In this document: positions 1 to 64,000 of the stretch, piece after piece
How the letters are laid out: the number at the start of each line of letters is the position of its first letter
How positions within the stretch are numbered: the first letter of the stretch is position 1
Made by a program: the position numbers and the translations under genes
Notes under the pieces: model-generated
The model's database searches: none
Told to the model about the DNA's origin: nothing
Seen by the model: only the letters and a program-made list of their open reading frames with translations
NCBI GenBank assembly: GCA_964565645.1
Contig: CAZMFQ010000011.1
Span: forward strand, 1,717-65,716
From: an uncultured Eubacteriales bacterium
GTDB lineage: Bacteria; Actinomycetota; Coriobacteriia; Anaerosomatales; JAHIQC01
Length of the DNA stretch: 64,000 bases
Direction: 5' to 3'

Positions 1-84
1 GCAGAACTGGCGCGGCAGTTCTGTCGGTATGTCGCGCCGGACCTGGTCGACTCCGAAGTGCTTGCGTTGTCAGGCGGAGCCTGA
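1..84 (+). CDS. 3' end of a cassette ORF (partial, AELARQFCRYVAPDLVDSEVLALSGGA*)
   Basis: Open frame 1 to TGA at 82-84, 30 bp before the first attC. Confidence 0.55.
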   Translation, partial: AELARQFCRYVAPDLVDSEVLALSGGA

Positions 85-114
85 TGCGAGGTGCGCACAG
101 GGTCGACGCCAGCC

Positions 115-198
115 ATCGAACAAAGGCATCGAGCGGACGGCGTCAGGTAGTATCAACCTGAGCGGTCTTGACCGCCGCTCATGCCTAACACGTTCGAC
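115..198 (+). repeat. attC site 1 (84 bp, family C)
   Basis: ATCGAAC...GTTCGAC; arms ggcatcgagcggacggc / accgccgctcatgcc. Confidence 0.85.
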
Positions 199-203
199 AT
201 GCT

Positions 204-878
204 GTGGTCGCTCAAGGGGGATTCGTGGCATCACCACGCTGGTGGAATACCGAGCTCCACAAGACGTCGGTGGCGTTCTACGCGCTCCTGAACACTTTCG
301 CATCGGCAGGCGTTCCCTGTCTCTTCATATACGCCGGCTGGTTCATGGAGACACTCAGGGGCGAACCCATTCCGCAGGTACCTCCGTGGATGATTCTCGT
401 GTGTGCTGCAACGTTCGTGTACTACGTTGTCTGGCTTGACTCGCGCCTCCCTGCGGTATTGAAGTTGCGCGAGCTTGTTGTCGAAGACGGTGACTACATC
501 TTCCGTGCGCAAGCCAATGCCGCATTCGGTGGTCGTTTTGGGCTTATGATCCCGTTGCTGGGACTGGCACGAGCAATGATGATCGGCCTCGCTTTGTTCG
601 GGGTTGTGTTCGCGGCGACGTTCTTTGGGGAAGGCTCGGGCCTTGCCTGGCTCGGACTCGGCATGGTCTTGCTGGCCGGAGCGGGCAACTGGCTCTCGTA
701 TTCGGAAGAGCGGTTGGAGATGAACGCCGCACTCGATGCTTTCGCCAAGTCCCATGGGGCTGATGACGGGCCACTGCTCGATGTGGCGACGGCTATTCGG
801 AGCAGGATCGTGGTGCCCGGTCGTGAGTCCGCGTCTGATGTCGAACTAGCGCTTCGAGCAGACGGCCAGGAGCGCTAG
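204..878 (+). CDS. Hypothetical membrane protein (cassette); reads into attC2
   Basis: About 4 hydrophobic segments; C-terminus ELALRADGQER* is encoded by attC. Confidence 0.75.
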   Translation: MVAQGGFVASPRWWNTELHKTSVAFYALLNTFASAGVPCLFIYAGWFMETLRGEPIPQVPPWMILVCAATFVYYVVWLDSRLPAVLKLRELVVEDGDYIFRAQANAAFGGRFGLMIPLLGLARAMMIGLALFGVVFAATFFGEGSGLAWLGLGMVLLAGAGNWLSYSEERLEMNAALDAFAKSHGADDGPLLDVATAIRSRIVVPGRESASDVELALRADGQER

Positions 879-923
879 ACTCATGAGAGCGCTGAGCCGC
901 TGCTCAAGCGCAACACGTTAGGC
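840..923 (+). repeat. attC site 2 (84 bp, family A)
   Basis: GTCGAAC-tagcgcttcgagcagacggcc...gccgctgctcaagcgcaacac-GTTAGGC. Confidence 0.95.
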
Positions 924-940
924 GTAGAAGGGCGAGTGAC

Positions 941-1858
941 TTGGGGGGCGATCCGCGAAGCGATTCAGAGCGTGTCGAGGACTTCTTCTCCCAGGAGGAG
1001 GGGCCCGATGCGACGGGGCGCCCCTCGGGGGGAGCCGCGAGTGACGTCGTTCAGACCGTGCCTTCGCCCGGCTATCGAGTCGGTGTGAGCGCCATGTTCG
1101 TCCTCGTCCTTCTCTTGGACGTCCTCATCACTCCGCGACCGGACTCCTCGGCCTTTGCGGGAATGAGGCCGTCGTGGTTCGCGGGACTCGCGCTCTGCGC
1201 GTTCGGTCTGTGGGTTTGGCGCATGATGGACCGACGTACCGCCAGTATCACGCCGCGCGCACGAATGTACATGCTTCTCTCAATCATGCTGGGACCGGTC
1301 CTCGCGCGATTCATGACAGCACTTGGCCCAGACATCGCCGCATTCGTTCTCGGCTCACTCGCCGCAATCCTGATTTGGCTGGCAATGCTCATTGGTGCTC
1401 CACGTACCGCCGGTGAAGGATCCGGTCAATCGGCTCCTTCCGTCGTTGACCTGCTGCCAGCGCGCACGGTACTGAGGCCTCGCGACTTCATGGACTGGAT
1501 CGGAGCGTTCCTGTTCACGGGAGCGGGCGGGTACCTGCTCGTGACGATCCCCGCAGCGCAGCCGGACGCGGCGGCGCGCATCCCGGCGTGGCTTGTCGGC
1601 GCCGCCCTTGCGGCGGTCAGCCACATCACCATGACGCAGTGGGGAAGTCGACGGTTGCGCCCGTTGCCGTCATTGTGGTTTCCCCTCATCTTCATGGCCC
1701 TGTTCGTGGGACTCGCACTAGCTGTCCGAACGGGGACGGCGGTCACACTCGCAGTTGATCTGTTCATCTCGTCCATCGTCGTGTTCGTCACCCTTGAAGG
1801 CGCGTTCCACATCTGGAGGTTGATCCGCTCACCCCGGGCGCAGCGCGTTCACGCCTAA
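941..1858 (+). CDS. Hypothetical multi-pass membrane protein (cassette)
   Basis: About 8 hydrophobic segments; TAA stop lies in the R'' box GCCTAAC. Confidence 0.8.
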   Translation: MGGDPRSDSERVEDFFSQEEGPDATGRPSGGAASDVVQTVPSPGYRVGVSAMFVLVLLLDVLITPRPDSSAFAGMRPSWFAGLALCAFGLWVWRMMDRRTASITPRARMYMLLSIMLGPVLARFMTALGPDIAAFVLGSLAAILIWLAMLIGAPRTAGEGSGQSAPSVVDLLPARTVLRPRDFMDWIGAFLFTGAGGYLLVTIPAAQPDAAARIPAWLVGAALAAVSHITMTQWGSRRLRPLPSLWFPLIFMALFVGLALAVRTGTAVTLAVDLFISSIVVFVTLEGAFHIWRLIRSPRAQRVHA

Positions 1859-1937
1859 CAATGGCATCGAGCAGAACGCCAGGAGGTAGACTGACCTGTA
1901 AGGCATAGGGCGTCTGCTCATGCCAAACACGTTAGGC
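1853..1937 (+). repeat. attC site 3 (85 bp, family C)
   Basis: GCCTAAC-aatggcatcgagcagaacgcc...ggcgtctgctcatgccaaacac-GTTAGGC. Confidence 0.9.
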
Positions 1938-1955
1938 TGGCAAAGGGTGGGCTGG

Positions 1956-2474
1956 ATGAGACTTGCGGTTGTCGCATTCCCACAGTTGGATCCGGAAGCC
2001 CTCGCTGCAGTCGAGTCCTTTCGTGCCCGTCACGACCCAATGGCGCAGCGTATCCAGGCGCACCTCACGATGGTCTTCCCGGCGGATGCCGATGCCGCTT
2101 CTTTGGCGGCTGAGATTCGCCTGGTCGCGGCTTCGAGTGCACCCGTGGACGTCACACTTGCTGACATCGATGTGTCGACCGGTATCGACGGCAGAAGCTA
2201 CGTGCTCCTCGAGGCTGTCGGCGGCCGTCCCTCTATCGAGAAGATGCACGATCGGCTGTACTCCGGGATGCTCGCGGATCAACTTCGCCACGATGTCGAG
2301 TATGTCCCGCACGTAACACTGGCTGTCAGCGAGGACCCGGAGGAAGCCGCGAGGTTGGCAGATGGTCTACTCGCATCCTGGAGTCCTGTGTCGGGTCGCA
2401 TTGTCGAACTCGTGCTCTTGGATCTTGAGCGCGATCCCTTCCGCACTGTCGAGGTGTTCTCGCTCGGCGGGTGA
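1956..2474 (+). CDS. 2H phosphoesterase / 2'-5' RNA ligase family protein (cassette)
   Basis: Two HxT motifs (AHLTMV, PHVTLA); ATG 1956 chosen because the ORF-track start lies inside attC. Confidence 0.85.
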   Translation: MRLAVVAFPQLDPEALAAVESFRARHDPMAQRIQAHLTMVFPADADAASLAAEIRLVAASSAPVDVTLADIDVSTGIDGRSYVLLEAVGGRPSIEKMHDRLYSGMLADQLRHDVEYVPHVTLAVSEDPEEAARLADGLLASWSPVSGRIVELVLLDLERDPFRTVEVFSLGG

Positions 2475-2478
2475 GGCA

Positions 2479-2584
2479 GCCTAACACGCGCTTCAACCTG
2501 ATGAACCTTGGCCGTGTCAGGTATCGTGAGTAGCGACAGCGCGCGAGGCCTGCGGTTCACAGGTTAAGCGCAGACACGTTAGGC
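2479..2584 (+). repeat. attC site 4 (106 bp, family B)
   Basis: GCCTAAC-acgcgcttcaacctgatgaaccttggcc...ggcctgcggttcacaggttaagcgcagacac-GTTAGGC. Confidence 0.9.
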
Positions 2585-2592
2585 CGAATGGA

Positions 2593-3126
2593 GTGCCCAT
2601 GTATCGCCGAACGCGTGCTCTGACTGCGACGGTTCTCGTCTGTCTCTTGCTCATAGGTACCGTAGCCTGTACCCGTAGCAGCGGGAGCGAAGGCTCGGAA
2701 GCGCCGGACGGCCCGATGATACTTGGCCCCTACTCCGCCGACGTGGCGGTTCACCTCGGTGACGTCACCATCATGGTCACTGATGTTCAAGTGCTCGAAG
2801 CAACCGCAACGGCCGGCTCATTCGTCTACGGGCTCTCAAACCGTCCGGGAGAAGCCGCACCAGAAGGCAGCCGGTTCGTCGACATCACAGTGCAGGTGGA
2901 CGATCCGGCCCGACGATACTTCGAGGCCGGTGGTCTGTTCACCTCACCGGTGGTCTTGGCTGACGGCGAACGGGTCGAGGTCGGGGAGCGCGCACGTAGC
3001 GGTGGCGATAGCCCGCTCATCGAGGAGCGTATGGAGTTCGCTGTTCCAGAGACAGCCCGCGATGTTGTGTTGCAGCTTCCGCTTAGCGGGGAGTCGACGG
3101 CTGTCCCTTCCTTTCGCTTGTGGTAG
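2593..3126 (+). CDS. Putative lipoprotein, Ig-like DUF4352-like fold possible (cassette)
   Basis: Basic N-terminus, hydrophobic core, lipobox TVAC. Confidence 0.75.
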   Translation: MPMYRRTRALTATVLVCLLLIGTVACTRSSGSEGSEAPDGPMILGPYSADVAVHLGDVTIMVTDVQVLEATATAGSFVYGLSNRPGEAAPEGSRFVDITVQVDDPARRYFEAGGLFTSPVVLADGERVEVGERARSGGDSPLIEERMEFAVPETARDVVLQLPLSGESTAVPSFRLW

Positions 3127-3130
3127 ATCG

Positions 3131-3214
3131 GCCTAACTAGCGCTTCGAGCAGACGGCCAGGAGCGCTAGACTCATGAGAGCGCTGAGCCGCTGCTCAAGC
3201 GCAACACGTTAGCG
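3131..3214 (+). repeat. attC site 5 (family A)
   Basis: GCCTAAC...GTTAGCG, 84 bp. Confidence 0.95.
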
Positions 3215-3220
3215 GGACGC

Positions 3221-3625
3221 CTAGACGCGTTTCGCGCTGTGCGAGCGGATCCAGTCCGCGAGTGTCGGCTCATCGAGTGTCCCGGAGGCCAGAGCGACCA
3301 TCGTGGTCACTACTTCGGACTCCTCGGCGGTGAACTCGAGACCGTTGAGTCCCAGGAACACCGCCATCGCCACGAAGGCCACACGTTTGTTGCCGTCGAC
3401 GTAGGGATGATTGCTCGACAGCCCGAACCCGTACGCTGCAGCAAGCCCGGCCAAGTCCGTCGACGGTTCATGCGCCAGCTTCTGGCGTGGGCGAGCGAGT
3501 GCGGATTCGAGCAGGTCCTCGTCTCGCAGTCCCGGCAGCCCTCCATGGGTGAGCAGCATGTCGGTGTGCACTGCGTCGATGACCACCCGCGTGACCCAGC
3601 GCGGTTCTTGTTTGCTGTGAGCCAT
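3221..3625 (-). CDS. doc: Fic/Doc family toxin (death-on-curing)
   Basis: Fic motif HPYVDGNKR; 134 aa; directly downstream of AbrB-type antitoxin. Confidence 0.92.
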   Translation of the reverse strand: MAHSKQEPRWVTRVVIDAVHTDMLLTHGGLPGLRDEDLLESALARPRQKLAHEPSTDLAGLAAAYGFGLSSNHPYVDGNKRVAFVAMAVFLGLNGLEFTAEESEVVTTMVALASGTLDEPTLADWIRSHSAKRV

Positions 3626-3628
3626 GGG

Positions 3629-3856
3629 CTACTTGGCCAGTTCGCGCAATGCGTTGCGGTACGTGCGGGCCACGCTTGATGCGATCGCGAGCGCTTCTTC
3701 GGTGTCAGGATCGTAGGGGGTGAGCAGGATCCCGCGCTCCGTCTCGATGGCGATCACCGTGTCGCCGGCCTCGAGCTTGAGCCTGTCTGCCATGTCCTTG
3801 GGCAGCGTGGCGGCGATGGAGCCGCCGGCGCGCCGCAGTTTCACTCCCTGGGTCAT
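3629..3856 (-). CDS. AbrB/MazE/SpoVT family antitoxin
   Basis: KLRRAGGSIAATLPKDMADRLKLEAGD motif; GGAGG RBS before ATG 3856. Confidence 0.9.
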   Translation of the reverse strand: MTQGVKLRRAGGSIAATLPKDMADRLKLEAGDTVIAIETERGILLTPYDPDTEEALAIASSVARTYRNALRELAK

Positions 3857-3885
3857 CTTTGAGCCTCCGTAGATGGGTTGCATGG

Positions 3886-3907
3886 ATTGTAGCATACTTG
3901 TGCTACA
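3886..3907 (-). promoter_or_regulatory. TA promoter/operator: TGTAGCA-N6-TGCTACA inverted repeat overlapping extended -10 (TGcTACAAT, minus strand)
   Basis: Perfect 7-6-7 dyad, conserved in the second TA copy while flanking DNA diverges. Confidence 0.7.
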
Positions 3908-3915
3908 CAACCGCC

Positions 3916-3999
3916 CGCTAACTAGCGCTTCGAGCAGACGGCCAGGAGCGCTAGACTCATGAGAGCGCTGAGCCGCTGCTCAAGCGCAACACGTTAGAC
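3916..3999 (+). repeat. attC site 6 (family A)
   Basis: CGCTAAC...GTTAGAC. Confidence 0.95.
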
Positions 4000-4032
4000 C
4001 CACTGACTGCATTCGCCGCGAGGTAGGGACCC

Positions 4033-4422
4033 ATGGATCTGCTTCCTCACGAGGACAAGCTGATGCGTTGTCTGCTCTCGGGTGATGACCCTATCCTGGC
4101 GGCCCTCCGTGCCCAGTACGATCAGGCAATCGTCGTTGATCGTGAGTACACCCGCTCGGGATTCTTCACGACGTTCCACGTCCCGCAAGACCTCCAGGCT
4201 GTCGTGCCTGCAGAGTTGCACATCGGCGATGTATGGTTCGATCGTGACGATGATGATGCTGGCGGGGAGGCGATCTTGTTCGTCAGTTCCGGACGTCTCG
4301 CCGTGCTCGAAGGCGTTGCCAGAAGTGGGGTCTGGCCGGAGGACGCGCTCGTAGGGGACATCCACTACTTCGGCGAGTCGAGAGACCTTGCCGCGTTGCG
4401 GGAGTCGTGGGGGGGGGTCTAA
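4033..4422 (+). CDS. Hypothetical acidic protein (cassette)
   Basis: RBS aggtaggg; stop within R'' GTCTAAC; no family recognised. Confidence 0.75.
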   Translation: MDLLPHEDKLMRCLLSGDDPILAALRAQYDQAIVVDREYTRSGFFTTFHVPQDLQAVVPAELHIGDVWFDRDDDDAGGEAILFVSSGRLAVLEGVARSGVWPEDALVGDIHYFGESRDLAALRESWGGV

Positions 4423-4500
4423 CTAGCGCTTCGAGCAGACGGCCAGGAGCGCTAGACTCATGAAAGCGCTGAGCCGCTGCTCAAGCGCAACACGTTAGAA
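4417..4500 (+). repeat. attC site 7 (family A)
   Basis: GTCTAAC...GTTAGAA. Confidence 0.95.
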
Positions 4501-4580
4501 CCACCACGACAAGTCACGATGTCAGTCATCGGCGGTATGATGTTCTCGTGAGCATCGAACCCCCTGTGAGGTGAACTGCG

Positions 4581-4805
4581 ATGACCATCGAAGAATTGAA
4601 GCGCGAGGCACTGCGGCTCGACCCATCGGGTCGTGCTGATCTCGCCCGCGAGCTGCTCGAGAGTCTTGATGACCTACCTGAGTCGGAAGTCGAGCGCCTC
4701 TGGCTTGAAGAGGCTGAGCGCCGCCGGGTCGAGGTTCAGTCCGGCAACGTGACTCCGGTCCCGATGGATGAGGTCTTCGCAAGAGCGCGGGCAGCTCGCG
4801 CATGA
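4581..4805 (+). CDS. Addiction-module antitoxin component
   Basis: 74 aa; L..RADLARELLESLD...ERLWLEEAERR pattern; overlaps toxin start (ATGA). Confidence 0.85.
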   Translation: MTIEELKREALRLDPSGRADLARELLESLDDLPESEVERLWLEEAERRRVEVQSGNVTPVPMDEVFARARAARA

Positions 4806-5098
4806 GCCACTCGGTTGCGTTCGAGCCCACCGCCTCTCTTGAGCTCAACGAGGCGGCAGACTTCTACGACCTAGAGCGCCCTGGTTTGGGTACTGAGTTC
4901 CTCGACGCAGTCGAAGCCGCACTCATTGTCGTGGCAGACACGCCGGCCGCGTTCCCGATCGAACTGGGCGAGACGCGCAAGCGCGTCATCAGTCGATTCC
5001 CATACTCCATCATGTACTGGTTCGATGACGCTACCGTGCACGTTTCAGCCATCGCGCATCACAGGCAACGACCCCGGTACTGGGGTGACCGTCCTTAG
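4802..5098 (+). CDS. RelE/ParE family toxin
   Basis: 98 aa; RVISRFPYSIMY...VSAIAHHRQRPRYW. Confidence 0.88.
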   Translation: MSHSVAFEPTASLELNEAADFYDLERPGLGTEFLDAVEAALIVVADTPAAFPIELGETRKRVISRFPYSIMYWFDDATVHVSAIAHHRQRPRYWGDRP

Positions 5099-5109
5099 CT
5101 GTCGTGGGG

Positions 5110-5193
5110 TTCTAACTAGCGCTTCGAGCAGACGGCCAGGAGCGGTATTGTGATGAAAGCGCTGAGCCGCTGCTCAAGCGCAACACGTTGGGC
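5110..5193 (+). repeat. attC site 8 (family A, ggtattgtgatg loop subtype)
   Basis: TTCTAAC...GTTGGGC. Confidence 0.95.
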
Positions 5194-5267
5194 AGACCGA
5201 TGTGGCGGCGGGCAATCGCGGGATCCAGCAGCCTCACGCCTGAGCGCAAGCCATGAATGGGAGCTAG

Positions 5268-5666
5268 ATGGACTTCAGCAGTTGGCCAGCTATGGCTTAC
5301 ACGGTCTTGCCGGTCGTCGCATACGCGGGACTCCTGATTGGCGGGGTCTTCGTAGTCTATCGCCTCGTCACAGGGGCCTGGCACCCGGCGACCGCGGTTC
5401 CCATGGGATGGGCGTTATGCCCGGTCGCGCTCGTCAGTGGCATGATCGTGGCCACCATCGTGACTCCGGACTGGAACCCAATCACGATGTTCGTCTTCTG
5501 GATCCCATTCTTCACAATCGGCGCGTGGGCGCTCTACTTCTCAGTGTTCACGCAGCGCGGTCTCGACCGGGCGAAGGCCAGTCGGCGTGCGCTTCTATTG
5601 TCAGTTCCTTCGCTGCTCCTGGCCCCCTTGGTTGCGATGGCGGTACTGCTGTTTCCGGGTCTGTGA
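5268..5666 (+). CDS. Hypothetical membrane protein (cassette)
   Basis: 4 hydrophobic segments. Confidence 0.7.
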   Translation: MDFSSWPAMAYTVLPVVAYAGLLIGGVFVVYRLVTGAWHPATAVPMGWALCPVALVSGMIVATIVTPDWNPITMFVFWIPFFTIGAWALYFSVFTQRGLDRAKASRRALLLSVPSLLLAPLVAMAVLLFPGL

Positions 5667-5683
5667 TGGGCCATCGCTGGCTT

Positions 5684-5767
5684 GCCCAACTAGCTCTTCG
5701 AGCAGACGGCCAGAACCGCTAGACTCATGAAAGCGCTGAGCCGCTGCTCAAGCGCAACACGTTAGGT
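5684..5767 (+). repeat. attC site 9 (family A)
   Basis: GCCCAAC...GTTAGGT. Confidence 0.93.
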
Positions 5768-5795
5768 AGGGCGTAGATCGACGGGGGGCATTCGG

Positions 5796-6179
5796 GTGAT
5801 GCGAGGCCACTTGTTTGGACTGGATTTGCGCCTACTACTCCTGCTTGGCCTCAGCTCCCTGGTACTGCTTGCATGTTCACCCGGCTCACCGCCACGGCCC
5901 CAAGAGCAGCCGTATCGTTTTGATTCTGTTCGCTGGAAGCAGTCAATGCCGCATTCGCGCGATCTGGCGCAGGAGGTCATCGACAGGAGTCTGGTCAGTT
6001 CCATGACGCCCGAGCAGGTCTTCGAGTTGCTTGGTCCACCTGACTCATCTGCGATACCGGCGGACCTAGCTCCGGGGGACGAGTACCGAATCGGATTCTC
6101 GGTGGAGGCCACTCACGGTGTCGGGGAACTCGACTTACGCTTCTTGGGCGGGCGAGTGGCAGAGGCCGAACTGCACTGA
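5796..6179 (+). CDS. Putative lipoprotein with SmpA/BamE-like motif (cassette)
   Basis: Lipobox LLAC; MTPEQVFELLGPPD motif. Confidence 0.7.
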   Translation: MMRGHLFGLDLRLLLLLGLSSLVLLACSPGSPPRPQEQPYRFDSVRWKQSMPHSRDLAQEVIDRSLVSSMTPEQVFELLGPPDSSAIPADLAPGDEYRIGFSVEATHGVGELDLRFLGGRVAEAELH

Positions 6180-6202
6180 ATGCTGAGCGGTTGACGGCGC
6201 CT

Positions 6203-6286
6203 ACCTAACTGGCGCTTCGAGCAGACGGCCAGGAGCGGTATTGTGATGGAGGCGCTGGGCCGCTGCTCAAGCGCAACACGTTAGGA
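6203..6286 (+). repeat. attC site 10 (family A)
   Basis: ACCTAAC...GTTAGGA. Confidence 0.93.
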
Positions 6287-6302
6287 CTACCAAGGGGAGC
6301 GC

Positions 6303-6698
6303 ATGACACGTGTGGCAGTAGCGAGTCTGATCGCAGGCGCTGCCTTCCTCGTCATCGTGCTTGATGCTGGCGCGGGTCTTGGGGTTGCAGAACACCTGAT
6401 GATTCTCGCGATCGTAGTGGTAACCGGAATCGGCCCGTTCGCGTTCGGTGCGGTTGTTCGGCTGCTGTGGAAGTCGGATGACGTTCCGCAGGCCCTTCCT
6501 TGGCTGTTCGCCGTTGCGCTCGGCCTAATCCGGTATGTTGCGCCTCAATTCGGCGGGCTGACAGTCTGGGCTTCAAAGCCCATCTCGGTACTGATGACCA
6601 TCGCGCTGGGCGGTGCGTTTGCTGAACTAGGAATCGCTAGCGCTACCGCGATGCTGCGGCGTCGCGTCTTGCGTGATTCGGCGTCGTCTGAGTCCTAA
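6303..6698 (+). CDS. Hypothetical membrane protein (cassette)
   Basis: 4 hydrophobic segments; RBS ggggag; stop in R''. Confidence 0.8.
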   Translation: MTRVAVASLIAGAAFLVIVLDAGAGLGVAEHLMILAIVVVTGIGPFAFGAVVRLLWKSDDVPQALPWLFAVALGLIRYVAPQFGGLTVWASKPISVLMTIALGGAFAELGIASATAMLRRRVLRDSASSES

Positions 6699-6776
6699 CT
6701 AGCGCTTCGAGCAGACGGCCAGAACCGCTAGACTCATGAGAGCGCTGAGCCGCTGCTCAAGCGCAACACGTTAGAC
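6693..6776 (+). repeat. attC site 11 (family A)
   Basis: TCCTAAC...GTTAGAC. Confidence 0.95.
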
Positions 6777-6791
6777 ACCTTTGGGGGACAA

Positions 6792-7442
6792 TTGCGGCGA
6801 CTCGGGGTAGTGGCGATCGTGTTCGTCGGTCTGACTGCGATCGCGCAGGCGATCACGACCCTGGCGGGCAATGCCTGGGCGTTTGTTGCCCTCACCGAAC
6901 CGGCCATCGAGAATGTCCTCACGGTCGTTGGGCTTGTGGCGAGTGTTGTCCTCTCACTTGCGTTCGGATTCGTCCTGCTAGCCAAGCGCCATCGGCTCGC
7001 TGACCGGCTTCTCGATGACACAGAGGTCGATTTCGCCATCGACGGAGTGACAATGCTCCGAGTCGCGGTGATCGTCTTTGGACTGATACTGCTTGTCGGC
7101 TCAGTTCCTCGGCTGGTCAGTTCTGTGAGTTCGTGGGCAACCCAAGTGGCTCTAGAGCGTTCCTATGACATGGAGCTCACCCAAGAAACCGGTGAGTACT
7201 GGTCCATGGTCGCAAGCGCGCTGATCGGCATCATCGAAGCAGTGGTCGGCGCCGTCTTCCTTGTGCGCTCGCAATGGCTGGCTGAGCGCCTGTGGTTCGG
7301 TGCGCGGCCCGTCGCTGTCGCTGCCTCGCCCTCGTCCAATTGCCCAAGTTGTGGAGCCGGGTTCGACCCCGACGACTACGTGGACAGGGCCAACGCACGC
7401 TGCGTCGAATGCCGTGAGCTGCTATTCCCAGAAAGTGTCTAA
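6792..7442 (+). CDS. Membrane protein with C-terminal Zn-ribbon (cassette)
   Basis: 4 TM segments, then CPSC...CVEC; stop in R''. Confidence 0.78.
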   Translation: MRRLGVVAIVFVGLTAIAQAITTLAGNAWAFVALTEPAIENVLTVVGLVASVVLSLAFGFVLLAKRHRLADRLLDDTEVDFAIDGVTMLRVAVIVFGLILLVGSVPRLVSSVSSWATQVALERSYDMELTQETGEYWSMVASALIGIIEAVVGAVFLVRSQWLAERLWFGARPVAVAASPSSNCPSCGAGFDPDDYVDRANARCVECRELLFPESV

Positions 7443-7520
7443 CTAGCGCTTCGAGCAGACGGCCAGGAGCGCTAGACTCATGAGAGCGCTGAGCCGCTGC
7501 TCAAGCGCAACACGTTCGAC
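7437..7520 (+). repeat. attC site 12 (family A)
   Basis: GTCTAAC...GTTCGAC. Confidence 0.95.
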
Positions 7521-7535
7521 AAACGATGAAGGGCG

Positions 7536-8081
7536 GTGAGCTTCGCAGTGAGTCTACCCCCGACTCCACAGCGCACCACGCCTGGATTCTCGTTCTCAAT
7601 CGTCGAGCGCTCTCTTCGCGACTGCATTGCCGATCGCAAGTTTGGCGCGCCGGAGAAGGTAGTCGCCGCGGAGTTCTTCGGCGGCGAATGCGCATTCTGC
7701 GGGGCAACGCCAATCCAGCGTTGGGACCATCTGGTGGCCGTGTCGCAGGGCGGGGACACCGTACTGGGAAACATGGTCCCCGCTTGCGCACAGTGCGACG
7801 ATTCCAAGCGACATCTCCCGTTCGATGACTGGGCCCTCGGGGACTCAGCGGGGTCACCGCGCTCTCGTGGCGTGTTGGATCTCGAAGCGAGACTGGATCG
7901 GATTCGTGAGTACGTCGCCGTGTACGGCTACGCGGCGCGACAGCCGGAGCAACGTCTCACTCCAGACGAGCTTGAGCAGTACGAGTTGATCCGGCTTGAG
8001 TTACAGCGCCTTCGCCGTGACGTCGATAAGTTCATCGCGATGCATCGTGAGGCGTCAGCTACGGAATCCGCGTCCGGCTGA
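7536..8081 (+). CDS. HNH endonuclease (cassette, copy 1)
   Basis: CAFCG...WDHLVAVSQGG...NMVPACAQC, followed by a coiled-coil tail. Confidence 0.88.
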   Translation: MSFAVSLPPTPQRTTPGFSFSIVERSLRDCIADRKFGAPEKVVAAEFFGGECAFCGATPIQRWDHLVAVSQGGDTVLGNMVPACAQCDDSKRHLPFDDWALGDSAGSPRSRGVLDLEARLDRIREYVAVYGYAARQPEQRLTPDELEQYELIRLELQRLRRDVDKFIAMHREASATESASG

Positions 8082-8086
8082 TCGTT

Positions 8087-8170
8087 GTCGAACTAGCGCT
8101 TCGAGCAGACGGCCAGAACCGCTAGACTCATGAAAGCGCTGAGCCGCTGCTCAAGCGCAACACGTTCGAC
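8087..8170 (+). repeat. attC site 13 (family A)
   Basis: GTCGAAC...GTTCGAC. Confidence 0.95.
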
Positions 8171-8209
8171 AGAACGCGATGGCTCCCTCGGCGAGAAGGC
8201 AGGCATGCT

Positions 8210-8650
8210 TTGGTGGCAGACGTGGGGCAGGATATCGAAGGCTCGGGTGCCGCGATAGTTGCCCGACCGTGGTATCCCCCGTTCCTCGCTGGCTTGCTCA
8301 CCGCATCGATTTCGCTCGCAGCCTCATGGGTGGCGATGGTCGTGGTAGGACTACATGGATTGGCCTCGTATGCCTTCATCGTCTGCGGCGCGCTCATCTC
8401 TTGGGGAATCGGAAGTGCGCTCTCGCGCATGCGAGGCCTTGACGATCTGGACCACTGGCCCCACTGGCCGCTCAGCCTTGGCACCGTGCTTCCCCTCTTC
8501 GGATTCATCGGCTTCACCTACATGAGGGTCGAGTGGTTCGGATGGCACGAATCTGTGCCGATGGAGTCGGTGTTCTATCCCGCACTGGCATTCTCAATCG
8601 CCATGAGACCCGCGGTGAAGTTCAGACGCGCGGGGGGCAATGTCAACTAG
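8210..8650 (+). CDS. Hypothetical membrane protein (cassette, copy 1)
   Basis: 4 hydrophobic segments; near-duplicate at 17864. Confidence 0.78.
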   Translation: MVADVGQDIEGSGAAIVARPWYPPFLAGLLTASISLAASWVAMVVVGLHGLASYAFIVCGALISWGIGSALSRMRGLDDLDHWPHWPLSLGTVLPLFGFIGFTYMRVEWFGWHESVPMESVFYPALAFSIAMRPAVKFRRAGGNVN

Positions 8651-8658
8651 GGCGTCTT

Positions 8659-8742
8659 GTCGAACTAGCGCTTCGAGCAGACGGCCAGGAGCGGTATTGT
8701 GATGGGAGCGCTGAGCCGCTGCTCAAGCGCAACACGTTCGAC
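8659..8742 (+). repeat. attC site 14 (family A)
   Basis: GTCGAAC...GTTCGAC. Confidence 0.95.
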
Positions 8743-8755
8743 CGAATGAGGGCTC

Positions 8756-9283
8756 ATGAAACGCCTGGCAGTAATGCTCGCCATCGCCTGCGTGCTTGCC
8801 GCAAGTGCACTCGCATCAGGATGCGGATCTACTCCTACTGCAGACGACACCGAGGCCGCCTATGGCCTCGACCCAAGCCAGTTCCAGCCCGAGAGCGAAC
8901 CGATCAAGGCCTCGATGCCCCGGCTGGAGTTCGCCGGGCTCGTCGATCTCACGGGCGATGAGGTATCCGCGGGGACCCAACTCGCCCCAGAGGACTACAC
9001 CGTATTCTCGACCGGGAGCGGTGTGACCTCGATCCAGTGGGTCCTGGTGATCGAACAGCAGTCCACTCAGCTCTGGATGACCCTCGATGATGAGAGCGCC
9101 TCAGAGGTCGAGTCATGGACGACGGCTCATGTCGGCGAGCCAATGGTGCTGATAGCGGATGGCGAGGTCGTTACGAGTGCAACGATTCTTGAGCCCATCA
9201 CTGGCGGCAGCCTAGCCGTGGACATGGAGGCGGGCCAAGACACTCGCGAACGACTTGAAGCCCTGGTTGTCCGGGGCGAGTAG
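8756..9283 (+). CDS. Lipoprotein with SecD/SecF P1-head-like domain (cassette)
   Basis: Lipobox ASGC; TLDDESA..VESWT..HVGEPMVLIADGEVVTSATILEPITGG resembles the SecD head. Confidence 0.72.
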   Translation: MKRLAVMLAIACVLAASALASGCGSTPTADDTEAAYGLDPSQFQPESEPIKASMPRLEFAGLVDLTGDEVSAGTQLAPEDYTVFSTGSGVTSIQWVLVIEQQSTQLWMTLDDESASEVESWTTAHVGEPMVLIADGEVVTSATILEPITGGSLAVDMEAGQDTRERLEALVVRGE

Positions 9284-9302
9284 TGCGTGCGAGATCACAT
9301 CG

Positions 9303-9386
9303 GTCGAACAAGCGCTTCGAGCAGACGGCCAGGAGCGCTAGACTCGTGGAAGCGCTGAGCCGCTGCTCAAGCGCAACACGTTAGCC
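9303..9386 (+). repeat. attC site 15 (family A)
   Basis: GTCGAAC...GTTAGCC. Confidence 0.93.
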
Positions 9387-9407
9387 GGAGTCGAAGGGAA
9401 TCCTCCG

Positions 9408-9821
9408 ATGACTAGCAAGCATAGAGTGGCCCTCTTCGCCACAGCGCTCGTGCTTGCAGCGCTGATGCTCACAGCCTGCACCTCATCGGGCGAGCCTGAA
9501 CCCGCAAACGCACCGGAGCCCTCGGGAATCGAAGGCGTGTCCCTGATGCTGGGTGGAGGCGGAGGTTTCGCCGACACTGAGACCGCCTCGCAAGGACGAC
9601 CCTACGCAGGCGATATCGAGATTCACGAGGGCGAGGTGTCAGGTGAACTTGTGACGACGTGCACGGCTGACGAGTCCGGAGTCTTCAAGGTCGATCTTCC
9701 ATCGGGCACCTACACACTTGTTCAAGTGAGCGCTGAGGGCATCGAAATCGGTGAGCCGGTGACCGTTGCGGTCCGCGCGGGCGAGTACGCGACTGTCACA
9801 CTGACGATTTCCGCTTTGTAG
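9408..9821 (+). CDS. Lipoprotein with carboxypeptidase-regulatory-like domain (cassette)
   Basis: Lipobox LTAC; TADESGVFKVDLPSGTYTL. Confidence 0.75.
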   Translation: MTSKHRVALFATALVLAALMLTACTSSGEPEPANAPEPSGIEGVSLMLGGGGGFADTETASQGRPYAGDIEIHEGEVSGELVTTCTADESGVFKVDLPSGTYTLVQVSAEGIEIGEPVTVAVRAGEYATVTLTISAL

Positions 9822-9830
9822 TTGCGACCC

Positions 9831-9936
9831 GGCTAACACGCGCTTCCACACTGACAAGATGAGGCCCGCGAGCTACGCTCGACAAGACGAGGCAATAACG
9901 GCCTCATCTTGCAGGTGAAGCGCAAACACGTTAGAA
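9831..9936 (+). repeat. attC site 16 (106 bp, unique loop)
   Basis: GGCTAAC-acgcgcttccacactgacaagatgaggcc...ggcctcatcttgcaggtgaagcgcaaacac-GTTAGAA. Confidence 0.9.
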
Positions 9937-9947
9937 CGAGGGGGAAC

Positions 9948-10484
9948 ATGTCCAAGGCTAGCGATGCCTTTCAGAGCTCGATCGGTGATGCCAAGGCGCT
10001 ACTCACCTACTTCGACGGCCTGCAGAAGTCATCGCCGGCCGACGGCGAGGTCTTGAAACGTGCCGGTCTCATCATGGCTCTCACAGCTTGGGAGACCTAC
10101 GTCGAGGATCGTGTTCTTGAGGAAGTCACCGCCCGCCTGAAGGTCATCGAGGGCAGCTACGCCGGTAAGTTCGTTCATGCACATCTTCAGGAGGAGCTTC
10201 GTCGGCTGCATAATCCGACGTCCGATAGGGTTCGGAAGCTCTACCACGAGTTCCTTGAGCATGACGTGACCGCGACCTGGGAATGGGCGAACTACAAGTC
10301 GGCTGACGCCAAGAAGACCCTCGACAAGCTGATCTCGACGCGAGGCGACGTCGTTCATCGCTCCAATCCGCCAGTGGTTGGCTGTCCACCAGCACCTCAC
10401 CCTGTGAAGCGGGATGACCTCGAAAAGGCGGTCCGCTTCCTCGAGGGACTTGTCGAAGCGACTGAACGCGGACTCGCCAGCTAG
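9948..10484 (+). CDS. HEPN domain protein, RiboL-PSP-HEPN-like (cassette)
   Basis: RAGLIMALTAWETYVED helix and Rx4H motif RGDVVH; ATG 9948 after ggggg RBS. Confidence 0.75.
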   Translation: MSKASDAFQSSIGDAKALLTYFDGLQKSSPADGEVLKRAGLIMALTAWETYVEDRVLEEVTARLKVIEGSYAGKFVHAHLQEELRRLHNPTSDRVRKLYHEFLEHDVTATWEWANYKSADAKKTLDKLISTRGDVVHRSNPPVVGCPPAPHPVKRDDLEKAVRFLEGLVEATERGLAS

Positions 10485-10495
10485 CTGCGGCCCCG

Positions 10496-10579
10496 TTCTA
10501 ACTAGCGCTTCGAGCAGACGGCCAAGAGCGGTATTGTGATGAAAGCGCTGGGCCGCTGCTCAAGCGCAACACGTTAGAT
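10496..10579 (+). repeat. attC site 17 (family A)
   Basis: TTCTAAC...GTTAGAT. Confidence 0.93.
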
Positions 10580-11378
10580 GGAACCTGGGGGTTCGGGGTT
10601 GCAGGGAGAACCGCTAACGACAGCCGCATGGAGCAGCATGGTAGCTCCAGTCATGAAGCTCGGAGCGGACGGCGAAGTCGCCGCGTTCCTCGGCACCGGG
10701 TTCGTGGCGGCGACTACTAGGCCCGTTCTCATCACCGCTAGACATGTGATTGCAGACAATCCGCTTGGCGCCGGCGAGAAATACTACGTGTACTTCCAGA
10801 CTGACGATGGCGTCGACATTAACCGCGCCGGAACTGAGGCGACCCTGTCACAGCGATACGATGTCGCCGCACTCCCACTCGGCGACGTCCCGGGCGTGCT
10901 CCCGCTCTTCCTCGATCCAAGCGAGATTCCAATGAACGAGCAGGTGACGTGCCGCGAGTACAGCGGTAACCACTTCCGCTTGGACCGTGAGACAGGCAAG
11001 CGGATTGCGAAACTCAGGCCGCGCAATCACGTGGGCAATGTGATGTGCTGGTACACAAGCGACTTTCCTGAGGCTCGGCCGACGCCGAGTTGCGAGCTAT
11101 CGTTCCCCGCGCTACAGGGTGCGAGCGGGGCGCCGGTTGTGCGCGATCGCGGACTTCACGTTGTCGCGATGTTGGTTGCCAACATTGAGCAACAGCTCGC
11201 ACCGGCTCAGGTTCTCAGAGTCGATGGTGTAGACGGGGCCCCTACAGAGGAGGTCAGCTACTTCCTGCCTTCGGGGAAGGGACTCGTGGCAAGCGCCATA
11301 ATCGAGTTCCTCGAAGAGGAATGCGGCTTGACCTGCACCACACCTCCACCGCTCTATCTTCCAGGGGAACTCATCTGA
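10578..11378 (+). CDS. Trypsin-like serine protease (cassette)
   Basis: GTGFV, ITARHV (His), YDVA (Asp), GASGAPV (Ser); no signal peptide; true start may be a few codons downstream. Confidence 0.82.
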   Translation: MEPGGSGLQGEPLTTAAWSSMVAPVMKLGADGEVAAFLGTGFVAATTRPVLITARHVIADNPLGAGEKYYVYFQTDDGVDINRAGTEATLSQRYDVAALPLGDVPGVLPLFLDPSEIPMNEQVTCREYSGNHFRLDRETGKRIAKLRPRNHVGNVMCWYTSDFPEARPTPSCELSFPALQGASGAPVVRDRGLHVVAMLVANIEQQLAPAQVLRVDGVDGAPTEEVSYFLPSGKGLVASAIIEFLEEECGLTCTTPPPLYLPGELI

Positions 11379-11397
11379 GCGTGTGCATGCTGGGTCC

Positions 11398-11481
11398 ATC
11401 TAACAAGCGCTTCGAGCAGAGCGCCAGGAGCGGTATTGTGATGAAAGCGCTGAGCGCCTGCTCAAGCGCAACACGTTAGGC
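11398..11481 (+). repeat. attC site 18 (family A variant)
   Basis: ATCTAAC...GTTAGGC. Confidence 0.93.
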
Positions 11482-11505
11482 ACAACTACTTCAAAGGGAG
11501 TCGTT

Positions 11506-12129
11506 TTGGGGCGCTTCGGTGACGATCCTCACGCCTTCTTCGGCCAGGTGTACTCAGATGTCGCCCCATGGGAAGTTGGCGGTCCGCAGCCGGACATGGC
11601 TCGTATGCTTGAGGACCATCCACCCGCGAATCCGGTGCTCGACCTCGGCTCTGCCACCGGCGATCTGGCCATCAGTCTGGCTCTGGCGGGTCATGAAGTC
11701 GTCGGGCTCGAGTTCGTACAGGCGGCTGTTGACCAAGCGCGCGAGAAGGCAGCCGTTCTGCCGCCGGAAGTGGGCGCGCGACTGCGCTTCGAGGTCGGGG
11801 ACGCTACTCGTCCGTCCGCTCTCGGGGTGGAATTCGGCACCGTGCTCGATTCGGGGTTCATCCACCTGCTCGACCCGGAGGAGACCGACCGCTTCGTCGC
11901 AGACCTTCGCGAAGCGATTGCGCCCGGCGGTCGCTACTATCTTCACGAGTTCGCGATCGAGTTCCCGATCGACAACGTACCGCGAGCGATCACGGAGGAT
12001 GAGATCCGCGCCCGGTTCAATGAGAACACGGGATGGCGTGTCGTTGAGGTGAGGTCAGCCGTGTTTCACAATCGCGTCGCGCAGCCCACGGCTGCCATAA
12101 TCGCGTGTATCGAGAGGCTCGCGGACTGA
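11506..12129 (+). CDS. Class I SAM-dependent methyltransferase, TPMT-like (cassette)
   Basis: APWEVGGPQP; VLDLGSATG motif I; LDSGFIH. Confidence 0.87.
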   Translation: MGRFGDDPHAFFGQVYSDVAPWEVGGPQPDMARMLEDHPPANPVLDLGSATGDLAISLALAGHEVVGLEFVQAAVDQAREKAAVLPPEVGARLRFEVGDATRPSALGVEFGTVLDSGFIHLLDPEETDRFVADLREAIAPGGRYYLHEFAIEFPIDNVPRAITEDEIRARFNENTGWRVVEVRSAVFHNRVAQPTAAIIACIERLAD

Positions 12130-12137
12130 GAGCGTGT

Positions 12138-12221
12138 ACCTAACTAGCGCTTCGAGCAGACGGCCAGGAGCGGTATTGTGATGAAGGCGCTGAGCCGCTG
12201 CTCAAGCGCAACACGTTAGAA
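12138..12221 (+). repeat. attC site 19 (family A)
   Basis: ACCTAAC...GTTAGAA. Confidence 0.95.
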
Positions 12222-12238
12222 GCACACAGGGGAGGCTC

Positions 12239-12667
12239 ATGGAGATCGGGCGCGTTCGAGAATCCGACCTGGATGCCATCGCCCGGCTCCACATGCACTT
12301 CTGGGGCGAGGCTTCGGACGTACCTGCTATGGCCGAGACGCTCACGCGACTGGAGGCCGATCGCGATCATGCACTTCTGGCGGCGCGCCTCGATGGCGTG
12401 TGCGTAGGCACCGCGACGGGGGTCGTCTGCCACGGATTGTATGGGGGCTCCGACTCCTATCTTGTGATCGAGGACGTCGTAGTCGACCCCGCGTGTCGTC
12501 GGCAGGGGATAGCGACCGCGCTCCTCGGCGAGTTGGAGCGTTTCGCTCGTGAGCATGACTGCAACCAGATGATTCTACTCACTGAGTCTGTCCGCGCGGA
12601 TGCGTCCGCGCTGTATGAGTCGGCCGGCTTCGAGTCCCGTTGGACGGGGTTCAAGAAGAAGCTCTAG
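12239..12667 (+). CDS. GNAT acetyltransferase (cassette)
   Basis: IEDVVVDPACRRQGIA; ALYESAGF. Confidence 0.88.
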   Translation: MEIGRVRESDLDAIARLHMHFWGEASDVPAMAETLTRLEADRDHALLAARLDGVCVGTATGVVCHGLYGGSDSYLVIEDVVVDPACRRQGIATALLGELERFAREHDCNQMILLTESVRADASALYESAGFESRWTGFKKKL

Positions 12668-12673
12668 CGTGGC

Positions 12674-12779
12674 TTCTAACAGGCGTTTCGACCCGATGAA
12701 CCTTGGCCGTGTGAGGTATCGTGGGTCGTGACAGCGCGCGAGGCCTGCGGTTCACGGGTCAAACGCAGAAACGTTCGAC
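12674..12779 (+). repeat. attC site 20 (106 bp, family B)
   Basis: TTCTAAC-aggcgtttcgacccgatgaaccttggcc...gttcacgggtcaaacgcagaaac-GTTCGAC. Confidence 0.9.
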
Positions 12780-12794
12780 AAACGATGAAGGGCG

Positions 12795-13340
12795 GTGAGC
12801 TTCGCAGTGAGTCTACCCCCGACTCCACAGCGCACCACGCCTGGATTCTCGTTCTCAATCGTCGAGCGCTCTCTTCGCGACTGCATTGCCGATCGCAAGT
12901 TTGGCGCGCCGGAGAAGGTAGTCGCCGCGGAGTTCTTCGGCGGCGAATGCGCATTCTGCGGGGCAACGCCAATCCAGCGTTGGGACCATCTGGTGGCCGT
13001 GTCGCAGGGCGGGGACACCGTACTGGGAAACATGGTCCCCGCTTGCGCACAGTGCGACGATTCCAAGCGACATCTCCCGTTCGATGACTGGGCCCTCGGG
13101 GACTCAGCGGGGTCACCGCGCTCTCGTGGCGTGTTGGATCTCGAAGCGAGACTGGATCGGATTCGTGAGTACGTCGCCGTGTACGGCTACGCGGCGCGAC
13201 AGCCGGAGCAACGTCTCACTCCAGACGAGCTTGAGCAGTACGAGTTGATCCGGCTTGAGTTACAGCGCCTTCGCCGTGACGTCGATAAGTTCATCGCGAT
13301 GCATCGTGAGGCGTCAGCTACGGAATCCGCGTCCGGCTGA
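12795..13340 (+). CDS. HNH endonuclease (cassette, copy 2)
   Basis: Translation identical to 7536..8081. Confidence 0.88.
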   Translation: MSFAVSLPPTPQRTTPGFSFSIVERSLRDCIADRKFGAPEKVVAAEFFGGECAFCGATPIQRWDHLVAVSQGGDTVLGNMVPACAQCDDSKRHLPFDDWALGDSAGSPRSRGVLDLEARLDRIREYVAVYGYAARQPEQRLTPDELEQYELIRLELQRLRRDVDKFIAMHREASATESASG

Positions 13341-13345
13341 TCGTT

Positions 13346-13429
13346 GTCGAACTAGCGCTTCGAGCAGACGGCCAGAACCGCTAGACTCATGAAAGCGCTG
13401 AGCCGCTGCTCAAGCGCAACACGTTCGAC
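13346..13429 (+). repeat. attC site 21 (family A, identical to site 13)
   Basis: GTCGAAC...GTTCGAC. Confidence 0.95.
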
Positions 13430-13478
13430 GGAGGCTACTCGTTCAGCGGGTCCGCAGGTCATCGCAGAGGGAGGGTTG

Positions 13479-14063
13479 ATGGCCGCACAGGAGGCAAATC
13501 GGTTCTCCCTCGCAGATGAGCGTCAGACCGTGACGTTCGTGCTGCGCGGTTGGGAGTTCCCTGAGCGACCTCAAGAGGGTACCGGCGGGTTCGTCGTATT
13601 CGGAATCGAGGCCTCCGGTGAGGCGTCGTGGACGGTCGCTGAGTTCACCGGAGCGTACTCCGACGACCTTCTCCACATGTGGCGGATGCTTCGCGCGTGG
13701 GCGGAGGTACCTATCACCACTGACGGAGCAATCGGATCCATGGAGCCGGGCCTCGTTGTCGAGGCGCGCCCAGCTACCGGAGGCGCTGTGCAAGTCGACG
13801 TGCAGGTCGATGGGAATCGTGCGTCCGTGACCGTGAACTCCGACGACCTCGGCCAGATGGCCGCTTGGCTCAAGGCTGAATTCTCTCGCCTCATCCCAGA
13901 GGAGCGATTCGTCCCAGCTCCCGCGCCCTCGCGGTTCCTCGGCATCGTGGTCGCGCCAATCGTCATGTGGTCGCTCGCCGTATTCATTGCCGTCGGACGG
14001 GGTTTCATTTGGGTCTTCGGTGGCCGCCCGCGTCGAACTAGCGCTTCGAGCAGACGGCCATGA
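13479..14063 (+). CDS. Hypothetical protein with C-terminal TM helix (cassette); stop inside attC22
   Basis: RBS ggaggg before ATG 13479; TGA at 14061-14063. Confidence 0.72.
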   Translation: MAAQEANRFSLADERQTVTFVLRGWEFPERPQEGTGGFVVFGIEASGEASWTVAEFTGAYSDDLLHMWRMLRAWAEVPITTDGAIGSMEPGLVVEARPATGGAVQVDVQVDGNRASVTVNSDDLGQMAAWLKAEFSRLIPEERFVPAPAPSRFLGIVVAPIVMWSLAVFIAVGRGFIWVFGGRPRRTSASSRRP

Positions 14064-14115
14064 GCGGTATTGTGATGGAAGCGCTGGGCCGCTGCTCAAG
14101 CGCAACACGTTAGAC
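14032..14115 (+). repeat. attC site 22 (family A)
   Basis: GTCGAAC...GTTAGAC; private gga>tga change. Confidence 0.95.
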
Positions 14116-14157
14116 GCATTACCGTACGAGTCAGTGGCAGATGGTAGATTGGCACGA

Positions 14158-15318
14158 ATGAGTGAACGAGCAACATCCGTCACACCGCATCTGCTCACAT
14201 GGGCTCGTGAGCGGGCAGGTCTCTCGCTGTCCGATGTTGCAGAGTACATCTCAAAAGACCCGGCGGATGTCGCTGCCTGGGAGGCAGGCGAGGCTTGGCC
14301 AACCTTCAAACAGCTCGAAAGACTCGCAGACGGCCTCTTCCACCGTCCGGTCGCGCTCTTCTTCTTCCCTGAGCCGCCTGAAGAGCCACCAACCCAGGAG
14401 GAGTTCCGCACTCTTCCAGACTTCGATATTCAGGACCTGCAGGCTGATACGCGGTATGCGGTTCGGCTTGGGCGATCCTATCAAGAGTCACTGCGTGAGC
14501 TGACTGGAAGCGCGAACCCGTCGTCACGCAAGCTCTGGCGCGATATGAGGCTATCTGCTTCATCGGACATAGTGGCCGCAGCGATCGAGCTCCGTAAGTA
14601 CCTCGGCGTCTCGTTGGATCAACAAAGAGCATGGGGCAGCTCGGAGAACGCGATGGCCGGCTGGAGAGCCCGCATCGAAGATGCAGGTGTGTACGTCTTC
14701 AAGAGGTCATTCAAACAGCGTGAAATCTCTGGATTCTGTCTGACCGATGACGAGTTTCCGATCATCATGGTCAACAACAGCAATGCCTTCACCCGCCAGG
14801 TGTTCACGCTATTCCACGAGGTAGCACACATACTCTTCGGCGTTAACAGCATAACCACGGTGGATGGTCGTTTCGTTGACCACATGTCCGGCGCAAGCCA
14901 ATCCGTAGAGGTTGCATGCAACAGGTTCGCAGCTGAGTTCCTAGTGCCTGAAGCCGCCTTTCCGTGGAACGCCGTTAATCCGAGTGATCCACTCACCTCG
15001 ATCGCCCCAATCGCGGCACGATTCAACGTTAGCCGTGAAGTCATTCTTCGACGAATCGCTGACAAGGGGCTCGTGGATGCCGATACGTATCGCAAGTGCG
15101 TTAGCGAGTGGGCCGCCGCATCGTTGAACCGTCCGCCGGGTGGTGACGGAGGCAATTACTACAACACGCAGGCTGCCTACCTTGGGGATGCTTACCTACG
15201 GCTCGCCTTCTCGCGCTACAGGGCCGGGGTCATCAGCGTTGCAGATCTCTCGGAGCACCTCGGCGTCAAGGCGCGGAACATTGCCAAGCTTGAGGACAAG
15301 GTGGCGAGCAGAATCTGA
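14158..15318 (+). CDS. XRE-family HTH fused to ImmA/IrrE Zn-metallopeptidase
   Basis: LTWARERAGLSLSDVA...WEAG HTH; HExxH motif (FHEVAH); EVACNRFAAEFLVP. Confidence 0.9.
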   Translation: MSERATSVTPHLLTWARERAGLSLSDVAEYISKDPADVAAWEAGEAWPTFKQLERLADGLFHRPVALFFFPEPPEEPPTQEEFRTLPDFDIQDLQADTRYAVRLGRSYQESLRELTGSANPSSRKLWRDMRLSASSDIVAAAIELRKYLGVSLDQQRAWGSSENAMAGWRARIEDAGVYVFKRSFKQREISGFCLTDDEFPIIMVNNSNAFTRQVFTLFHEVAHILFGVNSITTVDGRFVDHMSGASQSVEVACNRFAAEFLVPEAAFPWNAVNPSDPLTSIAPIAARFNVSREVILRRIADKGLVDADTYRKCVSEWAAASLNRPPGGDGGNYYNTQAAYLGDAYLRLAFSRYRAGVISVADLSEHLGVKARNIAKLEDKVASRI

Positions 15319-15794
15319 TGTCCTCGATCTACGTCTTTGACACCAACTCATTCAGGGTATTTGGCAACTACTACCCAGAAGCCTTCCCGTCGTTTTGGAT
15401 GAGCATTGAAGACTTGGTGCGAGATGGAAGAGTGATTTCGTGTAGCGAGGTGGCCAAGGAGCTTGAGCTTCAAAGCCCGTCAGAGCACCTGAATCTCTGG
15501 GTTGGTGGCCACGGCGAGCTCTTCTCGGACCCCTCGTCTGCCGAGATGCAAGTGGTCGCCGATGTCTTCCGTGTACCTCATTTCCAGCAGCTGATCGGAG
15601 AGAAGCAGCGGCTGAAAGGCCTGCCGGTCGCGGATCCGTTCTTGGTTGCCCGGGGCGCCGTTTTGGGCGGCTGTGTGGTCACCGAAGAGGTGCTGAAGCC
15701 GCACGCCGCCAAGCTTCCGAATGTTTGTGAGCATTTCAGCGTAAGGTCGACGAACGTTCAGGGCTTCTTGGCTGAAGTGGGATGGAAGTTCTGA
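15318..15794 (+). CDS. PIN-like domain protein (DUF4411-like)
   Basis: YVFDTNS, ADPFLVA, VVTEE, KLPNVC; start overlaps upstream stop (TGATG). Confidence 0.85.
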   Translation: MSSIYVFDTNSFRVFGNYYPEAFPSFWMSIEDLVRDGRVISCSEVAKELELQSPSEHLNLWVGGHGELFSDPSSAEMQVVADVFRVPHFQQLIGEKQRLKGLPVADPFLVARGAVLGGCVVTEEVLKPHAAKLPNVCEHFSVRSTNVQGFLAEVGWKF

Positions 15795-15796
15795 GC

Positions 15797-15889
15797 GTCT
15801 AACAAGCGCTTCAACCTGACGCGCAGAAGCGCCTTCGCGCTTCGCGCAGTAAGCTGCAGGCGCGCAGGTTAAGCGCAAACACGTTAGAC
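15797..15889 (+). repeat. attC site 23 (93 bp, unique loop)
   Basis: GTCTAAC-aagcgcttcaacctgacgcgc...gcgcgcaggttaagcgcaaacac-GTTAGAC. Confidence 0.9.
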
Positions 15890-15911
15890 ATTGACGCAGG
15901 TAACGGGAGCC

Positions 15912-16559
15912 ATGAAGACCACCTCTCGGCCGATAGTCGCCCACACAGAATCCGGACCGAAACTGCTGTCGGTGCCCTGGCGTAACGTTCCGCTCCCAAC
16001 GGGCGGTATGCCCACTCGCCGTGACATCAGACGCGGCTCTCCTCGGCTCGTCATCGAGTTGCCACTCACCACCGGCGGACAAGTCGTCTTGGCTGGCGTG
16101 GTCTGTGCGTTCCTTGGCTTAGGGACGCTCCTCATCGTCCGACTGATCGATGGCGGAGTAAGCAGGTCGGACACACTCTTCGTCGCCGCACTCGAGCTGT
16201 TCCTGTTTGTACTGATAGTCACGGCGGGGGGTCTTTGGTCAAAGCGGGAGATCTTCGAGATTGACTCACGCTTCGTGACTGTGACGCGTGGCGACGCCCT
16301 AGTCGGATTCTCTCCGCGAGCTCAGTGCCTCGACGCGTGGCTGCTCCCTGTGCCCAAAGGTCGTGGTGCGCGCATCGCCCGCCGCCTCGTTGCAGCTCCA
16401 CGGATCGCACTCGGGGTCGATGGCGGGTCCTATATGCTGTTTGGCGCAGGGGTATCCGATCACGCGGCGTCAGAGGTGCTGTCGCTTGTTGCAGGTTTCA
16501 TGGTTGAGAATCCGCCTGAGCCCGGCTTTGATTTCGCAGTCGAGAGCGGTGCGCGATGA
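15912..16559 (+). CDS. Hypothetical membrane protein (cassette)
   Basis: 2 TM segments plus soluble C-terminal part; RBS gggag before ATG 15912. Confidence 0.7.
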   Translation: MKTTSRPIVAHTESGPKLLSVPWRNVPLPTGGMPTRRDIRRGSPRLVIELPLTTGGQVVLAGVVCAFLGLGTLLIVRLIDGGVSRSDTLFVAALELFLFVLIVTAGGLWSKREIFEIDSRFVTVTRGDALVGFSPRAQCLDAWLLPVPKGRGARIARRLVAAPRIALGVDGGSYMLFGAGVSDHAASEVLSLVAGFMVENPPEPGFDFAVESGAR

Positions 16560-16593
16560 GGGATGGTCATCCTGCGTGTCCCGACGGCGTCAT

Positions 16594-16698
16594 GTCTAAC
16601 CCCGGCTTCGACCCTGACAAACCTTGGCCGTGCAATGTAGTGTGGGTAGCGACCGCGCGAGGCCTGCGGTTTGCAGGTCAAGCCGAAACACGTTAGAT
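16594..16698 (+). repeat. attC site 24 (105 bp, family B)
   Basis: GTCTAAC...GTTAGAT. Confidence 0.9.
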
Positions 16699-17205
16699 GC
16701 ACCACTCGTCTTCAGCGGTGAGCATTCGGACCATCAGCAGGTCCTCGTCCTGCTCGCCAATGGTCGTGAAGCCGAGTCTCGTGTAAAGCCTGGACGCGGG
16801 ATTGTCACGGTCGACGCTGAGTGAGGTCTTTGCGTATCCGGCTGTCGCCAGTAGGCCGAACAGACCCCGCATCAGACGCGTCCCGATTCCTCGGCCGCGA
16901 TACTCCGGCAGAAGCGATACCGCGAGCTCCGGTGTCGCACCATCGACATAGCCGTATCCGCGCGGTTCGCCCCCGAGTACGCGGGCCCATGCGACGCCCA
17001 CCACTCGTCCGTCCGCATCCGCGACAAGCCCGTAGTCGTCGGGGCATTGGCCAAAGGCGTCGACGTATATCCTCACGCCCGGCTCGTCGACGACGCTGCG
17101 CGGTATCGGCTGAAGGGGGTCACGCTGGTGGACAGCGAGGTAGAGGAACCCCCTTAGAAGCGGGTAGTCCCTGGGCTCGATCTGCCTGATGGTCACTTCG
17201 TGCAT
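16693..17205 (-). CDS. GNAT acetyltransferase (inverted cassette gene)
   Basis: PELAVSLLPEYRGRGIG; NPASRLYTRLGF; stop is the TTA of the R' box. Confidence 0.88.
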   Translation of the reverse strand: MHEVTIRQIEPRDYPLLRGFLYLAVHQRDPLQPIPRSVVDEPGVRIYVDAFGQCPDDYGLVADADGRVVGVAWARVLGGEPRGYGYVDGATPELAVSLLPEYRGRGIGTRLMRGLFGLLATAGYAKTSLSVDRDNPASRLYTRLGFTTIGEQDEDLLMVRMLTAEDEWCI

Positions 17206-17266
17206 GGTTGTCGCCGCCTCGCTTGATACTGGCAGTCCGAATCATACGTCGAACCGGTCCATTGGC

Positions 17267-17350
17267 ATCTAACTAGCGCTTCGAGCAGACGGCCAGAACC
17301 GCTAGACTCATGAGAGCGCTGAGCCGCTGCTCAAGCGCAACACGTTCGAC
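17267..17350 (+). repeat. attC site 25 (family A)
   Basis: ATCTAAC...GTTCGAC. Confidence 0.95.
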
Positions 17351-17365
17351 AGAGACGAGACAGGC

Positions 17366-17707
17366 TTGGCCAGTTCCCGGTACGTGCCGCTCACCGATGT
17401 GTGGCCCGCACACGGACTCGTTTCGGTCGTTCTCGCATGTCTTACTGACGCAGGGTTCCATCCGCTGTCCGAATGTGACTCGCGCGGCTGGTTCTACGTT
17501 CGTGGGTGGCCACTGGGATCCCAGCGACCGACCACTCTCTGGGTCCCTGAGCAAGAACGCGATCTGGCGCTGGCCTTCCTCGACGCACCATTTGATGCTG
17601 AAGAACCCGAGGTGCTCGAATCAGCGGGCCTGTGGGCCTGGGTCGCGGCGCATCGGCGTGGAATCTTCGTAGCGTGGCTCGCAATGATCCTGCTGAACGG
17701 CATGTAG
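17366..17707 (+). CDS. DUF2007-like small protein with C-terminal TM (cassette)
   Basis: SVVLACLTDAGFHP...TLWVPEQERDLALAFL pattern. Confidence 0.65.
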   Translation: MASSRYVPLTDVWPAHGLVSVVLACLTDAGFHPLSECDSRGWFYVRGWPLGSQRPTTLWVPEQERDLALAFLDAPFDAEEPEVLESAGLWAWVAAHRRGIFVAWLAMILLNGM

Positions 17708-17740
17708 ACCACCGCCGGCGCGTCGTGCAATCGCGTCCTT

Positions 17741-17824
17741 GTCGAACTAGCGCTTCGAGCAGACGGCCAGGAGCGGTATTGTGATGAAGGCGCTGGGCCG
17801 CTGCTCAAGCGCAACACGTTCGAC
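17741..17824 (+). repeat. attC site 26 (family A)
   Basis: GTCGAAC...GTTCGAC. Confidence 0.95.
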
Positions 17825-17863
17825 AGAACGCGATGGCTCGGTCGGCGAGAAGGCAGGCATGCT

Positions 17864-18304
17864 TTGGTGGCAGACGTGGGGCAGGATATTGAAGGCTCGG
17901 GTGCCGCGATAGTCGCCCGACCGTGGTATCCCCCGTTCCTCGCTGGCTTGCTCACCGCATCGATTTCGCTCGCAGCCTCATGGGTGGCGATGGTCGTGGT
18001 AGGACTACATGGATTGGCCTCGTATGCCTTCATCGTCTGCGGCGCGCTCATCTCTTGGGGAATCGGAAGTGCGCTCTCGCGCATGCGAGGCCTTGACGAT
18101 CTGGACCACTGGCCCCACTGGCCGCTCAGCCTTGGCACCGTGCTTCCCCTCTTCGGATTCATCGGCTTCACCTACATGAGGGTCGAGTGGTTCGGATGGC
18201 ACGAATCTGTGTCGATGGAGTCGGTGTTCTACCCCGCACTGGCGTTCTCCATCGCCATGAGGCCCGCGGTGAAGCTCAGGCGCGCAGGGGGCAATGCCAA
18301 CTAG
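17864..18304 (+). CDS. Hypothetical membrane protein (cassette, copy 2)
   Basis: 3 aa differences from 8210..8650. Confidence 0.78.
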   Translation: MVADVGQDIEGSGAAIVARPWYPPFLAGLLTASISLAASWVAMVVVGLHGLASYAFIVCGALISWGIGSALSRMRGLDDLDHWPHWPLSLGTVLPLFGFIGFTYMRVEWFGWHESVSMESVFYPALAFSIAMRPAVKLRRAGGNAN

Positions 18305-18312
18305 GGCGTATT

Positions 18313-18396
18313 GCCGAACTGGCGCTTCGAGCAGAGCGCCAGGAGCGATATTGTGATGAGAGCACTGAGCCACTGCTCAAGCGCAACACGTTCGAC
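18313..18396 (+). repeat. attC site 27 (family A, several substitutions)
   Basis: GCCGAAC...GTTCGAC. Confidence 0.9.
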
Positions 18397-18620
18397 GGAG
18401 GGTGTGGCGCACGGAGTCGAGACGTGAACCGGTCGGCGCCCGCGGCGACGTAGCTCGACGACGGGTTCACCTTCCTTCCAGCGACCCCTCGAGACCGTCC
18501 AGGATAGGCGGACCCCAGGGACGCTCGTGTGGCACAACGCCCTCACGCCCATTGTGACCGTGATCTCGCGCGCCGCCGACTAGGACATCCTCGAATCTCC
18601 AGACTCCCGCGAATCTGCAC

Positions 18621-18668
18621 TTGCATCTTGATTCTAACAGCGTTAGAGTGGACTCTAACAGCGTTAGA
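18621..18668 (+). promoter_or_regulatory. Sigma70-type promoter TTGCAT-N17-TAGAGT overlapped by two TCTAACAGCGTTAGA operators
   Basis: Identical 15-bp dyads at 18633-18647 and 18654-18668, upstream of tetR. Confidence 0.75.
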
Positions 18669-18708
18669 ATCCCGGCGCATACGCCGAGATTCGAGGTCCA
18701 AGGGAGCG

Positions 18709-19383
18709 ATGATGAACGCACGTGCGACCCGCAGTGGTGAACCGCGCGACACCCTGACTCGCGAACGCGTGCTACGCGCCGCGATCGAGTTGGCGGACGA
18801 GCGCGGCATCGACGCGCTCACCATGCGCGAGCTCGCGAGGAAGCTCGGCGTCGAAGGGGGCTCGCTCTACTACCATGTCGCGGGCAAAGGCGACCTTCTC
18901 GACGGTATGACGGATCTCGTCGCGGCAGAGATCGAAGTGCCCTCGGGGTCCTCGGACTGGAAAGAAGCCATGCGGCGGCGCGCGATCTCCGCGCGCGACG
19001 TCTTCTCGCGGCATCCATGGGCGAGCGGAGTCATAGACTCTCGTGAGCACAGCGGGCCGGCCCAGCTGGCCTATGCCGACCGTGTCCTAGGAACGCTGCT
19101 CGCGGCCGGTTTCACGCCGCGGGCGGCCGCCAACGCGTTCCTGATCCTCGACAGCTACATCCACGGCTTCCAGCGCCAGCAATCTAGTCTGGCACTACCT
19201 GAGGGTGTGGAGACGTTCGACGTCGCCGAGGAACTGCTCGCGGAACTCACGCCCGACGCGTACCCGTCTCTGCTGACCATCGCGGCCGACTTCGCTACGG
19301 ACCCGCACGACGAGACGAGCCTTTTCGAGTTCGGTCTCGATCTCATCCTCGACGGTCTCCAGCGCTCGCTCGAATCCCAGTGA
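18709..19383 (+). CDS. TetR family regulator (TetR_C type)
   Basis: LTRERVLRAAIELADERGIDALTMRELARKLGVEGGSLYYHV; FEFGLDLILDGL. Confidence 0.92.
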   Translation: MMNARATRSGEPRDTLTRERVLRAAIELADERGIDALTMRELARKLGVEGGSLYYHVAGKGDLLDGMTDLVAAEIEVPSGSSDWKEAMRRRAISARDVFSRHPWASGVIDSREHSGPAQLAYADRVLGTLLAAGFTPRAAANAFLILDSYIHGFQRQQSSLALPEGVETFDVAEELLAELTPDAYPSLLTIAADFATDPHDETSLFEFGLDLILDGLQRSLESQ

Positions 19384-19445
19384 TCCCCCGCTCAGCGCTC
19401 GGCGCCGCCGGCGTCGCGCGAGCGGCCGAAGAAAGGAATGGCGTC

Positions 19446-20414
19446 ATGAATGCGATCGTCCAAACCGGCTACGGCTCCTCGGATGTGATCGAGTGCCGGC
19501 AGATCGACAAGCCCGCACCGGGTGACGGGCAGGTGCTCGTCCGCGTGATGGCGACCTCGCTCGCGGCGGGCGAGTACTTCGGCATGCGAGGCAAGCCGGT
19601 CCCGATCCGCTTGTACATGGGGCTTCTCAAGCCCAAGCCCGGCTTCGTCGTCGGCATCTCGTTCGCGGGGGTCGTCGAGTCCGTCGGCGGCAAAGTGACC
19701 GAGTTCCGCCCGGGCGACGAGGTCTACGGCGAGTGCCACGGCTCGTGCGCCGAGTTCGCGGTCGCCGATGTCGGCTCCATCGCGCCGAAGCCCCGCAACC
19801 TGACGTTCGAGCAGGCGGCGGCGGTGCCCACGTCCGCGTGTACGGCACTCCAGGCCCTCCGCGACCACGGCAAGGTCCGCCCGGGACACAAGGTGCTCAT
19901 CAACGGCGCGTCGGGTGGCGTCGGGACCTTCGCGGTGCAGATCGCGAAGGCGCTCGGTGCAGAGGTGACCGGGGTCTGCAGCACGGGCAACGTCGAGATG
20001 GTCCGCTCGCTCGGCGCCGACCACGTCATCGACTACACAAAGGAAGACTTCACCAAAGGCAGCGCGCGCTACGACGTGATTCTGGACAACGTGGGCAGCC
20101 ACTCGCTCTCGGACACCAGGCGCGTGCTCGAGCCCGACGGGCTGCTGCTGCCGAGCAGCGGGCACGCCGGTATGAGTTGGGTGATCGCCGCGGCGATCTC
20201 CTCGATGTTCGTCCGGCAGCAGGGTCGGGTCTTCATGGCTCTCACCGACACCCAGAGCCTGCTCGCGCTGAGTGAGCTCATCGAGGCCGGCACGGTGACG
20301 CCGGTCATCGATAGGACGTATCTGCTGAGTGAGACCGCGCGCGCCTTCGAGTACCTGGACGAGGGACATGCGCGCGCGAAGGTCGTTGTATCCGTGGCAG
20401 CGAGCGCAGCATGA
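19446..20414 (+). CDS. NAD(P)-dependent oxidoreductase (MDR / quinone oxidoreductase-like)
   Basis: GHKVLINGASGGVGTFAVQIAK; ADHVIDYT; VTPVIDRTY. Confidence 0.9.
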   Translation: MNAIVQTGYGSSDVIECRQIDKPAPGDGQVLVRVMATSLAAGEYFGMRGKPVPIRLYMGLLKPKPGFVVGISFAGVVESVGGKVTEFRPGDEVYGECHGSCAEFAVADVGSIAPKPRNLTFEQAAAVPTSACTALQALRDHGKVRPGHKVLINGASGGVGTFAVQIAKALGAEVTGVCSTGNVEMVRSLGADHVIDYTKEDFTKGSARYDVILDNVGSHSLSDTRRVLEPDGLLLPSSGHAGMSWVIAAAISSMFVRQQGRVFMALTDTQSLLALSELIEAGTVTPVIDRTYLLSETARAFEYLDEGHARAKVVVSVAASAA

Positions 20415-20815
20415 GCGCTTCTGCCGGAGGGGGCGTGGGAACGATGGTCGATGTGAGGGTCATCCTGTCGGCTCTGTGGGGATCCCTGATGCTGGTATTC
20501 CTGCTTGGGGACGTGCTTCGGATCTTTGCGGGGGACTACACGGCGGGTGAGCTGGCGGGCGTCCCGGCGTCTCAACCGATGTGGGTCGGTGTCGCGGCGA
20601 TGATGTCGACTCCGATTCTGATGATGGTGCTGTCTCTCGTGGTGCCGTATCCGGCGATCCGGTGGGTCTGCATCGTCGCGGCGGGCGCCTGGGTGGTCTT
20701 GAACCTTATGGGCCTGCCGTACCCGGGTGCGTACGACAACTTCCTTATCGGCGTCGGCGTCATCGTGTGTGGGGCGATCATCTGGTACGCGTGGACGTGG
20801 TCGGTGGTCGGATAG
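20411..20815 (+). CDS. DUF6326-like membrane protein
   Basis: LSALWGSLMLVFLLGDVLRIF; 4 TM; coupled to upstream gene. Confidence 0.7.
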   Translation: MSASAGGGVGTMVDVRVILSALWGSLMLVFLLGDVLRIFAGDYTAGELAGVPASQPMWVGVAAMMSTPILMMVLSLVVPYPAIRWVCIVAAGAWVVLNLMGLPYPGAYDNFLIGVGVIVCGAIIWYAWTWSVVG

Positions 20816-20954
20816 CAGTGGTCACGCCGTCCAGCATGCTTATGTGTCAGCGGCGCAAGCCGCCCGGCGCTTGCGGGGTACGGCGCTGTCGTGCAAGAAG
20901 CGTGTCGCCCCATTGGCGCACGCACATCCGGTGAGGCGCCGGGTACTCCAATCA

Positions 20955-21031
20955 CCCAGACAATCGCGCAGAACGGCCAGGAACGTTAGACTCATGAAGG
21001 CGCTGGGCCGCTCAAGCGCAACACGCTAGCC
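20955..21031 (+). repeat. attC site 28 (degenerate family A)
   Basis: Keeps aacggccaggaacgttagactcatgaaggcgctgggccgctcaagcgcaacac; core mutated to GCTAGCC; left arm eroded. Confidence 0.75.
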
Positions 21032-21068
21032 ATAGCCGGGAGGCGTTCGTCGACGGGGGGTCGCGGCG

Positions 21069-21212
21069 ATGAGTGACAGGAATCCGAATCCGAACGACTG
21101 GAATCGCGACTACACCGTTGGCACAGGCCGCAGCCCGGTGATGTTCTGGCTGGGCATGGGCTTCATCCTGCTCGTGTTCGGCGGCGCGGCGATCGGCTAC
21201 TTCTTCTACTGA
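21069..21212 (+). CDS. 47-aa small membrane protein (cassette; not in ORF track)
   Basis: MSDRNPNPNDWNRDYTVGTGRSPVMFWLGMGFILLVFGGAAIGYFFY*; only ORF between attC28 and attC29. Confidence 0.65.
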   Translation: MSDRNPNPNDWNRDYTVGTGRSPVMFWLGMGFILLVFGGAAIGYFFY

Positions 21213-21234
21213 GCGCGCGTGTCGTGAATGGCAT

Positions 21235-21339
21235 GGCTAGAAGGCGTTTCGACGCGATTCACCTTGGCCGTGTGCGGTATCGTGAGTCGTGACAGCGCGT
21301 GGGGCCTGCGGTTCACGGGTCAACGCACAGACGTTGGCG
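21235..21339 (+). repeat. attC site 29 (105 bp, family B, mutated R'')
   Basis: GGCTAGA...GTTGGCG. Confidence 0.82.
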
Positions 21340-21345
21340 GGACGC

Positions 21346-21750
21346 CTACACGCGTTTCGCGCTGTGCGAGCGGACCCAGTCCGCGAGCTCCGGCTCATCG
21401 AGTGTCGCGGAGGCCAAGGCGACCATCGTGGTCACCACGTCGGACTCCTCGGCAGTGAACTTAAGACCGTTCAGTCCCAGGAACACTGCCATCGCCACAA
21501 AGGCCAGGCGCTTGTTGCCGTCGATGTAGGGATGGTTGCTCGACAGCCCGAACCCGTATGCCGCCGCAAGTCCGGCCAGGTCCGTGGACGGTTCATGTGC
21601 CAGCTTCTGGCGTGGGCGCGCCAGTGCGGATTCGAGTCGGCCCTCGTCTCGCAGCCCCGGCAGCCCTCCGTGGGTGAGCAGCATATCGGTGTGCACCGCG
21701 TCGATGACCACCCGCGTGACCCAGCGCGGTTCTTGGTTGCTGTGAGCCAT
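21346..21750 (-). CDS. doc: Fic/Doc family toxin (copy 2)
   Basis: HPYIDGNKR; diverged paralog of 3221..3625. Confidence 0.92.
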   Translation of the reverse strand: MAHSNQEPRWVTRVVIDAVHTDMLLTHGGLPGLRDEGRLESALARPRQKLAHEPSTDLAGLAAAYGFGLSSNHPYIDGNKRLAFVAMAVFLGLNGLKFTAEESDVVTTMVALASATLDEPELADWVRSHSAKRV

Positions 21751-21753
21751 GGG

Positions 21754-21981
21754 TTACTTGGCAAGCTCGTGCAATGCGTTGCGGTACGTGCGGGCCACGC
21801 TCGACGCGATCGCGAGCGCTTCTTCGGTGTCAGGATCGTAGGGGGTGAGCAGGATCCCACGATCCGTCTCAATGGCGATCACCGTGTCGCCGGCCTCGAG
21901 TTTGAGCCTGTCCGCCATGTCCTTGGGCAGCGTGGCGGCAATCGAGCCGCCAGCGCGCCGCAGTTTCACTTCCTGAGTCAT
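21754..21981 (-). CDS. AbrB/MazE family antitoxin (copy 2)
   Basis: MTQEVKLRRAGGSIAATLPKD; GGAGG RBS. Confidence 0.9.
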   Translation of the reverse strand: MTQEVKLRRAGGSIAATLPKDMADRLKLEAGDTVIAIETDRGILLTPYDPDTEEALAIASSVARTYRNALHELAK

Positions 21982-22011
21982 CTTCAGGCCTCCGTCGATA
22001 GGGTCACACCG

Positions 22012-22033
22012 ATTGTAGCATACTTGTGCTACA
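22012..22033 (-). promoter_or_regulatory. TA operator/extended -10 (copy 2)
   Basis: ATTGTAGCATACTTGTGCTACA, identical to 3886-3907. Confidence 0.7.
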
Positions 22034-22041
22034 CAACCGCC

Positions 22042-22125
22042 CGCTAACTCGCGCTTCGAGCAGACGGCCAGGAGCGGCGTCTTGATGGAGGCGCTGAACG
22101 CCTGCTCAAGCGCAACATGTTGGGC
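22042..22125 (+). repeat. attC site 30 (family A, diverged)
   Basis: CGCTAAC...GTTGGGC. Confidence 0.9.
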
Positions 22126-22190
22126 ACACCCGGCTATGTGGCCACCCTCCGCAACTAGCGCCCCGCTAGGCACTGGCCCAAGGCATCCTG

Positions 22191-23171
22191 CTAGCCGGCG
22201 ACGGGCGATGCTGCTTCGCTCTGCGCCTCGCACCACCTGGCGTGCATCGAATCGTAGTGCCCGTACATGAACGGGCAGCGCTTGATGCACAACGTGCACC
22301 CGTCCATCGTGCTGAAAGGCACCGCGCACTTTGCGTGGTCGATGAAGACCGGGCCGCCTTCGGGGGCCTCTCGCGGTTCCAGATAGATAGCGTCAGCGGG
22401 GCAGTGCTTCACGCAGGCGTTGCACGTGTCGCAGTAGTCGCGGACCCAGGAGTGGGGATTCTCCTCGGCGAACCGCAGGTTCTCGATGTCGGTGTAGACG
22501 GCGGCCAGTCGAACACGGGGACCGTAGGCCTTGGTGATGATCATGCCGTTCTTGCCGACCTCGCCAAGGCCGGCATCACGCGCAATGGGAACGAAGCTAC
22601 CTTCGCTTCCCAGCGCCGGACCCGCATGAGCGTTGAAGCCGCGCTCGCGCAGGAAGTCAGACAGTTGGTTCACGACGTGACCCAGCTTGTAGTACGTGCG
22701 AAAGATCTCTAGGAAGGTCGGCACGCTGGGGGCCTGCTTGATCTTCTCGAAATCCATCTCCATCGTGAACACGATGGCGTTGGGATACAGGATGCTCAGG
22801 TCCTTGAAGATGTAGTCGGGGTTCACCCGCGTGTACCCGATGTCCGAGACACCCAGCGAGCGAGCGTAGTCCTCTAACTCAACCAGCGTCTCCGGCGCCA
22901 CCTCCACGTTTCCGAGCCGCGGGTTCTCACGGATGCTCACGTTGGCCCTGCGCAACTCGCGAATGTTGATGGCCATCAGTCTCCAGATGCGGCCGATTCG
23001 TCTGACGCGGCCCCATAGGCTGCCGTAGTCCAGAATCACCAGTGGGACGAGACGGGGGTATCGCGCATTGGGTCCACTGTGAAGAGGATGGTCGCCTTCC
23101 CGCAGGTAGTGGTCCTTGTTGAGGAACCAGGGCGGGCGGCGGAACCTCTCGGAGAGCAGCGGTCGCTTCAC
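22191..23171 (-). CDS. Reductive dehalogenase/QueG-like 2x[4Fe-4S] protein (probably cobalamin-binding), no TAT signal
   Basis: ARDAGLGEVGKNGMIIT..GPRVRLAAVYTD; CxxCxxCxxxCP and Cx9CxxCxxxCP; GTG 23171 after AGGAGG. Confidence 0.8.
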   Translation of the reverse strand: MKRPLLSERFRRPPWFLNKDHYLREGDHPLHSGPNARYPRLVPLVILDYGSLWGRVRRIGRIWRLMAINIRELRRANVSIRENPRLGNVEVAPETLVELEDYARSLGVSDIGYTRVNPDYIFKDLSILYPNAIVFTMEMDFEKIKQAPSVPTFLEIFRTYYKLGHVVNQLSDFLRERGFNAHAGPALGSEGSFVPIARDAGLGEVGKNGMIITKAYGPRVRLAAVYTDIENLRFAEENPHSWVRDYCDTCNACVKHCPADAIYLEPREAPEGGPVFIDHAKCAVPFSTMDGCTLCIKRCPFMYGHYDSMHARWCEAQSEAASPVAG

Positions 23172-23181
23172 GGTCGACCTC

Positions 23182-23757
23182 CTATTGAGTGGGGCGCCAG
23201 CGGGCGAGTAGCGCGTCCACGTGAAGCGGGATGAAGTCGCGCGAGACGATGCGGCCGGCGATGAACCTCTCGTAGAAGAACGGTCCGGCAATCAGCGACA
23301 GGGCCGTTTCGAAGGGCACGTCCATCGCGATGGTTGCCCGAGCCACCTCTCGCTGCAGCAGACGCATCATTTCGTCCTCGGCGTGCGCGAGTACCCCGTC
23401 GAGGAAGGAGCGCATCTCCGGTTCCCAGTCCGCACGTGCGATGAGCGATGACATCGCGAGGGCACTCGGCGATTCCAGTCGGGAGCAGAGCGTTTCGAGC
23501 ATGAACACGAGGCCATCGCGGAGTGAGAGATCCTCGGGTACTCCAATCGACAGCGACAGCGCCTCGAGGGCCTCAAGCATGAGACTCTGGCGATCCGGCC
23601 AGTGTCGGTAGACAGTAGCGCGCCCGATACCTGCGCGCTCTGCCACACGCTGGTGGGTGATCGCCTCAGGACCATCCTCTTGAAGCAATTCAAGCGCTGC
23701 CGCGGTGACGAGTTCTCTTGTACGCTCGATTCTGGGGTCGGTGACAGTGAGGCCCAT
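23182..23757 (-). CDS. TetR/AcrR family regulator
   Basis: RIERTRELVTAAALELLQEDGPEAITHQRVAERAGIGRATVYRHW. Confidence 0.9.
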   Translation of the reverse strand: MGLTVTDPRIERTRELVTAAALELLQEDGPEAITHQRVAERAGIGRATVYRHWPDRQSLMLEALEALSLSIGVPEDLSLRDGLVFMLETLCSRLESPSALAMSSLIARADWEPEMRSFLDGVLAHAEDEMMRLLQREVARATIAMDVPFETALSLIAGPFFYERFIAGRIVSRDFIPLHVDALLARWRPTQ

Positions 23758-23792
23758 GGTGTACTCCAGAGAAAGGAAGGGAAGTCCGCGAA

Positions 23793-23837
23793 TTATGATA
23801 CAGGTTGTCTCGTTATGATACAAGACGTCTCATTATG
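23793..23837 (-). promoter_or_regulatory. Promoter TTGTAT-N17-TATCAT (minus strand) within tandem 20-bp repeats; likely TetR operators
   Basis: ttatgatacaggttgtctcg / ttatgatacaagacgtctca / ttatg. Confidence 0.65.
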
Positions 23838-23862
23838 CGTGATTGGCAAGCTGAGTGCGGGT

Positions 23863-23963
23863 GTCCAACAAACGCATAGACACCGACAAGCCGGTCGGGT
23901 GAGGTAGACTCAGTGGCAAGCGCGCAGGAGCCGGTTTGCGGGTCATGCGCAAACACGTAAGGC
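23863..23963 (+). repeat. attC site 31 (101 bp, diverged)
   Basis: GTCCAAC-aaacgcatagacaccgacaagccgg...ccggtttgcgggtcatgcgcaaacac-GTAAGGC. Confidence 0.78.
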
Positions 23964-23984
23964 AGAGCGCTGGGGGGCGGAAAG

Positions 23985-24164
23985 ATGCCAATACTGGGGG
24001 ATCCGCAAGGCACGCAGGCGCGGGCGATTGATACCGAGCGCAAGTACCCCGCGGCCCGGGCCCAGGAGCCACCACCCTCCTACCGTCGCAAGCAGCTACT
24101 CGTGCTCGCGGCACTGATCGGGGTCCCGGCGCTGGTATACGCGTTCACTCGGTTGCTCGGTTGA
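23985..24164 (+). CDS. 59-aa small protein with C-terminal TM helix (cassette; not in ORF track)
   Basis: MPILGDPQG...RRKQLLVLAALIGVPALVYAFTRLLG*; fills the cassette between attC31 and attC32. Confidence 0.6.
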   Translation: MPILGDPQGTQARAIDTERKYPAARAQEPPPSYRRKQLLVLAALIGVPALVYAFTRLLG

Positions 24165-24170
24165 GTGCCT

Positions 24171-24254
24171 GCCCAACTAGCGCTTAGAGCAGACGGCCAG
24201 GAGCGGTATTGTGATGAGAGTGCTGGGCGTCTGCTCAAGCACAACACCATAGGC
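24171..24254 (+). repeat. attC site 32 (family A, core mutated)
   Basis: GCCCAAC...CATAGGC. Confidence 0.85.
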
Positions 24255-24282
24255 ATCCACGTCTGCGAGTCGGGTGATCCAT

Positions 24283-24555
24283 ATGTGCCGCAACATTCAC
24301 GTTCTGTTCAACTTCGAACCTCCCGCGACCGACGAGGAGATTCGGGCCGCCGCCGCGCAGTACGTGCGCAAGATCAGCGGCTATGCCAAGCCGTCGGCGG
24401 CGAACGAGGCAGCTTTCAACCGTGGCATCGATGAGATCGCACAGGCATCCGCTCGCATGCTCGACTCTCTGGTCACAGCCGCCCCGCCCCGCGATCGTGA
24501 GCGCGAGGCAGAGAAGGCTCGTGAGCGGGCTCGTCATCGATTCGGTGATGCCTAG
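24283..24555 (+). CDS. DUF2277 family protein (cassette)
   Basis: MCRNIHVLFNFEPPATDEEIRAAAAQYVRKISG. Confidence 0.88.
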   Translation: MCRNIHVLFNFEPPATDEEIRAAAAQYVRKISGYAKPSAANEAAFNRGIDEIAQASARMLDSLVTAAPPRDREREAEKARERARHRFGDA

Positions 24556-24641
24556 CGGGCGTTTCGACCCGATGAGCCTTGGCCGTGTCAGGTATCGTGA
24601 GTGGCAGCATGGGCCGCTGCTCACGCCGAAACACGTTAGGC
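24550..24641 (+). repeat. attC site 33 (family B, internally shortened, R'' mutated)
   Basis: GCCTAGC-gggcgtttcgacccgatgagccttggcc...GTTAGGC. Confidence 0.78.
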
Positions 24642-24741
24642 GCAGGAGGGAGGGCTAGATGCGCGGGCTCGTGAAGTCGCTCCTCGTGATCTGGTTGGTG
24701 ATGGGCCGCGGATAGAAGGCAACACGTCGGACACGATACGG

Positions 24742-25293
24742 ATGGGTCTGGGGAGTGTATCGATGGCGGAGCACGAACAGGAGAGGGAGTACCTCCTGGC
24801 TGAGTTCAGCGAATCGTTCCAGCATCTGGGCAAGCTGGATGACCGTCGATTCGAGATCCTGCAGTTCTACTCGGCCTTCATCGCTGCCGTGGTTGCCGCC
24901 TCGGCAGCGATACTCGGCCTCGAAGCCCTCTCATCCGCGTACCGGGTCGTCGGGGTCGCTTCCCTGCTCCTGGTTTCAGCGCTCGTCTCGTGGGCGATCG
25001 GACAGGTGCTCCGGAGTGAGCGGGCGGCGACCGAGCGCTACCGAAACAAGCTGAACGCGATTCGTTGCGTGCTTCTGTCGGGGGAGCGCTCCCCTGAGAT
25101 GAACGAGTTCATCGCGAAGGGAAGCCGCATCTCGATCGGTCTGACTGACATTGCGCACAAGCATCTGCGTTTCTGGGACATCTTCTTCAGGCAGAGGCAC
25201 TGCACTGCGCTCTACATCAAGGTGTTGATCGACGTCGGGTTCGCCCTTTCGCTGGTAGCGGCGATCGTTCTCCTGCTGAAGGCCTTCATCTAG
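24742..25293 (+). CDS. Hypothetical membrane protein (last cassette)
   Basis: 2 TM hairpin, soluble loop, C-terminal TM. Confidence 0.72.
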   Translation: MGLGSVSMAEHEQEREYLLAEFSESFQHLGKLDDRRFEILQFYSAFIAAVVAASAAILGLEALSSAYRVVGVASLLLVSALVSWAIGQVLRSERAATERYRNKLNAIRCVLLSGERSPEMNEFIAKGSRISIGLTDIAHKHLRFWDIFFRQRHCTALYIKVLIDVGFALSLVAAIVLLLKAFI

Positions 25294-25304
25294 TCCGAGC
25301 TCGT

Positions 25305-25388
25305 GCCGAAAACCGGGCTTCAAGCGGACCGGCGAGAGTCTGACCCGAGGAGGCGCAGAGCCGAGGCTGAGCCGCGATCACGTCGACC
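25305..25388 (+). repeat. attC site 34 (strongly decayed)
   Basis: GCCGAAA-accgggcttcaagcggacc...gctgagccgcgatcac-GTCGACC; 84-bp spacing retained. Confidence 0.5.
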
Positions 25389-25465
25389 TCAGCCCGCAGG
25401 AAGCATCGCGAATCTCGCAGTAACGGGAACAGACTCCACAGACATACCTACTGAGGAGGGGCTCT

Positions 25466-25693
25466 GTGAATCCGTTCTGCACCTTCATGGCGTCTACCGC
25501 CGGTCGCGCTACTCGCGTCGTAGCAGGCGTCGCACTCGTCGCACTGGGTCTACTGGTGATCAAGGGCACCGCTGGGATCGTCGTGACGGTCATCGGTCTG
25601 GTGCCTTTGGCGGCCGGGGCACTCGACTTCTGCGTGTTCGCTCCTCTCTTCGGCTGCCCGATGAGCGGGCCGAAGATCCGCGCGGGCAAGTAG
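25466..25693 (+). CDS. DUF2892 / YgaP-like membrane protein
   Basis: GRATRVVAG...GLVPLAAGALDFCVFAPLFG. Confidence 0.85.
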   Translation: MNPFCTFMASTAGRATRVVAGVALVALGLLVIKGTAGIVVTVIGLVPLAAGALDFCVFAPLFGCPMSGPKIRAGK

Positions 25694-25828
25694 CGCAGAC
25701 CCCGCAGTCTTCCCGGCCCATCACCACGCTCGGCGCTGATGGACTTCTCCGCGCGAGCAGGCGCTGCCAGCGGAAGCGACGGGGAATCATCGGAGTATCA
25801 GTCAACTCACGACACAGAGGTGAGAGCG

Positions 25829-26269
25829 ATGGCCGATACGCGAAGGAAGTCCCCAGACCCCGTCGAGCCGGTGCTTCTGGCAGGCGGCAATCCTCAGATA
25901 GCCAAGGCAGACGGGGATGCCCCCGTGCAGGCATACATCGCCGCGATGCCGGGATGGAAGCATGATGTCGGACGCCTCCTGGACACGCTGATCGTGCGTG
26001 TGGTGCCGGATGTGAAGAAGGCCGTGCGCTGGAACTCGCCGTTCTACGGTGTGGAAGGCCGGGGCTGGTTCCTCAACTACCACTGCTTCGACAGGTACGT
26101 GAAAGTGGCGTTCTTCGGCGGTTCATCGTTGAGTCCCCAGCCGCCAGGAGAGTCCAAGGACGCGAACGTGCGCTACCTCAACATCTACGAGGACGGGGAG
26201 TTCGACGAGACGCAGTTCACCGACTGGGTCGAGCAGGCAAGTCGACTGCCCGGATGGGATGGCTTCTAG
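25829..26269 (+). CDS. DUF1801 domain protein
   Basis: LLAGGNPQIAKADGDAPVQAYIAAMPGWK; AVRWNSPFYG. Confidence 0.85.
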   Translation: MADTRRKSPDPVEPVLLAGGNPQIAKADGDAPVQAYIAAMPGWKHDVGRLLDTLIVRVVPDVKKAVRWNSPFYGVEGRGWFLNYHCFDRYVKVAFFGGSSLSPQPPGESKDANVRYLNIYEDGEFDETQFTDWVEQASRLPGWDGF

Positions 26270-26406
26270 ACGCGCCGGAGCGGCGCCCGCGCCGGGTGCG
26301 TCTAGTCCCCGACGAGTCGACGCCGCCCAGGTGACGTTCACATCTCGTCAACGCGTGTCCCGCGTCCGCGCTCCCTTTGGCTAGTGTGAAGAGGGGAGGT
26401 GACCTC

Positions 26407-27018
26407 ATGGAACGGATGCTCTCTCGGATCGTGCTCGGCAGTGTTCCCCCGACCGGGTTGCTGCTGGCAGCATGGTGGTGCACGTATCTCCTTGCGGGAG
26501 ACAGCCCGTGGATCCCATGGGCCGCCACCGCAGGCCTCGCGACCGGGCTGCTGCTGGACGTGACCGCGCTCAGATCGTGGACGGGCGCGTTGTTCACACT
26601 TCCTTCTCGCTCATTGGCGCTGCTCGCCGTGTTCTACGCTGTCATGATCTACGGCTTCTTCATGGGTCTTCCCGTGCCCCTGCTGCTCATCCCGTTGGTC
26701 TGGGGCTTCGTCGCTGCCCGACCGGTCGGCGACCGGGCAGGGCATCCCGCGGCGCGCGTGGTGGTGGCCATGCGAGGATCAGCACTCATCGTCTTCGGCT
26801 TGTGCTGCGCGACCGCCGCGCTCGCGTTCCGCGAGCCTTCCATAGCCCGGCAGGTACAGGGCATGCTCGGACTGGGCTTCACGCCGTCCATGCCGCTTCT
26901 GGTGGCCGCGTCGATCCTGTGCGGGGTGGCGCTCGTGGGCTGCTCGTACGGCATCGCACGTTCCGTGGGGATGTGGGCGTCGCGAGGCCCTGCCGTCCGT
27001 CCGGCGGCATTCCGATGA
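26407..27018 (+). CDS. Hypothetical membrane protein
   Basis: About 6 hydrophobic segments; coupled to tam. Confidence 0.7.
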   Translation: MERMLSRIVLGSVPPTGLLLAAWWCTYLLAGDSPWIPWAATAGLATGLLLDVTALRSWTGALFTLPSRSLALLAVFYAVMIYGFFMGLPVPLLLIPLVWGFVAARPVGDRAGHPAARVVVAMRGSALIVFGLCCATAALAFREPSIARQVQGMLGLGFTPSMPLLVAASILCGVALVGCSYGIARSVGMWASRGPAVRPAAFR

Positions 27019-27803
27019 TGGCGGCGGGTGGGGCGGAGTCATGGAGCCCCGACGAGTACATGCGCTTCGGCGATGAGCGGACCCGCCCGTCGGTCGATCT
27101 CGCATCGCGTATCGCGGTCGATCGGCCTTCGACCGTCATCGACCTGGGCTGCGGTCCCGGCAACAGCACCCGGGTGCTCAGGCTGCGCTGGCCTGAGGCC
27201 ACGGTGATAGGCATGGACAGTTCGCCGGAGATGATTGAGGCAGCGCGCGCCGAGGAACCGCGGCAAGAGTGGATCCTCGGCGATATCCAGCGTTGGACGC
27301 CCCCATCCGCGTTCGACGTCGTGTTCTCCAACGCGGCGCTTCAGTGGCTACCCGATCACTGCGCTTTGGTGGAACGACTCTTCATGGTCGTCGCTCCGGG
27401 TGGCGCCCTCGGCTTTCAGATCCCCAGCGTTACGTTCGCTGCCGTCCGGGAGCTCATACACGACATCGCCCTCGACGGGCCGTGGACGCACAGGATGGAG
27501 GGCCCACTCGGTGAGCTCACCATGGAAGCGCCGGGAGCGTACTACGACTGTCTCTGTTCGCACGCTCGGTCCCTCGACATCTGGGAGACCGAGTACTTCC
27601 ATGTCATGGATTCCGCGCCGGCCATCGTGGACTGGATCTCGAGTACCGGACTGCGTCCGTTCCTTGCAGTCCTTGAGTCCGAAGAGGAGGTTCGGGCGTT
27701 CCTCGCACGTTTGAACGAGCGTGCGCGCGAAGCCTATCCGCCGCAGAAGGATGGACGCGTGCTGTTCCCGTTCAAGAGGACGTTCGTGGTCGCATACCGC
27801 TAG
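27015..27803 (+). CDS. tam: Trans-aconitate 2-methyltransferase family
   Basis: WSPDEYMRFGDERTRPSVDL; DLGCGPGNST; FSNAALQWLPDH; FPFKRTFVVA. Confidence 0.88.
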   Translation: MMAAGGAESWSPDEYMRFGDERTRPSVDLASRIAVDRPSTVIDLGCGPGNSTRVLRLRWPEATVIGMDSSPEMIEAARAEEPRQEWILGDIQRWTPPSAFDVVFSNAALQWLPDHCALVERLFMVVAPGGALGFQIPSVTFAAVRELIHDIALDGPWTHRMEGPLGELTMEAPGAYYDCLCSHARSLDIWETEYFHVMDSAPAIVDWISSTGLRPFLAVLESEEEVRAFLARLNERAREAYPPQKDGRVLFPFKRTFVVAYR

Positions 27804-27872
27804 CGGTCGGTTCGGCCACCCGGCCCGGCGACAGGTCGAGACGATCTGGGGAGGCGTGGGGAGGGGCTTGTC

Positions 27873-28301
27873 ATGGATCTGCTCACAGACGTCCTGCTCC
27901 TGGTGCTCATTCTCGTTCTCGTGGAGGTGCTTGCCTCAGGTGCCGTGCGGATCTGGCTCGCCAGGCGGGTCGAGCTGCTCCGGATCCGATGTGGCCGGCA
28001 ACTGCCTGTGGGTTCGTATCGGCTCGAGAGCGAGATCGGGATCCGGTTCGGCGTCGATGACACGACGCTCATCCTTCGGTTGCCGTTGCTGGACCCGGTC
28101 ACCGGCCGCGTGATCAAGTACACCGGCGCCACGGATTCGTCGACCACGTTCTTGGTCGGAGGCGAGGCTGTGAATCCCGATGCCCTTCTGGAGGCATACG
28201 ATGAATCGCTCGGACCGCTCGAGATCCGGGTATGGGAGGCAGGCAGGATCGCCGAGCTCGGCATCGCGGTAGACGCGCATCGGCCGCCCGCCACGATATG
28301 A
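27873..28301 (+). CDS. Hypothetical protein with N-terminal TM
   Basis: RBS ggagggg; codon pattern fits host. Confidence 0.6.
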   Translation: MDLLTDVLLLVLILVLVEVLASGAVRIWLARRVELLRIRCGRQLPVGSYRLESEIGIRFGVDDTTLILRLPLLDPVTGRVIKYTGATDSSTTFLVGGEAVNPDALLEAYDESLGPLEIRVWEAGRIAELGIAVDAHRPPATI

Positions 28302-28390
28302 CAAGTTGTGTCAGCAGACGCTAGACTCTGGTGGCGGAGCTGCCGCTCTGAGCGCGGCGCTCAAAGGGTGGCACACATCCGACAGGGGGA

Positions 28391-28795
28391 GTGGATCACG
28401 TGACATCTGCAGTGCGCGTCGCGGCCTGGGGGTACGTGTGCCTGACTGCGGTCGTTGTGGCGTTCCAGGTGGCCCTTGCGCTTGGTGCGCCTTGGGGGGC
28501 ATATGCGATGGGTGGCAGCTTTCCCGGACGGTTGCCCGCAAACGCCCGGGTCGCCTCGGTCGTCCAAGCGTTGTTGCTCGCCATGACCGCAGTCGTCGTC
28601 ACGTCGCGGGCAGGACTCGCGTTCGCCGGCATGTCGGGCGCATCGGGCTGGCTGATCTGGGTCGTTGTAGGGCTGCTCTCGCTCAGCCTCGTGGGTAATC
28701 TCCTCTCCTCCTCGGCAGGTGAGCGCATGCTTTGGGTGCCGGTGCTCGTTCTGATGTTGGTGGCGAGCGTTGCCGTCGGCGTGATGGGTCGGTAG
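28391..28795 (+). CDS. Hypothetical membrane protein
   Basis: FQVALALGAPWGAYAMGG..PGRLP motif; 4 TM. Confidence 0.78.
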   Translation: MDHVTSAVRVAAWGYVCLTAVVVAFQVALALGAPWGAYAMGGSFPGRLPANARVASVVQALLLAMTAVVVTSRAGLAFAGMSGASGWLIWVVVGLLSLSLVGNLLSSSAGERMLWVPVLVLMLVASVAVGVMGR

Positions 28796-28824
28796 CGGAC
28801 GATACATAGTAGGCAGGAGGCAGC

Positions 28825-29247
28825 ATGCGCAAAGCCACCCGAGTGTTCCTGATCCTGGTCAGTCTTCTCAACGGCATCGCCGGCTTGATCTGCGGTGTGC
28901 TGTTCCTTGTCAGTCCCGACGGGAGTCTGATGGGATTCGAGCCGCTTCTGTCGGTGGTGAGAACGCTGCCGCTTGCGGACGTCTTCTTTCGCGACCTGAC
29001 GTGGATCGGGATCGCCATGCTTCTCGTGCTCGGGATTCCGAACGCGATCGCGACGGTCATGCTGCTGCGCCGCAGCGCCCTGCAGTACACCGTGACTTTC
29101 GCGGCGGGCGTCTTGTTGCTGCTTTGGACCGGATTCGAGCTCGTGTTCATGTACAACGTCGCCGCTCTGGGGTACTTCATCGTAGGGGTTGCGTGCATCC
29201 TCGGCTCTGTGTCGTTGCGGAGGGAGTCCGCGCCTGCGGAAGGCTGA
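28825..29247 (+). CDS. Hypothetical membrane protein
   Basis: 4 TM; RBS aggagg. Confidence 0.78.
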   Translation: MRKATRVFLILVSLLNGIAGLICGVLFLVSPDGSLMGFEPLLSVVRTLPLADVFFRDLTWIGIAMLLVLGIPNAIATVMLLRRSALQYTVTFAAGVLLLLWTGFELVFMYNVAALGYFIVGVACILGSVSLRRESAPAEG

Positions 29248-29260
29248 TCGGTTCAGGATC

Positions 29261-29734
29261 GTGAACGGGGGCGCGACGTTGGACGACCGTGAGTGGACAC
29301 CCGTCGACTTCGAGCACTACGACCATGTCGAAGGGCCCTTCTATCATGGGAGCAAGTCGGTACTGCACCCCGGCGACGAGCTCATCCCCGGATTCGGCTC
29401 CAACTTCCAGGAAGGCCGGGTCTCCAACAACATCTACTTCACCGCGTCGGTGGACACTGCCGCTTGGGGCGCGCAGTTGGCCACGGCACTGGCGGGAATC
29501 TCGGAGCGCGGCCACATCTATCTCGTCGAGCCGCTCGGTCCTTTCGAGGACGACCCGAACGTGACCAACAAGAGGTTCCCCGGGAACCCGACGCGTTCGT
29601 ACCGTACGCGATCGCCGCTGCGAGTCATCGCTGAACTCGGGGAGTGGGAGGGGCACAGCCCTGAAGCGCTCAAGCAGATGCTCGATCATCTGGCGTACCT
29701 TCGTGAACAGGGGCTGGACGTGATCGAGGACTAG
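29261..29734 (+). CDS. arr: Rifampin ADP-ribosyltransferase
   Basis: GPFYHGS, IYFTA, YLVEPLGPFEDDPNVTNKRFPGNPTRSYRT signature. Confidence 0.9.
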   Translation: MNGGATLDDREWTPVDFEHYDHVEGPFYHGSKSVLHPGDELIPGFGSNFQEGRVSNNIYFTASVDTAAWGAQLATALAGISERGHIYLVEPLGPFEDDPNVTNKRFPGNPTRSYRTRSPLRVIAELGEWEGHSPEALKQMLDHLAYLREQGLDVIED

Positions 29735-29784
29735 GCGCATCGCGCGCTACAATGGCCTGACGACGCCCGTCGGATGGAGCCCCG

Positions 29785-30660
29785 GTGACCCGAGCCCTTG
29801 CCATCTGCTACTTCTCCGGGACCGGGAACACCGAGTACGTGGTGGAGCTAGCGCGCGACGCGTTCGCCCGGGCCGGGGTAGCTGTCGACACCTTCCGCAT
29901 CGAGGACCTCCGCCGAGGAGCAGACTCCTCGTTCGACCCCACCGCATATGACATGCTCGGGATCGCGCATCCCGTTCTGGGCTTCGACTGCCCCCGACTC
30001 GTCCGCGAGTTCGTGCAGGATCTGCCGCAGGCGATGGCTCAGCCGGTCTTCATCCTCAAGACCGCCGGTGACTATCACGCGGTGAACCATAGTTCCTCGC
30101 ATGTGATCAAGAGGGTGCTCATCGCAAAGGGCTACGACCCGTTCTACGATGAGATCGTCGCCATGCCGTCGAACTGGCTCGTGGCATACGACGACAGACT
30201 CAACAGGGAGTTGGTGCGGGTGGCTCCCGAGCGGGTGGAAGTCGCGGTCCGGCACATCCTGGCCAAGGAGCGCCGAGCCCTCTCGAATCACTGGCCCGCC
30301 CGCCTCCTCCTCGGCGCGGCGAGTGTGCTCGAGGACCGCTACGGCGCCAGAGCCTTCGGGCGGTCGTTGCAGGCAGGCGCCTCGTGCACTCGATGCGGAC
30401 TGTGCGCGCGCGAGTGCCCGAGCGGCAACATACGGCTGTCTGGGGGCACCGTGTCCTTCGGCGATGAGTGCGTTTGGTGCATGCGGTGCGTCTACAACTG
30501 TCCGGTGAGCGCGATCGGCAGCAAACGTATGGGCATCTTCATCCTGAAGAGGGGCTACAGCCTGGCGAACACGAAGGATCTCACGGCGGAGCCGATCGAC
30601 TTCGAGGCTGACGGATTGCCCTTCTGGCACCGGTACTTCCGGCGCTACTTCGTCGAGTGA
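29785..30660 (+). CDS. EFR1-family flavodoxin-ferredoxin fusion
   Basis: YFSGTGNTEYV; CTRCGLCARECP; CVWCMRCVYNCP. Confidence 0.88.
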   Translation: MTRALAICYFSGTGNTEYVVELARDAFARAGVAVDTFRIEDLRRGADSSFDPTAYDMLGIAHPVLGFDCPRLVREFVQDLPQAMAQPVFILKTAGDYHAVNHSSSHVIKRVLIAKGYDPFYDEIVAMPSNWLVAYDDRLNRELVRVAPERVEVAVRHILAKERRALSNHWPARLLLGAASVLEDRYGARAFGRSLQAGASCTRCGLCARECPSGNIRLSGGTVSFGDECVWCMRCVYNCPVSAIGSKRMGIFILKRGYSLANTKDLTAEPIDFEADGLPFWHRYFRRYFVE

Positions 30661-30700
30661 TCCGCCGTGTTCATCGCTGTCGGGAGGGAGTCACTCCGTC

Positions 30701-31045
30701 ATGAACGAAGCGCAGTTCGATCCGTCGCATCGAGCGGTTCTTGACGCGATGCTGCTGCGGGATCCGCGGGTGCGTGCCGGCAAGATGTTCGGGTATCCCG
30801 CGTACTACGCCGGTCGGAAGCTCGTGGCTTGTCTGTATGAAGGGGGAGTCGGCCTCAAGGTACCGGAGGCGCTTGCGACGCGCCTGCTTCAAGACGACCC
30901 GAACGTGGTGCCGTTCCAGCCTCTGGGCAGGCGACGCATGCGTGAGTGGATCCAGATCGATCTACGCCGCTCCGAGGACTACCGTGAGTACGCAGAGGTC
31001 TTTGCGCAGGCTGTCGAGTACGTCGCCGCGCTCGATCAGGTATGA
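30701..31045 (+). CDS. TfoX/Sxy N-terminal-like protein
   Basis: GKMFGYPAYY; PFQPLGRRRMREWI. Confidence 0.75.
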   Translation: MNEAQFDPSHRAVLDAMLLRDPRVRAGKMFGYPAYYAGRKLVACLYEGGVGLKVPEALATRLLQDDPNVVPFQPLGRRRMREWIQIDLRRSEDYREYAEVFAQAVEYVAALDQV

Positions 31046-31575
31046 CGCAGGGGGCGACCGTGATCCTTCCCAAGGTGCGTGACCCGAGATTCATCACCAT
31101 ACGGCGCGGCGGAACGCTGCAGGACTCCGACCACGCGCTTCTCGCCGAGTGGGCGGCGACGTGCGCGGAGCACGTGCTGCCGCTGTTCGAGGCGGTCCGC
31201 CCCGACGACGCACGCCCGAGGGCCGCGATCGAGTCCGCGCGCGCATGGGCGCGGGGCGAGTTGCCGATGTCGCTCTCGCGTACCGCGGCCGGCAAGGCCA
31301 ATGCAGCGGCACGGGCCCTCTCGGGCGCCGCGAGGCACGCGGCCTTCGCCGCGGGGCAGGCGGCGGCGGTCGCTCACGTCGCCGCTCACGAATTGGGGGC
31401 CGCAGCCTACGCGATCAAGGCCGTCCGTGCATCCGTGGAGGCCGACGAGAGCGAGGCGGCCGGCCGGCGTGAGTGCGCCTGGCAGCGGCATCAACTCCCG
31501 CCCGCCATCCGTGAGCTCGTGCTTGATGACCAGCGGCTGCGCAACACGATCTGCTGGTCGGTGTTCGACTGCTAG
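31042..31575 (+). CDS. Imm5-like putative immunity protein
   Basis: LAEWAATCAEHVLPLFEAVRPDDARPRAAIESARAW. Confidence 0.8.
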   Translation: MTQGATVILPKVRDPRFITIRRGGTLQDSDHALLAEWAATCAEHVLPLFEAVRPDDARPRAAIESARAWARGELPMSLSRTAAGKANAAARALSGAARHAAFAAGQAAAVAHVAAHELGAAAYAIKAVRASVEADESEAAGRRECAWQRHQLPPAIRELVLDDQRLRNTICWSVFDC

Positions 31576-31597
31576 CTGCACGGGACCCGGAACTCGG

Positions 31598-32359
31598 CTA
31601 CGACAGCCTGCGGCGGAACACGATCATGGCGAGCGCGTAGGCGATCAGCAGGACCCCGAGACACCAGGCGAGCGCTATCCAGATATCCGTACCAACGGGC
31701 TGTTGCGAGAGCAGGGCGCGGATCGCGTCGACGATCGAGGTGACCGGCTGGTTCTCTGCGAACGCCCGTACCGGGCCGGGCATGGTCTCTGTGGGGACGA
31801 ACGCCGAACTCACGAACGGCAGGAAGATGAGCGGGTAGGAGAACGCGCTCGCCCCATCGACCGTCTTGGCAGTCAGGCCGGGGATGACCGCGAGCCATGT
31901 CAGTGCGAGGGTGAAGAGCGCCAGGATGCCGGCGACCGCGAGCCATTCAGCGACGCCTGCCCCGGAACGGAAGCCCATCAGCAGAGCCACGAGCAGCACC
32001 ACCACAAGTGATATGCCGTTGGCGACAAGCGAGGTCAGCACGTGCGCCCACAGGACCGAGGTCCGCGCGATCGGCATGGACTGAAAGCGCTCGAAGATGC
32101 CGCTCTGCATGTCCAGGAACAGTCGGAACGCAGTGTAGGAAACCCCCGATGCGATGGTGATGAGCAGGATGCCGGGCAGAAGGTAGGCCACGTATGACTC
32201 CGAGCCGACATCGATCGCGCCGCCGAATACGTACACGAACAGGAGCATGAAGGCGATCGGCATGACGGTGGTCGTGATGATGGTGTCGAGGCTTCGGGCT
32301 ATGTGCCGCAAAGAACGCCCGGTCAGGGTGGATGTGTCGGCGACGAAATGGGTGTTCAT
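31598..32359 (-). CDS. ABC-2 type exporter permease
   Basis: YLLPGILL; GIFERFQSMPI; SSAFVPTETMP. Confidence 0.9.
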   Translation of the reverse strand: MNTHFVADTSTLTGRSLRHIARSLDTIITTTVMPIAFMLLFVYVFGGAIDVGSESYVAYLLPGILLITIASGVSYTAFRLFLDMQSGIFERFQSMPIARTSVLWAHVLTSLVANGISLVVVLLVALLMGFRSGAGVAEWLAVAGILALFTLALTWLAVIPGLTAKTVDGASAFSYPLIFLPFVSSAFVPTETMPGPVRAFAENQPVTSIVDAIRALLSQQPVGTDIWIALAWCLGVLLIAYALAMIVFRRRLS

Positions 32360-33180
32360 CGGCCCACCTCACTGTGCGGCGGGCGGGCGTCCTGTTCAGG
32401 GCCTTGCGCACCGACGCCCGCACCGGTGATCGCGAGGAACACGTCTTCGAGTGTCGGCTGCTTCTCGACGTACTCGACCCTGGCCGGCGGGAGCAGGCGC
32501 TTGAGCTCCGGCAGCGTGTCGTTGACCAGGATGCGGCCTTCATGCAGGATCGCGATCCGGTCGGCGAGTTGTTCGGCCTCGTCGAGATACTGCGTCGTCA
32601 GAAGCACCGTCGTCCCGCCCGCTGCGAGTTCCCGGACCGCCTGCCAGACCTCGAGCCGGGCTTGCGGGTCGAGGCCGGTGGTCGGTTCGTCGAGAAAGAT
32701 GACCGGGGGGTCGCCGATGAGGCTCATTGCGATGTCGAGCCTTCGTCGCATCCCGCCGGAGTAGGTCGACACCCGTCGCGAGCCCGCATCGCTCAGCCCG
32801 AAGCGCTCAAGGAGCCCGTCGGCGATCGTGCCGGGGTCGGCGAGGTGCCGGAGCCGGGCCACCAGGACGAGGTTCTCGCGCCCCGTCAGGACCTCGTCGA
32901 CGGCCGCGAACTGCCCGGTGAGGCTTATCGATCGACGCACCTCGGCCGGGTGTGTGGAAACATTGAACCCGTTGACGCTCGCAGATCCGGCGTCGGCCCG
33001 AAGCAGCGTCGCCAGGATGTTGACGATCGTGGTCTTTCCCGCCCCGTTCGAGCCGAGGAGAGCGAAGATGCTGCCGCGCGTCACGTCGAAGTTCACGCCG
33101 CGCAGGACGCTCACCGACTTGTACGACTTGTGCAGGTCCGCCACCTGGATCGCGGCGACCTCGGGTGACGACGGTGTCAT
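32356..33180 (-). CDS. ABC exporter ATP-binding subunit (DrrA-like)
   Basis: GSNGAGKT; YSGGMRRR; IFLDEPTTGLD. Confidence 0.93.
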   Translation of the reverse strand: MTPSSPEVAAIQVADLHKSYKSVSVLRGVNFDVTRGSIFALLGSNGAGKTTIVNILATLLRADAGSASVNGFNVSTHPAEVRRSISLTGQFAAVDEVLTGRENLVLVARLRHLADPGTIADGLLERFGLSDAGSRRVSTYSGGMRRRLDIAMSLIGDPPVIFLDEPTTGLDPQARLEVWQAVRELAAGGTTVLLTTQYLDEAEQLADRIAILHEGRILVNDTLPELKRLLPPARVEYVEKQPTLEDVFLAITGAGVGAQGPEQDARPPHSEVGR

Positions 33181-33554
33181 GATCCGGTCCCGTCACCCTG
33201 CTCCTCGGCGCGCTCGATCGCGTCGGCAAGGCGCTTGCGCTCCTTGGCGATCCAACCTGGCTTCGAGTAGCTCTGTACGAAGGTCTCGGCGAACTCGACC
33301 GGGTCCTCGCCCACGATCTCGCGGATCGGCGTATGGTCCGCCGCCGCCTGCTCGAACAGGTCGGCGAGGTCTTCGAACATGGAGGCCGCAGTGTCGGCGT
33401 CGTCGGGGCCGCCGCTGTACATGAGGTACCGCTCCACCGCGTCGATGGCGGTGCGATAGTTCTCCGGCAGCAGCTTGGTCCGGGCCTTGTACCGGCGCCA
33501 ACGCTGCTTGTCACCGATCAGCTTCGCGGCGAAATCTGAGATCGACATGGTCAC
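33177..33554 (-). CDS. DUF1048 family protein
   Basis: YKARTKLLPENYR; IVGEDPVEFAE. Confidence 0.85.
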   Translation of the reverse strand: MTMSISDFAAKLIGDKQRWRRYKARTKLLPENYRTAIDAVERYLMYSGGPDDADTAASMFEDLADLFEQAAADHTPIREIVGEDPVEFAETFVQSYSKPGWIAKERKRLADAIERAEEQGDGTGS

Positions 33555-33880
33555 ATACCTCTTTCGTGAAGGTCTTCGAGCCGGCTGGCGAGGAAACCCC
33601 AGGTACTCCAGAACTCGTCGAGGTACGCCTGTCCTCGAGTGTTCAGTGAGTACACCTTGCGCGGGGGGCCCTTCTCCGACGGGTGTTTCTCGACGTCGAC
33701 GAGGCCCCGGCGCTCGATGCGGACGAGCAGTGCGTATACGGTGCCCTCGGCGATCTCGGCGAAGCCCATCTCGCGCAGCCGTGCGGTGATCTCGTATCCG
33801 TAGGCGGGACGCTCGGACAGGATCGCAAGCACGATGCCCTCAAGGGTCCCTTTGAGCATCTCCGTTATCTGCTTGCCCAC
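33551..33880 (-). CDS. PadR family regulator
   Basis: LKGTLEGIVL; YGYEI; EGTVYALL; GPPRKVYSL. Confidence 0.92.
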   Translation of the reverse strand: MGKQITEMLKGTLEGIVLAILSERPAYGYEITARLREMGFAEIAEGTVYALLVRIERRGLVDVEKHPSEKGPPRKVYSLNTRGQAYLDEFWSTWGFLASRLEDLHERGM

Positions 33881-33995
33881 CGGACACCACCTCGACTAGG
33901 CTACTGAGTATGACTAGGTACGGCTACATAGTATCACAGAGTAGTGGATACGCAAGTCGCGATCCCGAAGCGCCGGCCATGATGCGGAGGTCCAC

Positions 33996-34490
33996 GTGGT
34001 TCGCGTCGATCCGGTGAGTTCAGGCGCGGACTTGGAGGCGGTCCGTGGGATGTTCCGGGAGTACGCGGTCTGGATCGACCTCGACCTCGGATTCCAGGAC
34101 TTCGAGTCCGAGCTTGCGACGTTGCCCGGCGCCTACAGTCCGCCCGGAGGGGCGCTCTTCATTGCTCGCGAAGGCGACTCCGTATCGGGTTGCGTTGCGA
34201 TCAGGCCGTTTCAGCCGCCATCTGTCGCCGAGCTCAAGCGTCTGTTCGTGCGTCCCGAGGCGAGGGGGCTCGGAGTGGGTCGCGCACTGACCGAGGCCGC
34301 GATCGACGCCGCCCGCTCGGCGGGCTATGGATTCCTGCGCCTCGACACACTTCCGATGATGGGCTCCGCCCAGCGCCTATACGAATCTCTCGGCTTCTAC
34401 GAGATCGATCCCTACCGGTTCAACCCTGTGTCCGGCGCACTCTATCTCGAACTCGATCTCCGCCCAAGCCGAGGAGCCTCCCATGACTGA
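33996..34490 (+). CDS. GNAT acetyltransferase
   Basis: AELKRLFVRPEARGLGVG; LRLDT; LYESLGF. Confidence 0.9.
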   Translation: MVRVDPVSSGADLEAVRGMFREYAVWIDLDLGFQDFESELATLPGAYSPPGGALFIAREGDSVSGCVAIRPFQPPSVAELKRLFVRPEARGLGVGRALTEAAIDAARSAGYGFLRLDTLPMMGSAQRLYESLGFYEIDPYRFNPVSGALYLELDLRPSRGASHD

Positions 34491-35028
34491 CACCTCGCGC
34501 TACTTCGACCTGAGCCTGGACTCGCTCCGCGCGATCGGGGCGTGGTCGGCCGAGTGTGCCGAGCGGGTGTTGCCGCTGTTCGAGGTCTGCGCGCCCACCG
34601 ACCCGCGGCCCCGTGAGGCCATCGAGGGCATCCGCGAGTTCGCGGCCGGCGGCAAACGTGCGGCGCGCCTGCGAACGCTGGCGCTGCAGGCGCACGCCGC
34701 CGCGCGCGAGGTCGACGATCCCGCAGCGGCTGCCGCGGCGCGCGCGGCGGGCACGGCTGCCGCGAGCGCCTACACCCATCCGCTGGTCGATGTGCACCAG
34801 ACCAAGCACGTCATCGGGGCGGCCGCCTACGCAGCGCTCGCACGTGAACTCGCGTCCGGCGATGACACCGGCGCCTCAGAGGCGGAGGTCCGGTGGGCGA
34901 TCGAGCACGCCCCATCGGCGGCTCGCGACGTCCTGCTGCAGATGCCGGCCCGCCAGGCCGGCAAGAGCAGGCTCGACAGCATCCTGTTCGCGCTCGATGC
35001 GGGGATCCGGGCCACAGCGCCGGGTTAG
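34483..35028 (+). CDS. Imm5-like putative immunity protein (second paralog)
   Basis: WSAECAERVLPLFEVCAPTDPRPREAIE. Confidence 0.8.
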   Translation: MTDTSRYFDLSLDSLRAIGAWSAECAERVLPLFEVCAPTDPRPREAIEGIREFAAGGKRAARLRTLALQAHAAAREVDDPAAAAAARAAGTAAASAYTHPLVDVHQTKHVIGAAAYAALARELASGDDTGASEAEVRWAIEHAPSAARDVLLQMPARQAGKSRLDSILFALDAGIRATAPG

Positions 35029-35085
35029 TCGCCCAGGGTCTGGAGATACCCCTTCGCGGAGATAGACAACTCAGGAGGTGTCGAC

Positions 35086-35550
35086 ATGTCTGAGATAGTC
35101 GATTTCGCGAACGTCTCAACGGCCGGGCTGGAGTCCTCTCCGGTGGCCGACGCACTTGCCGGACTTCGCGCGAACGAGGCCCGGTACTACATGAACAAGT
35201 ACAAGCACGCCTTCGCGGTCGTCCCTGCGGCGGAGAGCGCCGATACCCTGGAGTACGTGACCACGATCCTTCGGAAGGAGCGCGACATCGAGTTCGCGGC
35301 CAAGCCCCTTCAGACCTCGCGCTTCCAGGTGGACGGCATCAAGATGGCCTACGTCTTCTACGAGGACGGACTCGCCGTCAACGTCATGTACTCGGTCGAC
35401 GACCCCAAGAAGCGAGCCGTCGGCTTCAAACTCTCGGAGGGCATGGATGTGCCCGCGGAACTCGAAGGACGGTTCAAGTTCGCCCGTCAGAAGTCCAAGT
35501 TGGCGGGCACCATCCGAGGATCGTTCTTCGTGATCAAGGGCGAGTACTAG
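35086..35550 (+). CDS. Conserved hypothetical protein
   Basis: RBS aggagg; SSPVADALAGLRANEARYYMNKY...KRAVGFKLSEG. Confidence 0.8.
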   Translation: MSEIVDFANVSTAGLESSPVADALAGLRANEARYYMNKYKHAFAVVPAAESADTLEYVTTILRKERDIEFAAKPLQTSRFQVDGIKMAYVFYEDGLAVNVMYSVDDPKKRAVGFKLSEGMDVPAELEGRFKFARQKSKLAGTIRGSFFVIKGEY

Positions 35551-35553
35551 CCT

Positions 35554-36462
35554 TCAGGCCGAGGAGAGCCCGAGCGCGTCTTGCAGGAACCGCATCTGGC
35601 TCTCGACGGCTGCGCGAGACACCGATGCCGCGGGCGCGACCGCTATGAAGCCGTGGCATGCTGCGTCGTACTCGGTGAACTCACACCGGACCCCCGCCTC
35701 CTGAAGCCGTTGCGCGTACGCACGGTCCTCCTCGAGGAACAGGTCGAGTGAGCCCACTCCGATCCATGCCGGCGGCAGTCCGCTAAGATCCGCCCGGCGG
35801 GCGGGCACCGCATACTCGGGGACGTCCTGCGATCCTGGCTCGCGGCCGAGGTACGACGACCAGCCGAAGAGGTTGCTGGCGTTGTTCCATACCGGATGAT
35901 CCACGGCATCGAGCTCTCTGCGTGCCGCCGTCCTGTCGTCGAGCATCGGGTACACGAGAAGCTGAGCCGCCGGCCGGGGACCCGGCTGATCGCATATCCG
36001 CTGCGCGAGCGCTGCCGCGAGGCCGCCGCCTGCGCTCTCGCCGCCCACGGCGACGCGGGCCGGGTCGAACCCGAGCTCCTCGGCATGGTCCAGAAGCCAC
36101 TGCCATGCCCGCCGGCAATCATCCAGCGCGGCCGGGAAGGGGTGCTTGGGGGCGAGCCGGTAGTGTGTGCAGGCCACGACGATGCCGAGCCGGGCGGCGA
36201 ACTCGGCGCAACGCGCGTCGTCCTGGCGCGGGGCGCCCACGACGAGTCCTCCACCGTGCATCCACAGCAACGCCCCGGTCACCGCGCGCTTCTCGGGCAC
36301 GATCAGTCGGACGCGCGCGGCGTTGCCGCTGTGCTCGCTGATGCGGACGTCACGCGGCCTGGGGCCGAGCGGCAGCCCGCCGAGGAGCCGGTACAGCGTC
36401 GCGGTCCTTCGTGTGACGCGCGGGACCTTCGTGGCTATGCGCAACTCCGGATCGAGGTTCAT
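35554..36462 (-). CDS. Alpha/beta hydrolase, HSL-family esterase
   Basis: HGGG; YRLAPKHPFPAALDD; GESAGG; YPMLDD; HGF. Confidence 0.92.
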   Translation of the reverse strand: MNLDPELRIATKVPRVTRRTATLYRLLGGLPLGPRPRDVRISEHSGNAARVRLIVPEKRAVTGALLWMHGGGLVVGAPRQDDARCAEFAARLGIVVACTHYRLAPKHPFPAALDDCRRAWQWLLDHAEELGFDPARVAVGGESAGGGLAAALAQRICDQPGPRPAAQLLVYPMLDDRTAARRELDAVDHPVWNNASNLFGWSSYLGREPGSQDVPEYAVPARRADLSGLPPAWIGVGSLDLFLEEDRAYAQRLQEAGVRCEFTEYDAACHGFIAVAPAASVSRAAVESQMRFLQDALGLSSA

Positions 36463-37160
36463 GGGCGCACGGATCCCTGTCGGGCCAGGATCCGCTGCAG
36501 GCCGTCGAGGATGATCTCGAGCCCGAACTCGAAGTCGGCGTCCGGATCGTAGCCGGAATGCATCGCATGCGACGCCATCCGGTGCAGATAGGGGTACTCC
36601 TCTGCCGGGATATAGGTCAGGAGCGCCTCGGCCATCTCCTCGGAAGAGGCGCCGTCGCCTGGCGACATGTTGAACTGCTGGATCCCGAAACCGTAGATGT
36701 AGCTGTCGAGCAGCGAGAACGCGCGTGCCGCGCCGTCGAGCGAGAAGCCCGCCCGGACCAGCGTGCCCAGGATGGAATCGAAGTAGTGCAGCCGCACCGG
36801 GCCGCTCGACTCGCGCGAGTCGAGAAGTGCCGGGGCCCAGGGATGCCGGCCGAAGACCTCGTGCGCGGATATCGCGCGGCGCCGCATGGCCTCGCGCCAG
36901 TCGTCGGCCTCGGTCGGCGCGTCGAGCTTCTCGACCACGAGATCGACCATGCCGTCGAGGATGTCGTCCTTGTTCGCGACGTGGTTGTACAGCGACATCG
37001 CCTCGACCCCCAGCCGTGCCGCGACCTCGCGCATGGTGACGGCGCCGACACCGCGCTCGTCGGCGATCTCGGCCGCCGTGGCCAAGATCCGGTCCCGGCT
37101 CAGGGGGGTACGCGGGGCCTTGCGGTCAGCGGGTATTCGGCTCGCTTTGGGCATCCTCAC
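36459..37160 (-). CDS. TetR family regulator (TetR_C type)
   Basis: LSRDRIL...VTMREVAARLGVEAMSLYNHV; FEFGLEIILDGL. Confidence 0.92.
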   Translation of the reverse strand: MRMPKASRIPADRKAPRTPLSRDRILATAAEIADERGVGAVTMREVAARLGVEAMSLYNHVANKDDILDGMVDLVVEKLDAPTEADDWREAMRRRAISAHEVFGRHPWAPALLDSRESSGPVRLHYFDSILGTLVRAGFSLDGAARAFSLLDSYIYGFGIQQFNMSPGDGASSEEMAEALLTYIPAEEYPYLHRMASHAMHSGYDPDADFEFGLEIILDGLQRILARQGSVRP

Positions 37161-37168
37161 CTCATGAC

Positions 37169-37221
37169 TTGACAGACTTACTAAGTAAGTCGATACTGCC
37201 GATATGACTTACTAAGTAAGT
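37169..37221 (+). promoter_or_regulatory. TTGACA-N17-GATACT promoter with two ACTTACTAAGTAAGT operators
   Basis: Identical 15-bp dyads at 37176-37190 and 37207-37221, in the divergent intergenic region. Confidence 0.78.
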
Positions 37222-37278
37222 ATACAGGAGGCGCCGGGGTGCGCAAGCCGACCCGGCATATGTGAAGGAGGATGCACG

Positions 37279-38082
37279 ATGAACGGATCGACAGGTACGG
37301 AGACGCGGTCACAGCGGGTCGGGGGAGCGGCTGCGCTGTATCTGGCGCTCGCATACATCGCCGCGATGCCCTACTTCCTGCTCGCCGTCGACTACCCCGG
37401 CGCGAGAACCGTGGCGGACAAGGTCGCTCTGGTCGTGGGCAACTACGCGAGCATGTACGCGATGTACCTCGTGACGTACGTCTTCTTCGGGATCGTGCTC
37501 GGGGTGCTGGTGTTCGCGCTGTACGACAGGTTCAGGCCCGTCGCTCCGTCGGCCGCGCGCATCATGGCGGCCGTGGGGCTTCTGTGGGCGGTCGTGCTCG
37601 TGGCGAGCGGGATGGTCTTCAACCACGGGATGACCACGGTGGTGGGCCTGGCACGGACGGACATGGCGCAAGCGCGTGCGGTGTGGCTGGCGATCGAGCC
37701 GGTGGCTCAGGGACTGGGCGGGGCGGGCGGAGAGCTCCTCGGCGGTCTGTGGGTGTTGCTCGTGAGCGGACTCGCGATCAGGAGCGGCGCGCTGCCCCGG
37801 TCGCTCGGCTGGTTCGGCGTGCTCATCGGCGCTGCGGGCATGCTTTCGACCGTGCCGCCGCGAGCGCGGTCGCTTCGCCGGCGTAGTGCCCTCGGATGCG
37901 CCGCGCCTCGCGTCATCTGCGCCATCTGTGGGTACCTTAGGTGCGACACACGTCGCGAAGGAGTGGTGGCGGGATGGCGGAGTACACGCGTGACGAGGCG
38001 CTGGCGTTCCTGGATGCCGTCCGTCTCACCGTCGAGGGCAAGGTCGGGTTCAAGTGGATGGTGGCCAAGCTCTCGGACCTGA
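37279..38082 (+). pseudogene. DUF4386-like membrane protein, apparently truncated near 37860 with a non-native read-through tail
   Basis: TM pattern ends at LSTVPP, then Arg-rich sequence overlapping the next gene. Confidence 0.55.
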
Positions 38083-38189
38083 GCGCGTTCGTGGACTCCG
38101 TCACAGCGGAGAACGCGACGCTCAACGAGTTCGTCGACAGCTCCGGAACGCGAGAGCAGTACCAGGCGTTCCTCTCGTCGCGAATGTGA
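37974..38189 (+). CDS. Small hypothetical protein (71 aa)
   Basis: MAEYTRDEALAFLDAV...; host-like codon usage. Confidence 0.6.
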   Translation: MAEYTRDEALAFLDAVRLTVEGKVGFKWMVAKLSDLSAFVDSVTAENATLNEFVDSSGTREQYQAFLSSRM

Positions 38190-38216
38190 TCCGTCCCCGG
38201 CAGGAAGGCGCCCGAG

Positions 38217-38582
38217 ATGCCCGATCCGACCAGCCCCATCGACGAGTACATCGCCGGGTTTGCGCCCGAGGTGCGTGAGCGGCTCGAGCGCGTCCGTGCG
38301 ATCATCGCGCAGACCGCTCCCGACGCCGTGGAGACGATCAGCTACGCGATCCCCACGTTCGACCTCAATGGCAAGCACCTCGTGCACTTCGCCGGGTTCG
38401 CGCATCACATAGGGCTGTACCCGATCCCCTCCGCGATGGAGGCATTCAAAGACGAGCTCTCCGCCTACAAACAGGGCAAGGGCTCGGTGCAGTTCCCCCT
38501 GAGCGAGCCTCTCCCCGAGGATCTGATCCGGCGGATCGTCGAGTTCCGGGTCGAGGAGAGCGTCCGCAAGCAAGCGAAATGA
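38217..38582 (+). CDS. DUF1801 / YdhG-like protein
   Basis: IDEYIAGF; ETISYAIPTF; HIGLYP; GKGSVQFPL. Confidence 0.88.
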   Translation: MPDPTSPIDEYIAGFAPEVRERLERVRAIIAQTAPDAVETISYAIPTFDLNGKHLVHFAGFAHHIGLYPIPSAMEAFKDELSAYKQGKGSVQFPLSEPLPEDLIRRIVEFRVEESVRKQAK

Positions 38583-38586
38583 GGCG

Positions 38587-39072
38587 ATGACGATGCAGGC
38601 GATCAGCCCGTTCTTGTGGTTCGATTCCCAGGCCGAGGAAGCGGCGGAGTTCTACACGAGCGTGTTCCGCAACTCCCGCATCCTGTCGACGACACGCTAC
38701 CCCGAAGGTTCGCCGGGGGAGGCGGGAACCGTGATGACCGTGCGCTTCGTTCTGGATGGCGAGGAGTTCACCGCGCTCAACGGCGGTCCGATCTTCCGGT
38801 TCACCCCGGCCATCTCCTTCGTGGTGAGCTGTCCCGACCAGGCCGAGGTGGACCGTCTGTGGACCGTTCTCACCGCCGACGGTGGCGAGGAGGGTCAGTG
38901 CGGGTGGCTCACCGACCGCTTCGGACTCTCGTGGCAGATCGTGCCCGAAGGCATGTACGCGCTGTTCAGTTCACCGGACTCCGAGGCCGTGCGACGCGCC
39001 AACGCCGCCATGCTCAAGATGAGCCGACTCGACCTCGCGGCGATGCAGCGCGCCTTCGACGGCGAGGCGTGA
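38587..39072 (+). CDS. VOC family (PhnB / 3-demethylubiquinone-9 methyltransferase-like)
   Basis: ISPFLWFD; ALNGGP; QCGWLTDRFGLSWQIVP. Confidence 0.9.
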   Translation: MTMQAISPFLWFDSQAEEAAEFYTSVFRNSRILSTTRYPEGSPGEAGTVMTVRFVLDGEEFTALNGGPIFRFTPAISFVVSCPDQAEVDRLWTVLTADGGEEGQCGWLTDRFGLSWQIVPEGMYALFSSPDSEAVRRANAAMLKMSRLDLAAMQRAFDGEA

Positions 39073-39376
39073 ATCGGGCCCTCACCGAGGGTACCGCTGA
39101 CGGGTAGGCGTATACTCGGGGGTGTTGCGCGGCATCAGCGGCGCTTCGGCCGGGGTCCGGCCGACCTTCTCCTGCCTCTTCTGCCTCGACGGGTCGACAG
39201 CATCTGCCAACCGGTGCCGATGCCGATCCTGAGGTCTCGCGAAGGGGTGCGCCCTTCGGCGCGAACCGACGATCGACTGTCTCCGCGTGCGCCTCGATTC
39301 CGAGGTCTCGGCTCCGGGTGCGGCTGCCCCATCGTGAGATGTGGCGGTCGCTGCCGCCTACGTTCGGGGAGTCAAG

Positions 39377-40201
39377 ATGTCGGATATCGATGCACGTTTT
39401 GAACGATCCACTGCGCGACCCACCACGGCCCTGCTGCTTGCCGCGGGGATGGGGAGCCGTCTGGCCCCCCTCACGGATTCGACCGCGAAATGCCTCGTGG
39501 ACCTGAGCGGCGTGTCGATCCTGGAGCGCCTGTTGCGAGTGCTCAACAGCCAGGGCTTCACACGCCTCGTCGTCGTGGTCGGGCACGAGTCCGACTCCAT
39601 CCAGGACTACCTGGGCGACCATTCCGGGGACATCCGGATCAGTTACCTGACGAGTTCCTGTTATCGGACCACGAACAACATCTACAGTCTGTGGCTCGCC
39701 CGTGGCGTCATCGACGAGCCCTTCGTCCTTCTTGAAAGCGATCTGGTGTTCGAGGAATCGCTGTTCGAGCAGATGCTCGTCCCTGACGCGATCGCCGTCT
39801 CCCGGCAACTGCCGTGGATGAACGGGACGACGGTGACGCTGGACGGCGAGGAGGGCGTCGGCGCCTTCTGTCTCGGCGAGATGAGCCGGCCCGACGCCAC
39901 CCACTACAAGACGGTGAACATCTACAGCTTCTCGCGCGGCACGTGGCGCTCCATATGTGACCGCCTCGACACCTACATCGCCGCGAAGCGCACGGGCGAC
40001 TACTACGAGTCGGTCTTTGCGGAGATGGTCGCCGAGGGCGCGCTCACGCTCGCCCCGGTGCTCTTCGATGCCGACAGCTGGTACGAGATTGACACGCTCG
40101 AGGACCTTGAGGCGGCTGCGAGCATCTTCCCGAGGTACTCGGAGACCATGAGGCGTGATGCCGTCGCGATGCTCCGTGCGGATGCGGGGGCAGCCGGGTG
40201 A
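39377..40201 (+). CDS. Cytidylyltransferase (phosphocholine cytidylyltransferase / LicC-like)
   Basis: LLAAGMGSRL..T...KCL; TNNIYSLWL; ESDLVF; WYEIDTLEDL. Confidence 0.85.
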   Translation: MSDIDARFERSTARPTTALLLAAGMGSRLAPLTDSTAKCLVDLSGVSILERLLRVLNSQGFTRLVVVVGHESDSIQDYLGDHSGDIRISYLTSSCYRTTNNIYSLWLARGVIDEPFVLLESDLVFEESLFEQMLVPDAIAVSRQLPWMNGTTVTLDGEEGVGAFCLGEMSRPDATHYKTVNIYSFSRGTWRSICDRLDTYIAAKRTGDYYESVFAEMVAEGALTLAPVLFDADSWYEIDTLEDLEAAASIFPRYSETMRRDAVAMLRADAGAAG

Positions 40202-41319
40202 CGAGTCCCGAGCAGACCGCGCGCGCCGACCGGGTCGCCGAGTACGAGGCGCTCCAGACCGAGCACGGAGGGTACTGGCGCCACGGCTTCGTCGACCACG
40301 CGTATCTGTACAACCTGTACTTCCCGCCGGAGTCGCTGTTCGACGAGTTCCGCGAACGGCTTCACGACCTCGTGCTCAACTATCCGGTGGCGCAGAACGT
40401 GCTCGCCGGACTCCTCGGCAGACTGATAGGGCAGCCTCCCGAGCGCCTGGTCGTGGCCAACGGCGCCGCCGAGATCATCAAGATCGTCTCCGGACACCTG
40501 GCCACCCGTCTCATCATCCCCGTGCCGTCGTTCAACGAGTACGCGAACGCTTGTCCGCCCGGCGTCGCCGTGGAGTTCGTGTTGGACGCGCCCGGCTTTG
40601 CCCTGGACGTGGACCGCTTCGCCTCCGAGGCGATCGCCGCGGGTGCCGACCTCGCGGTCGTGGTCTCGCCGAACAACCCGACCTCTATGATGGTGCCGCG
40701 CGCCGACCTGGTGCGGCTGCTTTCGCTGCTCGAGGACCACGGATGCATGCTGCTCGTGGACGAGTCGTTCATCGATTTCTCCGGAAGCGGCCATGCGGAG
40801 TCGCTCGAGCAGGACCTCGCCGGACACCGGAACCTCGCCGTCATCAAGAGTGTGAGCAAGGCGTACGGCATCTGCGGCCTGCGCATCGGCTACCTCGCGA
40901 CAGCCAACAGCGAGTTCGCCGAGCGCGTGCGTGACGGTCTGCACATCTGGAACCTCAACGGGTTCGCCGAGGAGTTCCTGCGTGTGGCCCCCGCTTACCG
41001 TCGGGAGTTCGTGGAGAGCTGCGAGGCGGTACGCGGCGACGCCGCGGCGTTTCACGAGCGCCTGAACTCGATCCCGGGCCTTCGCGTCTACCGGCCCGAC
41101 GCGAACTTCGTCTTCTGCCGGCTGCCCGACGAGGCACCGAGCGGTCCCGAGGTCGCGCTCGAGCTGTTCGTGGAGCACAACATCCTGGTCAAGGACACCG
41201 CAGGCAAGACCATGCCCGAGGCGGACAGATACCTGCGTCTGGCCTGTCGTACGCGCCCGGAGAACGAGTCGCTCGCCGCTGCGCTCGCCACCATCCTGAC
41301 CCGGGAAGCAAGCCGATGA
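40198..41319 (+). CDS. PLP-dependent class I/II enzyme (CobD/HisC-like)
   Basis: NGAAEII; SPNNPT; VDESFIDF; KSVSKAYGICGLRIGY. Confidence 0.88.
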   Translation: MTSPEQTARADRVAEYEALQTEHGGYWRHGFVDHAYLYNLYFPPESLFDEFRERLHDLVLNYPVAQNVLAGLLGRLIGQPPERLVVANGAAEIIKIVSGHLATRLIIPVPSFNEYANACPPGVAVEFVLDAPGFALDVDRFASEAIAAGADLAVVVSPNNPTSMMVPRADLVRLLSLLEDHGCMLLVDESFIDFSGSGHAESLEQDLAGHRNLAVIKSVSKAYGICGLRIGYLATANSEFAERVRDGLHIWNLNGFAEEFLRVAPAYRREFVESCEAVRGDAAAFHERLNSIPGLRVYRPDANFVFCRLPDEAPSGPEVALELFVEHNILVKDTAGKTMPEADRYLRLACRTRPENESLAAALATILTREASR

Positions 41320-41960
41320 CCTCGCACAGGCACACCCCGCACCCCAAGCCGATGCTGTGGTTCGCGCGCGACCTGCCGAACCTGGTCTCGCTCCTGGGTC
41401 TCGCCTCGGCGCTTCTCGGCATCTACTACGCGATCCTCGGCGTGTACCCGGCCGCGATGATCGGGCTTGTCTGGGCGATCGCGTTCGACTGGCTCGACGG
41501 CAGGGTCGCACGACGGCTCAAGGGCCGCACCGGCGAGCAGTCCGCGTACGGGGCGAACCTCGACTCGCTCATAGACATCGTGAGCTTCGGGATCGCGCCG
41601 GCGATCGTGCTTCTGTCGGTCGGCGGCTACGACGCGTGGTACCTGCCGGGCGCGTTCATCGTCGTGGGCGGCGCGGCGATCCGCCTGAGCTACTTCAACG
41701 TCTTCGGCCTGGCCGACGACTCTACCTACCGCGGTCTCGCCCTCGACAACAACGTGATCCTGCTCGTCGCGCTCTTTGCGATCCGACCTTTGGTCGGCGG
41801 GCAGGCGTTCGCGATCGTGCTGTACGCGATGCTCATCGTCCTTGCCGCTCTCAACGTCTCGACGCTGCGGACGCCCAAACTCGGAGGCGATTGGTACTAC
41901 GCGATCATCGCCTACGCCGCGGCCATGAGCGCCCTGTTCGCATGGCAGCTCGCGGCCTGA
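41316..41960 (+). CDS. CDP-alcohol phosphatidyltransferase
   Basis: DWLDGRVAR...YGANLDSLIDIVSFG motif. Confidence 0.9.
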   Translation: MTSHRHTPHPKPMLWFARDLPNLVSLLGLASALLGIYYAILGVYPAAMIGLVWAIAFDWLDGRVARRLKGRTGEQSAYGANLDSLIDIVSFGIAPAIVLLSVGGYDAWYLPGAFIVVGGAAIRLSYFNVFGLADDSTYRGLALDNNVILLVALFAIRPLVGGQAFAIVLYAMLIVLAALNVSTLRTPKLGGDWYYAIIAYAAAMSALFAWQLAA

Positions 41961-42125
41961 CGAGCCCCGAATCCCGCCTCTTGCAGCATGTTTCCTCGGA
42001 ATGTGTTAGTATCTGCGTGTGTGAGCCATTCGGGCTCACGAGATTGCGACGTGACAACCCGCATTCTGGCGGAAACGTCACGTCGTTTTGTTTTGCCCCA
42101 CTACGGGGCGAGAGGATGGTTTGGC

Positions 42126-42329
42126 ATGGCTGAAGGTAAAGTAAAGTGGTTCAACGCTGACAAGGGTTACGGCTTCATCGAGCGCGAGGACGGCGACGAC
42201 CTGTTCGTCCACTTCTCCGAGATCCAGACCGAGGGCTTCAAGACCCTCGACGAGGGTCAGGCCGTTTCCTTCACGGAAGCCACTGGCCAGAACGGCAAGA
42301 AGCAGGCGACCCAGGTGCGCGCCATCTAG
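42126..42329 (+). CDS. cspA: Cold-shock protein
   Basis: [15 protein letters not shown]; DLFVHFSEI; GFKTLDEGQ. Confidence 0.95.
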
Positions 42330-42360
42330 GTTTCGCTTTCGCGAATCGCTGTTGAGTCGG

Positions 42361-42380
42361 GCGGTCCCTTCGGGGGCCGC
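42361..42380 (+). terminator. Hairpin after cspA
   Basis: gcggtccc-ttcg-ggggccgc; no strong U-tract. Confidence 0.55.
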
Positions 42381-42502
42381 TCGATCTGCGTTGTGTGGAG
42401 GATGCCGGGACCCCGCTGCTGCTGCGCTCGCTCGCTATAAGCCAGATGGAACCGCAGAATGTGATAGTCTTATCGCACTGACTGACGCCCCCTGGAGGTC
42501 CA

Positions 42503-43015
42503 GTGCCCGAGCGCTCTCGACGTGTGGCGATTCTGGCCCACTGCCATCTCGATGTGAACACCAAGGTCCACGGCCTGGCTCGCTGCGCGGGCGCCGATGT
42601 CGACCTCGTGGCTCCGCTGCTTGCAGAGGGCGTCGGGATCATCCAGCTTCCGTGTCCAGAGGCGACGTTCCTCGGCATGTCGAGATGGGGCATGACCCGG
42701 GAGCAGTACGACGTCCCCGCGTACCGCAGGCATTGCGAGCAGATCCTTGGTCCGGTGATCGACACCCTCAGTGCGTTGGATGCCGACGGATGCGAACTGC
42801 TCGGGGTCATCGGCGTCGACGGCAGCCCGAGCTGCGGAGTCCGCCGCACGTGCGCGGGATACGGAGGCGGCGAGATCGAGCGGCTCTTTGCCGCAGGCGA
42901 GTCGCCGAGCGCCACTGACGCAGCGATGCCGGGCGTGTTCATGGAGGTCCTTCGGTCGCGGCTGTCCGCCGTCGGCCTGGATATCGAGTTTCGCGCTGTG
43001 GACGAGGGCGCGTGA
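42503..43015 (+). CDS. TudS-related (DUF523 / CD3072-like) putative desulfidase
   Basis: LAHCHLDVN; IIQLPCPE; REQYD..AYRRHC; GVDGSPSCG. Confidence 0.75.
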   Translation: MPERSRRVAILAHCHLDVNTKVHGLARCAGADVDLVAPLLAEGVGIIQLPCPEATFLGMSRWGMTREQYDVPAYRRHCEQILGPVIDTLSALDADGCELLGVIGVDGSPSCGVRRTCAGYGGGEIERLFAAGESPSATDAAMPGVFMEVLRSRLSAVGLDIEFRAVDEGA

Positions 43016-43047
43016 GCGCGCCCGGGAACGAAGGGATCGACACGGAA

Positions 43048-43887
43048 ATGCAGACGCACAAGAGATGGATCGCACTCATGGTGGCCGGATGCCTCATCGC
43101 CGCGTTGGCGCTGACGGGTTGCGGCGCCAAGGAAGCCGCCGAGGACAAGCCCGCGGGCGAGACCGAGACGGTCTCCGATGACTCGCTCGCCAAGGTGACC
43201 GAGGCCGGCACGCTCGTGGTCGGGTTGGCGCCGTTCTATGCGCCCTTCGAGTCCACCAATGAGCAGACCAAGGAGATCGAGGGCTTCGACATCGATCTCA
43301 TGAACGCCATCGTCGAGAAGATGGGCGTCAAGGCCGAGTACAAGCCGGCCGAGTGGCAGGCGCTCCTCGGCGGTATCGAGAAGGGTGACTACGACGTCAT
43401 CTTCTCGGCCATGTCCAAGAAGGAGGCCGCGGAGGCCAACGTCGAGTTCTCGGACGTCTACTACCAGCTGCCCGACGTCATCATCGTCGCCAAGGGCAAC
43501 CCGGTGGGGATAGCGGACAAGGCGGGCCTCAAGGACAAGGTCGTCGGCGTGCAGATCGGTTCGGGATCCGAGCAGATCGCCGACGCCCTCAAGTCCGAGG
43601 TCGGATTCAAAGAGGTCAAGAAGTACAAGCTCACGCAGGACGCCATGAACGACCTGAAGGCAGGCCGTATCGACGCCGTGCTCGCAGGTCAGGCTTTCGC
43701 GGTCGAGCAGAGCAAGGTCGATCCGAGCTTCGAACTCGTGGGTGAGCCCCTCGAGACCGCCGATCTCGTAGGCGTGTTCGCCAAGGGGTCGACCACCCTC
43801 GTCGACGCGTTCAACGCCGCACTGGCCGAAGTCAAGGCCGACGGCACGTACGACCAGCTCGTGGAGAAGTGGCTCACGGTCAAGTAG
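43048..43887 (+). CDS. Polar amino-acid ABC substrate-binding lipoprotein
   Basis: Lipobox LTGC; YAPFE; GFDIDL; VGVQIGS. Confidence 0.9.
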   Translation: MQTHKRWIALMVAGCLIAALALTGCGAKEAAEDKPAGETETVSDDSLAKVTEAGTLVVGLAPFYAPFESTNEQTKEIEGFDIDLMNAIVEKMGVKAEYKPAEWQALLGGIEKGDYDVIFSAMSKKEAAEANVEFSDVYYQLPDVIIVAKGNPVGIADKAGLKDKVVGVQIGSGSEQIADALKSEVGFKEVKKYKLTQDAMNDLKAGRIDAVLAGQAFAVEQSKVDPSFELVGEPLETADLVGVFAKGSTTLVDAFNAALAEVKADGTYDQLVEKWLTVK

Positions 43888-43906
43888 TCCATCGGCCACA
43901 CGTGAT

Positions 43907-44632
43907 GTGCGTGAACCAGGGCGGCCTTGTCACGGGGGCCGCCCTGGACCGCTTTGGGAGGTGGAGAGATTGGGCAGCGCGCTGCAGTGGCAGGTCATAG
44001 GTGACTGGACGCCGGAGCTTCTCAAGGCCGCGGGGCTGACGCTTCAGATCACCGCCATGTCGTTCCTTGTCGCGCTCGTCGTCGGTCTCGTGGTCGGCAC
44101 GCTGCGCAGCCGCACGAAGTGGCTCGGCAGACCCTTCGCGATCTACGTCGAGTTGTTCCGGGGTACGCCTCTGCTCGTGCAACTCTTCTTCATCTACTAC
44201 GGGCTCGCGCAGGTGGGCCTGGTCCTGCCTGCCATGTTCGCGGCGGTCCTCGGGCTTGGACTCAACGGCGGCGCCTACATCTCCGAGATAGTCCGGGGGG
44301 CCCTGGCGGGTATCGACAAGGGCCAGTACGATGCGTCGCACGCGCTGGGCATGGGGTGGTTCGCGACCCTCGGCTGGGTGGTGATGCCGCAGGCGCTCAG
44401 GGTGGCGACCCCGCCGCTCGTCAACTCGTTCTCATCGATGCTCAAGGACACGTCCCTTGTGTCACTGCTTGCCATCACCGAGATGATGAACATAGCGAAC
44501 CAGATCTACTCTCGTACCTTCCGGGCCTTCGAGATCTTCACCGTCGTGGCGCTCATGTACCTCGCGATGACCCTGGTCTTCTCGCTCGCGAGCCGCTGGC
44601 TCGAGCGGCGCCTGGCCGTCGGGCGCGCATAG
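43907..44632 (+). CDS. Polar amino-acid ABC permease
   Basis: FRGTPLLVQLFFIYYG; AYISEIVRG; KDTSLVS; true start may be slightly downstream. Confidence 0.9.
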   Translation: MREPGRPCHGGRPGPLWEVERLGSALQWQVIGDWTPELLKAAGLTLQITAMSFLVALVVGLVVGTLRSRTKWLGRPFAIYVELFRGTPLLVQLFFIYYGLAQVGLVLPAMFAAVLGLGLNGGAYISEIVRGALAGIDKGQYDASHALGMGWFATLGWVVMPQALRVATPPLVNSFSSMLKDTSLVSLLAITEMMNIANQIYSRTFRAFEIFTVVALMYLAMTLVFSLASRWLERRLAVGRA

Positions 44633-44712
44633 GAGGGAGCGCCTCGAAGACCTCCTGACGACCGCGCGTCTGGGCATACACTGGATGCCGAGGAGCTTGA
44701 AGGGGGGCGGCT

Positions 44713-45132
44713 GTGCGACACCTGAACGATCGGACGGGCAAGACCTGGCACCAGCAACTGGTCGAGCAGAGGACCCTGGGTCAGCGCATCGCGGATGCGA
44801 CAGCGCACACGCTCGGGTCATGGACCTTCATCATCGCGCAGACCGTGGCGGTGGCGGCATGGGTCGCCCTCAACGTCCTCGGCATGGTCAAGCATTGGGA
44901 CCCGTACCCGTTCATCCTGCTGAACCTGATGTTCTCGGTGCAGGCCGCCTACGCCGCGCCGGTGCTGATGATGAGCCAGAACAGGCAGGCTGAGCGCGAC
45001 CGTTACCAGGCCCAGGCCGACTTCGACACGAACGTGAAGGCGGAGGCCGAGATCGAGGATATCCAGGACCACCTTCATCGTATCGAGGACGCGATCGCGC
45101 GACTCGAGAGCGCGATGGCCGGCGAGCGCTGA
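44713..45132 (+). CDS. DUF1003 family membrane protein
   Basis: GSWTFII; WDPYPFILLNL; AAPVLMMSQNRQ. Confidence 0.9.
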   Translation: MRHLNDRTGKTWHQQLVEQRTLGQRIADATAHTLGSWTFIIAQTVAVAAWVALNVLGMVKHWDPYPFILLNLMFSVQAAYAAPVLMMSQNRQAERDRYQAQADFDTNVKAEAEIEDIQDHLHRIEDAIARLESAMAGER

Positions 45133-45167
45133 GCGCCGCAGGAACGACCGGAACAGGAAGGCATCAC

Positions 45168-45647
45168 ATGGAGATCCGTGCTCCGAAGCGCGCCACCAGG
45201 ACGTTCACCCAGCGGCTCGCCGCTCCGCCCGAGCGCGTGTTCCCGCTGCTGTGCCCGGTGCTCGAGGCCGAGTGGATCGAAGGGTGGGACCCGGTACTCG
45301 TGGTGAGCGAGTCGGGAGTCGCCGAGCCGGACTGCGCGTTCGTCACTGCCGCGGAGCCGGCCGACGCGATCTGGTACGTGACCCGGCACGAGCCCGAGAG
45401 CGGGTTCGTCGAGATGCTCAAGATCTCCCCCGGCGTGACCGCATGCAGGCTCAGCATCCAACTCATGGCCACCCGCGGCGGTACGGACGCGGACATCACG
45501 TACTCTCATACGAGCCTGGGGCCTGCGGGCGATGAGTTCGTGGACGGGTTCACCGAAGCCTACTACCAGCGCTTCATGCGCGACTGGGAAGCGCGTCTCA
45601 ACTACTACCTCACCACCGGAGAGGCGTTGCGCCTGCCCTCGGCATAG
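45168..45647 (+). CDS. Hypothetical protein (SRPBCC-like)
   Basis: APPERVFPLLCPVLEAEWIEGW. Confidence 0.75.
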   Translation: MEIRAPKRATRTFTQRLAAPPERVFPLLCPVLEAEWIEGWDPVLVVSESGVAEPDCAFVTAAEPADAIWYVTRHEPESGFVEMLKISPGVTACRLSIQLMATRGGTDADITYSHTSLGPAGDEFVDGFTEAYYQRFMRDWEARLNYYLTTGEALRLPSA

Positions 45648-45713
45648 CGAGCAGACGCCTGCCCTCGCCCTGGCGAGGCGAGCTCCGCGATGCCCGGGGG
45701 GCGCACCTCACGT

Positions 45714-46742
45714 ATGATGGCGCGCATGGGATCCGGTTCCGACATACGCGCGCTCCTCGCACCCGGCACCGTGGTGCTCGGCCCCATGGCCGGTGTGACC
45801 GAAGCGCCGTTCCGCGGCATCTGCAAGCGGATGGGTGCGGGGCTCACCTACACCGAGATGATCAGCGCGAAGGGATTGCACTACAACCCCGACGGAGCGG
45901 TCTCCCGCTCGATGCTCACGTTCGATGCCGAGGAGACGCCCTGCGCGGTCCAGCTCTTTGGCGCCGATCCCGAGATCATGGGACCGCAGGCGGCGCGCAT
46001 AGTCGAGCGCTATGGCGACGACGTCGCGCTCATCGACATCAACATGGGGTGTCCGGTGACGAAAGTGGTCGCCAAGGGCGAAGGCAGTGCGCTCATGCGC
46101 ACGCCGGACCTGGCCGCGGAGGTGGTATCCGCGGTCGTGAATGCGTGCCGTGTGTCTGTCACCGTCAAGATCCGGTCTGGCTGGGACAACGGGCACGTCA
46201 ACGCCGTCGAGTTCGCACAGGCCATGGAGCAGGCGGGCGCGGCGGCGATCGCCGTACACGGGCGCACGCGCGGTCAGTTCTACCATGGGGATGCAGACTG
46301 GGACGTCATCGCCCGGGTGAAGGCGGCGGTCGGGGTGCCCGTGATCGGAAGCGGGGACGTGTTCGGTGCCGAGCGGGTCGTGGCGATGTTCGAACAGACG
46401 GGCGTCGACGCCGTCATGGTCGCACGCGGCGCACAGGGCAACCCATGGATCTTCCGCGAGGCACGCGCGCTGCTCGAGAGCGGCGAGGCGACCGCTCCGC
46501 CGACGGCGTTCGAACGCATCGACCTGGCGCTCGAGCATGCACGCGCGTTCGTGGCCTTCGCCGGGGACGGTGCGTTCGCGCGCATGCGCAAGCACGTAGC
46601 GTGGTATATGCGTGACATGCCCGGTGCGACGCGCATCCGCGAACTCGCGTTCCGCGTCGAGAACCAGACGGAACTCGAGAAGCTCCTCGGCGAGTACCGG
46701 GAGTGGCTGTCCGAGATAGGGCACGGATCCGACGAGGAGTAG
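45714..46742 (+). CDS. dusB: tRNA-dihydrouridine synthase
   Basis: GPMAGVT; VQLFG; IDINMGCP; HGRTR.Q.Y; GSGDV; ARGAQGNPWIF. Confidence 0.92.
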   Translation: MMARMGSGSDIRALLAPGTVVLGPMAGVTEAPFRGICKRMGAGLTYTEMISAKGLHYNPDGAVSRSMLTFDAEETPCAVQLFGADPEIMGPQAARIVERYGDDVALIDINMGCPVTKVVAKGEGSALMRTPDLAAEVVSAVVNACRVSVTVKIRSGWDNGHVNAVEFAQAMEQAGAAAIAVHGRTRGQFYHGDADWDVIARVKAAVGVPVIGSGDVFGAERVVAMFEQTGVDAVMVARGAQGNPWIFREARALLESGEATAPPTAFERIDLALEHARAFVAFAGDGAFARMRKHVAWYMRDMPGATRIRELAFRVENQTELEKLLGEYREWLSEIGHGSDEE

Positions 46743-46752
46743 GGAGGCATCT

Positions 46753-47865
46753 GTGACTCCGAAGACGGATGGTGTGGCGGCGGCAAAGCCGGATCTGCGC
46801 ACGAGGCTGCTGGGCGATCCCAAGGTGCCGTTGCTTTGGCCACTGGTGTGGCGTGCGCTCACGCTGCTCGTGGTGCTGGGGGCGCTCATCGCGGCCGTCG
46901 ACCGCGTCGACATGCTGCTCTACGCCGTGTTCCCGGGATTGATCGCCCTGCTGGTGTCGGTGGTCCACCGGGGGCCGGGACGGTTCGTCCGCGGGGCCTC
47001 GGTCGGAGCCCTCGTGGCACTCCTGGGCGGGGCGGCCGTGCTCATCTCGGGCTCGTGGCTGGTGGCGGGCGTCGTCGCGGGCATCGTGTTCTTTGCCACG
47101 ACGGCTGCCAAGGAGGTGCCAGCCTGGCGTGTCGAGCCGGACTTCGTGGCGCTCGGCTACGTCATCGCTGTCTTCGCCGGCAGCCTCATGGGTATCGGCA
47201 GCGGTGAAGTGTGGTCGGTGCTGCTCGCCGGAGTCACCGGTACCGCGGCAGGCCCTATCGTCGAGGCGGGTTTCTCGCTCAGCCGGTCGGCCGAGGAGGG
47301 CGCATCCAGCGTCGTCGGCACAACCGTATCGGTCTCCCTTTCGGATGCGGTGCCGCTGATGACCCGTCTCTCAAGTCCGGTGGTGCGGTTCGCGATCGTG
47401 CGAGGTCTGACGCTCGGTGTCGGGGTGGCGCTGATGACCGCGTTCGAGGCGAACCGCAACGTGGGGTGGGTGCTCATCGCCGTGTTCTCGATCATGCGCG
47501 CCGTTCCGGATGACACGGTTGCGGAATCGATCGGGCGTTCCGCCGCCACCGGGGTCGCCGTGCTGCTCGTGGGGGCGGCCAGTATCGTCTCGCCCAAGTA
47601 CGGTCCGTTGGGTCTCGCACTGCTCGGGGTGCTCGCCGCGTTGCTCTACCTCGTGCGCAGCCGCTTCATCGCGACGACCGGAGGAACGATGGCGGCCATC
47701 GCGGCCGCTGGCGCTGCGAGCGGAACGTACCTTGAGTGGGCCGGTGCCCGCCTTCTGGATACGATCGTGGGCGCGGCGATCGCGATGGCTGTGATATTCA
47801 TCGCGATGCCGATCGTGGACCGGCTGTCCGGCGACGCGCCAACCGAGACGCGCGCCGAGGAGTAG
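46753..47865 (+). CDS. FUSC family membrane protein
   Basis: About 11 TM; C-terminal ARLLDTIVGAAIA motif. Confidence 0.72.
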   Translation: MTPKTDGVAAAKPDLRTRLLGDPKVPLLWPLVWRALTLLVVLGALIAAVDRVDMLLYAVFPGLIALLVSVVHRGPGRFVRGASVGALVALLGGAAVLISGSWLVAGVVAGIVFFATTAAKEVPAWRVEPDFVALGYVIAVFAGSLMGIGSGEVWSVLLAGVTGTAAGPIVEAGFSLSRSAEEGASSVVGTTVSVSLSDAVPLMTRLSSPVVRFAIVRGLTLGVGVALMTAFEANRNVGWVLIAVFSIMRAVPDDTVAESIGRSAATGVAVLLVGAASIVSPKYGPLGLALLGVLAALLYLVRSRFIATTGGTMAAIAAAGAASGTYLEWAGARLLDTIVGAAIAMAVIFIAMPIVDRLSGDAPTETRAEE

Positions 47866-47946
47866 CGACAGGGCCGCCCGTCGTGATGACGGACGGCCCC
47901 GGAGTCGATCACAGCCATCGCGGGCCACACTCGCGCGTGTCCCAAC

Positions 47947-48717
47947 CTAGCCCTGGTTGCGCTTGAGGTTCGCCTTGATCGCGTCGTGCACGTACTGCGC
48001 CATACCCACGTGGATCTTCTCGTAGGTCGCCGTGAAGCGCGGGTCGGCGATGTACATCTCCGCCAGACCGGCGTGCATCTCGTGCGAGCACGGGTAGAAC
48101 CAGGTGTCGATCTGCAGCCTGTGCCGGTCGACCGCGTCCATCGCGCGCGGGTCGGTCGCCGGTACTCCTTCGTCCATCAGTGCGACGATGGCGAGGTTGA
48201 TCTCCTCGGACTCGGCCTTGAAACGCGCCCAGTCGTCCTTGGTGTAGCGGGCCGTGCGGCGGGCCGATTCCTTGTAGGCGTCGGTCTCACCCCAGCGCTC
48301 CTTGACCTCGTCCTCGTACTCGTCGGGGTCGAAGTCGCCAAAGACCTCGAACTTCTCTTCTTTGGTCATGCGTATCCCTCCTTCCAGAGAGACCAGTGTC
48401 TTGTCGATCAGTCCCAGCATCGCCTCGAACCTGAGCGCCTGCTCGGCGATCAGATCTCGCTGCACGATGAGGGCCTCTCGGCGGTCGAACGCGGGATCGT
48501 CCACGAGATCGCGGATCTCCTCGAGCGAGAATCCGAGTTCCTTGAAGAACAGGACCGTCTGCAGTCGGTCCAGGTCCTCGTCCGTGTAGAGCCGGTAGCC
48601 CGCCTCGGAGCGCTCCGAGGGTATGAGCAGGCCGAGCTCGTCGTAGTGGTGCAGTGTGCGTATGCTCACGTTCGCGAGCCTGGCCACTTCACCGACCGTG
48701 TACGCCATCGCGTCCAC
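47947..48717 (-). CDS. MerR family regulator with TipAS domain (TipA/Mta-like)
   Basis: YTVGEVARLANVSIRTLHHYD; EVKERWG..DAYKES; LAEMYIADPRF. Confidence 0.92.
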   Translation of the reverse strand: MDAMAYTVGEVARLANVSIRTLHHYDELGLLIPSERSEAGYRLYTDEDLDRLQTVLFFKELGFSLEEIRDLVDDPAFDRREALIVQRDLIAEQALRFEAMLGLIDKTLVSLEGGIRMTKEEKFEVFGDFDPDEYEDEVKERWGETDAYKESARRTARYTKDDWARFKAESEEINLAIVALMDEGVPATDPRAMDAVDRHRLQIDTWFYPCSHEMHAGLAEMYIADPRFTATYEKIHVGMAQYVHDAIKANLKRNQG

Positions 48718-48731
48718 CTCCTTCAGGGAGC

Positions 48732-48762
48732 AGCGTAGACCCTTACGTTACGTGAGGGTCAA
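48732..48762 (-). promoter_or_regulatory. MerR-type promoter TTGACC-N19-TACGCT with 23-bp dyad
   Basis: 19-bp spacer; dyad GACCCTTACGTTACGTGAGGGTC at 48738-48760. Confidence 0.8.
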
Positions 48763-48860
48763 GACCCATTGTGAGCGAATCCCGCAAATGGGTGGTTTGC
48801 CTGACAAAGCCTTCCACGTAGGGGTATAGTGGCGCTGTTTCCGGCCATGAGGGGGTCTTC

Positions 48861-51800
48861 ATGCTACGCAGGCGCGTCGTTCCGTTCGTACTTCTTTCTG
48901 TGCTGTTCGTCCTTATGTGTGCGCAGACGGCGATGGCCGCTCCGAGCGCATCGTTCGGCGGACCGAGTCTCATGGGGACGGGCTACTACGTCTACTCCCA
49001 GACGACGGGCGATCTGAACAACGACGGCCACCCCGACCTCGTGGTGCCCATGTACAACTCGGGCAGCGACGGGTTCTTGAGGACGTATCTGGGTACCGGC
49101 GCCGGCGGTTTCGTCCCGAGCACCGTCGCCACTATCGCGGGATCCGAGGCGCAGCTTGCGGACCTCGACCGGGACGGCAGTCTCGACGCGGTCTCCATGA
49201 CGATGTGGAGCGGCTCGGGGCACAGTCTCACGTTCACCAAGGGAGACGGCGCCGGCGGGATGACCTTCGCGGGCGCGTATGACAGCGGGTGGATGACCAC
49301 CTACTACGACATCGGCGACTTCAACGGTGACACGATCCCCGACCTGCTCATCGGCACCGGCGAGATGGACAACGCCTACGTGTTCACCGGCGACGGGGAC
49401 TTCACGTTCACGCAGTCGAGCGTTGTGACAGGTATCGGCTACAACTCCTGGACCTCGGACATCGGTGACATCAACCGTGACGGGAACCAGGACTTCGTCG
49501 TGGCGAACTACGGTTCGGCGAACCTCGACATCCGGCTGGGCGACGGTACCGGCGTCGGGTTCCTCGCGCTCCCGGACCTTCCTGTCGACTCGAACCCGAC
49601 CAACGTGCGACTCGCCGACCTCGATCGCGACGGCATCCTCGACCTCGTCGTCGGCTACAACGGCGCGAACTACGTGAGCGTGTTCACCGGCGACGGTTTC
49701 GGCGACTTCACGGACCGCCGCGATGTCACGGCCGCCGCGGTCGCGATCAACGACTTCCAGATCGCCGACATGAACGTGGACGGGACGCTCGACATCGTGG
49801 TCGGCGGCACGCAGTTCGGCGGCGCCTCCTGGTCTGAGAGTCAGATGCGCGTGCTGCTCAACGACGGCGCGGGCCGGTTCCCGGTGCAGGTGACCCCACC
49901 GACCTCCCAGTACTGGGCCTACGGGCTCGGTGCTCTGAGCATCGCCGATCTGAACGGGGACGCGCGTCCCGACTTCGTCACCTCCAACGTCAACTCGAAC
50001 GCGGCGAACAACATCGGTGTCCATATGAACACCTCGACCATCGACCACACGCTCGACCCGCGTGCGCGCGAGGTCTCGACCGGCACCCTCTACAGCCCCT
50101 ACCGGCTCGCGACGGGCGACCTGGACCGCGACGGCAAGCTCGACCTCGTCGCCTCCAGCTTCAACGGGGGGAACATCGTTCCGATGCTCGGCGACGGACT
50201 CGGCGGCATGAGCCCCGGCGGCGCGTACGGCGGCCTCGATTCGCAGCTCTACGGACTTGCGGTCGCCGACATGGACCGTGACGCGGTCCCGGACGTCGTC
50301 ACGTTCGACAACGTGGGGATGAGCCTGTTCACCGGCGACGGTGCGGGTGCCCTCTCGCTTCAGAGCCAGGAGCCCACGGCCGGTCTGCCGACCGGTGCGG
50401 TCATCGATGCGAACCGTGACGGCAACGAGGACGCATTGATGGCGCCTTGGTCGGCGTCATCAGCGCAGCTGCTCACCGGAGCCGGCGACGGCACGTTCGC
50501 CAACGGCGCCACCTTCGACCTCGGCACGAGCAACAACGCCGTGGTCGTCGCGGACTTCAACGGCGACGGGACCGAGGACGCCGTCACGGTCCCGGGAAGC
50601 GACGGCTGCGCACACCTCGCTCTCGGTGACGGCAACGGCGGCTTCACGACCTCGGTCTCAGGCATGGTGAGCGTATATGCGCCCAACGCGATCGCCGTCG
50701 GCGACCTCAATGGCGACAACCGTCCCGACCTTGCCGTATCGAGCTTCAGCGGCGTGCAGATCGTGATCAACGACGGCACCGGTCCCTCGATAGCCGGTCA
50801 GTGGCTGGCCGGCTCCGGACGGGGTGTCGCGATAGGCGACTTCGATGTGGATGGCAGCCTTGACGTCGCCTCCTGTGGCGACGACGGCATCGTCCGGTAC
50901 TTCGACAACGATGGTGCCGGGACGTTCACTCCGGCGACGAGCGTCAACGTCGGCGTGCGGCTCTACGGAGCGGCCGCGGGCGACTTCGATCGCGACGGCA
51001 GGCCGGATGTCGCGTGCGCGGGCGAGTCCAACAAGGTCTACATCCTCACCAACGACACCGCCGCGCCGTACACGACGCCGGTCTTTTCGTTCCTGCCCAA
51101 CGGCAACCTCGGCTGGTATGTCACGACCCCGACCGTGACGCTCGAGACCAACGAGCCGGCCACGACCGATATCTCGTTCAACGGTGCCGCGTGGGAAGCG
51201 TACAGCGGAAGCGTCACGCCGGTGGTGCAGGGGACGAACACTCTCTCTTTCTACTCGGCAGACAGCCTCGGTCACAAAGAGGCGACGCAGACGACAACGT
51301 TCAAGCTCGACTCGGTCGCGCCCTCAACAAGCATCGCCGGCTTGCCTGCGGGTCCGGCGAGCGATGACGTGACCTTCACGCTCTCGGCAACCGACGGCGG
51401 TTCCGGGGTCAATGCGACGTACTATCGGATCGGTTCGGGTGCACAGGAGTTGTACTCCACCACCGCCACGATCACCGCGAGCGGGGCCAACGAACTCAGC
51501 TGGTGGTCGGTCGACAATGCCGGCAATGTCGAGACCGCCCACACCGCGACCGTCACGATCGTGCGGCCCGAGCCGCCGGTGACCACGTCTGACAGCTACT
51601 CCACGGACGAGGACGTCGAGCTTGACGTCGCCGGCCCGGGCGTCCTCGCCAACGACACCGATCCGATGAGCGGGGAGATGACCGTCACGGTCGGCACGGA
51701 CGCCGCGAACGGCACCCTGACCCTCAACGCCGACGGCAGCTTCACGTACATGCCCGACGCCGACTGGAACGGCGAGGACACCTTCACCTACATCGCACAC

Positions 51801-53627
51801 AACGCCGCCACCGAGTCCGCGCCCGAGACCGTGACGATCACGGTCGCCGCCGTAGCCGACGCGCCGACCTCGGTCTCGCTCTCCAACGACTCCGTGGAAG
51901 AGAACATGCCCGTCGGCACGGGGATCGGGGCACTGACGGCCACCGACGTCGATTCCTCGGCGTTCACCTACGAACTCGTGAGCGGGGACACCTCCGCATT
52001 CAGCATCTCGGGCGACGAGCTTCTGACCGCCGAGGAGTTCGACTACGAGACCAAGTCGACGTACGCGCTCACCATCCGGGTGACCGATGAGAGCGACAAC
52101 ACGTTCGACCAGATCTTCACCATCTACGTCACCGACGTGAACGAGCCTCCGGTGGCCGTCGACGACAGTTACGAGACCACCACGGGCGTAACGCTCGACG
52201 TCGCGGCCCCGGGCATCCTCGGCAACGACAGCGATCCCGAGGGCGACGAGTTCCTGGCGCTGCTCGGCAATGGGCCGGCACACGGCGGGCTCTCCGTGAA
52301 CGCCGACGGCGGGTTCAGCTACTCGCCTCAGGCCGGGTACGCGGGGACCGACTCCTTCACGTACCGCGCGTACGATCTGGACCTGAACGCGTTCTCGCAG
52401 TACGCGACGGTGACCATCACGGTCATCTCGCCCGATTCAGAGGCGCCGGTGACGACGTCGGACGCGCAGGACGAGTACGCGGGCGAAGCGCTCATCACCC
52501 TGTCGGCGACAGATGACGGCAGCGGTGTGGCCGCGACGCACTGGATCCTTGACGACGGAGCCGAGCAGACGGGCACCGAGGTCAAGGTCGTCACGACCGG
52601 GGCGCACACGCTCGAGTTCTGGTCCGAGGACACCATCGGAAACGTCGAGATCCCCAACACCGTCGAGTTCACCGTCACGAGCGACATCATCCCCATCGAA
52701 GGTGACGACCGCTACGGCACCGCCATCCGCACCTCGGAGGTCGCGTTCCCCGGTGGCGCCGACGATGCGGTCATCTGCCGAGGAGACCTGTGGGCGGATG
52801 TCTCCGGCGGTTCCGCGCTCGCGGGCGCCGTCGACGGTCCGCTGCTGCTCACCGAGCCTGACGCGGTCGCCGACGGGCTGCTCGATGAACTGGAGCGCCT
52901 TGAAGTGGGCCACGTGTACATCCTGGGCAGCGAGAACGCCATCTCGACCGACGTCGAGGACGCACTCATAGCCGTGCTCGGCGCCGATGGCGTCACCCGC
53001 ATCGGCGGGGCGAACCGCTACGAGACCGCGGCGGCCGTGGCCGAAGAGACCGCGTCGCTGCTCGTGGACCAGGACCGCTTCGACGGCGAGGTGCTCGTGG
53101 CCACCGGCGGCTCGTTCCCCGACGCGATCGCCGCCGGCCCGCTCGCCGCGCGCCTGTACCGTCCGATCATCCTCACCCAGACCGACTCTCTCTCGGTCGA
53201 AGCGTCCGAGGCCCTCGAGGCCATCGGCGCCACCGACGTGATGATCCTCGGCGGTGAGGGTGCCGTCTCCGCGCAGGTCGCCGATGAGCTTGCCGACGTC
53301 CCGGGCATCGCGAGCGTCGGTCGCCTCTCGGGCGCCGACCGCTACCTGACATCCATCGCGATCGCCGAGTACGGCGTCTCGCAGGGTCTGGAGTGGAACG
53401 GCGTCGCGGTCGGCGCGGGAACGAACTTCCCCGACGCTTTGGCCGGCGGCGTGATGCAGGGCCGCTTCAACTCCGTCGTGCTGCTCACGCGCCCGAACGC
53501 GCTGCCTGCGCCGGTCGCCGACGTCCTGCACGCCCATCGCGACGAGATCGGGTTCTGCCGGATCCTCGGCGGCACGTCTGCGGTGAGCGAAGCGGTCCGC
53601 GTCCAGATCCACAACGCCCTGCAGTAG
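48861..53627 (+). CDS. Large cell-surface protein: FG-GAP/VCBS repeats, Ig-like and cadherin/tandem-95 domains, three CWB2 repeats
   Basis: Signal peptide; many DxN/DxDG..D repeats; IEGDDRYGT, IGGANRYET, LSGADRYLT; FPDALAG. Confidence 0.9.
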   Translation: MLRRRVVPFVLLSVLFVLMCAQTAMAAPSASFGGPSLMGTGYYVYSQTTGDLNNDGHPDLVVPMYNSGSDGFLRTYLGTGAGGFVPSTVATIAGSEAQLADLDRDGSLDAVSMTMWSGSGHSLTFTKGDGAGGMTFAGAYDSGWMTTYYDIGDFNGDTIPDLLIGTGEMDNAYVFTGDGDFTFTQSSVVTGIGYNSWTSDIGDINRDGNQDFVVANYGSANLDIRLGDGTGVGFLALPDLPVDSNPTNVRLADLDRDGILDLVVGYNGANYVSVFTGDGFGDFTDRRDVTAAAVAINDFQIADMNVDGTLDIVVGGTQFGGASWSESQMRVLLNDGAGRFPVQVTPPTSQYWAYGLGALSIADLNGDARPDFVTSNVNSNAANNIGVHMNTSTIDHTLDPRAREVSTGTLYSPYRLATGDLDRDGKLDLVASSFNGGNIVPMLGDGLGGMSPGGAYGGLDSQLYGLAVADMDRDAVPDVVTFDNVGMSLFTGDGAGALSLQSQEPTAGLPTGAVIDANRDGNEDALMAPWSASSAQLLTGAGDGTFANGATFDLGTSNNAVVVADFNGDGTEDAVTVPGSDGCAHLALGDGNGGFTTSVSGMVSVYAPNAIAVGDLNGDNRPDLAVSSFSGVQIVINDGTGPSIAGQWLAGSGRGVAIGDFDVDGSLDVASCGDDGIVRYFDNDGAGTFTPATSVNVGVRLYGAAAGDFDRDGRPDVACAGESNKVYILTNDTAAPYTTPVFSFLPNGNLGWYVTTPTVTLETNEPATTDISFNGAAWEAYSGSVTPVVQGTNTLSFYSADSLGHKEATQTTTFKLDSVAPSTSIAGLPAGPASDDVTFTLSATDGGSGVNATYYRIGSGAQELYSTTATITASGANELSWWSVDNAGNVETAHTATVTIVRPEPPVTTSDSYSTDEDVELDVAGPGVLANDTDPMSGEMTVTVGTDAANGTLTLNADGSFTYMPDADWNGEDTFTYIAHNAATESAPETVTITVAAVADAPTSVSLSNDSVEENMPVGTGIGALTATDVDSSAFTYELVSGDTSAFSISGDELLTAEEFDYETKSTYALTIRVTDESDNTFDQIFTIYVTDVNEPPVAVDDSYETTTGVTLDVAAPGILGNDSDPEGDEFLALLGNGPAHGGLSVNADGGFSYSPQAGYAGTDSFTYRAYDLDLNAFSQYATVTITVISPDSEAPVTTSDAQDEYAGEALITLSATDDGSGVAATHWILDDGAEQTGTEVKVVTTGAHTLEFWSEDTIGNVEIPNTVEFTVTSDIIPIEGDDRYGTAIRTSEVAFPGGADDAVICRGDLWADVSGGSALAGAVDGPLLLTEPDAVADGLLDELERLEVGHVYILGSENAISTDVEDALIAVLGADGVTRIGGANRYETAAAVAEETASLLVDQDRFDGEVLVATGGSFPDAIAAGPLAARLYRPIILTQTDSLSVEASEALEAIGATDVMILGGEGAVSAQVADELADVPGIASVGRLSGADRYLTSIAIAEYGVSQGLEWNGVAVGAGTNFPDALAGGVMQGRFNSVVLLTRPNALPAPVADVLHAHRDEIGFCRILGGTSAVSEAVRVQIHNALQ

Positions 53628-53649
53628 TCCCGAGCACGAACGACCGTCC

Positions 53650-53683
53650 CGCGGCCCCGGCGCCTCACAGTGCCGGGGCCGCG
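53650..53683 (+). terminator. Hairpin after surface-protein gene
   Basis: cgcggccccggc...gccggggccgcg. Confidence 0.6.
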
Positions 53684-53746
53684 TCGCGTGGTGGTACAGT
53701 GTGTAGCCGACAGCACCGCTCCTCGGCAGACGAAAGGCGAAACGGC

Positions 53747-54268
53747 ATGAACACCGGCATCGTCATCACGCTCACCGGCCCCGACCGCGTCGGCATCGTC
53801 GAGGAGGTCACGCGCATCACGCTCGCGCTCGGCGGCAACGTCGAGACGAGCCGCATGGCGCGACTGGGCGGGGAGTTCGCGGTGCTCATGCTCGTGAGCA
53901 CGTCCGCCGACGACTCCGCGGTCGAGGCGGCGTTCGAGGCGCTCACGACTCAGGGCTACCGCCTCACGGTCTCGCGGACCGAACGTCCCGCGGTCGCCCC
54001 CGCGACGACATACCAGGTCGAGGTGCTCGGGGCCGATCACGAAGGCATCATCCATGAGGTCGCGCGCCAGCTCGCCGCCGCCGGCATCAACATCGAGTCG
54101 ATGGAGACCGGCACGGTACCCTCGCCGATAACGGGGACCCCGCTGTTCGCGATGAAGGCGCTCGTGGCGGTACCGGCGTCGCTTCACGAGGCTACGTGGC
54201 TCGCGGCGCTCGAAGAAGCCGGACGGCTTGCGAACGTCGACGTGACCGTCACGTCGGTGGAGCGCTAA
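53747..54268 (+). CDS. Double-ACT domain protein (GcvR-like)
   Basis: ITLTGPDRVGIV; VLGADHEGII. Confidence 0.88.
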   Translation: MNTGIVITLTGPDRVGIVEEVTRITLALGGNVETSRMARLGGEFAVLMLVSTSADDSAVEAAFEALTTQGYRLTVSRTERPAVAPATTYQVEVLGADHEGIIHEVARQLAAAGINIESMETGTVPSPITGTPLFAMKALVAVPASLHEATWLAALEEAGRLANVDVTVTSVER

Positions 54269-55878
54269 CCCGCGTCCTCCTGGGCCATCCGCACCGGCCG
54301 CGATCCGTACCAGCGCAGCAGGCGCTGCGCCCGCTCCGCTTCCAGATGCACGATCCGGTGGCGCGCCCGTGCGTTGCCCGAGACCGAGTCCGCGATGATG
54401 GTCGCGAGCCCGGCACGCCGCTGGAACGGGTTCTGCGTGATCGTGAGCGACTGGATGCGCATCCTGGCGATGCGGATCCGGCTCCTGCCAAAGACCCCGA
54501 CCTGCATCGTCATCGCCGACTCGTCGACACCGATCCCGGCCGCGCGCCATGCGAGCGCGCGCACCGAGGCGACGATCAGCGCCACGAGTACGACCACCGT
54601 GCCTCCCGCGGCGTAGCCCGGCGTCCACAGCATGCCGAGGACCGCCGTGAGTGCCGCGCCTGTGAGCAGCGTGAGCGCCGTCGGGACGAACAGGTAGAAG
54701 CGCACCGCGCGCGGCGGGAGTCCCGGGGCGACGGGGAACTCATCGGCCTCCGGCAGAAGCCCGTGCATGACTGCGGGGAGGTCCCGCATGCGCAAACCGG
54801 GCAGCAGCGCGGTCGACCCGCCTGAGGCCTGCTGCTGCTGGTGGCTGATGCCGGCCGTGTCCACATACACCGTGCACCTGCCGAGGAGCTTGCGCAGCAG
54901 CGGTTCCTCGACGCGCACCGACTGCACCCGGCGGACCGGGATGCCGGTCAGGCGCCGCTCGAGCAGGCCGGCCTCGATCTCGATGCGCTGTCCGCTCCGA
55001 CGGGCCACGAAACCGAAGTCGCGGACGATGCCGGCGCCCAGGGCGATGAGCACCACGAGCCCGATGCCGGCCACGACCGTCACCGCCACGACCGGGACCG
55101 CGAGCGAAGCGGCCGCGCCTGCCGCGGACTCCACGCGCGACAGCCCGATGACCTCCACGAGCTGCGCGCCGGCGCCGAGGATGAGGGCGAACATGAGCGG
55201 CACGCGGTTGGAGGTGAGCGAGGCGATCACGAGTTCGATGAACGGCACGCGGTGCTCGTACTCGACGACGGCCGCGTGCACCTCCGCACCGCCGAACGCG
55301 CCGCGGAAGTCGCTCATGCGCCCGACGGGGTCCGCACCCATCGGCAGGCCCGCCGCGAGATTCCCGGCTGCGCCACCGGACGCTGCGGAGTCCGCCTCCT
55401 CGGCCGGGACGGGGGCCTGTTCGTGCCCGGTGTGCAGCAACGCCGCCTTGAGCGCCTCGGCCTCGGCCAGCGTGATCGCTCCGATCTTGGCCTCCGGCTC
55501 GTTGGAGCCGCCGCCCGCGGTCTGCACCACCACCTCGACGAGTCCGAGCATGCGCATGAACAGGTCCGCGCGGACGTTGACGCCGTGCACGCGCGCCACG
55601 GGGATGACGCTGCGGTGTCGGACCAGCAGTCCGCCCACGACCACGAGGTCCTCGCCCTGGATGCCGTATCCGAAGCGCGACCACGCGACCCACTGGGTCG
55701 CCACGCCGATGAGGACCGACAGCAGCATCAACCCGCCGAACAGGGCGATCGACGCGCTCTGTCCGATGCCGCTCGCGATGAACACGAAGAAGATGCCGAC
55801 GGCGCTCTGCCACAGCAACGTGACGGAGCGGACGATCACGGTGGCCGGGTGGGTCCGCTTGAGCTCAGACTCCGCCAT
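54265..55878 (-). CDS. Membrane protein with bacterial PH domains (YdbT-like)
   Basis: KRTHPAT; GLLERR..IPVRRVQSV; RIQSL..TQNPFQRR. Confidence 0.85.
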   Translation of the reverse strand: MAESELKRTHPATVIVRSVTLLWQSAVGIFFVFIASGIGQSASIALFGGLMLLSVLIGVATQWVAWSRFGYGIQGEDLVVVGGLLVRHRSVIPVARVHGVNVRADLFMRMLGLVEVVVQTAGGGSNEPEAKIGAITLAEAEALKAALLHTGHEQAPVPAEEADSAASGGAAGNLAAGLPMGADPVGRMSDFRGAFGGAEVHAAVVEYEHRVPFIELVIASLTSNRVPLMFALILGAGAQLVEVIGLSRVESAAGAAASLAVPVVAVTVVAGIGLVVLIALGAGIVRDFGFVARRSGQRIEIEAGLLERRLTGIPVRRVQSVRVEEPLLRKLLGRCTVYVDTAGISHQQQQASGGSTALLPGLRMRDLPAVMHGLLPEADEFPVAPGLPPRAVRFYLFVPTALTLLTGAALTAVLGMLWTPGYAAGGTVVVLVALIVASVRALAWRAAGIGVDESAMTMQVGVFGRSRIRIARMRIQSLTITQNPFQRRAGLATIIADSVSGNARARHRIVHLEAERAQRLLRWYGSRPVRMAQEDAG

Positions 55879-56362
55879 CGTCGCTCACCCGCGCGAGTGT
55901 GGCGATGCGGTCCCGCAGTTCGCCGGCCTCGGTCTCGGAGAGGGCCGGGATGGCGTGCGAGCCCGCGGCGGTCCATACCCGGACCTCCGAGAGGTCGAAG
56001 GCGCGCATGATCGGGCCCTGGCTCGTGTCGACGTGCTGGATGCGCGGCATGGGGATGACGGTGCGCTGGATGACGAACAGCCCGTGCTGCAACCGGACCT
56101 CGAGTTCGGTCACTTCCCAGCGCCAGCGTTCGTAGCGGATGGCGATCGCGGGGCCGAGCGCGATGACGACGCCGGCTAGCACGATGACGGCGGGCACGGT
56201 CCAGAGCACCGAGGGCGCTTCGACCATCGTGAGGATCACCGCGGTGATGGCCACCGCAAGCACGGCCACCGAGGTCCCGACGAGCGCCTGGATGCGCCAG
56301 ACGCTCTTGGCCCTCGGATCGAGCTTGTTCGCTGGTGCCCCCTGGGTCTTCATGCGCACCAT
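55865..56362 (-). CDS. Bacterial PH domain membrane protein (YdbS-like)
   Basis: LDPRAKSVWR; IPMPRIQHVDTSQGP. Confidence 0.85.
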   Translation of the reverse strand: MVRMKTQGAPANKLDPRAKSVWRIQALVGTSVAVLAVAITAVILTMVEAPSVLWTVPAVIVLAGVVIALGPAIAIRYERWRWEVTELEVRLQHGLFVIQRTVIPMPRIQHVDTSQGPIMRAFDLSEVRVWTAAGSHAIPALSETEAGELRDRIATLARVSDDGGV

Positions 56363-56447
56363 GGTATCCGATTGGGTCCGTGTCCGGGCAGGCTCCTCGG
56401 CGTACACTGGTCGATGCCGGATCCTCGACCCACGACCGGAGGCCCCC

Positions 56448-56954
56448 ATGAGCGATAGTGACCGTCCCGATCCCATCGCGGTTGCGCGCGCCGAGACCCG
56501 CGCCGCGTTCGAGAACCGCGCGCTGTTCTACCTCCACATGTACGAGACGCTTGCCGAGGAGCTGGGCGCCGAGAAGGCCGCGGAGCTCATGAAGCGCGCC
56601 ATCTACGAGCGGGGCCTCGAGGTCGGCGAGCGCTATCGCGAGGCCGTCGAGGACGGTGACCTCGAGCTTGTGGGCGAGCTGTTCTGCGCGGGATCACCCT
56701 GCGAGGGCGAGCTCTTCGAGCCCGGCGTCGAGGAGTCGGGGACGAGTCGCACGGTGCTGAGGATGACCGCCTGCCCGCTCGTGGACGCATGGCGTGCGCA
56801 TGGCGTGCCGGAGTACGAGATCGACGTGCTGTGTTCGATCGCGGCCGCGGTGGATGAGGGCACATTCGAGGGTGCCGGGCTCGAACTCGCGTTCCTCGAC
56901 CGCCTCGGGCGGCCCGGCTCCGAGAGCTGCCTGCTCGATCTCCGGCTTCGTTAG
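56448..56954 (+). CDS. L-2-amino-thiazoline-4-carboxylate hydrolase-like protein
   Basis: MTACPLVDAW; LCSIAAAVDEG; RBS ggagg. Confidence 0.72.
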   Translation: MSDSDRPDPIAVARAETRAAFENRALFYLHMYETLAEELGAEKAAELMKRAIYERGLEVGERYREAVEDGDLELVGELFCAGSPCEGELFEPGVEESGTSRTVLRMTACPLVDAWRAHGVPEYEIDVLCSIAAAVDEGTFEGAGLELAFLDRLGRPGSESCLLDLRLR

Positions 56955-57035
56955 TCTGCCGGTGAGCGCGCGCGGTGCCTGACCAAGGCACCGGCGGGGC
57001 ATAGACTCCTTGGACCACGCGAAAGGAGCCCGCAC

Positions 57036-57419
57036 ATGGATCGCGCCATCGTGGCAGTGCCCTCACAGACCCCCGCCGGCCTCGAGGCACCCAGATCATC
57101 ACATTTCGGCAGCGCGCCGTACTTCATCGTCGCGCAGGTCGAGCAAGGCCGGATCACGCACGTCAGAGCGATCTCGAACCAGTCGGACACCCAGGGCGGA
57201 CACGGACAGATAGCCCGCGCGCTCATCGAGGACGGACTGACCGACATCATCACCGCGGGAATAGGCCAGGGCATGCGCTCCAAGGCCGACTCAGCGGGAG
57301 TGAACATCTGGATCGATCGCGACTCCCCGAGTGTTGGCGAAGCGATCGCCGGGCTGCTCGCCGGTTCTCTGCCCCGGGCGACCGACGCCGACGTGCACGC
57401 GGGGCACCGCGCACACTAG
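57036..57419 (+). CDS. NifB/NifX-family Fe-Mo cofactor-binding-like protein
   Basis: SSHFGSAPYF; IITAGIG. Confidence 0.82.
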   Translation: MDRAIVAVPSQTPAGLEAPRSSHFGSAPYFIVAQVEQGRITHVRAISNQSDTQGGHGQIARALIEDGLTDIITAGIGQGMRSKADSAGVNIWIDRDSPSVGEAIAGLLAGSLPRATDADVHAGHRAH

Positions 57420-57505
57420 TCATCATCGGGTTCTCAGATTCCCTCGGCACCCGCCTCGGGGCTATCCTGTTGCGGGGCGAACCATGCGAGGGTGGAGGTG
57501 GCGGT

Positions 57506-58000
57506 GTGTCACGCGACGAGGTTCTTGAGCGGTTGCAGCACAACCGGATCCGGTTCGATCAGCGTATCGCGAAGATCCCTGTAGAGCGCCTGGACGCGGC
57601 GCCTCCCGGTCGGGCGCACACCCCGAAACAGGTCGTGGCGCACATCACCTCCTACGAGGAACTCATCGTGGAGCGCCTCCGCGCCGCCCGCGTGGGCGAT
57701 ACGACAGCGTTGTTCCGCGACCGTGTGGGCTGGGAGGAGTTCAACGACCAGGTCTGGGCGCAGGCGGCCGGTCGTGACGCCGCCGAGGTTCTCAGGGACT
57801 CGGCCCGTGTGTTCGCCGAACTCGTGCATGAGCTCATGCTCGTGAGTGACGCCGAGATGAACGAGGCGACCGGGGTCGTCGCGCACATCGATCCGGCATG
57901 GCTCCAGGGCCGGACGCTCGCAGAGGTCATCGCGGTGGACGCGTTCGATCACTACCCGATGCACTACGACGAGCTCGATCAGGCCCTCGCCGAGGAGTGA
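57506..58000 (+). CDS. DinB/ClbS-like four-helix bundle protein
   Basis: TPKQVVAHI; DHYPMH. Confidence 0.75.
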   Translation: MSRDEVLERLQHNRIRFDQRIAKIPVERLDAAPPGRAHTPKQVVAHITSYEELIVERLRAARVGDTTALFRDRVGWEEFNDQVWAQAAGRDAAEVLRDSARVFAELVHELMLVSDAEMNEATGVVAHIDPAWLQGRTLAEVIAVDAFDHYPMHYDELDQALAEE

Positions 58001-58010
58001 CGGTTCGCGA

Positions 58011-58676
58011 CTATGCGAGCCAGTGGACCTCGCCGCTCGCGAGCTTGTACGCGGCGCCCTGCACCGCGACGCTTCCCGCGGGCACGTCCATACCTGCCAC
58101 GAGCTCGATGAGCTCGGCCACGGTGTCGCGCACGTGATCGTCGACGGCGGCCGCGAGCAGCGCATCGTCGGCGTCGGCGGGAGCGAGGCTCGGGTCGACG
58201 TGGCTGACGTCGATCTTCTCCACGATCGGCGCGAGCCATCCGGGTGCATCGCCCGCGAGCGCCGCGCTCACGGCGCCGCAGTCCTCGTGACCGAGCACGA
58301 CCACGACGCGCGTTCCGAGCTTCTCGAGCGCGAAACGGATCGAGGCGACGCTCGCCTGCGCGAGCACATGTCCCGCGGTGCGCACGACAAAGAGCTCACC
58401 CGGGCCCGCGTCGAACACGGCCTCTACCGGAACGCGTGAGTCCGAGCAGCCCACCACCACGGCCATCGGGTCCTGTCCTTCGAGCGAGGAGGCGCGCTCG
58501 GCGGCGGAGTAGCGTGCCGAGGAAAGGCCGGAGGCGAACCGCGTGTTGCCTTCGCGGAGCCTGGCGAGGGTGGCGGAGTTGTCCTGGGTCACCTGCTTCG
58601 TCCCTTCGGGTAGCGGCCTGCGCCCATGATAGCCGAGTGCGGCCGGTTCCCGCGTGGCATCGTGAGCGTGCGTCAC
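58011..58676 (-). CDS. Beta-class carbonic anhydrase
   Basis: LREGNTRF; GCSDSRVP; VRTAGH; GHEDCGAV. Confidence 0.92.
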   Translation of the reverse strand: MTHAHDATREPAALGYHGRRPLPEGTKQVTQDNSATLARLREGNTRFASGLSSARYSAAERASSLEGQDPMAVVVGCSDSRVPVEAVFDAGPGELFVVRTAGHVLAQASVASIRFALEKLGTRVVVVLGHEDCGAVSAALAGDAPGWLAPIVEKIDVSHVDPSLAPADADDALLAAAVDDHVRDTVAELIELVAGMDVPAGSVAVQGAAYKLASGEVHWLA

Positions 58677-60226
58677 TCCACGTTGATGAGCGCGTCGGTC
58701 GGCGCGTGCGAGTCGGTCAGAAGCGGGACGTCCGCGACAGGAACGGGCTTGTCGTACAGGTCGTCGGCGAACGTCTCGAAGCCTTCGATGGTCACGCGCC
58801 CGTCGAGGGCGGTGCGGATGCGGCGGTCGAGGGTCCCGGGGTCCACCGAGGCGTCCGAGGCGAGCACGATGGTGTTGCGCCGGATGTCCATGTCCTCACC
58901 GGCGCCGTACCCGATCGGGAACGCCCAGAGGTTGTCCCAGACTTCCGCGGTCGTCCTGTGCATGCTGCGGAACAGCTTGCTTCCGGGGCCCTCGACGGGG
59001 GAGACGACGTTGTAGGCGAGCACGCCGTCGGGCGCCATGTGCTCCTTCACCTCGCCGAGGAACTCCACGGTGGTGAGGTGGAACGGGAGCGAGTCAGCGT
59101 AGTACGCGTCCACTATGACGACATCGTAGGTCCGGTCGGTGGTCTGCACGTAGCGACGTGCATCCTCGGTGAAGACCTCGAGACGTTCGTCTTGCGGGAG
59201 CCAGAAGTACTTCTCGGCGACCTCGACGACCGCCGGGTCGATCTCGACCGAGTCGACGGTCATCTCGGGGTAGTCGCGCCAGTAGCGTTTGGTGATGGCG
59301 CCCCCGCCGAGACCGAGCACGAGCACGCGCTTCGCATCGGGCTTCACGCTGAGCGCCAGGTGCATGTAATCGGGGTAGCGGATCCTGCTCGTGAAGGGGT
59401 CCGACATGTCGATGGCGGACTGGTGTGAGCGGTCGAAGCGCAGGTGCCGGGTCTCGGCGTCCTCGGTCACGGTGATGCGGTGGTACTGCGTGTCGACCCG
59501 GTACAGGACCGTCTCGCCCTTCTCGTTACGCGCCGGGGCGGGCGCGACGCGCCAGAGCACGATCCCTCCGACGATCACGCCGAGGGCCACAAGCGCGACC
59601 GCGCTGACGGCCGTCGCGGACAGCACGCGGCGTTTCGGTGCGGCCGACTCCTCGGCGGGTACCGGAAGTCCGAGCGAGAGGAGCGCTGTGGCACAGAGGG
59701 CGAAACCGGTGCACACGATGAGCGGCTCGATCGAGAGCAGCGGGATGAGCCAGAACGAGGTGGCGAGCGTGCCGAAGATGCTGCCCGCCGTCGAGACGGC
59801 GTAGAGGTTGCCGGTCGAGCGGCCGAGGTGCGTCATGCCGCGGTCGGCGGCGAGGCGCACTCCCAGCGGCGAGACCGTGGCGAGCAGGAGTGCGGGCAGG
59901 AAGAACACCAGTCCGGCGGCGGTGAGCGAGCCCAGGCGCGGCCCGAGCTCCGCCGTGGCCGGCAGGGAGGTCGAGGCGATGACCGGGGCGAACACGGTCG
60001 CGAGCCCGGCGCCCGCGATCACGGTCGGCAGCACACGCCGCGGCCCGAAGTGGTCCGCGAGCTGGCCGCCAAGCCAGTAGCCGAGCGAGAGCGCCACCAT
60101 GACGACGCTGATGACGCTGCCCCACACGTAGATGGAGTTGCCGAGGAACGGCGCCAGCACGCGCGCCGCCACGAGTTCGAGACCCATGAGTGCGGCGCCG
60201 CACAGGAACACGATCGCGTTGAGCAT
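58673..60226 (-). CDS. Fused membrane domain / spermidine synthase
   Basis: N-terminal TMs; VLVLGLGGG; VEIDPAV; VIVDAY. Confidence 0.9.
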   Translation of the reverse strand: MLNAIVFLCGAALMGLELVAARVLAPFLGNSIYVWGSVISVVMVALSLGYWLGGQLADHFGPRRVLPTVIAGAGLATVFAPVIASTSLPATAELGPRLGSLTAAGLVFFLPALLLATVSPLGVRLAADRGMTHLGRSTGNLYAVSTAGSIFGTLATSFWLIPLLSIEPLIVCTGFALCATALLSLGLPVPAEESAAPKRRVLSATAVSAVALVALGVIVGGIVLWRVAPAPARNEKGETVLYRVDTQYHRITVTEDAETRHLRFDRSHQSAIDMSDPFTSRIRYPDYMHLALSVKPDAKRVLVLGLGGGAITKRYWRDYPEMTVDSVEIDPAVVEVAEKYFWLPQDERLEVFTEDARRYVQTTDRTYDVVIVDAYYADSLPFHLTTVEFLGEVKEHMAPDGVLAYNVVSPVEGPGSKLFRSMHRTTAEVWDNLWAFPIGYGAGEDMDIRRNTIVLASDASVDPGTLDRRIRTALDGRVTIEGFETFADDLYDKPVPVADVPLLTDSHAPTDALINVE

Positions 60227-60427
60227 CCTTTGCCTCCTTGGGAGGTGGGTTCGTCGGCACAGACCCCCATCCTCTTGCGGATGCGGAGCGAGGACTCATT
60301 GTAGCGGCCGAACACAGCCTACCGTTCATCCGGTTGCACCTGCCGATGCTCGTGATTTCGGCTACGATATGAACGTGGCGCGCCCGGGGGACACGTGCGC
60401 GCGTTGTCTGCGGTGGAGGGAGCACTC

Positions 60428-63097
60428 ATGCACGTGCAAGTCACGCGGCGCCGTCGTGCGCTCAGTCTTCTCTTGGTGATGGCGATGTGCGCTGCGCTGT
60501 TGCCGGTGATGCCGGCCGCGGCTGTGCCGGCCCCGACGATCTATGTCGACCCGGTCGGCGGCGATGACGCCAACACCGGCGCCTCGGAGGCCGAGGCACT
60601 CGAGACGCTCACATCTGCGATAGACGCCTCCGATCCGGGAAGCGCGATCGTCATGCTGCCCGGAACGTACGAGCTCGCGGACGCGATCCTGCTGCCCTGG
60701 CGACTCGACTTCGTCGGCCGCGACGGTGCAGCCGAGACGACCATCACCCTCGCAGGCGACGAAGGCATGTTCGACATCGAGTCGAACGCGTCGGGCACGA
60801 CGTTCGAGGGCATTGCGTTCGTGGGTGCGAGCAACGTCGCGCATCCCGGCGGGGCGATAGCGGTCTCTGACGCCGAGTTGACGATCTCGGAATGCGTGTT
60901 CAGGGACAACTGGACGCCGGTCGGCGGCGCGCTGTACGCCGGCGGGGCGAGTCTGGTGATCGAAGACACCGTGTTCGACCGTAACGGTGATGAGACCACC
61001 ACCACGCCTTTCGGCGCTGCGGAGGTGATTGACCGCGAGTGCTACGAAGGTGGCGCCATTTACGCGGAAGCGAGTGGCGTCACGATCACCGGCTCCACAT
61101 TCACCGACAACGGCGCCTATTTCGTCGCCCCCGCGGTGATGTGCGCGGGCTCCGAGGCGATGGTCTCAGACACCACGTTCGATCATAACCAGGTCACCCA
61201 GTGGTTCGACATGATGGTCCCGGCGCCGAACGAATCCTTCACGTTCGACGGCGTTTCCGCGCAGGTGACGGGGCCGATATCGGACGATTCCGGGGCCCTG
61301 ACCTTCGCGGATTCCTACGCGATGGTGGAGCGTTGCGAGTTCACAGAGAACCTCGCGTACGCGGGTGCCGGCGTCTTGGTTAGCGGAGGTTCGGTCGCGG
61401 TCTACCAGTCCGAGTTCCGCGACAACATCACCTATACCGGGGCTGCGGCTTTCGGTGCGCTGCTCGAGCCGCCGACGGTCGAGGAGTTCAAGGACAACGT
61501 CACATTCGACTCTGCGGCGCCTGTCTCGCCGCTTCGCGAGATGCCGCATCTCGTCGACCGGTCGCTGTTCACCGGGACGACCGGCGGCGGCGCCGTGCTG
61601 GGCTTCATGGGTGAGACCGGCATGGTCACCAACTCGCAGTTCGTCCAGAACGGGGAACCCGGCGATGAGCCGGACCTGTACACGGTCATCGGCACGTCGG
61701 GCGGGGCCCCGGTCCCGAACATCATCATCGATCTGGTCGACCCGGTCGACGTGTACAACTGCACGATCGCCGACAACTCAGCCGGCACGGGCGTGTTCGG
61801 CCTGGACATGCCAGTCGACGTGATAGACACCATCGTCTGGAACGGCTTGGGCCTGGATTCGGTCGTCACCGCCGGAGACGTCCTGGGCTGCGACCTCGAG
61901 ACCGACATCCCCGATTTCTCGGCTCCGTCGTCCGGTCCGGGCGCGAGCTCCGTCTTCGGCTATATCAGCTTGTATCCCGAGTTCGTGGATCCCGATGCCG
62001 GCGATTACCGCCTCAAGCCGTTCTCCCCGTGTATCGACACGGGTACCGACGTGGTCTCCGAGTGGGTGACCGAGGACTATGACGGCGTGATGCGTCCGAT
62101 CGACGGCGACGAGGACGAGACAGCCCAGTGGGACATCGGCGCGTTCGAGTACGACCCGTGGAGTGACACGCGCATCGGCGGCTCCGACCGCTTCGATACG
62201 AGCGTCGAGGTCTCCCAGCGTCACTTCCCCGAGGGTGCCGACACCGTCATCCTCGCGACCGGCCTCAAGTTCGCGGACGGCCTTGCCGCCGCAGGCCTTG
62301 CCGGTGTCTACGACGCCCCGCTGCTGCTGACCGACAGCGACGAGCTGCCCGAGGTGGTGGCCGATGAGATCGTGCGTCTGGGCGCTTCCGAGGTCATCAT
62401 CATGGGCGGCACTCTCGCTGTCAGCGAGGACGTCGCCGACGAGGTCGCAGCCCTGGGCGAGATCACTGTCGACCGCATCGGTGGCGAGGACCGCTACGAG
62501 ACCGCCGCTCTGATCGCCGATGAGATCGTGGCGGCAGAGGGTGACGGGTTCGGGGGTACGTTCCTGATCGCGCGCGGCGACCTGTTCGCCGACGCCTTGA
62601 CGGCCTCGCCCGTTGCATATGCGAACCACATCCCGATCCTGCTGGTCGCTCCCGGCGAGCTTCCCGAGGCGACGATCGACGTCATCCAGGCGGCCGGTGC
62701 GGAGCGCGCGATCATCGTCGGCGGCACCGCAGCGGTGCAGCCCAAGGTCGCGACGCAGGTCGCCTCCATGGTGGCGGCGAGCGACCGCATCGACGGCACC
62801 GACCGCTACGACACGTCGGCGAACTTCTGTCAGTGGGCCTACGACAACGAGCTCGCTGACTGGGCTTCGGTCGGCATCGCCACCGGCGAGAAGTTCCCGG
62901 ACGCACTGTCAGGCGGGGCCGGTATAGGCAGCCGTGGCGGCCTCGTCATGCTCACTCCGCGTGCGAGCGTGCACGCCTCCATCCAGAGCAAGCTCGAGGA
63001 GGTCGGCGGCGACGTCGATTCTCTTGAGGTGTTCGGCGGCGAGGGCGCTGTGTCCACGGATGTCTATGACACGCTGATCGGACTCGTGAATCCCTAG
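60428..63097 (+). CDS. Cell-surface protein: pectin-lyase-like beta-helix, choice-of-anchor-Q-like segment, three CWB2 repeats
   Basis: IYVDPVGGDD; GGAI/GGAL repeats; DYRLKPFSPCIDTG; IGGSDRFDT, IGGEDRYET, IDGTDRYDT. Confidence 0.88.
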   Translation: MHVQVTRRRRALSLLLVMAMCAALLPVMPAAAVPAPTIYVDPVGGDDANTGASEAEALETLTSAIDASDPGSAIVMLPGTYELADAILLPWRLDFVGRDGAAETTITLAGDEGMFDIESNASGTTFEGIAFVGASNVAHPGGAIAVSDAELTISECVFRDNWTPVGGALYAGGASLVIEDTVFDRNGDETTTTPFGAAEVIDRECYEGGAIYAEASGVTITGSTFTDNGAYFVAPAVMCAGSEAMVSDTTFDHNQVTQWFDMMVPAPNESFTFDGVSAQVTGPISDDSGALTFADSYAMVERCEFTENLAYAGAGVLVSGGSVAVYQSEFRDNITYTGAAAFGALLEPPTVEEFKDNVTFDSAAPVSPLREMPHLVDRSLFTGTTGGGAVLGFMGETGMVTNSQFVQNGEPGDEPDLYTVIGTSGGAPVPNIIIDLVDPVDVYNCTIADNSAGTGVFGLDMPVDVIDTIVWNGLGLDSVVTAGDVLGCDLETDIPDFSAPSSGPGASSVFGYISLYPEFVDPDAGDYRLKPFSPCIDTGTDVVSEWVTEDYDGVMRPIDGDEDETAQWDIGAFEYDPWSDTRIGGSDRFDTSVEVSQRHFPEGADTVILATGLKFADGLAAAGLAGVYDAPLLLTDSDELPEVVADEIVRLGASEVIIMGGTLAVSEDVADEVAALGEITVDRIGGEDRYETAALIADEIVAAEGDGFGGTFLIARGDLFADALTASPVAYANHIPILLVAPGELPEATIDVIQAAGAERAIIVGGTAAVQPKVATQVASMVAASDRIDGTDRYDTSANFCQWAYDNELADWASVGIATGEKFPDALSGGAGIGSRGGLVMLTPRASVHASIQSKLEEVGGDVDSLEVFGGEGAVSTDVYDTLIGLVNP

Positions 63098-63120
63098 TCG
63101 TACATCACTGCTACCGATGG

Positions 63121-63148
63121 AGGGGCCGTCCCGTCAGGGGCGGCCCCT
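63121..63148 (+). terminator. Intrinsic terminator-like hairpin
   Basis: aggggccgtccc-gtca-ggggcggcccct followed by cttcat. Confidence 0.65.
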
Positions 63149-63236
63149 CTTCATGTACTGGAGACCGCACTCCTCGGCTGGCATGCCCTTGGCTATCATG
63201 TGCGAGGAGCCGCTCGAGTGCGCGTGAGGAGCTGAG

Positions 63237-63680
63237 ATGCCTGAGTGTTCATATCATCCCGGCGTGGAGACCGAGGTCACGTGCGCGGAGTGCGGGCGTC
63301 CCATCTGCCCGAAGGACATGAAAGCGACGCCGGTGGGCTATAAGTGCCCCGAGTGCGCCCGGCCCGCGCGAAGCCAGTACACGTACGTCAAACCGCGACA
63401 GGCCGTCATGGGTCTGCTCGCCGGGCTCGCGGTCGGGTTCGGCGGGGCATGGCTGCTCGCGGGGCTGAGGCTCTCGTTCTTCCTGCTCGGAGTCGTATGG
63501 GGCATGGGCGTGGGCGAGGCCGTTCGCCGGGGTGCGGGCGGACACCGCGGCCCGACGGCCGCGACCATCGGTGTCGTCTGCGTGCTCGTCGGGGGGATCG
63601 CCGGAGGACTCGACATCCTCGGCATAGCCATGGGGGTCGTCGGCGTGCTCTCGGCGCTCTCCTGGAGCTGGGGACGATGA
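63237..63680 (+). CDS. B-box-type zinc finger plus membrane protein
   Basis: CSYHP...CAECGRPICPKD...CPEC, then TM segments. Confidence 0.82.
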   Translation: MPECSYHPGVETEVTCAECGRPICPKDMKATPVGYKCPECARPARSQYTYVKPRQAVMGLLAGLAVGFGGAWLLAGLRLSFFLLGVVWGMGVGEAVRRGAGGHRGPTAATIGVVCVLVGGIAGGLDILGIAMGVVGVLSALSWSWGR

Positions 63681-64000
63681 TGCGCCGGATCGCTCTGTTC
63701 TCCGATGTCCACGGGAACTCTGTCGCACTGGACGCCGTGCTCGAGTCGATAGCCCGGGCCGGCGTCGCGGAAGTCTACTGCCTGGGCGACCTGGTGGGAT
63801 ACGGCCCGGACCCGCAGGGCGTGGTGGACCGGCTTCGCACCCTCGGGATTCCGACGATACAGGGCAACTACGACGAGGGGGTCGGGACCCGGCGCGGCGA
63901 GTGCGGCTGCTACTACGCCACCGACGAGGCGCGATCGGACGGAGCGGCGAGCTACGCGTTCACCGACACCGCCCTTTCCGATGAGGCTCACGCATGGCTT
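63677..64000 (+). CDS. Metallophosphoesterase family protein (partial, runs off the window)
   Basis: FSDVHGN; CLGDLVGYGP; IQGNYD. Confidence 0.88.
   Translation, partial: MMRRIALFSDVHGNSVALDAVLESIARAGVAEVYCLGDLVGYGPDPQGVVDRLRTLGIPTIQGNYDEGVGTRRGECGCYYATDEARSDGAASYAFTDTALSDEAHAWL

Follow-up and report, generated by a model that had tools for sequence, protein, structure and literature searches.

This locus raises the question of whether an integron cassette can carry a regulated redox module complete with its own repressor, and if so, what kind of enzyme the module encodes. The DNA analysed, called the window below, is a stretch of 64,000 nucleotides from an uncultured Eubacteriales bacterium (Actinomycetota in GTDB), an anaerobic Gram-positive. 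It contains a tetR gene followed by rdhL, a gene for a protein related to reductive dehalogenases (RdhA) and to the epoxyqueuosine reductase QueG. The best explanation that we found, to which we give a probability of about 60%, is that this pair is an inverted TetR-regulated cassette operon encoding a soluble corrinoid/Fe-S enzyme of the dehalogenase type, RdhL.

Bounds, ends and recurrence of the cassette

A covariance model of attC (R1) was trained on 28 attC sites of the window, with attC31 left out of the training set. The array comprised 33 attC sites on the + strand between positions 110 and 24647; it extends past the left edge of the window, and no integrase gene was found within the window. 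The tetR-rdhL unit is cassette 31 of this array. The adjacent cassette carries a Doc/MazE pair (21346-21981), and the bottom strand of its attC30 gave a long hairpin on folding. The R' box of attC30 is GTTGGGC with its G at 22119, which puts the first base of the cassette at 22120 (TTGGGCACACCC); the last base of the cassette is the G at 23957. The original prediction had placed the unit between attC30 and attC31 at 22120-23957, and the R1 numbering and the crossover points gave exactly these coordinates (Table 1). With 1.84 kb the cassette exceeds the majority of the other attC-to-attC intervals of the array, many of which are 0.5-0.9 kb, and both of its genes are on the - strand, which means that they are inverted relative to the array.

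Table 1 Positions of the tetR-rdhL cassette, its parts and its flanking attC sites in the window
Feature	Position	Strand	Description
Whole cassette	22120..23957	+ (polarity follows array)	1838 bp; bounded by attC30 and attC31
attC30, attC of the preceding Doc/MazE toxin-antitoxin cassette	22037-22131	+	R1 77.5 bits, E 5.6e-23
rdhL, 326 aa RdhA-like protein, predicted cytoplasmic	22191-23171	-	GTG start
Ribosome-binding site of rdhL, AGGAGG	23178..23183	-	6 nt upstream of start
tetR, 191 aa TetR-family regulator (TetR_N + TetR_C_11)	23182-23757	-	PF00440, PF16859
Candidate operator palindrome 2, tetR-proximal	23797..23811	-	GAGACAACCTGTATC on - strand
Candidate operator palindrome 1, tetR-distal	23817..23831	-	GAGACGTCTTGTATC on - strand
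attC31, the cassette's own attC	23863..23963 (R1 match 23858-23969)	+	38.2 bits, E 3.9e-10

The R'' box of attC31 (GTCCAAC, 23863-23869) fits RYYYAAC, and alignment with other attC sites showed that the L boxes are intact and carry three extrahelical bases. The R' box as it stands in the array is GTAAGGC (23957-23963) against the consensus GTTRRRY, a change of GTT to GTA. The last six bases of this box belong to the next cassette and have two substitutions compared with the expected TTGGGC; the R' box reconstituted from the cassette itself (G + TTGGGC) fits GTTRRRY. When the cassette was circularised in silico, the attC bottom strand formed a canonical hairpin in which the R and L boxes pair and three single bases bulge out (dG -24.7, z -2.71, 1 of 200 shuffles as good). 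The ends of the cassette had been described as still resembling each other, and in agreement with this, GTTGGGCACACCC at the cassette start can form base pairs with the extended R'' (GGGTGTCCAAC, 23860-23869). The canonical hairpin was not obtained when the bottom strand of the in-array attC31 was folded, and since the circularised form folds, we attribute the misfolding to the two substitutions in the first bases of the next cassette. The GTT to GTA change at this junction means that the window copy is probably fixed in place, at the distal end where the array is in decay, and that it can probably no longer be excised by itself.

A tetR-rdhL unit with identical ends (GTTGGGCACCC ... GGTGTGCCCAAC) was found in the window (and L061), in Anaerosoma tenue (L002) and on a metagenome contig (L059). 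The unit of A. tenue lies between attC sites of 63.9 and 70.3 bits, and the array that holds this orthologous cassette has an integron integrase beside it (TIGR02249, 474.8 bits, cut-off 265). Because the unit recurs between attC sites while the neighbours differ among the window, A. tenue and L059, we conclude that it moves as a unit. Co-directional tetR orthologues stand upstream of rdhL in A. tenue, L059, a further locus (L001) and the P0006 contig. Outside the Anaerosoma-like clade no attC was found near RdhL homologues (L003-L058), which is weak evidence of absence as the model is lineage-specific. A search of sequencing runs, RNA included, for the cassette returned two metagenomes only, each with about 7-8% of the words. 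Functional attC flanks had been set as a test of the prediction, and by the R1 matches and the hairpin of the circularised form the flanks behave as attC sites; the units of A. tenue and L059 are attC-flanked as well. Thus, positions 22120-23957 of the window hold a real integron cassette with a self-contained inverted operon.

The operon and its candidate operator region

Both domains expected of the predicted regulator were above the Pfam cut-offs in the tetR product, that is, the TetR_N helix-turn-helix domain (46.3 bits, cut-off 24) and the TetR-type C-terminal ligand domain (44.7 bits, cut-off 32). A hint to the TetR ligand was sought among solved structures, and the best PDB match was 2fq4, which has no known ligand. 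The rdhL gene begins 10 bp downstream of tetR, and its AGGAGG shares bases with TAG (23182-23184), the stop codon of tetR, which makes a single operon of the pair. The start of rdhL is backed by full-length alignment with 49 homologues. The dN/dS values were 0.11-0.13 for tetR and 0.11-0.14 for rdhL, which means that both genes are under purifying selection (about 0.12).

Upstream of tetR there are two tandem 15-bp palindromes, GAKAC-N5-GTATC, with centres 20 bp apart, and these palindromes are kept in four loci despite diverged flanking DNA. The original prediction had put a promoter within tandem 20-bp repeats at this place. The repeats were recovered by TRF (23792-23837, period 20, 2.3 copies, 80% matches), but the promoter was not, as a strict scan of 22100-24000 for sigma-70 consensus promoters and terminators gave no sites. 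The best candidate within the repeats, TTGTAT-17-TATCAT, agrees with the consensus at 8 of 12 positions only; its -10 hexamer TATCAT (23795-23800) overlaps palindrome 2 and its -35 hexamer TTGTAT (23818-23823) overlaps palindrome 1. From the AT-richness and the operator position we infer that a tetR-rdhL promoter lies here, and the palindromes are putative TetR operators.

The protein described in the original prediction, of about 326 aa with an AGLGExGKNG...GPRVRL segment, two Fe-S motifs and no TAT signal, was located in every part. DAGLGEVGKNG...GPRVRL is at aa 199-222 of RdhL, and the Fe-S motifs are CDTCNACVKHCP at 247 and C282 with CTLCIKRCP at 292. The cysteines C247/250/253/257 and C282/292/295/299 are invariant in the family alignment, and so are Y160 and R221, which align to Y246/R305 of PceA. 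The catalytic tyrosine and its basic partner we take to be Y246/R305 in PceA and Y426/K488 in NpRdhA. Asn272 of PceA is not kept, the aligned residue being G188. The chain ends about 25 aa past the last Fe-S motif. No TAT motif and no hydrophobic segment were found in the RdhL sequence, and no rdhB-like gene in the cassette. The segment RFRRPPWFL (aa 9-17) was considered as a TAT signal and rejected, because it misfits RRxFL, is not followed by a hydrophobic region and is packed into the fold by AF2; as a speculation, it could be the vestige of such a signal. The AF2 model (pLDDT 89.8) predicts a corrinoid-binding nitroreductase-like core fold, and its top Foldseek matches are all B12 binders.

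The proposed working of the operon is as follows. TetR would bind the two palindromes, which appear to overlap the sole AT-rich, promoter-like stretch upstream of tetR, so it would keep tetR-rdhL repressed until released by a small-molecule ligand. With a regulatory region of its own, the pair could be expressed independently of the integron promoter, which is distant and points in the opposite direction. RdhL would be a soluble cytoplasmic enzyme of the RdhA/QueG superfamily with cobalamin and two [4Fe-4S] clusters. Electrons from ferredoxin or flavodoxin may pass through the two clusters to the corrinoid. By its action a small compound, probably an aromatic or a phenol, would lose a halide or a comparable leaving group in a reductive step, and as in PceA the proton would come from a tyrosine (Tyr160) that has an arginine (Arg221) as partner. 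Induction by a ligand, the use of B12 and a role towards xenobiotics are putative properties of the cassette.

Placement of RdhL and the rival readings

Membership of RdhL in the RdhA/QueG superfamily, as originally proposed, is supported by HMM, PDB and fold matches and by both Fe-S motifs. Against TIGR02486 (RDH) it scored 86.3 bits, below the curated cut-off of 160.35, and against TIGR00276 (QueG) 46.2 bits with a cut-off of 200, the latter match being limited to aa 195-263. The RDH score exceeded the QueG score in all 50 of 50 family members, among which the best RDH E-value was 1.1e-27. A grouping with true QueG had been named as the result that would speak against the prediction; RdhL was nearer to RdhA by profile score, by PDB sequence search (PceA 8q4h, 8e-27; QueG, 9e-9) and by Foldseek with the RdhL model (RdhA-type, 1e-15; QueG, 4e-7). 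The PDB and fold ranking was PceA, NpRdhA, QueG and then MMACHC. Pfam returned generic Fer4 families only, with neither the N-terminal DUF1730 of QueG nor a HEAT-like C-terminal domain, and the RdhL clade stands apart from the 447-aa proteins that pass the RDH cut-off. Judged by sequence and predicted fold, RdhL is neither QueG nor a canonical respiratory RdhA, and is placed in a separate family of about 300-360 aa.

This family occurs mostly in Anaerolineae, as tandem paralog clusters adjoining TetR or MarR genes, and its cultured hosts include Anaerosoma tenue, Anaeromonas frigoriresistens and Tepidibacter mesophilus. In 26 distant loci a divergent TetR gene stands directly beside the RdhL gene, and in Clostridia this position belongs to MarR. 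A selenocysteine deiodinase-like gene, FGS[YF]T-U(TGA)-PP[FY], lies among RdhL paralogs in 7 of about 33 loci, all in Anaerolineae and none in the cassette clade. On contig L060 the neighbour is a nitroreductase gene.

Alternatively, RdhL may be a corrinoid/Fe-S reductase for a non-organohalide substrate, such as a secondary metabolite or modified nucleoside base that bears an epoxide, N-oxide, nitro or different activated group. In that case the cassette would serve detoxification or salvage under regulation and have nothing to do with halogens. The superfamily already has a non-dehalogenating member in QueG, and this reading also fits the position of RdhL under the RDH cut-off in its own clade, the lack of conservation at Asn272 of PceA and the nitroreductase gene on L060. 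However, the invariant Tyr/Arg pair is of the RdhA type and not of the QueG type, every sequence and fold measure is nearer to RdhA, deiodinase-like selenoprotein genes recur alongside RdhL genes, and the paralog expansion under TetR/MarR control resembles rdhA clusters, so we consider a non-halogenated substrate somewhat unlikely. A divergent epoxyqueuosine reductase is very improbable. Many homologues carry automatic JGI names such as 'epoxyqueuosine reductase', and TIGR00276 does match over the AGLG/Fe-S segment, but the 46 bits are far from the cut-off and confined to that segment, Pfam shows no DUF1730 or HEAT-like domain, the chain stops directly behind the second Fe-S motif, and RDH, PceA and NpRdhA all outscore QueG. 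A mobile TetR-linked cassette and multi-paralog clusters would also be unexpected for a housekeeping tRNA-modification gene, and the scores, the missing domains and the genomic context together led us to reject the QueG assignment. Defence and toxin-antitoxin cassettes abound in sedentary integrons (bioRxiv 10.1101/2024.07.02.601686), which, with the Doc/MazE pair next door, counts for an anti-phage defence or toxin-like module. But PADLOC models match neither protein, and in Anaerolineae and Clostridia the homologues are normal genes of the chromosome, within clusters of metabolic appearance, so a defence function has hardly any probability in our view.

A different kind of alternative concerns the state of the window copy: no longer a functional mobile cassette, it could be a remnant in decay that sits distally in a sedentary array and became joined to the adjoining cassette when the recombination core was lost. 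We regard this as rather probable. Besides the GTAAGGC box and the failed in-array fold of attC31, nearby distal attC sites show decay as well (GCT at 20950, CAT at 24166, and only 14 bits for the site at 21230), and in L001 the R'' box is mutated (CACC), the attC has 15.9 bits and the homology stops at the rdhL stop codon with no attC beyond. Against decay of the unit as a whole, tetR and rdhL are intact and under purifying selection, and attC30 and the R'' and L boxes of attC31 are intact. The relic reading bears on the mobility of the window copy alone, which means that it is compatible with an inverted TetR-regulated operon encoding a dehalogenase-type RdhL.

Significance and comparison with known systems

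Beyond that explanation, a broader and rather unlikely proposal can be made tentatively: RdhL may be a third, minimal (about 320 aa) 'class III B12' branch that acts in the cytoplasm of anaerobes on halogenated (possibly iodinated or brominated) phenolics, beside selenocysteine deiodinase-like enzymes in Anaerolineae, and that integrons of Gram-positive Actinomycetota can capture and move as a ready-regulated detoxification module. Should RdhL prove to be an active dehalogenase, no soluble scaffold of the RdhA type would be smaller. Free of TAT signal, anchor and extra domains and equipped with a matching TetR sensor, it would then be of interest to structural biology, to biosensing and to the engineering of bioremediation. 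Its association with deiodinase-like selenoproteins would point to an unstudied anaerobic halogen-cycling pathway in Anaerolineae. The cassette would show that integrons can carry regulated redox-enzyme modules, beyond single promoterless genes or toxin-antitoxin pairs; a literature search on RdhA in integron cassettes found nothing relevant. The window also documents a large integron array in Actinomycetota, a phylum in which IntegronFinder 2.0 reported no complete integron among complete genomes (PMC9024848).

Among known enzymes, the respiratory RdhAs (PceA of Sulfurospirillum multivorans, PDB 4UQU; Desulfitobacterium PceA, PDB 8Q4H) are the best sequence and fold matches to RdhL (8e-27; Foldseek 1e-15, TMq about 0.6) and share with it AGLG..G, CxxCxxCxxxCP with C...CxxCxxxCP and the Tyr246/Arg305 equivalents. 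RdhL differs from them in its length (326 aa against about 450-550), in having no TAT signal, RdhB partner or detectable PF13486 N-terminal region, in its score below the TIGR02486 cut-off and the unconserved Asn272, and in being predicted cytoplasmic and putatively TetR-regulated. The catabolic, cytosolic dehalogenases NpRdhA (PDB 4RAS/6ZY1) and BhbA are, like RdhL, soluble, TAT-less and non-respiratory with a pair of Tyr and a basic residue, but their roughly 700 aa include a second, vestigial B12-like domain and in some cases a reductase domain, whereas RdhL has about 320 aa and its own clade. An uncharacterised 'simplified cytosolic' RdhA-like type from Chloroflexota was described in cold-seep metagenomes (PMC12219181); compared by description only, it resembles RdhL in shortness and in its occurrence in Chloroflexota, and averages 395 aa against about 320. 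QueG (PDB 5D08, 5D6S) shares the cofactor-binding core, the Fe-S domain, the cytoplasmic location and a similar length, but RdhL has no C-terminal tRNA-binding domain, carries the RdhA-type Arg in GPRVRL, stands in a mobile regulated context and gives much weaker QueG scores.

At the level of gene organisation, the rdhA clusters of Dehalococcoidia, with MarR or two-component regulators, are like the RdhL loci in having side-by-side paralogs and an adjacent regulator of small-molecule type, for RdhL a TetR in Anaerolineae and a MarR in Clostridia, but RdhL is of a different RdhA subfamily, has no rdhB, and its hosts are not known organohalide respirers. The closest parallel to the cassette itself is the inverted, promoter-bearing toxin-antitoxin cassettes of sedentary chromosomal integrons, which likewise have two co-transcribed genes in opposite orientation to the array, their own regulatory region and one attC; their cargo is a toxin-antitoxin pair, whereas that of the tetR-rdhL cassette is a repressor and a redox enzyme.

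The tetR-rdhL cassette and its attC sites

An integron cassette array occupies the left 24.6 kb of the window. Direct-repeat analysis of the window indicated more than 25 attC-like repeats of 89-130 nt in a single orientation, and a covariance model trained on 28 window repeats (attC31 excluded) and run with filters off found 33 attC sites on the + strand, from 110 to 24647, and no match above about 11 bits to the right of about 24.7 kb. Nearly every cassette ORF of the array has + strand orientation and an attC at its 3' end, so the array polarity is fixed, with the integrase side outside the window, to its left. The attC near 20950 has the core GCT instead of GTT, attC 21230 scores 14 bits, attC 24166 reads CAT, and the last array site (24545-24647) scores 23 bits; these degraded sites (20950-24647) fit a sedentary array decaying at its distal end. 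Two cassettes and an inverted Doc/MazE toxin-antitoxin cassette each occur twice in the array, and the Doc/MazE copy just upstream of tetR-rdhL is a second example of an inverted, promoter-bearing two-gene cassette.

The original prediction had placed tetR and a gene for a protein of about 326 aa, both inverted, between attC30 and attC31, and its numbering and boundaries were exact: the 30th and 31st sites of the model coincide with them, the G of attC30 GTTGGGC is at 22119, so the cassette starts at 22120, and it ends at G 23957 (1838 bp). Both genes were found on the - strand, against the array direction, and tetR was confirmed by its Pfam matches. The start of the 326-aa gene, here called rdhL, was confirmed by full-length alignment to 49 homologues (314-340 aa). 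The AGGAGG ribosome-binding site of rdhL overlaps the TAG stop of tetR, thus the two genes form one operon. A short palindrome, CTAGCGCCCCGCTAG (22155-22169), is located between the stop codon of rdhL and the edge of the cassette and could be a transcript-end hairpin; it carries no T-run and was not called in the terminator scan.

Upstream of tetR, TRF recovered the predicted tandem 20-bp repeats (period 20, 23792-23837), and each unit contains one 15-bp palindrome. These palindromes are the best-conserved non-coding elements among four tetR-rdhL loci, and in L002 (Anaerosoma tenue) and L059 (another homologue locus) both are perfect GATAC-N5-GTATC. The operon is predicted to be regulated by its own TetR. 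The promoter predicted within the repeats fared less well, as a strict sigma-70 scan found none; the best candidate, TTGTAT-17-TATCAT, has 8/12 matches with one hexamer per repeat and is a putative promoter.

Positions of features in the window and, where a locus is named, in other genomes
Feature	Position	Strand	Details
attC30	22037-22131	+	77.5 bits, covariance model
attC31	23858-23969	+	38.2 bits, E 3.9e-10, covariance model not trained on attC31
tetR	23182-23757	-	191 aa; TetR_N 46.3 bits, TetR_C_11 44.7 bits (Pfam)
rdhL	22191-23171	-	GTG start, 326 aa
15-bp palindromes	23797-23811 and 23817-23831		GAGAC-N5-GTATC
Next cassette	23958-24260		59-aa ORF 23985-24164 (+)
Duplicated cassette	7512-7811 = 12771-13070		100% identical; 181-aa ORF at 7536-8081 and 12795-13340
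Second duplicated pair	8082-8381 ~ 17736-18035		95% identical
Doc/MazE repeat	3206-3505 ~ 21331-21630		90% identical
Doc/MazE upstream of tetR-rdhL	21346-21981	-	Doc (Fic/DOC, 134 aa), MazE/AbrB-type antitoxin (75 aa)
291-aa protein gene	29785-30660	+	outside array
Large surface proteins	48861-53627 and 60395-63097		CW_binding_2 repeats
Integron integrase, L002	14273-15244	-	TIGR02249 474.8 bits, cut-off 265
Deiodinase-like gene	L005 5357-6004; L009 ~5501; L021 ~7205; L024 ~7185		
Deiodinase-like gene, further loci	L025 ~7465; L033 ~7172; L035 ~7172		

The attC31 site aligns with the second attC sequence type of the window, with R'' GTCCAAC and an L'' that is longer than L' by three bases (CGCAT[A]GAC[A]CCG[A]CAA vs CGCATGACCCGCAA). 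Its in-array R' is GTAAGGC, the final six bases of which come from the next cassette, and the canonical hairpin was not the minimum-energy fold of the in-array bottom strand. We simulated the excised circle by joining attC31 to the first bases of its own cassette, and this bottom strand folded canonically, with an R box, an unpaired spacer and an L box from which three single bases bulge out (dG -24.7 kcal/mol, z -2.71, 1/200 shuffles as good). Together with the covariance-model scores, this fold supports the flanks as attC sites. The R'' of the next attC is GCCCAAC, so its cassette is expected to begin TTGGGC; it begins TAAGGC, two substitutions away. Thus the cassette's own attC31 appears intact, but the junction with its neighbour is probably dead, and the window copy is probably immobilised through this mutated junction. 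The 59-aa ORF, the sole one in the next cassette, has a hydrophobic C-terminal tail and no Pfam or NCBIfam match. On a second metagenome contig (L061) RdhL is identical and again has this 59-aa ORF beside it, which fits fusion of the two cassettes via the dead junction.

RdhL and its family

Pfam matched only generic 4Fe-4S domains in RdhL. Against NCBIfam it scored 86.3 bits with TIGR02486 (RDH; cut-off 160) and 46.2 bits with TIGR00276 (QueG; cut-off 200), and 50/50 family members matched both models (best E 1.1e-27 for RDH, 1.7e-14 for QueG). The PDB sequence matches were PceA (8Q4H 8e-27, 4UQU 2e-14), NpRdhA (2e-11) and QueG (9e-9). The AF2 model (pLDDT 89.8, pTM 0.89) matched PceA best (E about 1e-15, TMq about 0.6), followed by NpRdhA (about 1e-11) and, more weakly, QueG (4e-7) and MMACHC (3e-3), all four of which are B12 binders with a nitroreductase-like core; RdhL would likewise use B12. 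QueG was thus weaker than RDH, PceA and NpRdhA on every score, which speaks against grouping with true QueG. In the HMMER alignment, PceA Tyr246 and Arg305 correspond to Y160 and R221, neither of which varies within the family (FRTY, GPRVRL); PceA Asn272 aligns to G188. The predicted two Fe-S motifs held, all eight cysteines being invariant in the family, and so did the predicted lack of a TAT signal, as RdhL has no TAT motif or hydrophobic stretch. It also has no room for the C-terminal domain of QueG. The ranking by fold and sequence, the Tyr/Arg pair, and the absence of TAT and of the QueG C-terminal domain argue for a cytoplasmic member of the RdhA/QueG superfamily, nearer RdhA than QueG, yet outside both curated families. 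Residues 9-17, RFRRPPWFL (family consensus KRPPxFL), are faintly like a twin-arginine motif and were rejected as one for want of a hydrophobic region downstream; they may be what is left of an ancestral TAT signal. Elsewhere in the window, a 291-aa protein that combines a flavodoxin-like N-terminus (MTRALAICYFSGTGNTEYV) with 4Fe-4S motifs might serve as a low-potential electron carrier.

Scanning all 1.84 billion cluster representatives gave 163 clusters at E <= 1e-30, mostly of 300-360 aa, and the species-representative genome scan gave 56 loci, mostly from Anaerolineae with some from Clostridia and archaea. The Anaerolineae have tandem clusters of 2-5 RdhL paralogs in at least three subfamilies (NJ tree); the cassette clade is sister to their subfamily A, and 447-aa proteins that score 172 bits, above the RDH cut-off, branch outside the family. 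In 26 loci the immediate upstream neighbour is a divergent TetR gene, and in Clostridia a MarR gene has that position. In seven Anaerolineae loci, the group of paralogs includes a deiodinase-like gene of the same orientation. It matches PF00837 (9e-15) and has the iodothyronine-deiodinase active-site motif FGS[YF]T-U-PP[FY], whose selenocysteine position is an in-frame TGA; ORF lists break it into 72-aa and 139-aa pieces. Deiodinases are reductive dehalogenases acting on aromatic iodides. These neighbours, the multiplication of paralogs under the control of small-molecule regulators and the conserved Tyr/Arg pair favour reductive dehalogenation as the most likely chemistry of RdhL, short of proof; its substrate class is a reasoned prediction.

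The tetR-rdhL unit in other genomes

The closest RdhL homologues (76-91% identical) are in L001, L002, L059 and the P0006 contig, each with a co-directional TetR_C_11 gene directly upstream. The same pair with attC, as the original prediction proposed to look for, was seen in two of them. In L002 (Actinomycetota, Coriobacteriia) the attC on either side of it score 63.9 and 70.3 bits and belong to an array with at least 21 attC (sites 154-13491), and in L059 it is likewise attC-flanked. An integron integrase adjoins the L002 array and shares the cassettes' direction of transcription, an 'inverted integrase' layout. With this IntI and at least 21 attC, A. tenue carries a complete integron. The cassette ends are conserved (GTTGG[G/A]CACCC beside the putative operator, GGTGTGCCCAAC beyond rdhL) and the neighbouring cassettes differ between copies, which marks the pair as having moved as one unit; all copies have the genes running against attC polarity. 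The dN/dS values were 0.11-0.14 (rdhL) and 0.11-0.13 (tetR), and the dS values match, thus the two genes co-evolve under purifying selection.

The L001 copy (88% identical; region 8961-11546) has no attC after rdhL, and homology ends at the rdhL stop codon. An Rce1-like gene on the opposite strand overlaps the 3' end of rdhL; a DUF4386 gene and a second TetR come after it, ahead of the next weak attC. The attC of L001 has decayed, with R'' CACC, a score of 15.9 bits and z -0.3. This region looks like a cassette fusion or attC loss.

Host and comparison with known systems

The CWB2 surface proteins of the window resemble those of L001, which suggests that the host is Gram-positive and a relative of the L001 organism. 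Two of the window's surface proteins are very large and also have FG-GAP, cadherin-like, Big_9 or beta-helix domains, with a similar protein in L001.

Overall, the predicted structure and family placement were supported, tetR-rdhL being an integron cassette with a cytosolic RdhA-like enzyme. Our literature search found no report of an RdhA-type gene in an integron cassette. A cold-seep survey described an uncharacterised 'simplified cytosolic' RdhA-like type from Chloroflexota and Desulfobacterota with a mean of 395 aa (PMC12219181), which RdhL may overlap or adjoin. Among complete genomes, IntegronFinder 2.0 recovered no complete integron from Actinobacteria (PMC9024848), so the A. tenue integron and the 33-attC array are notable in themselves.
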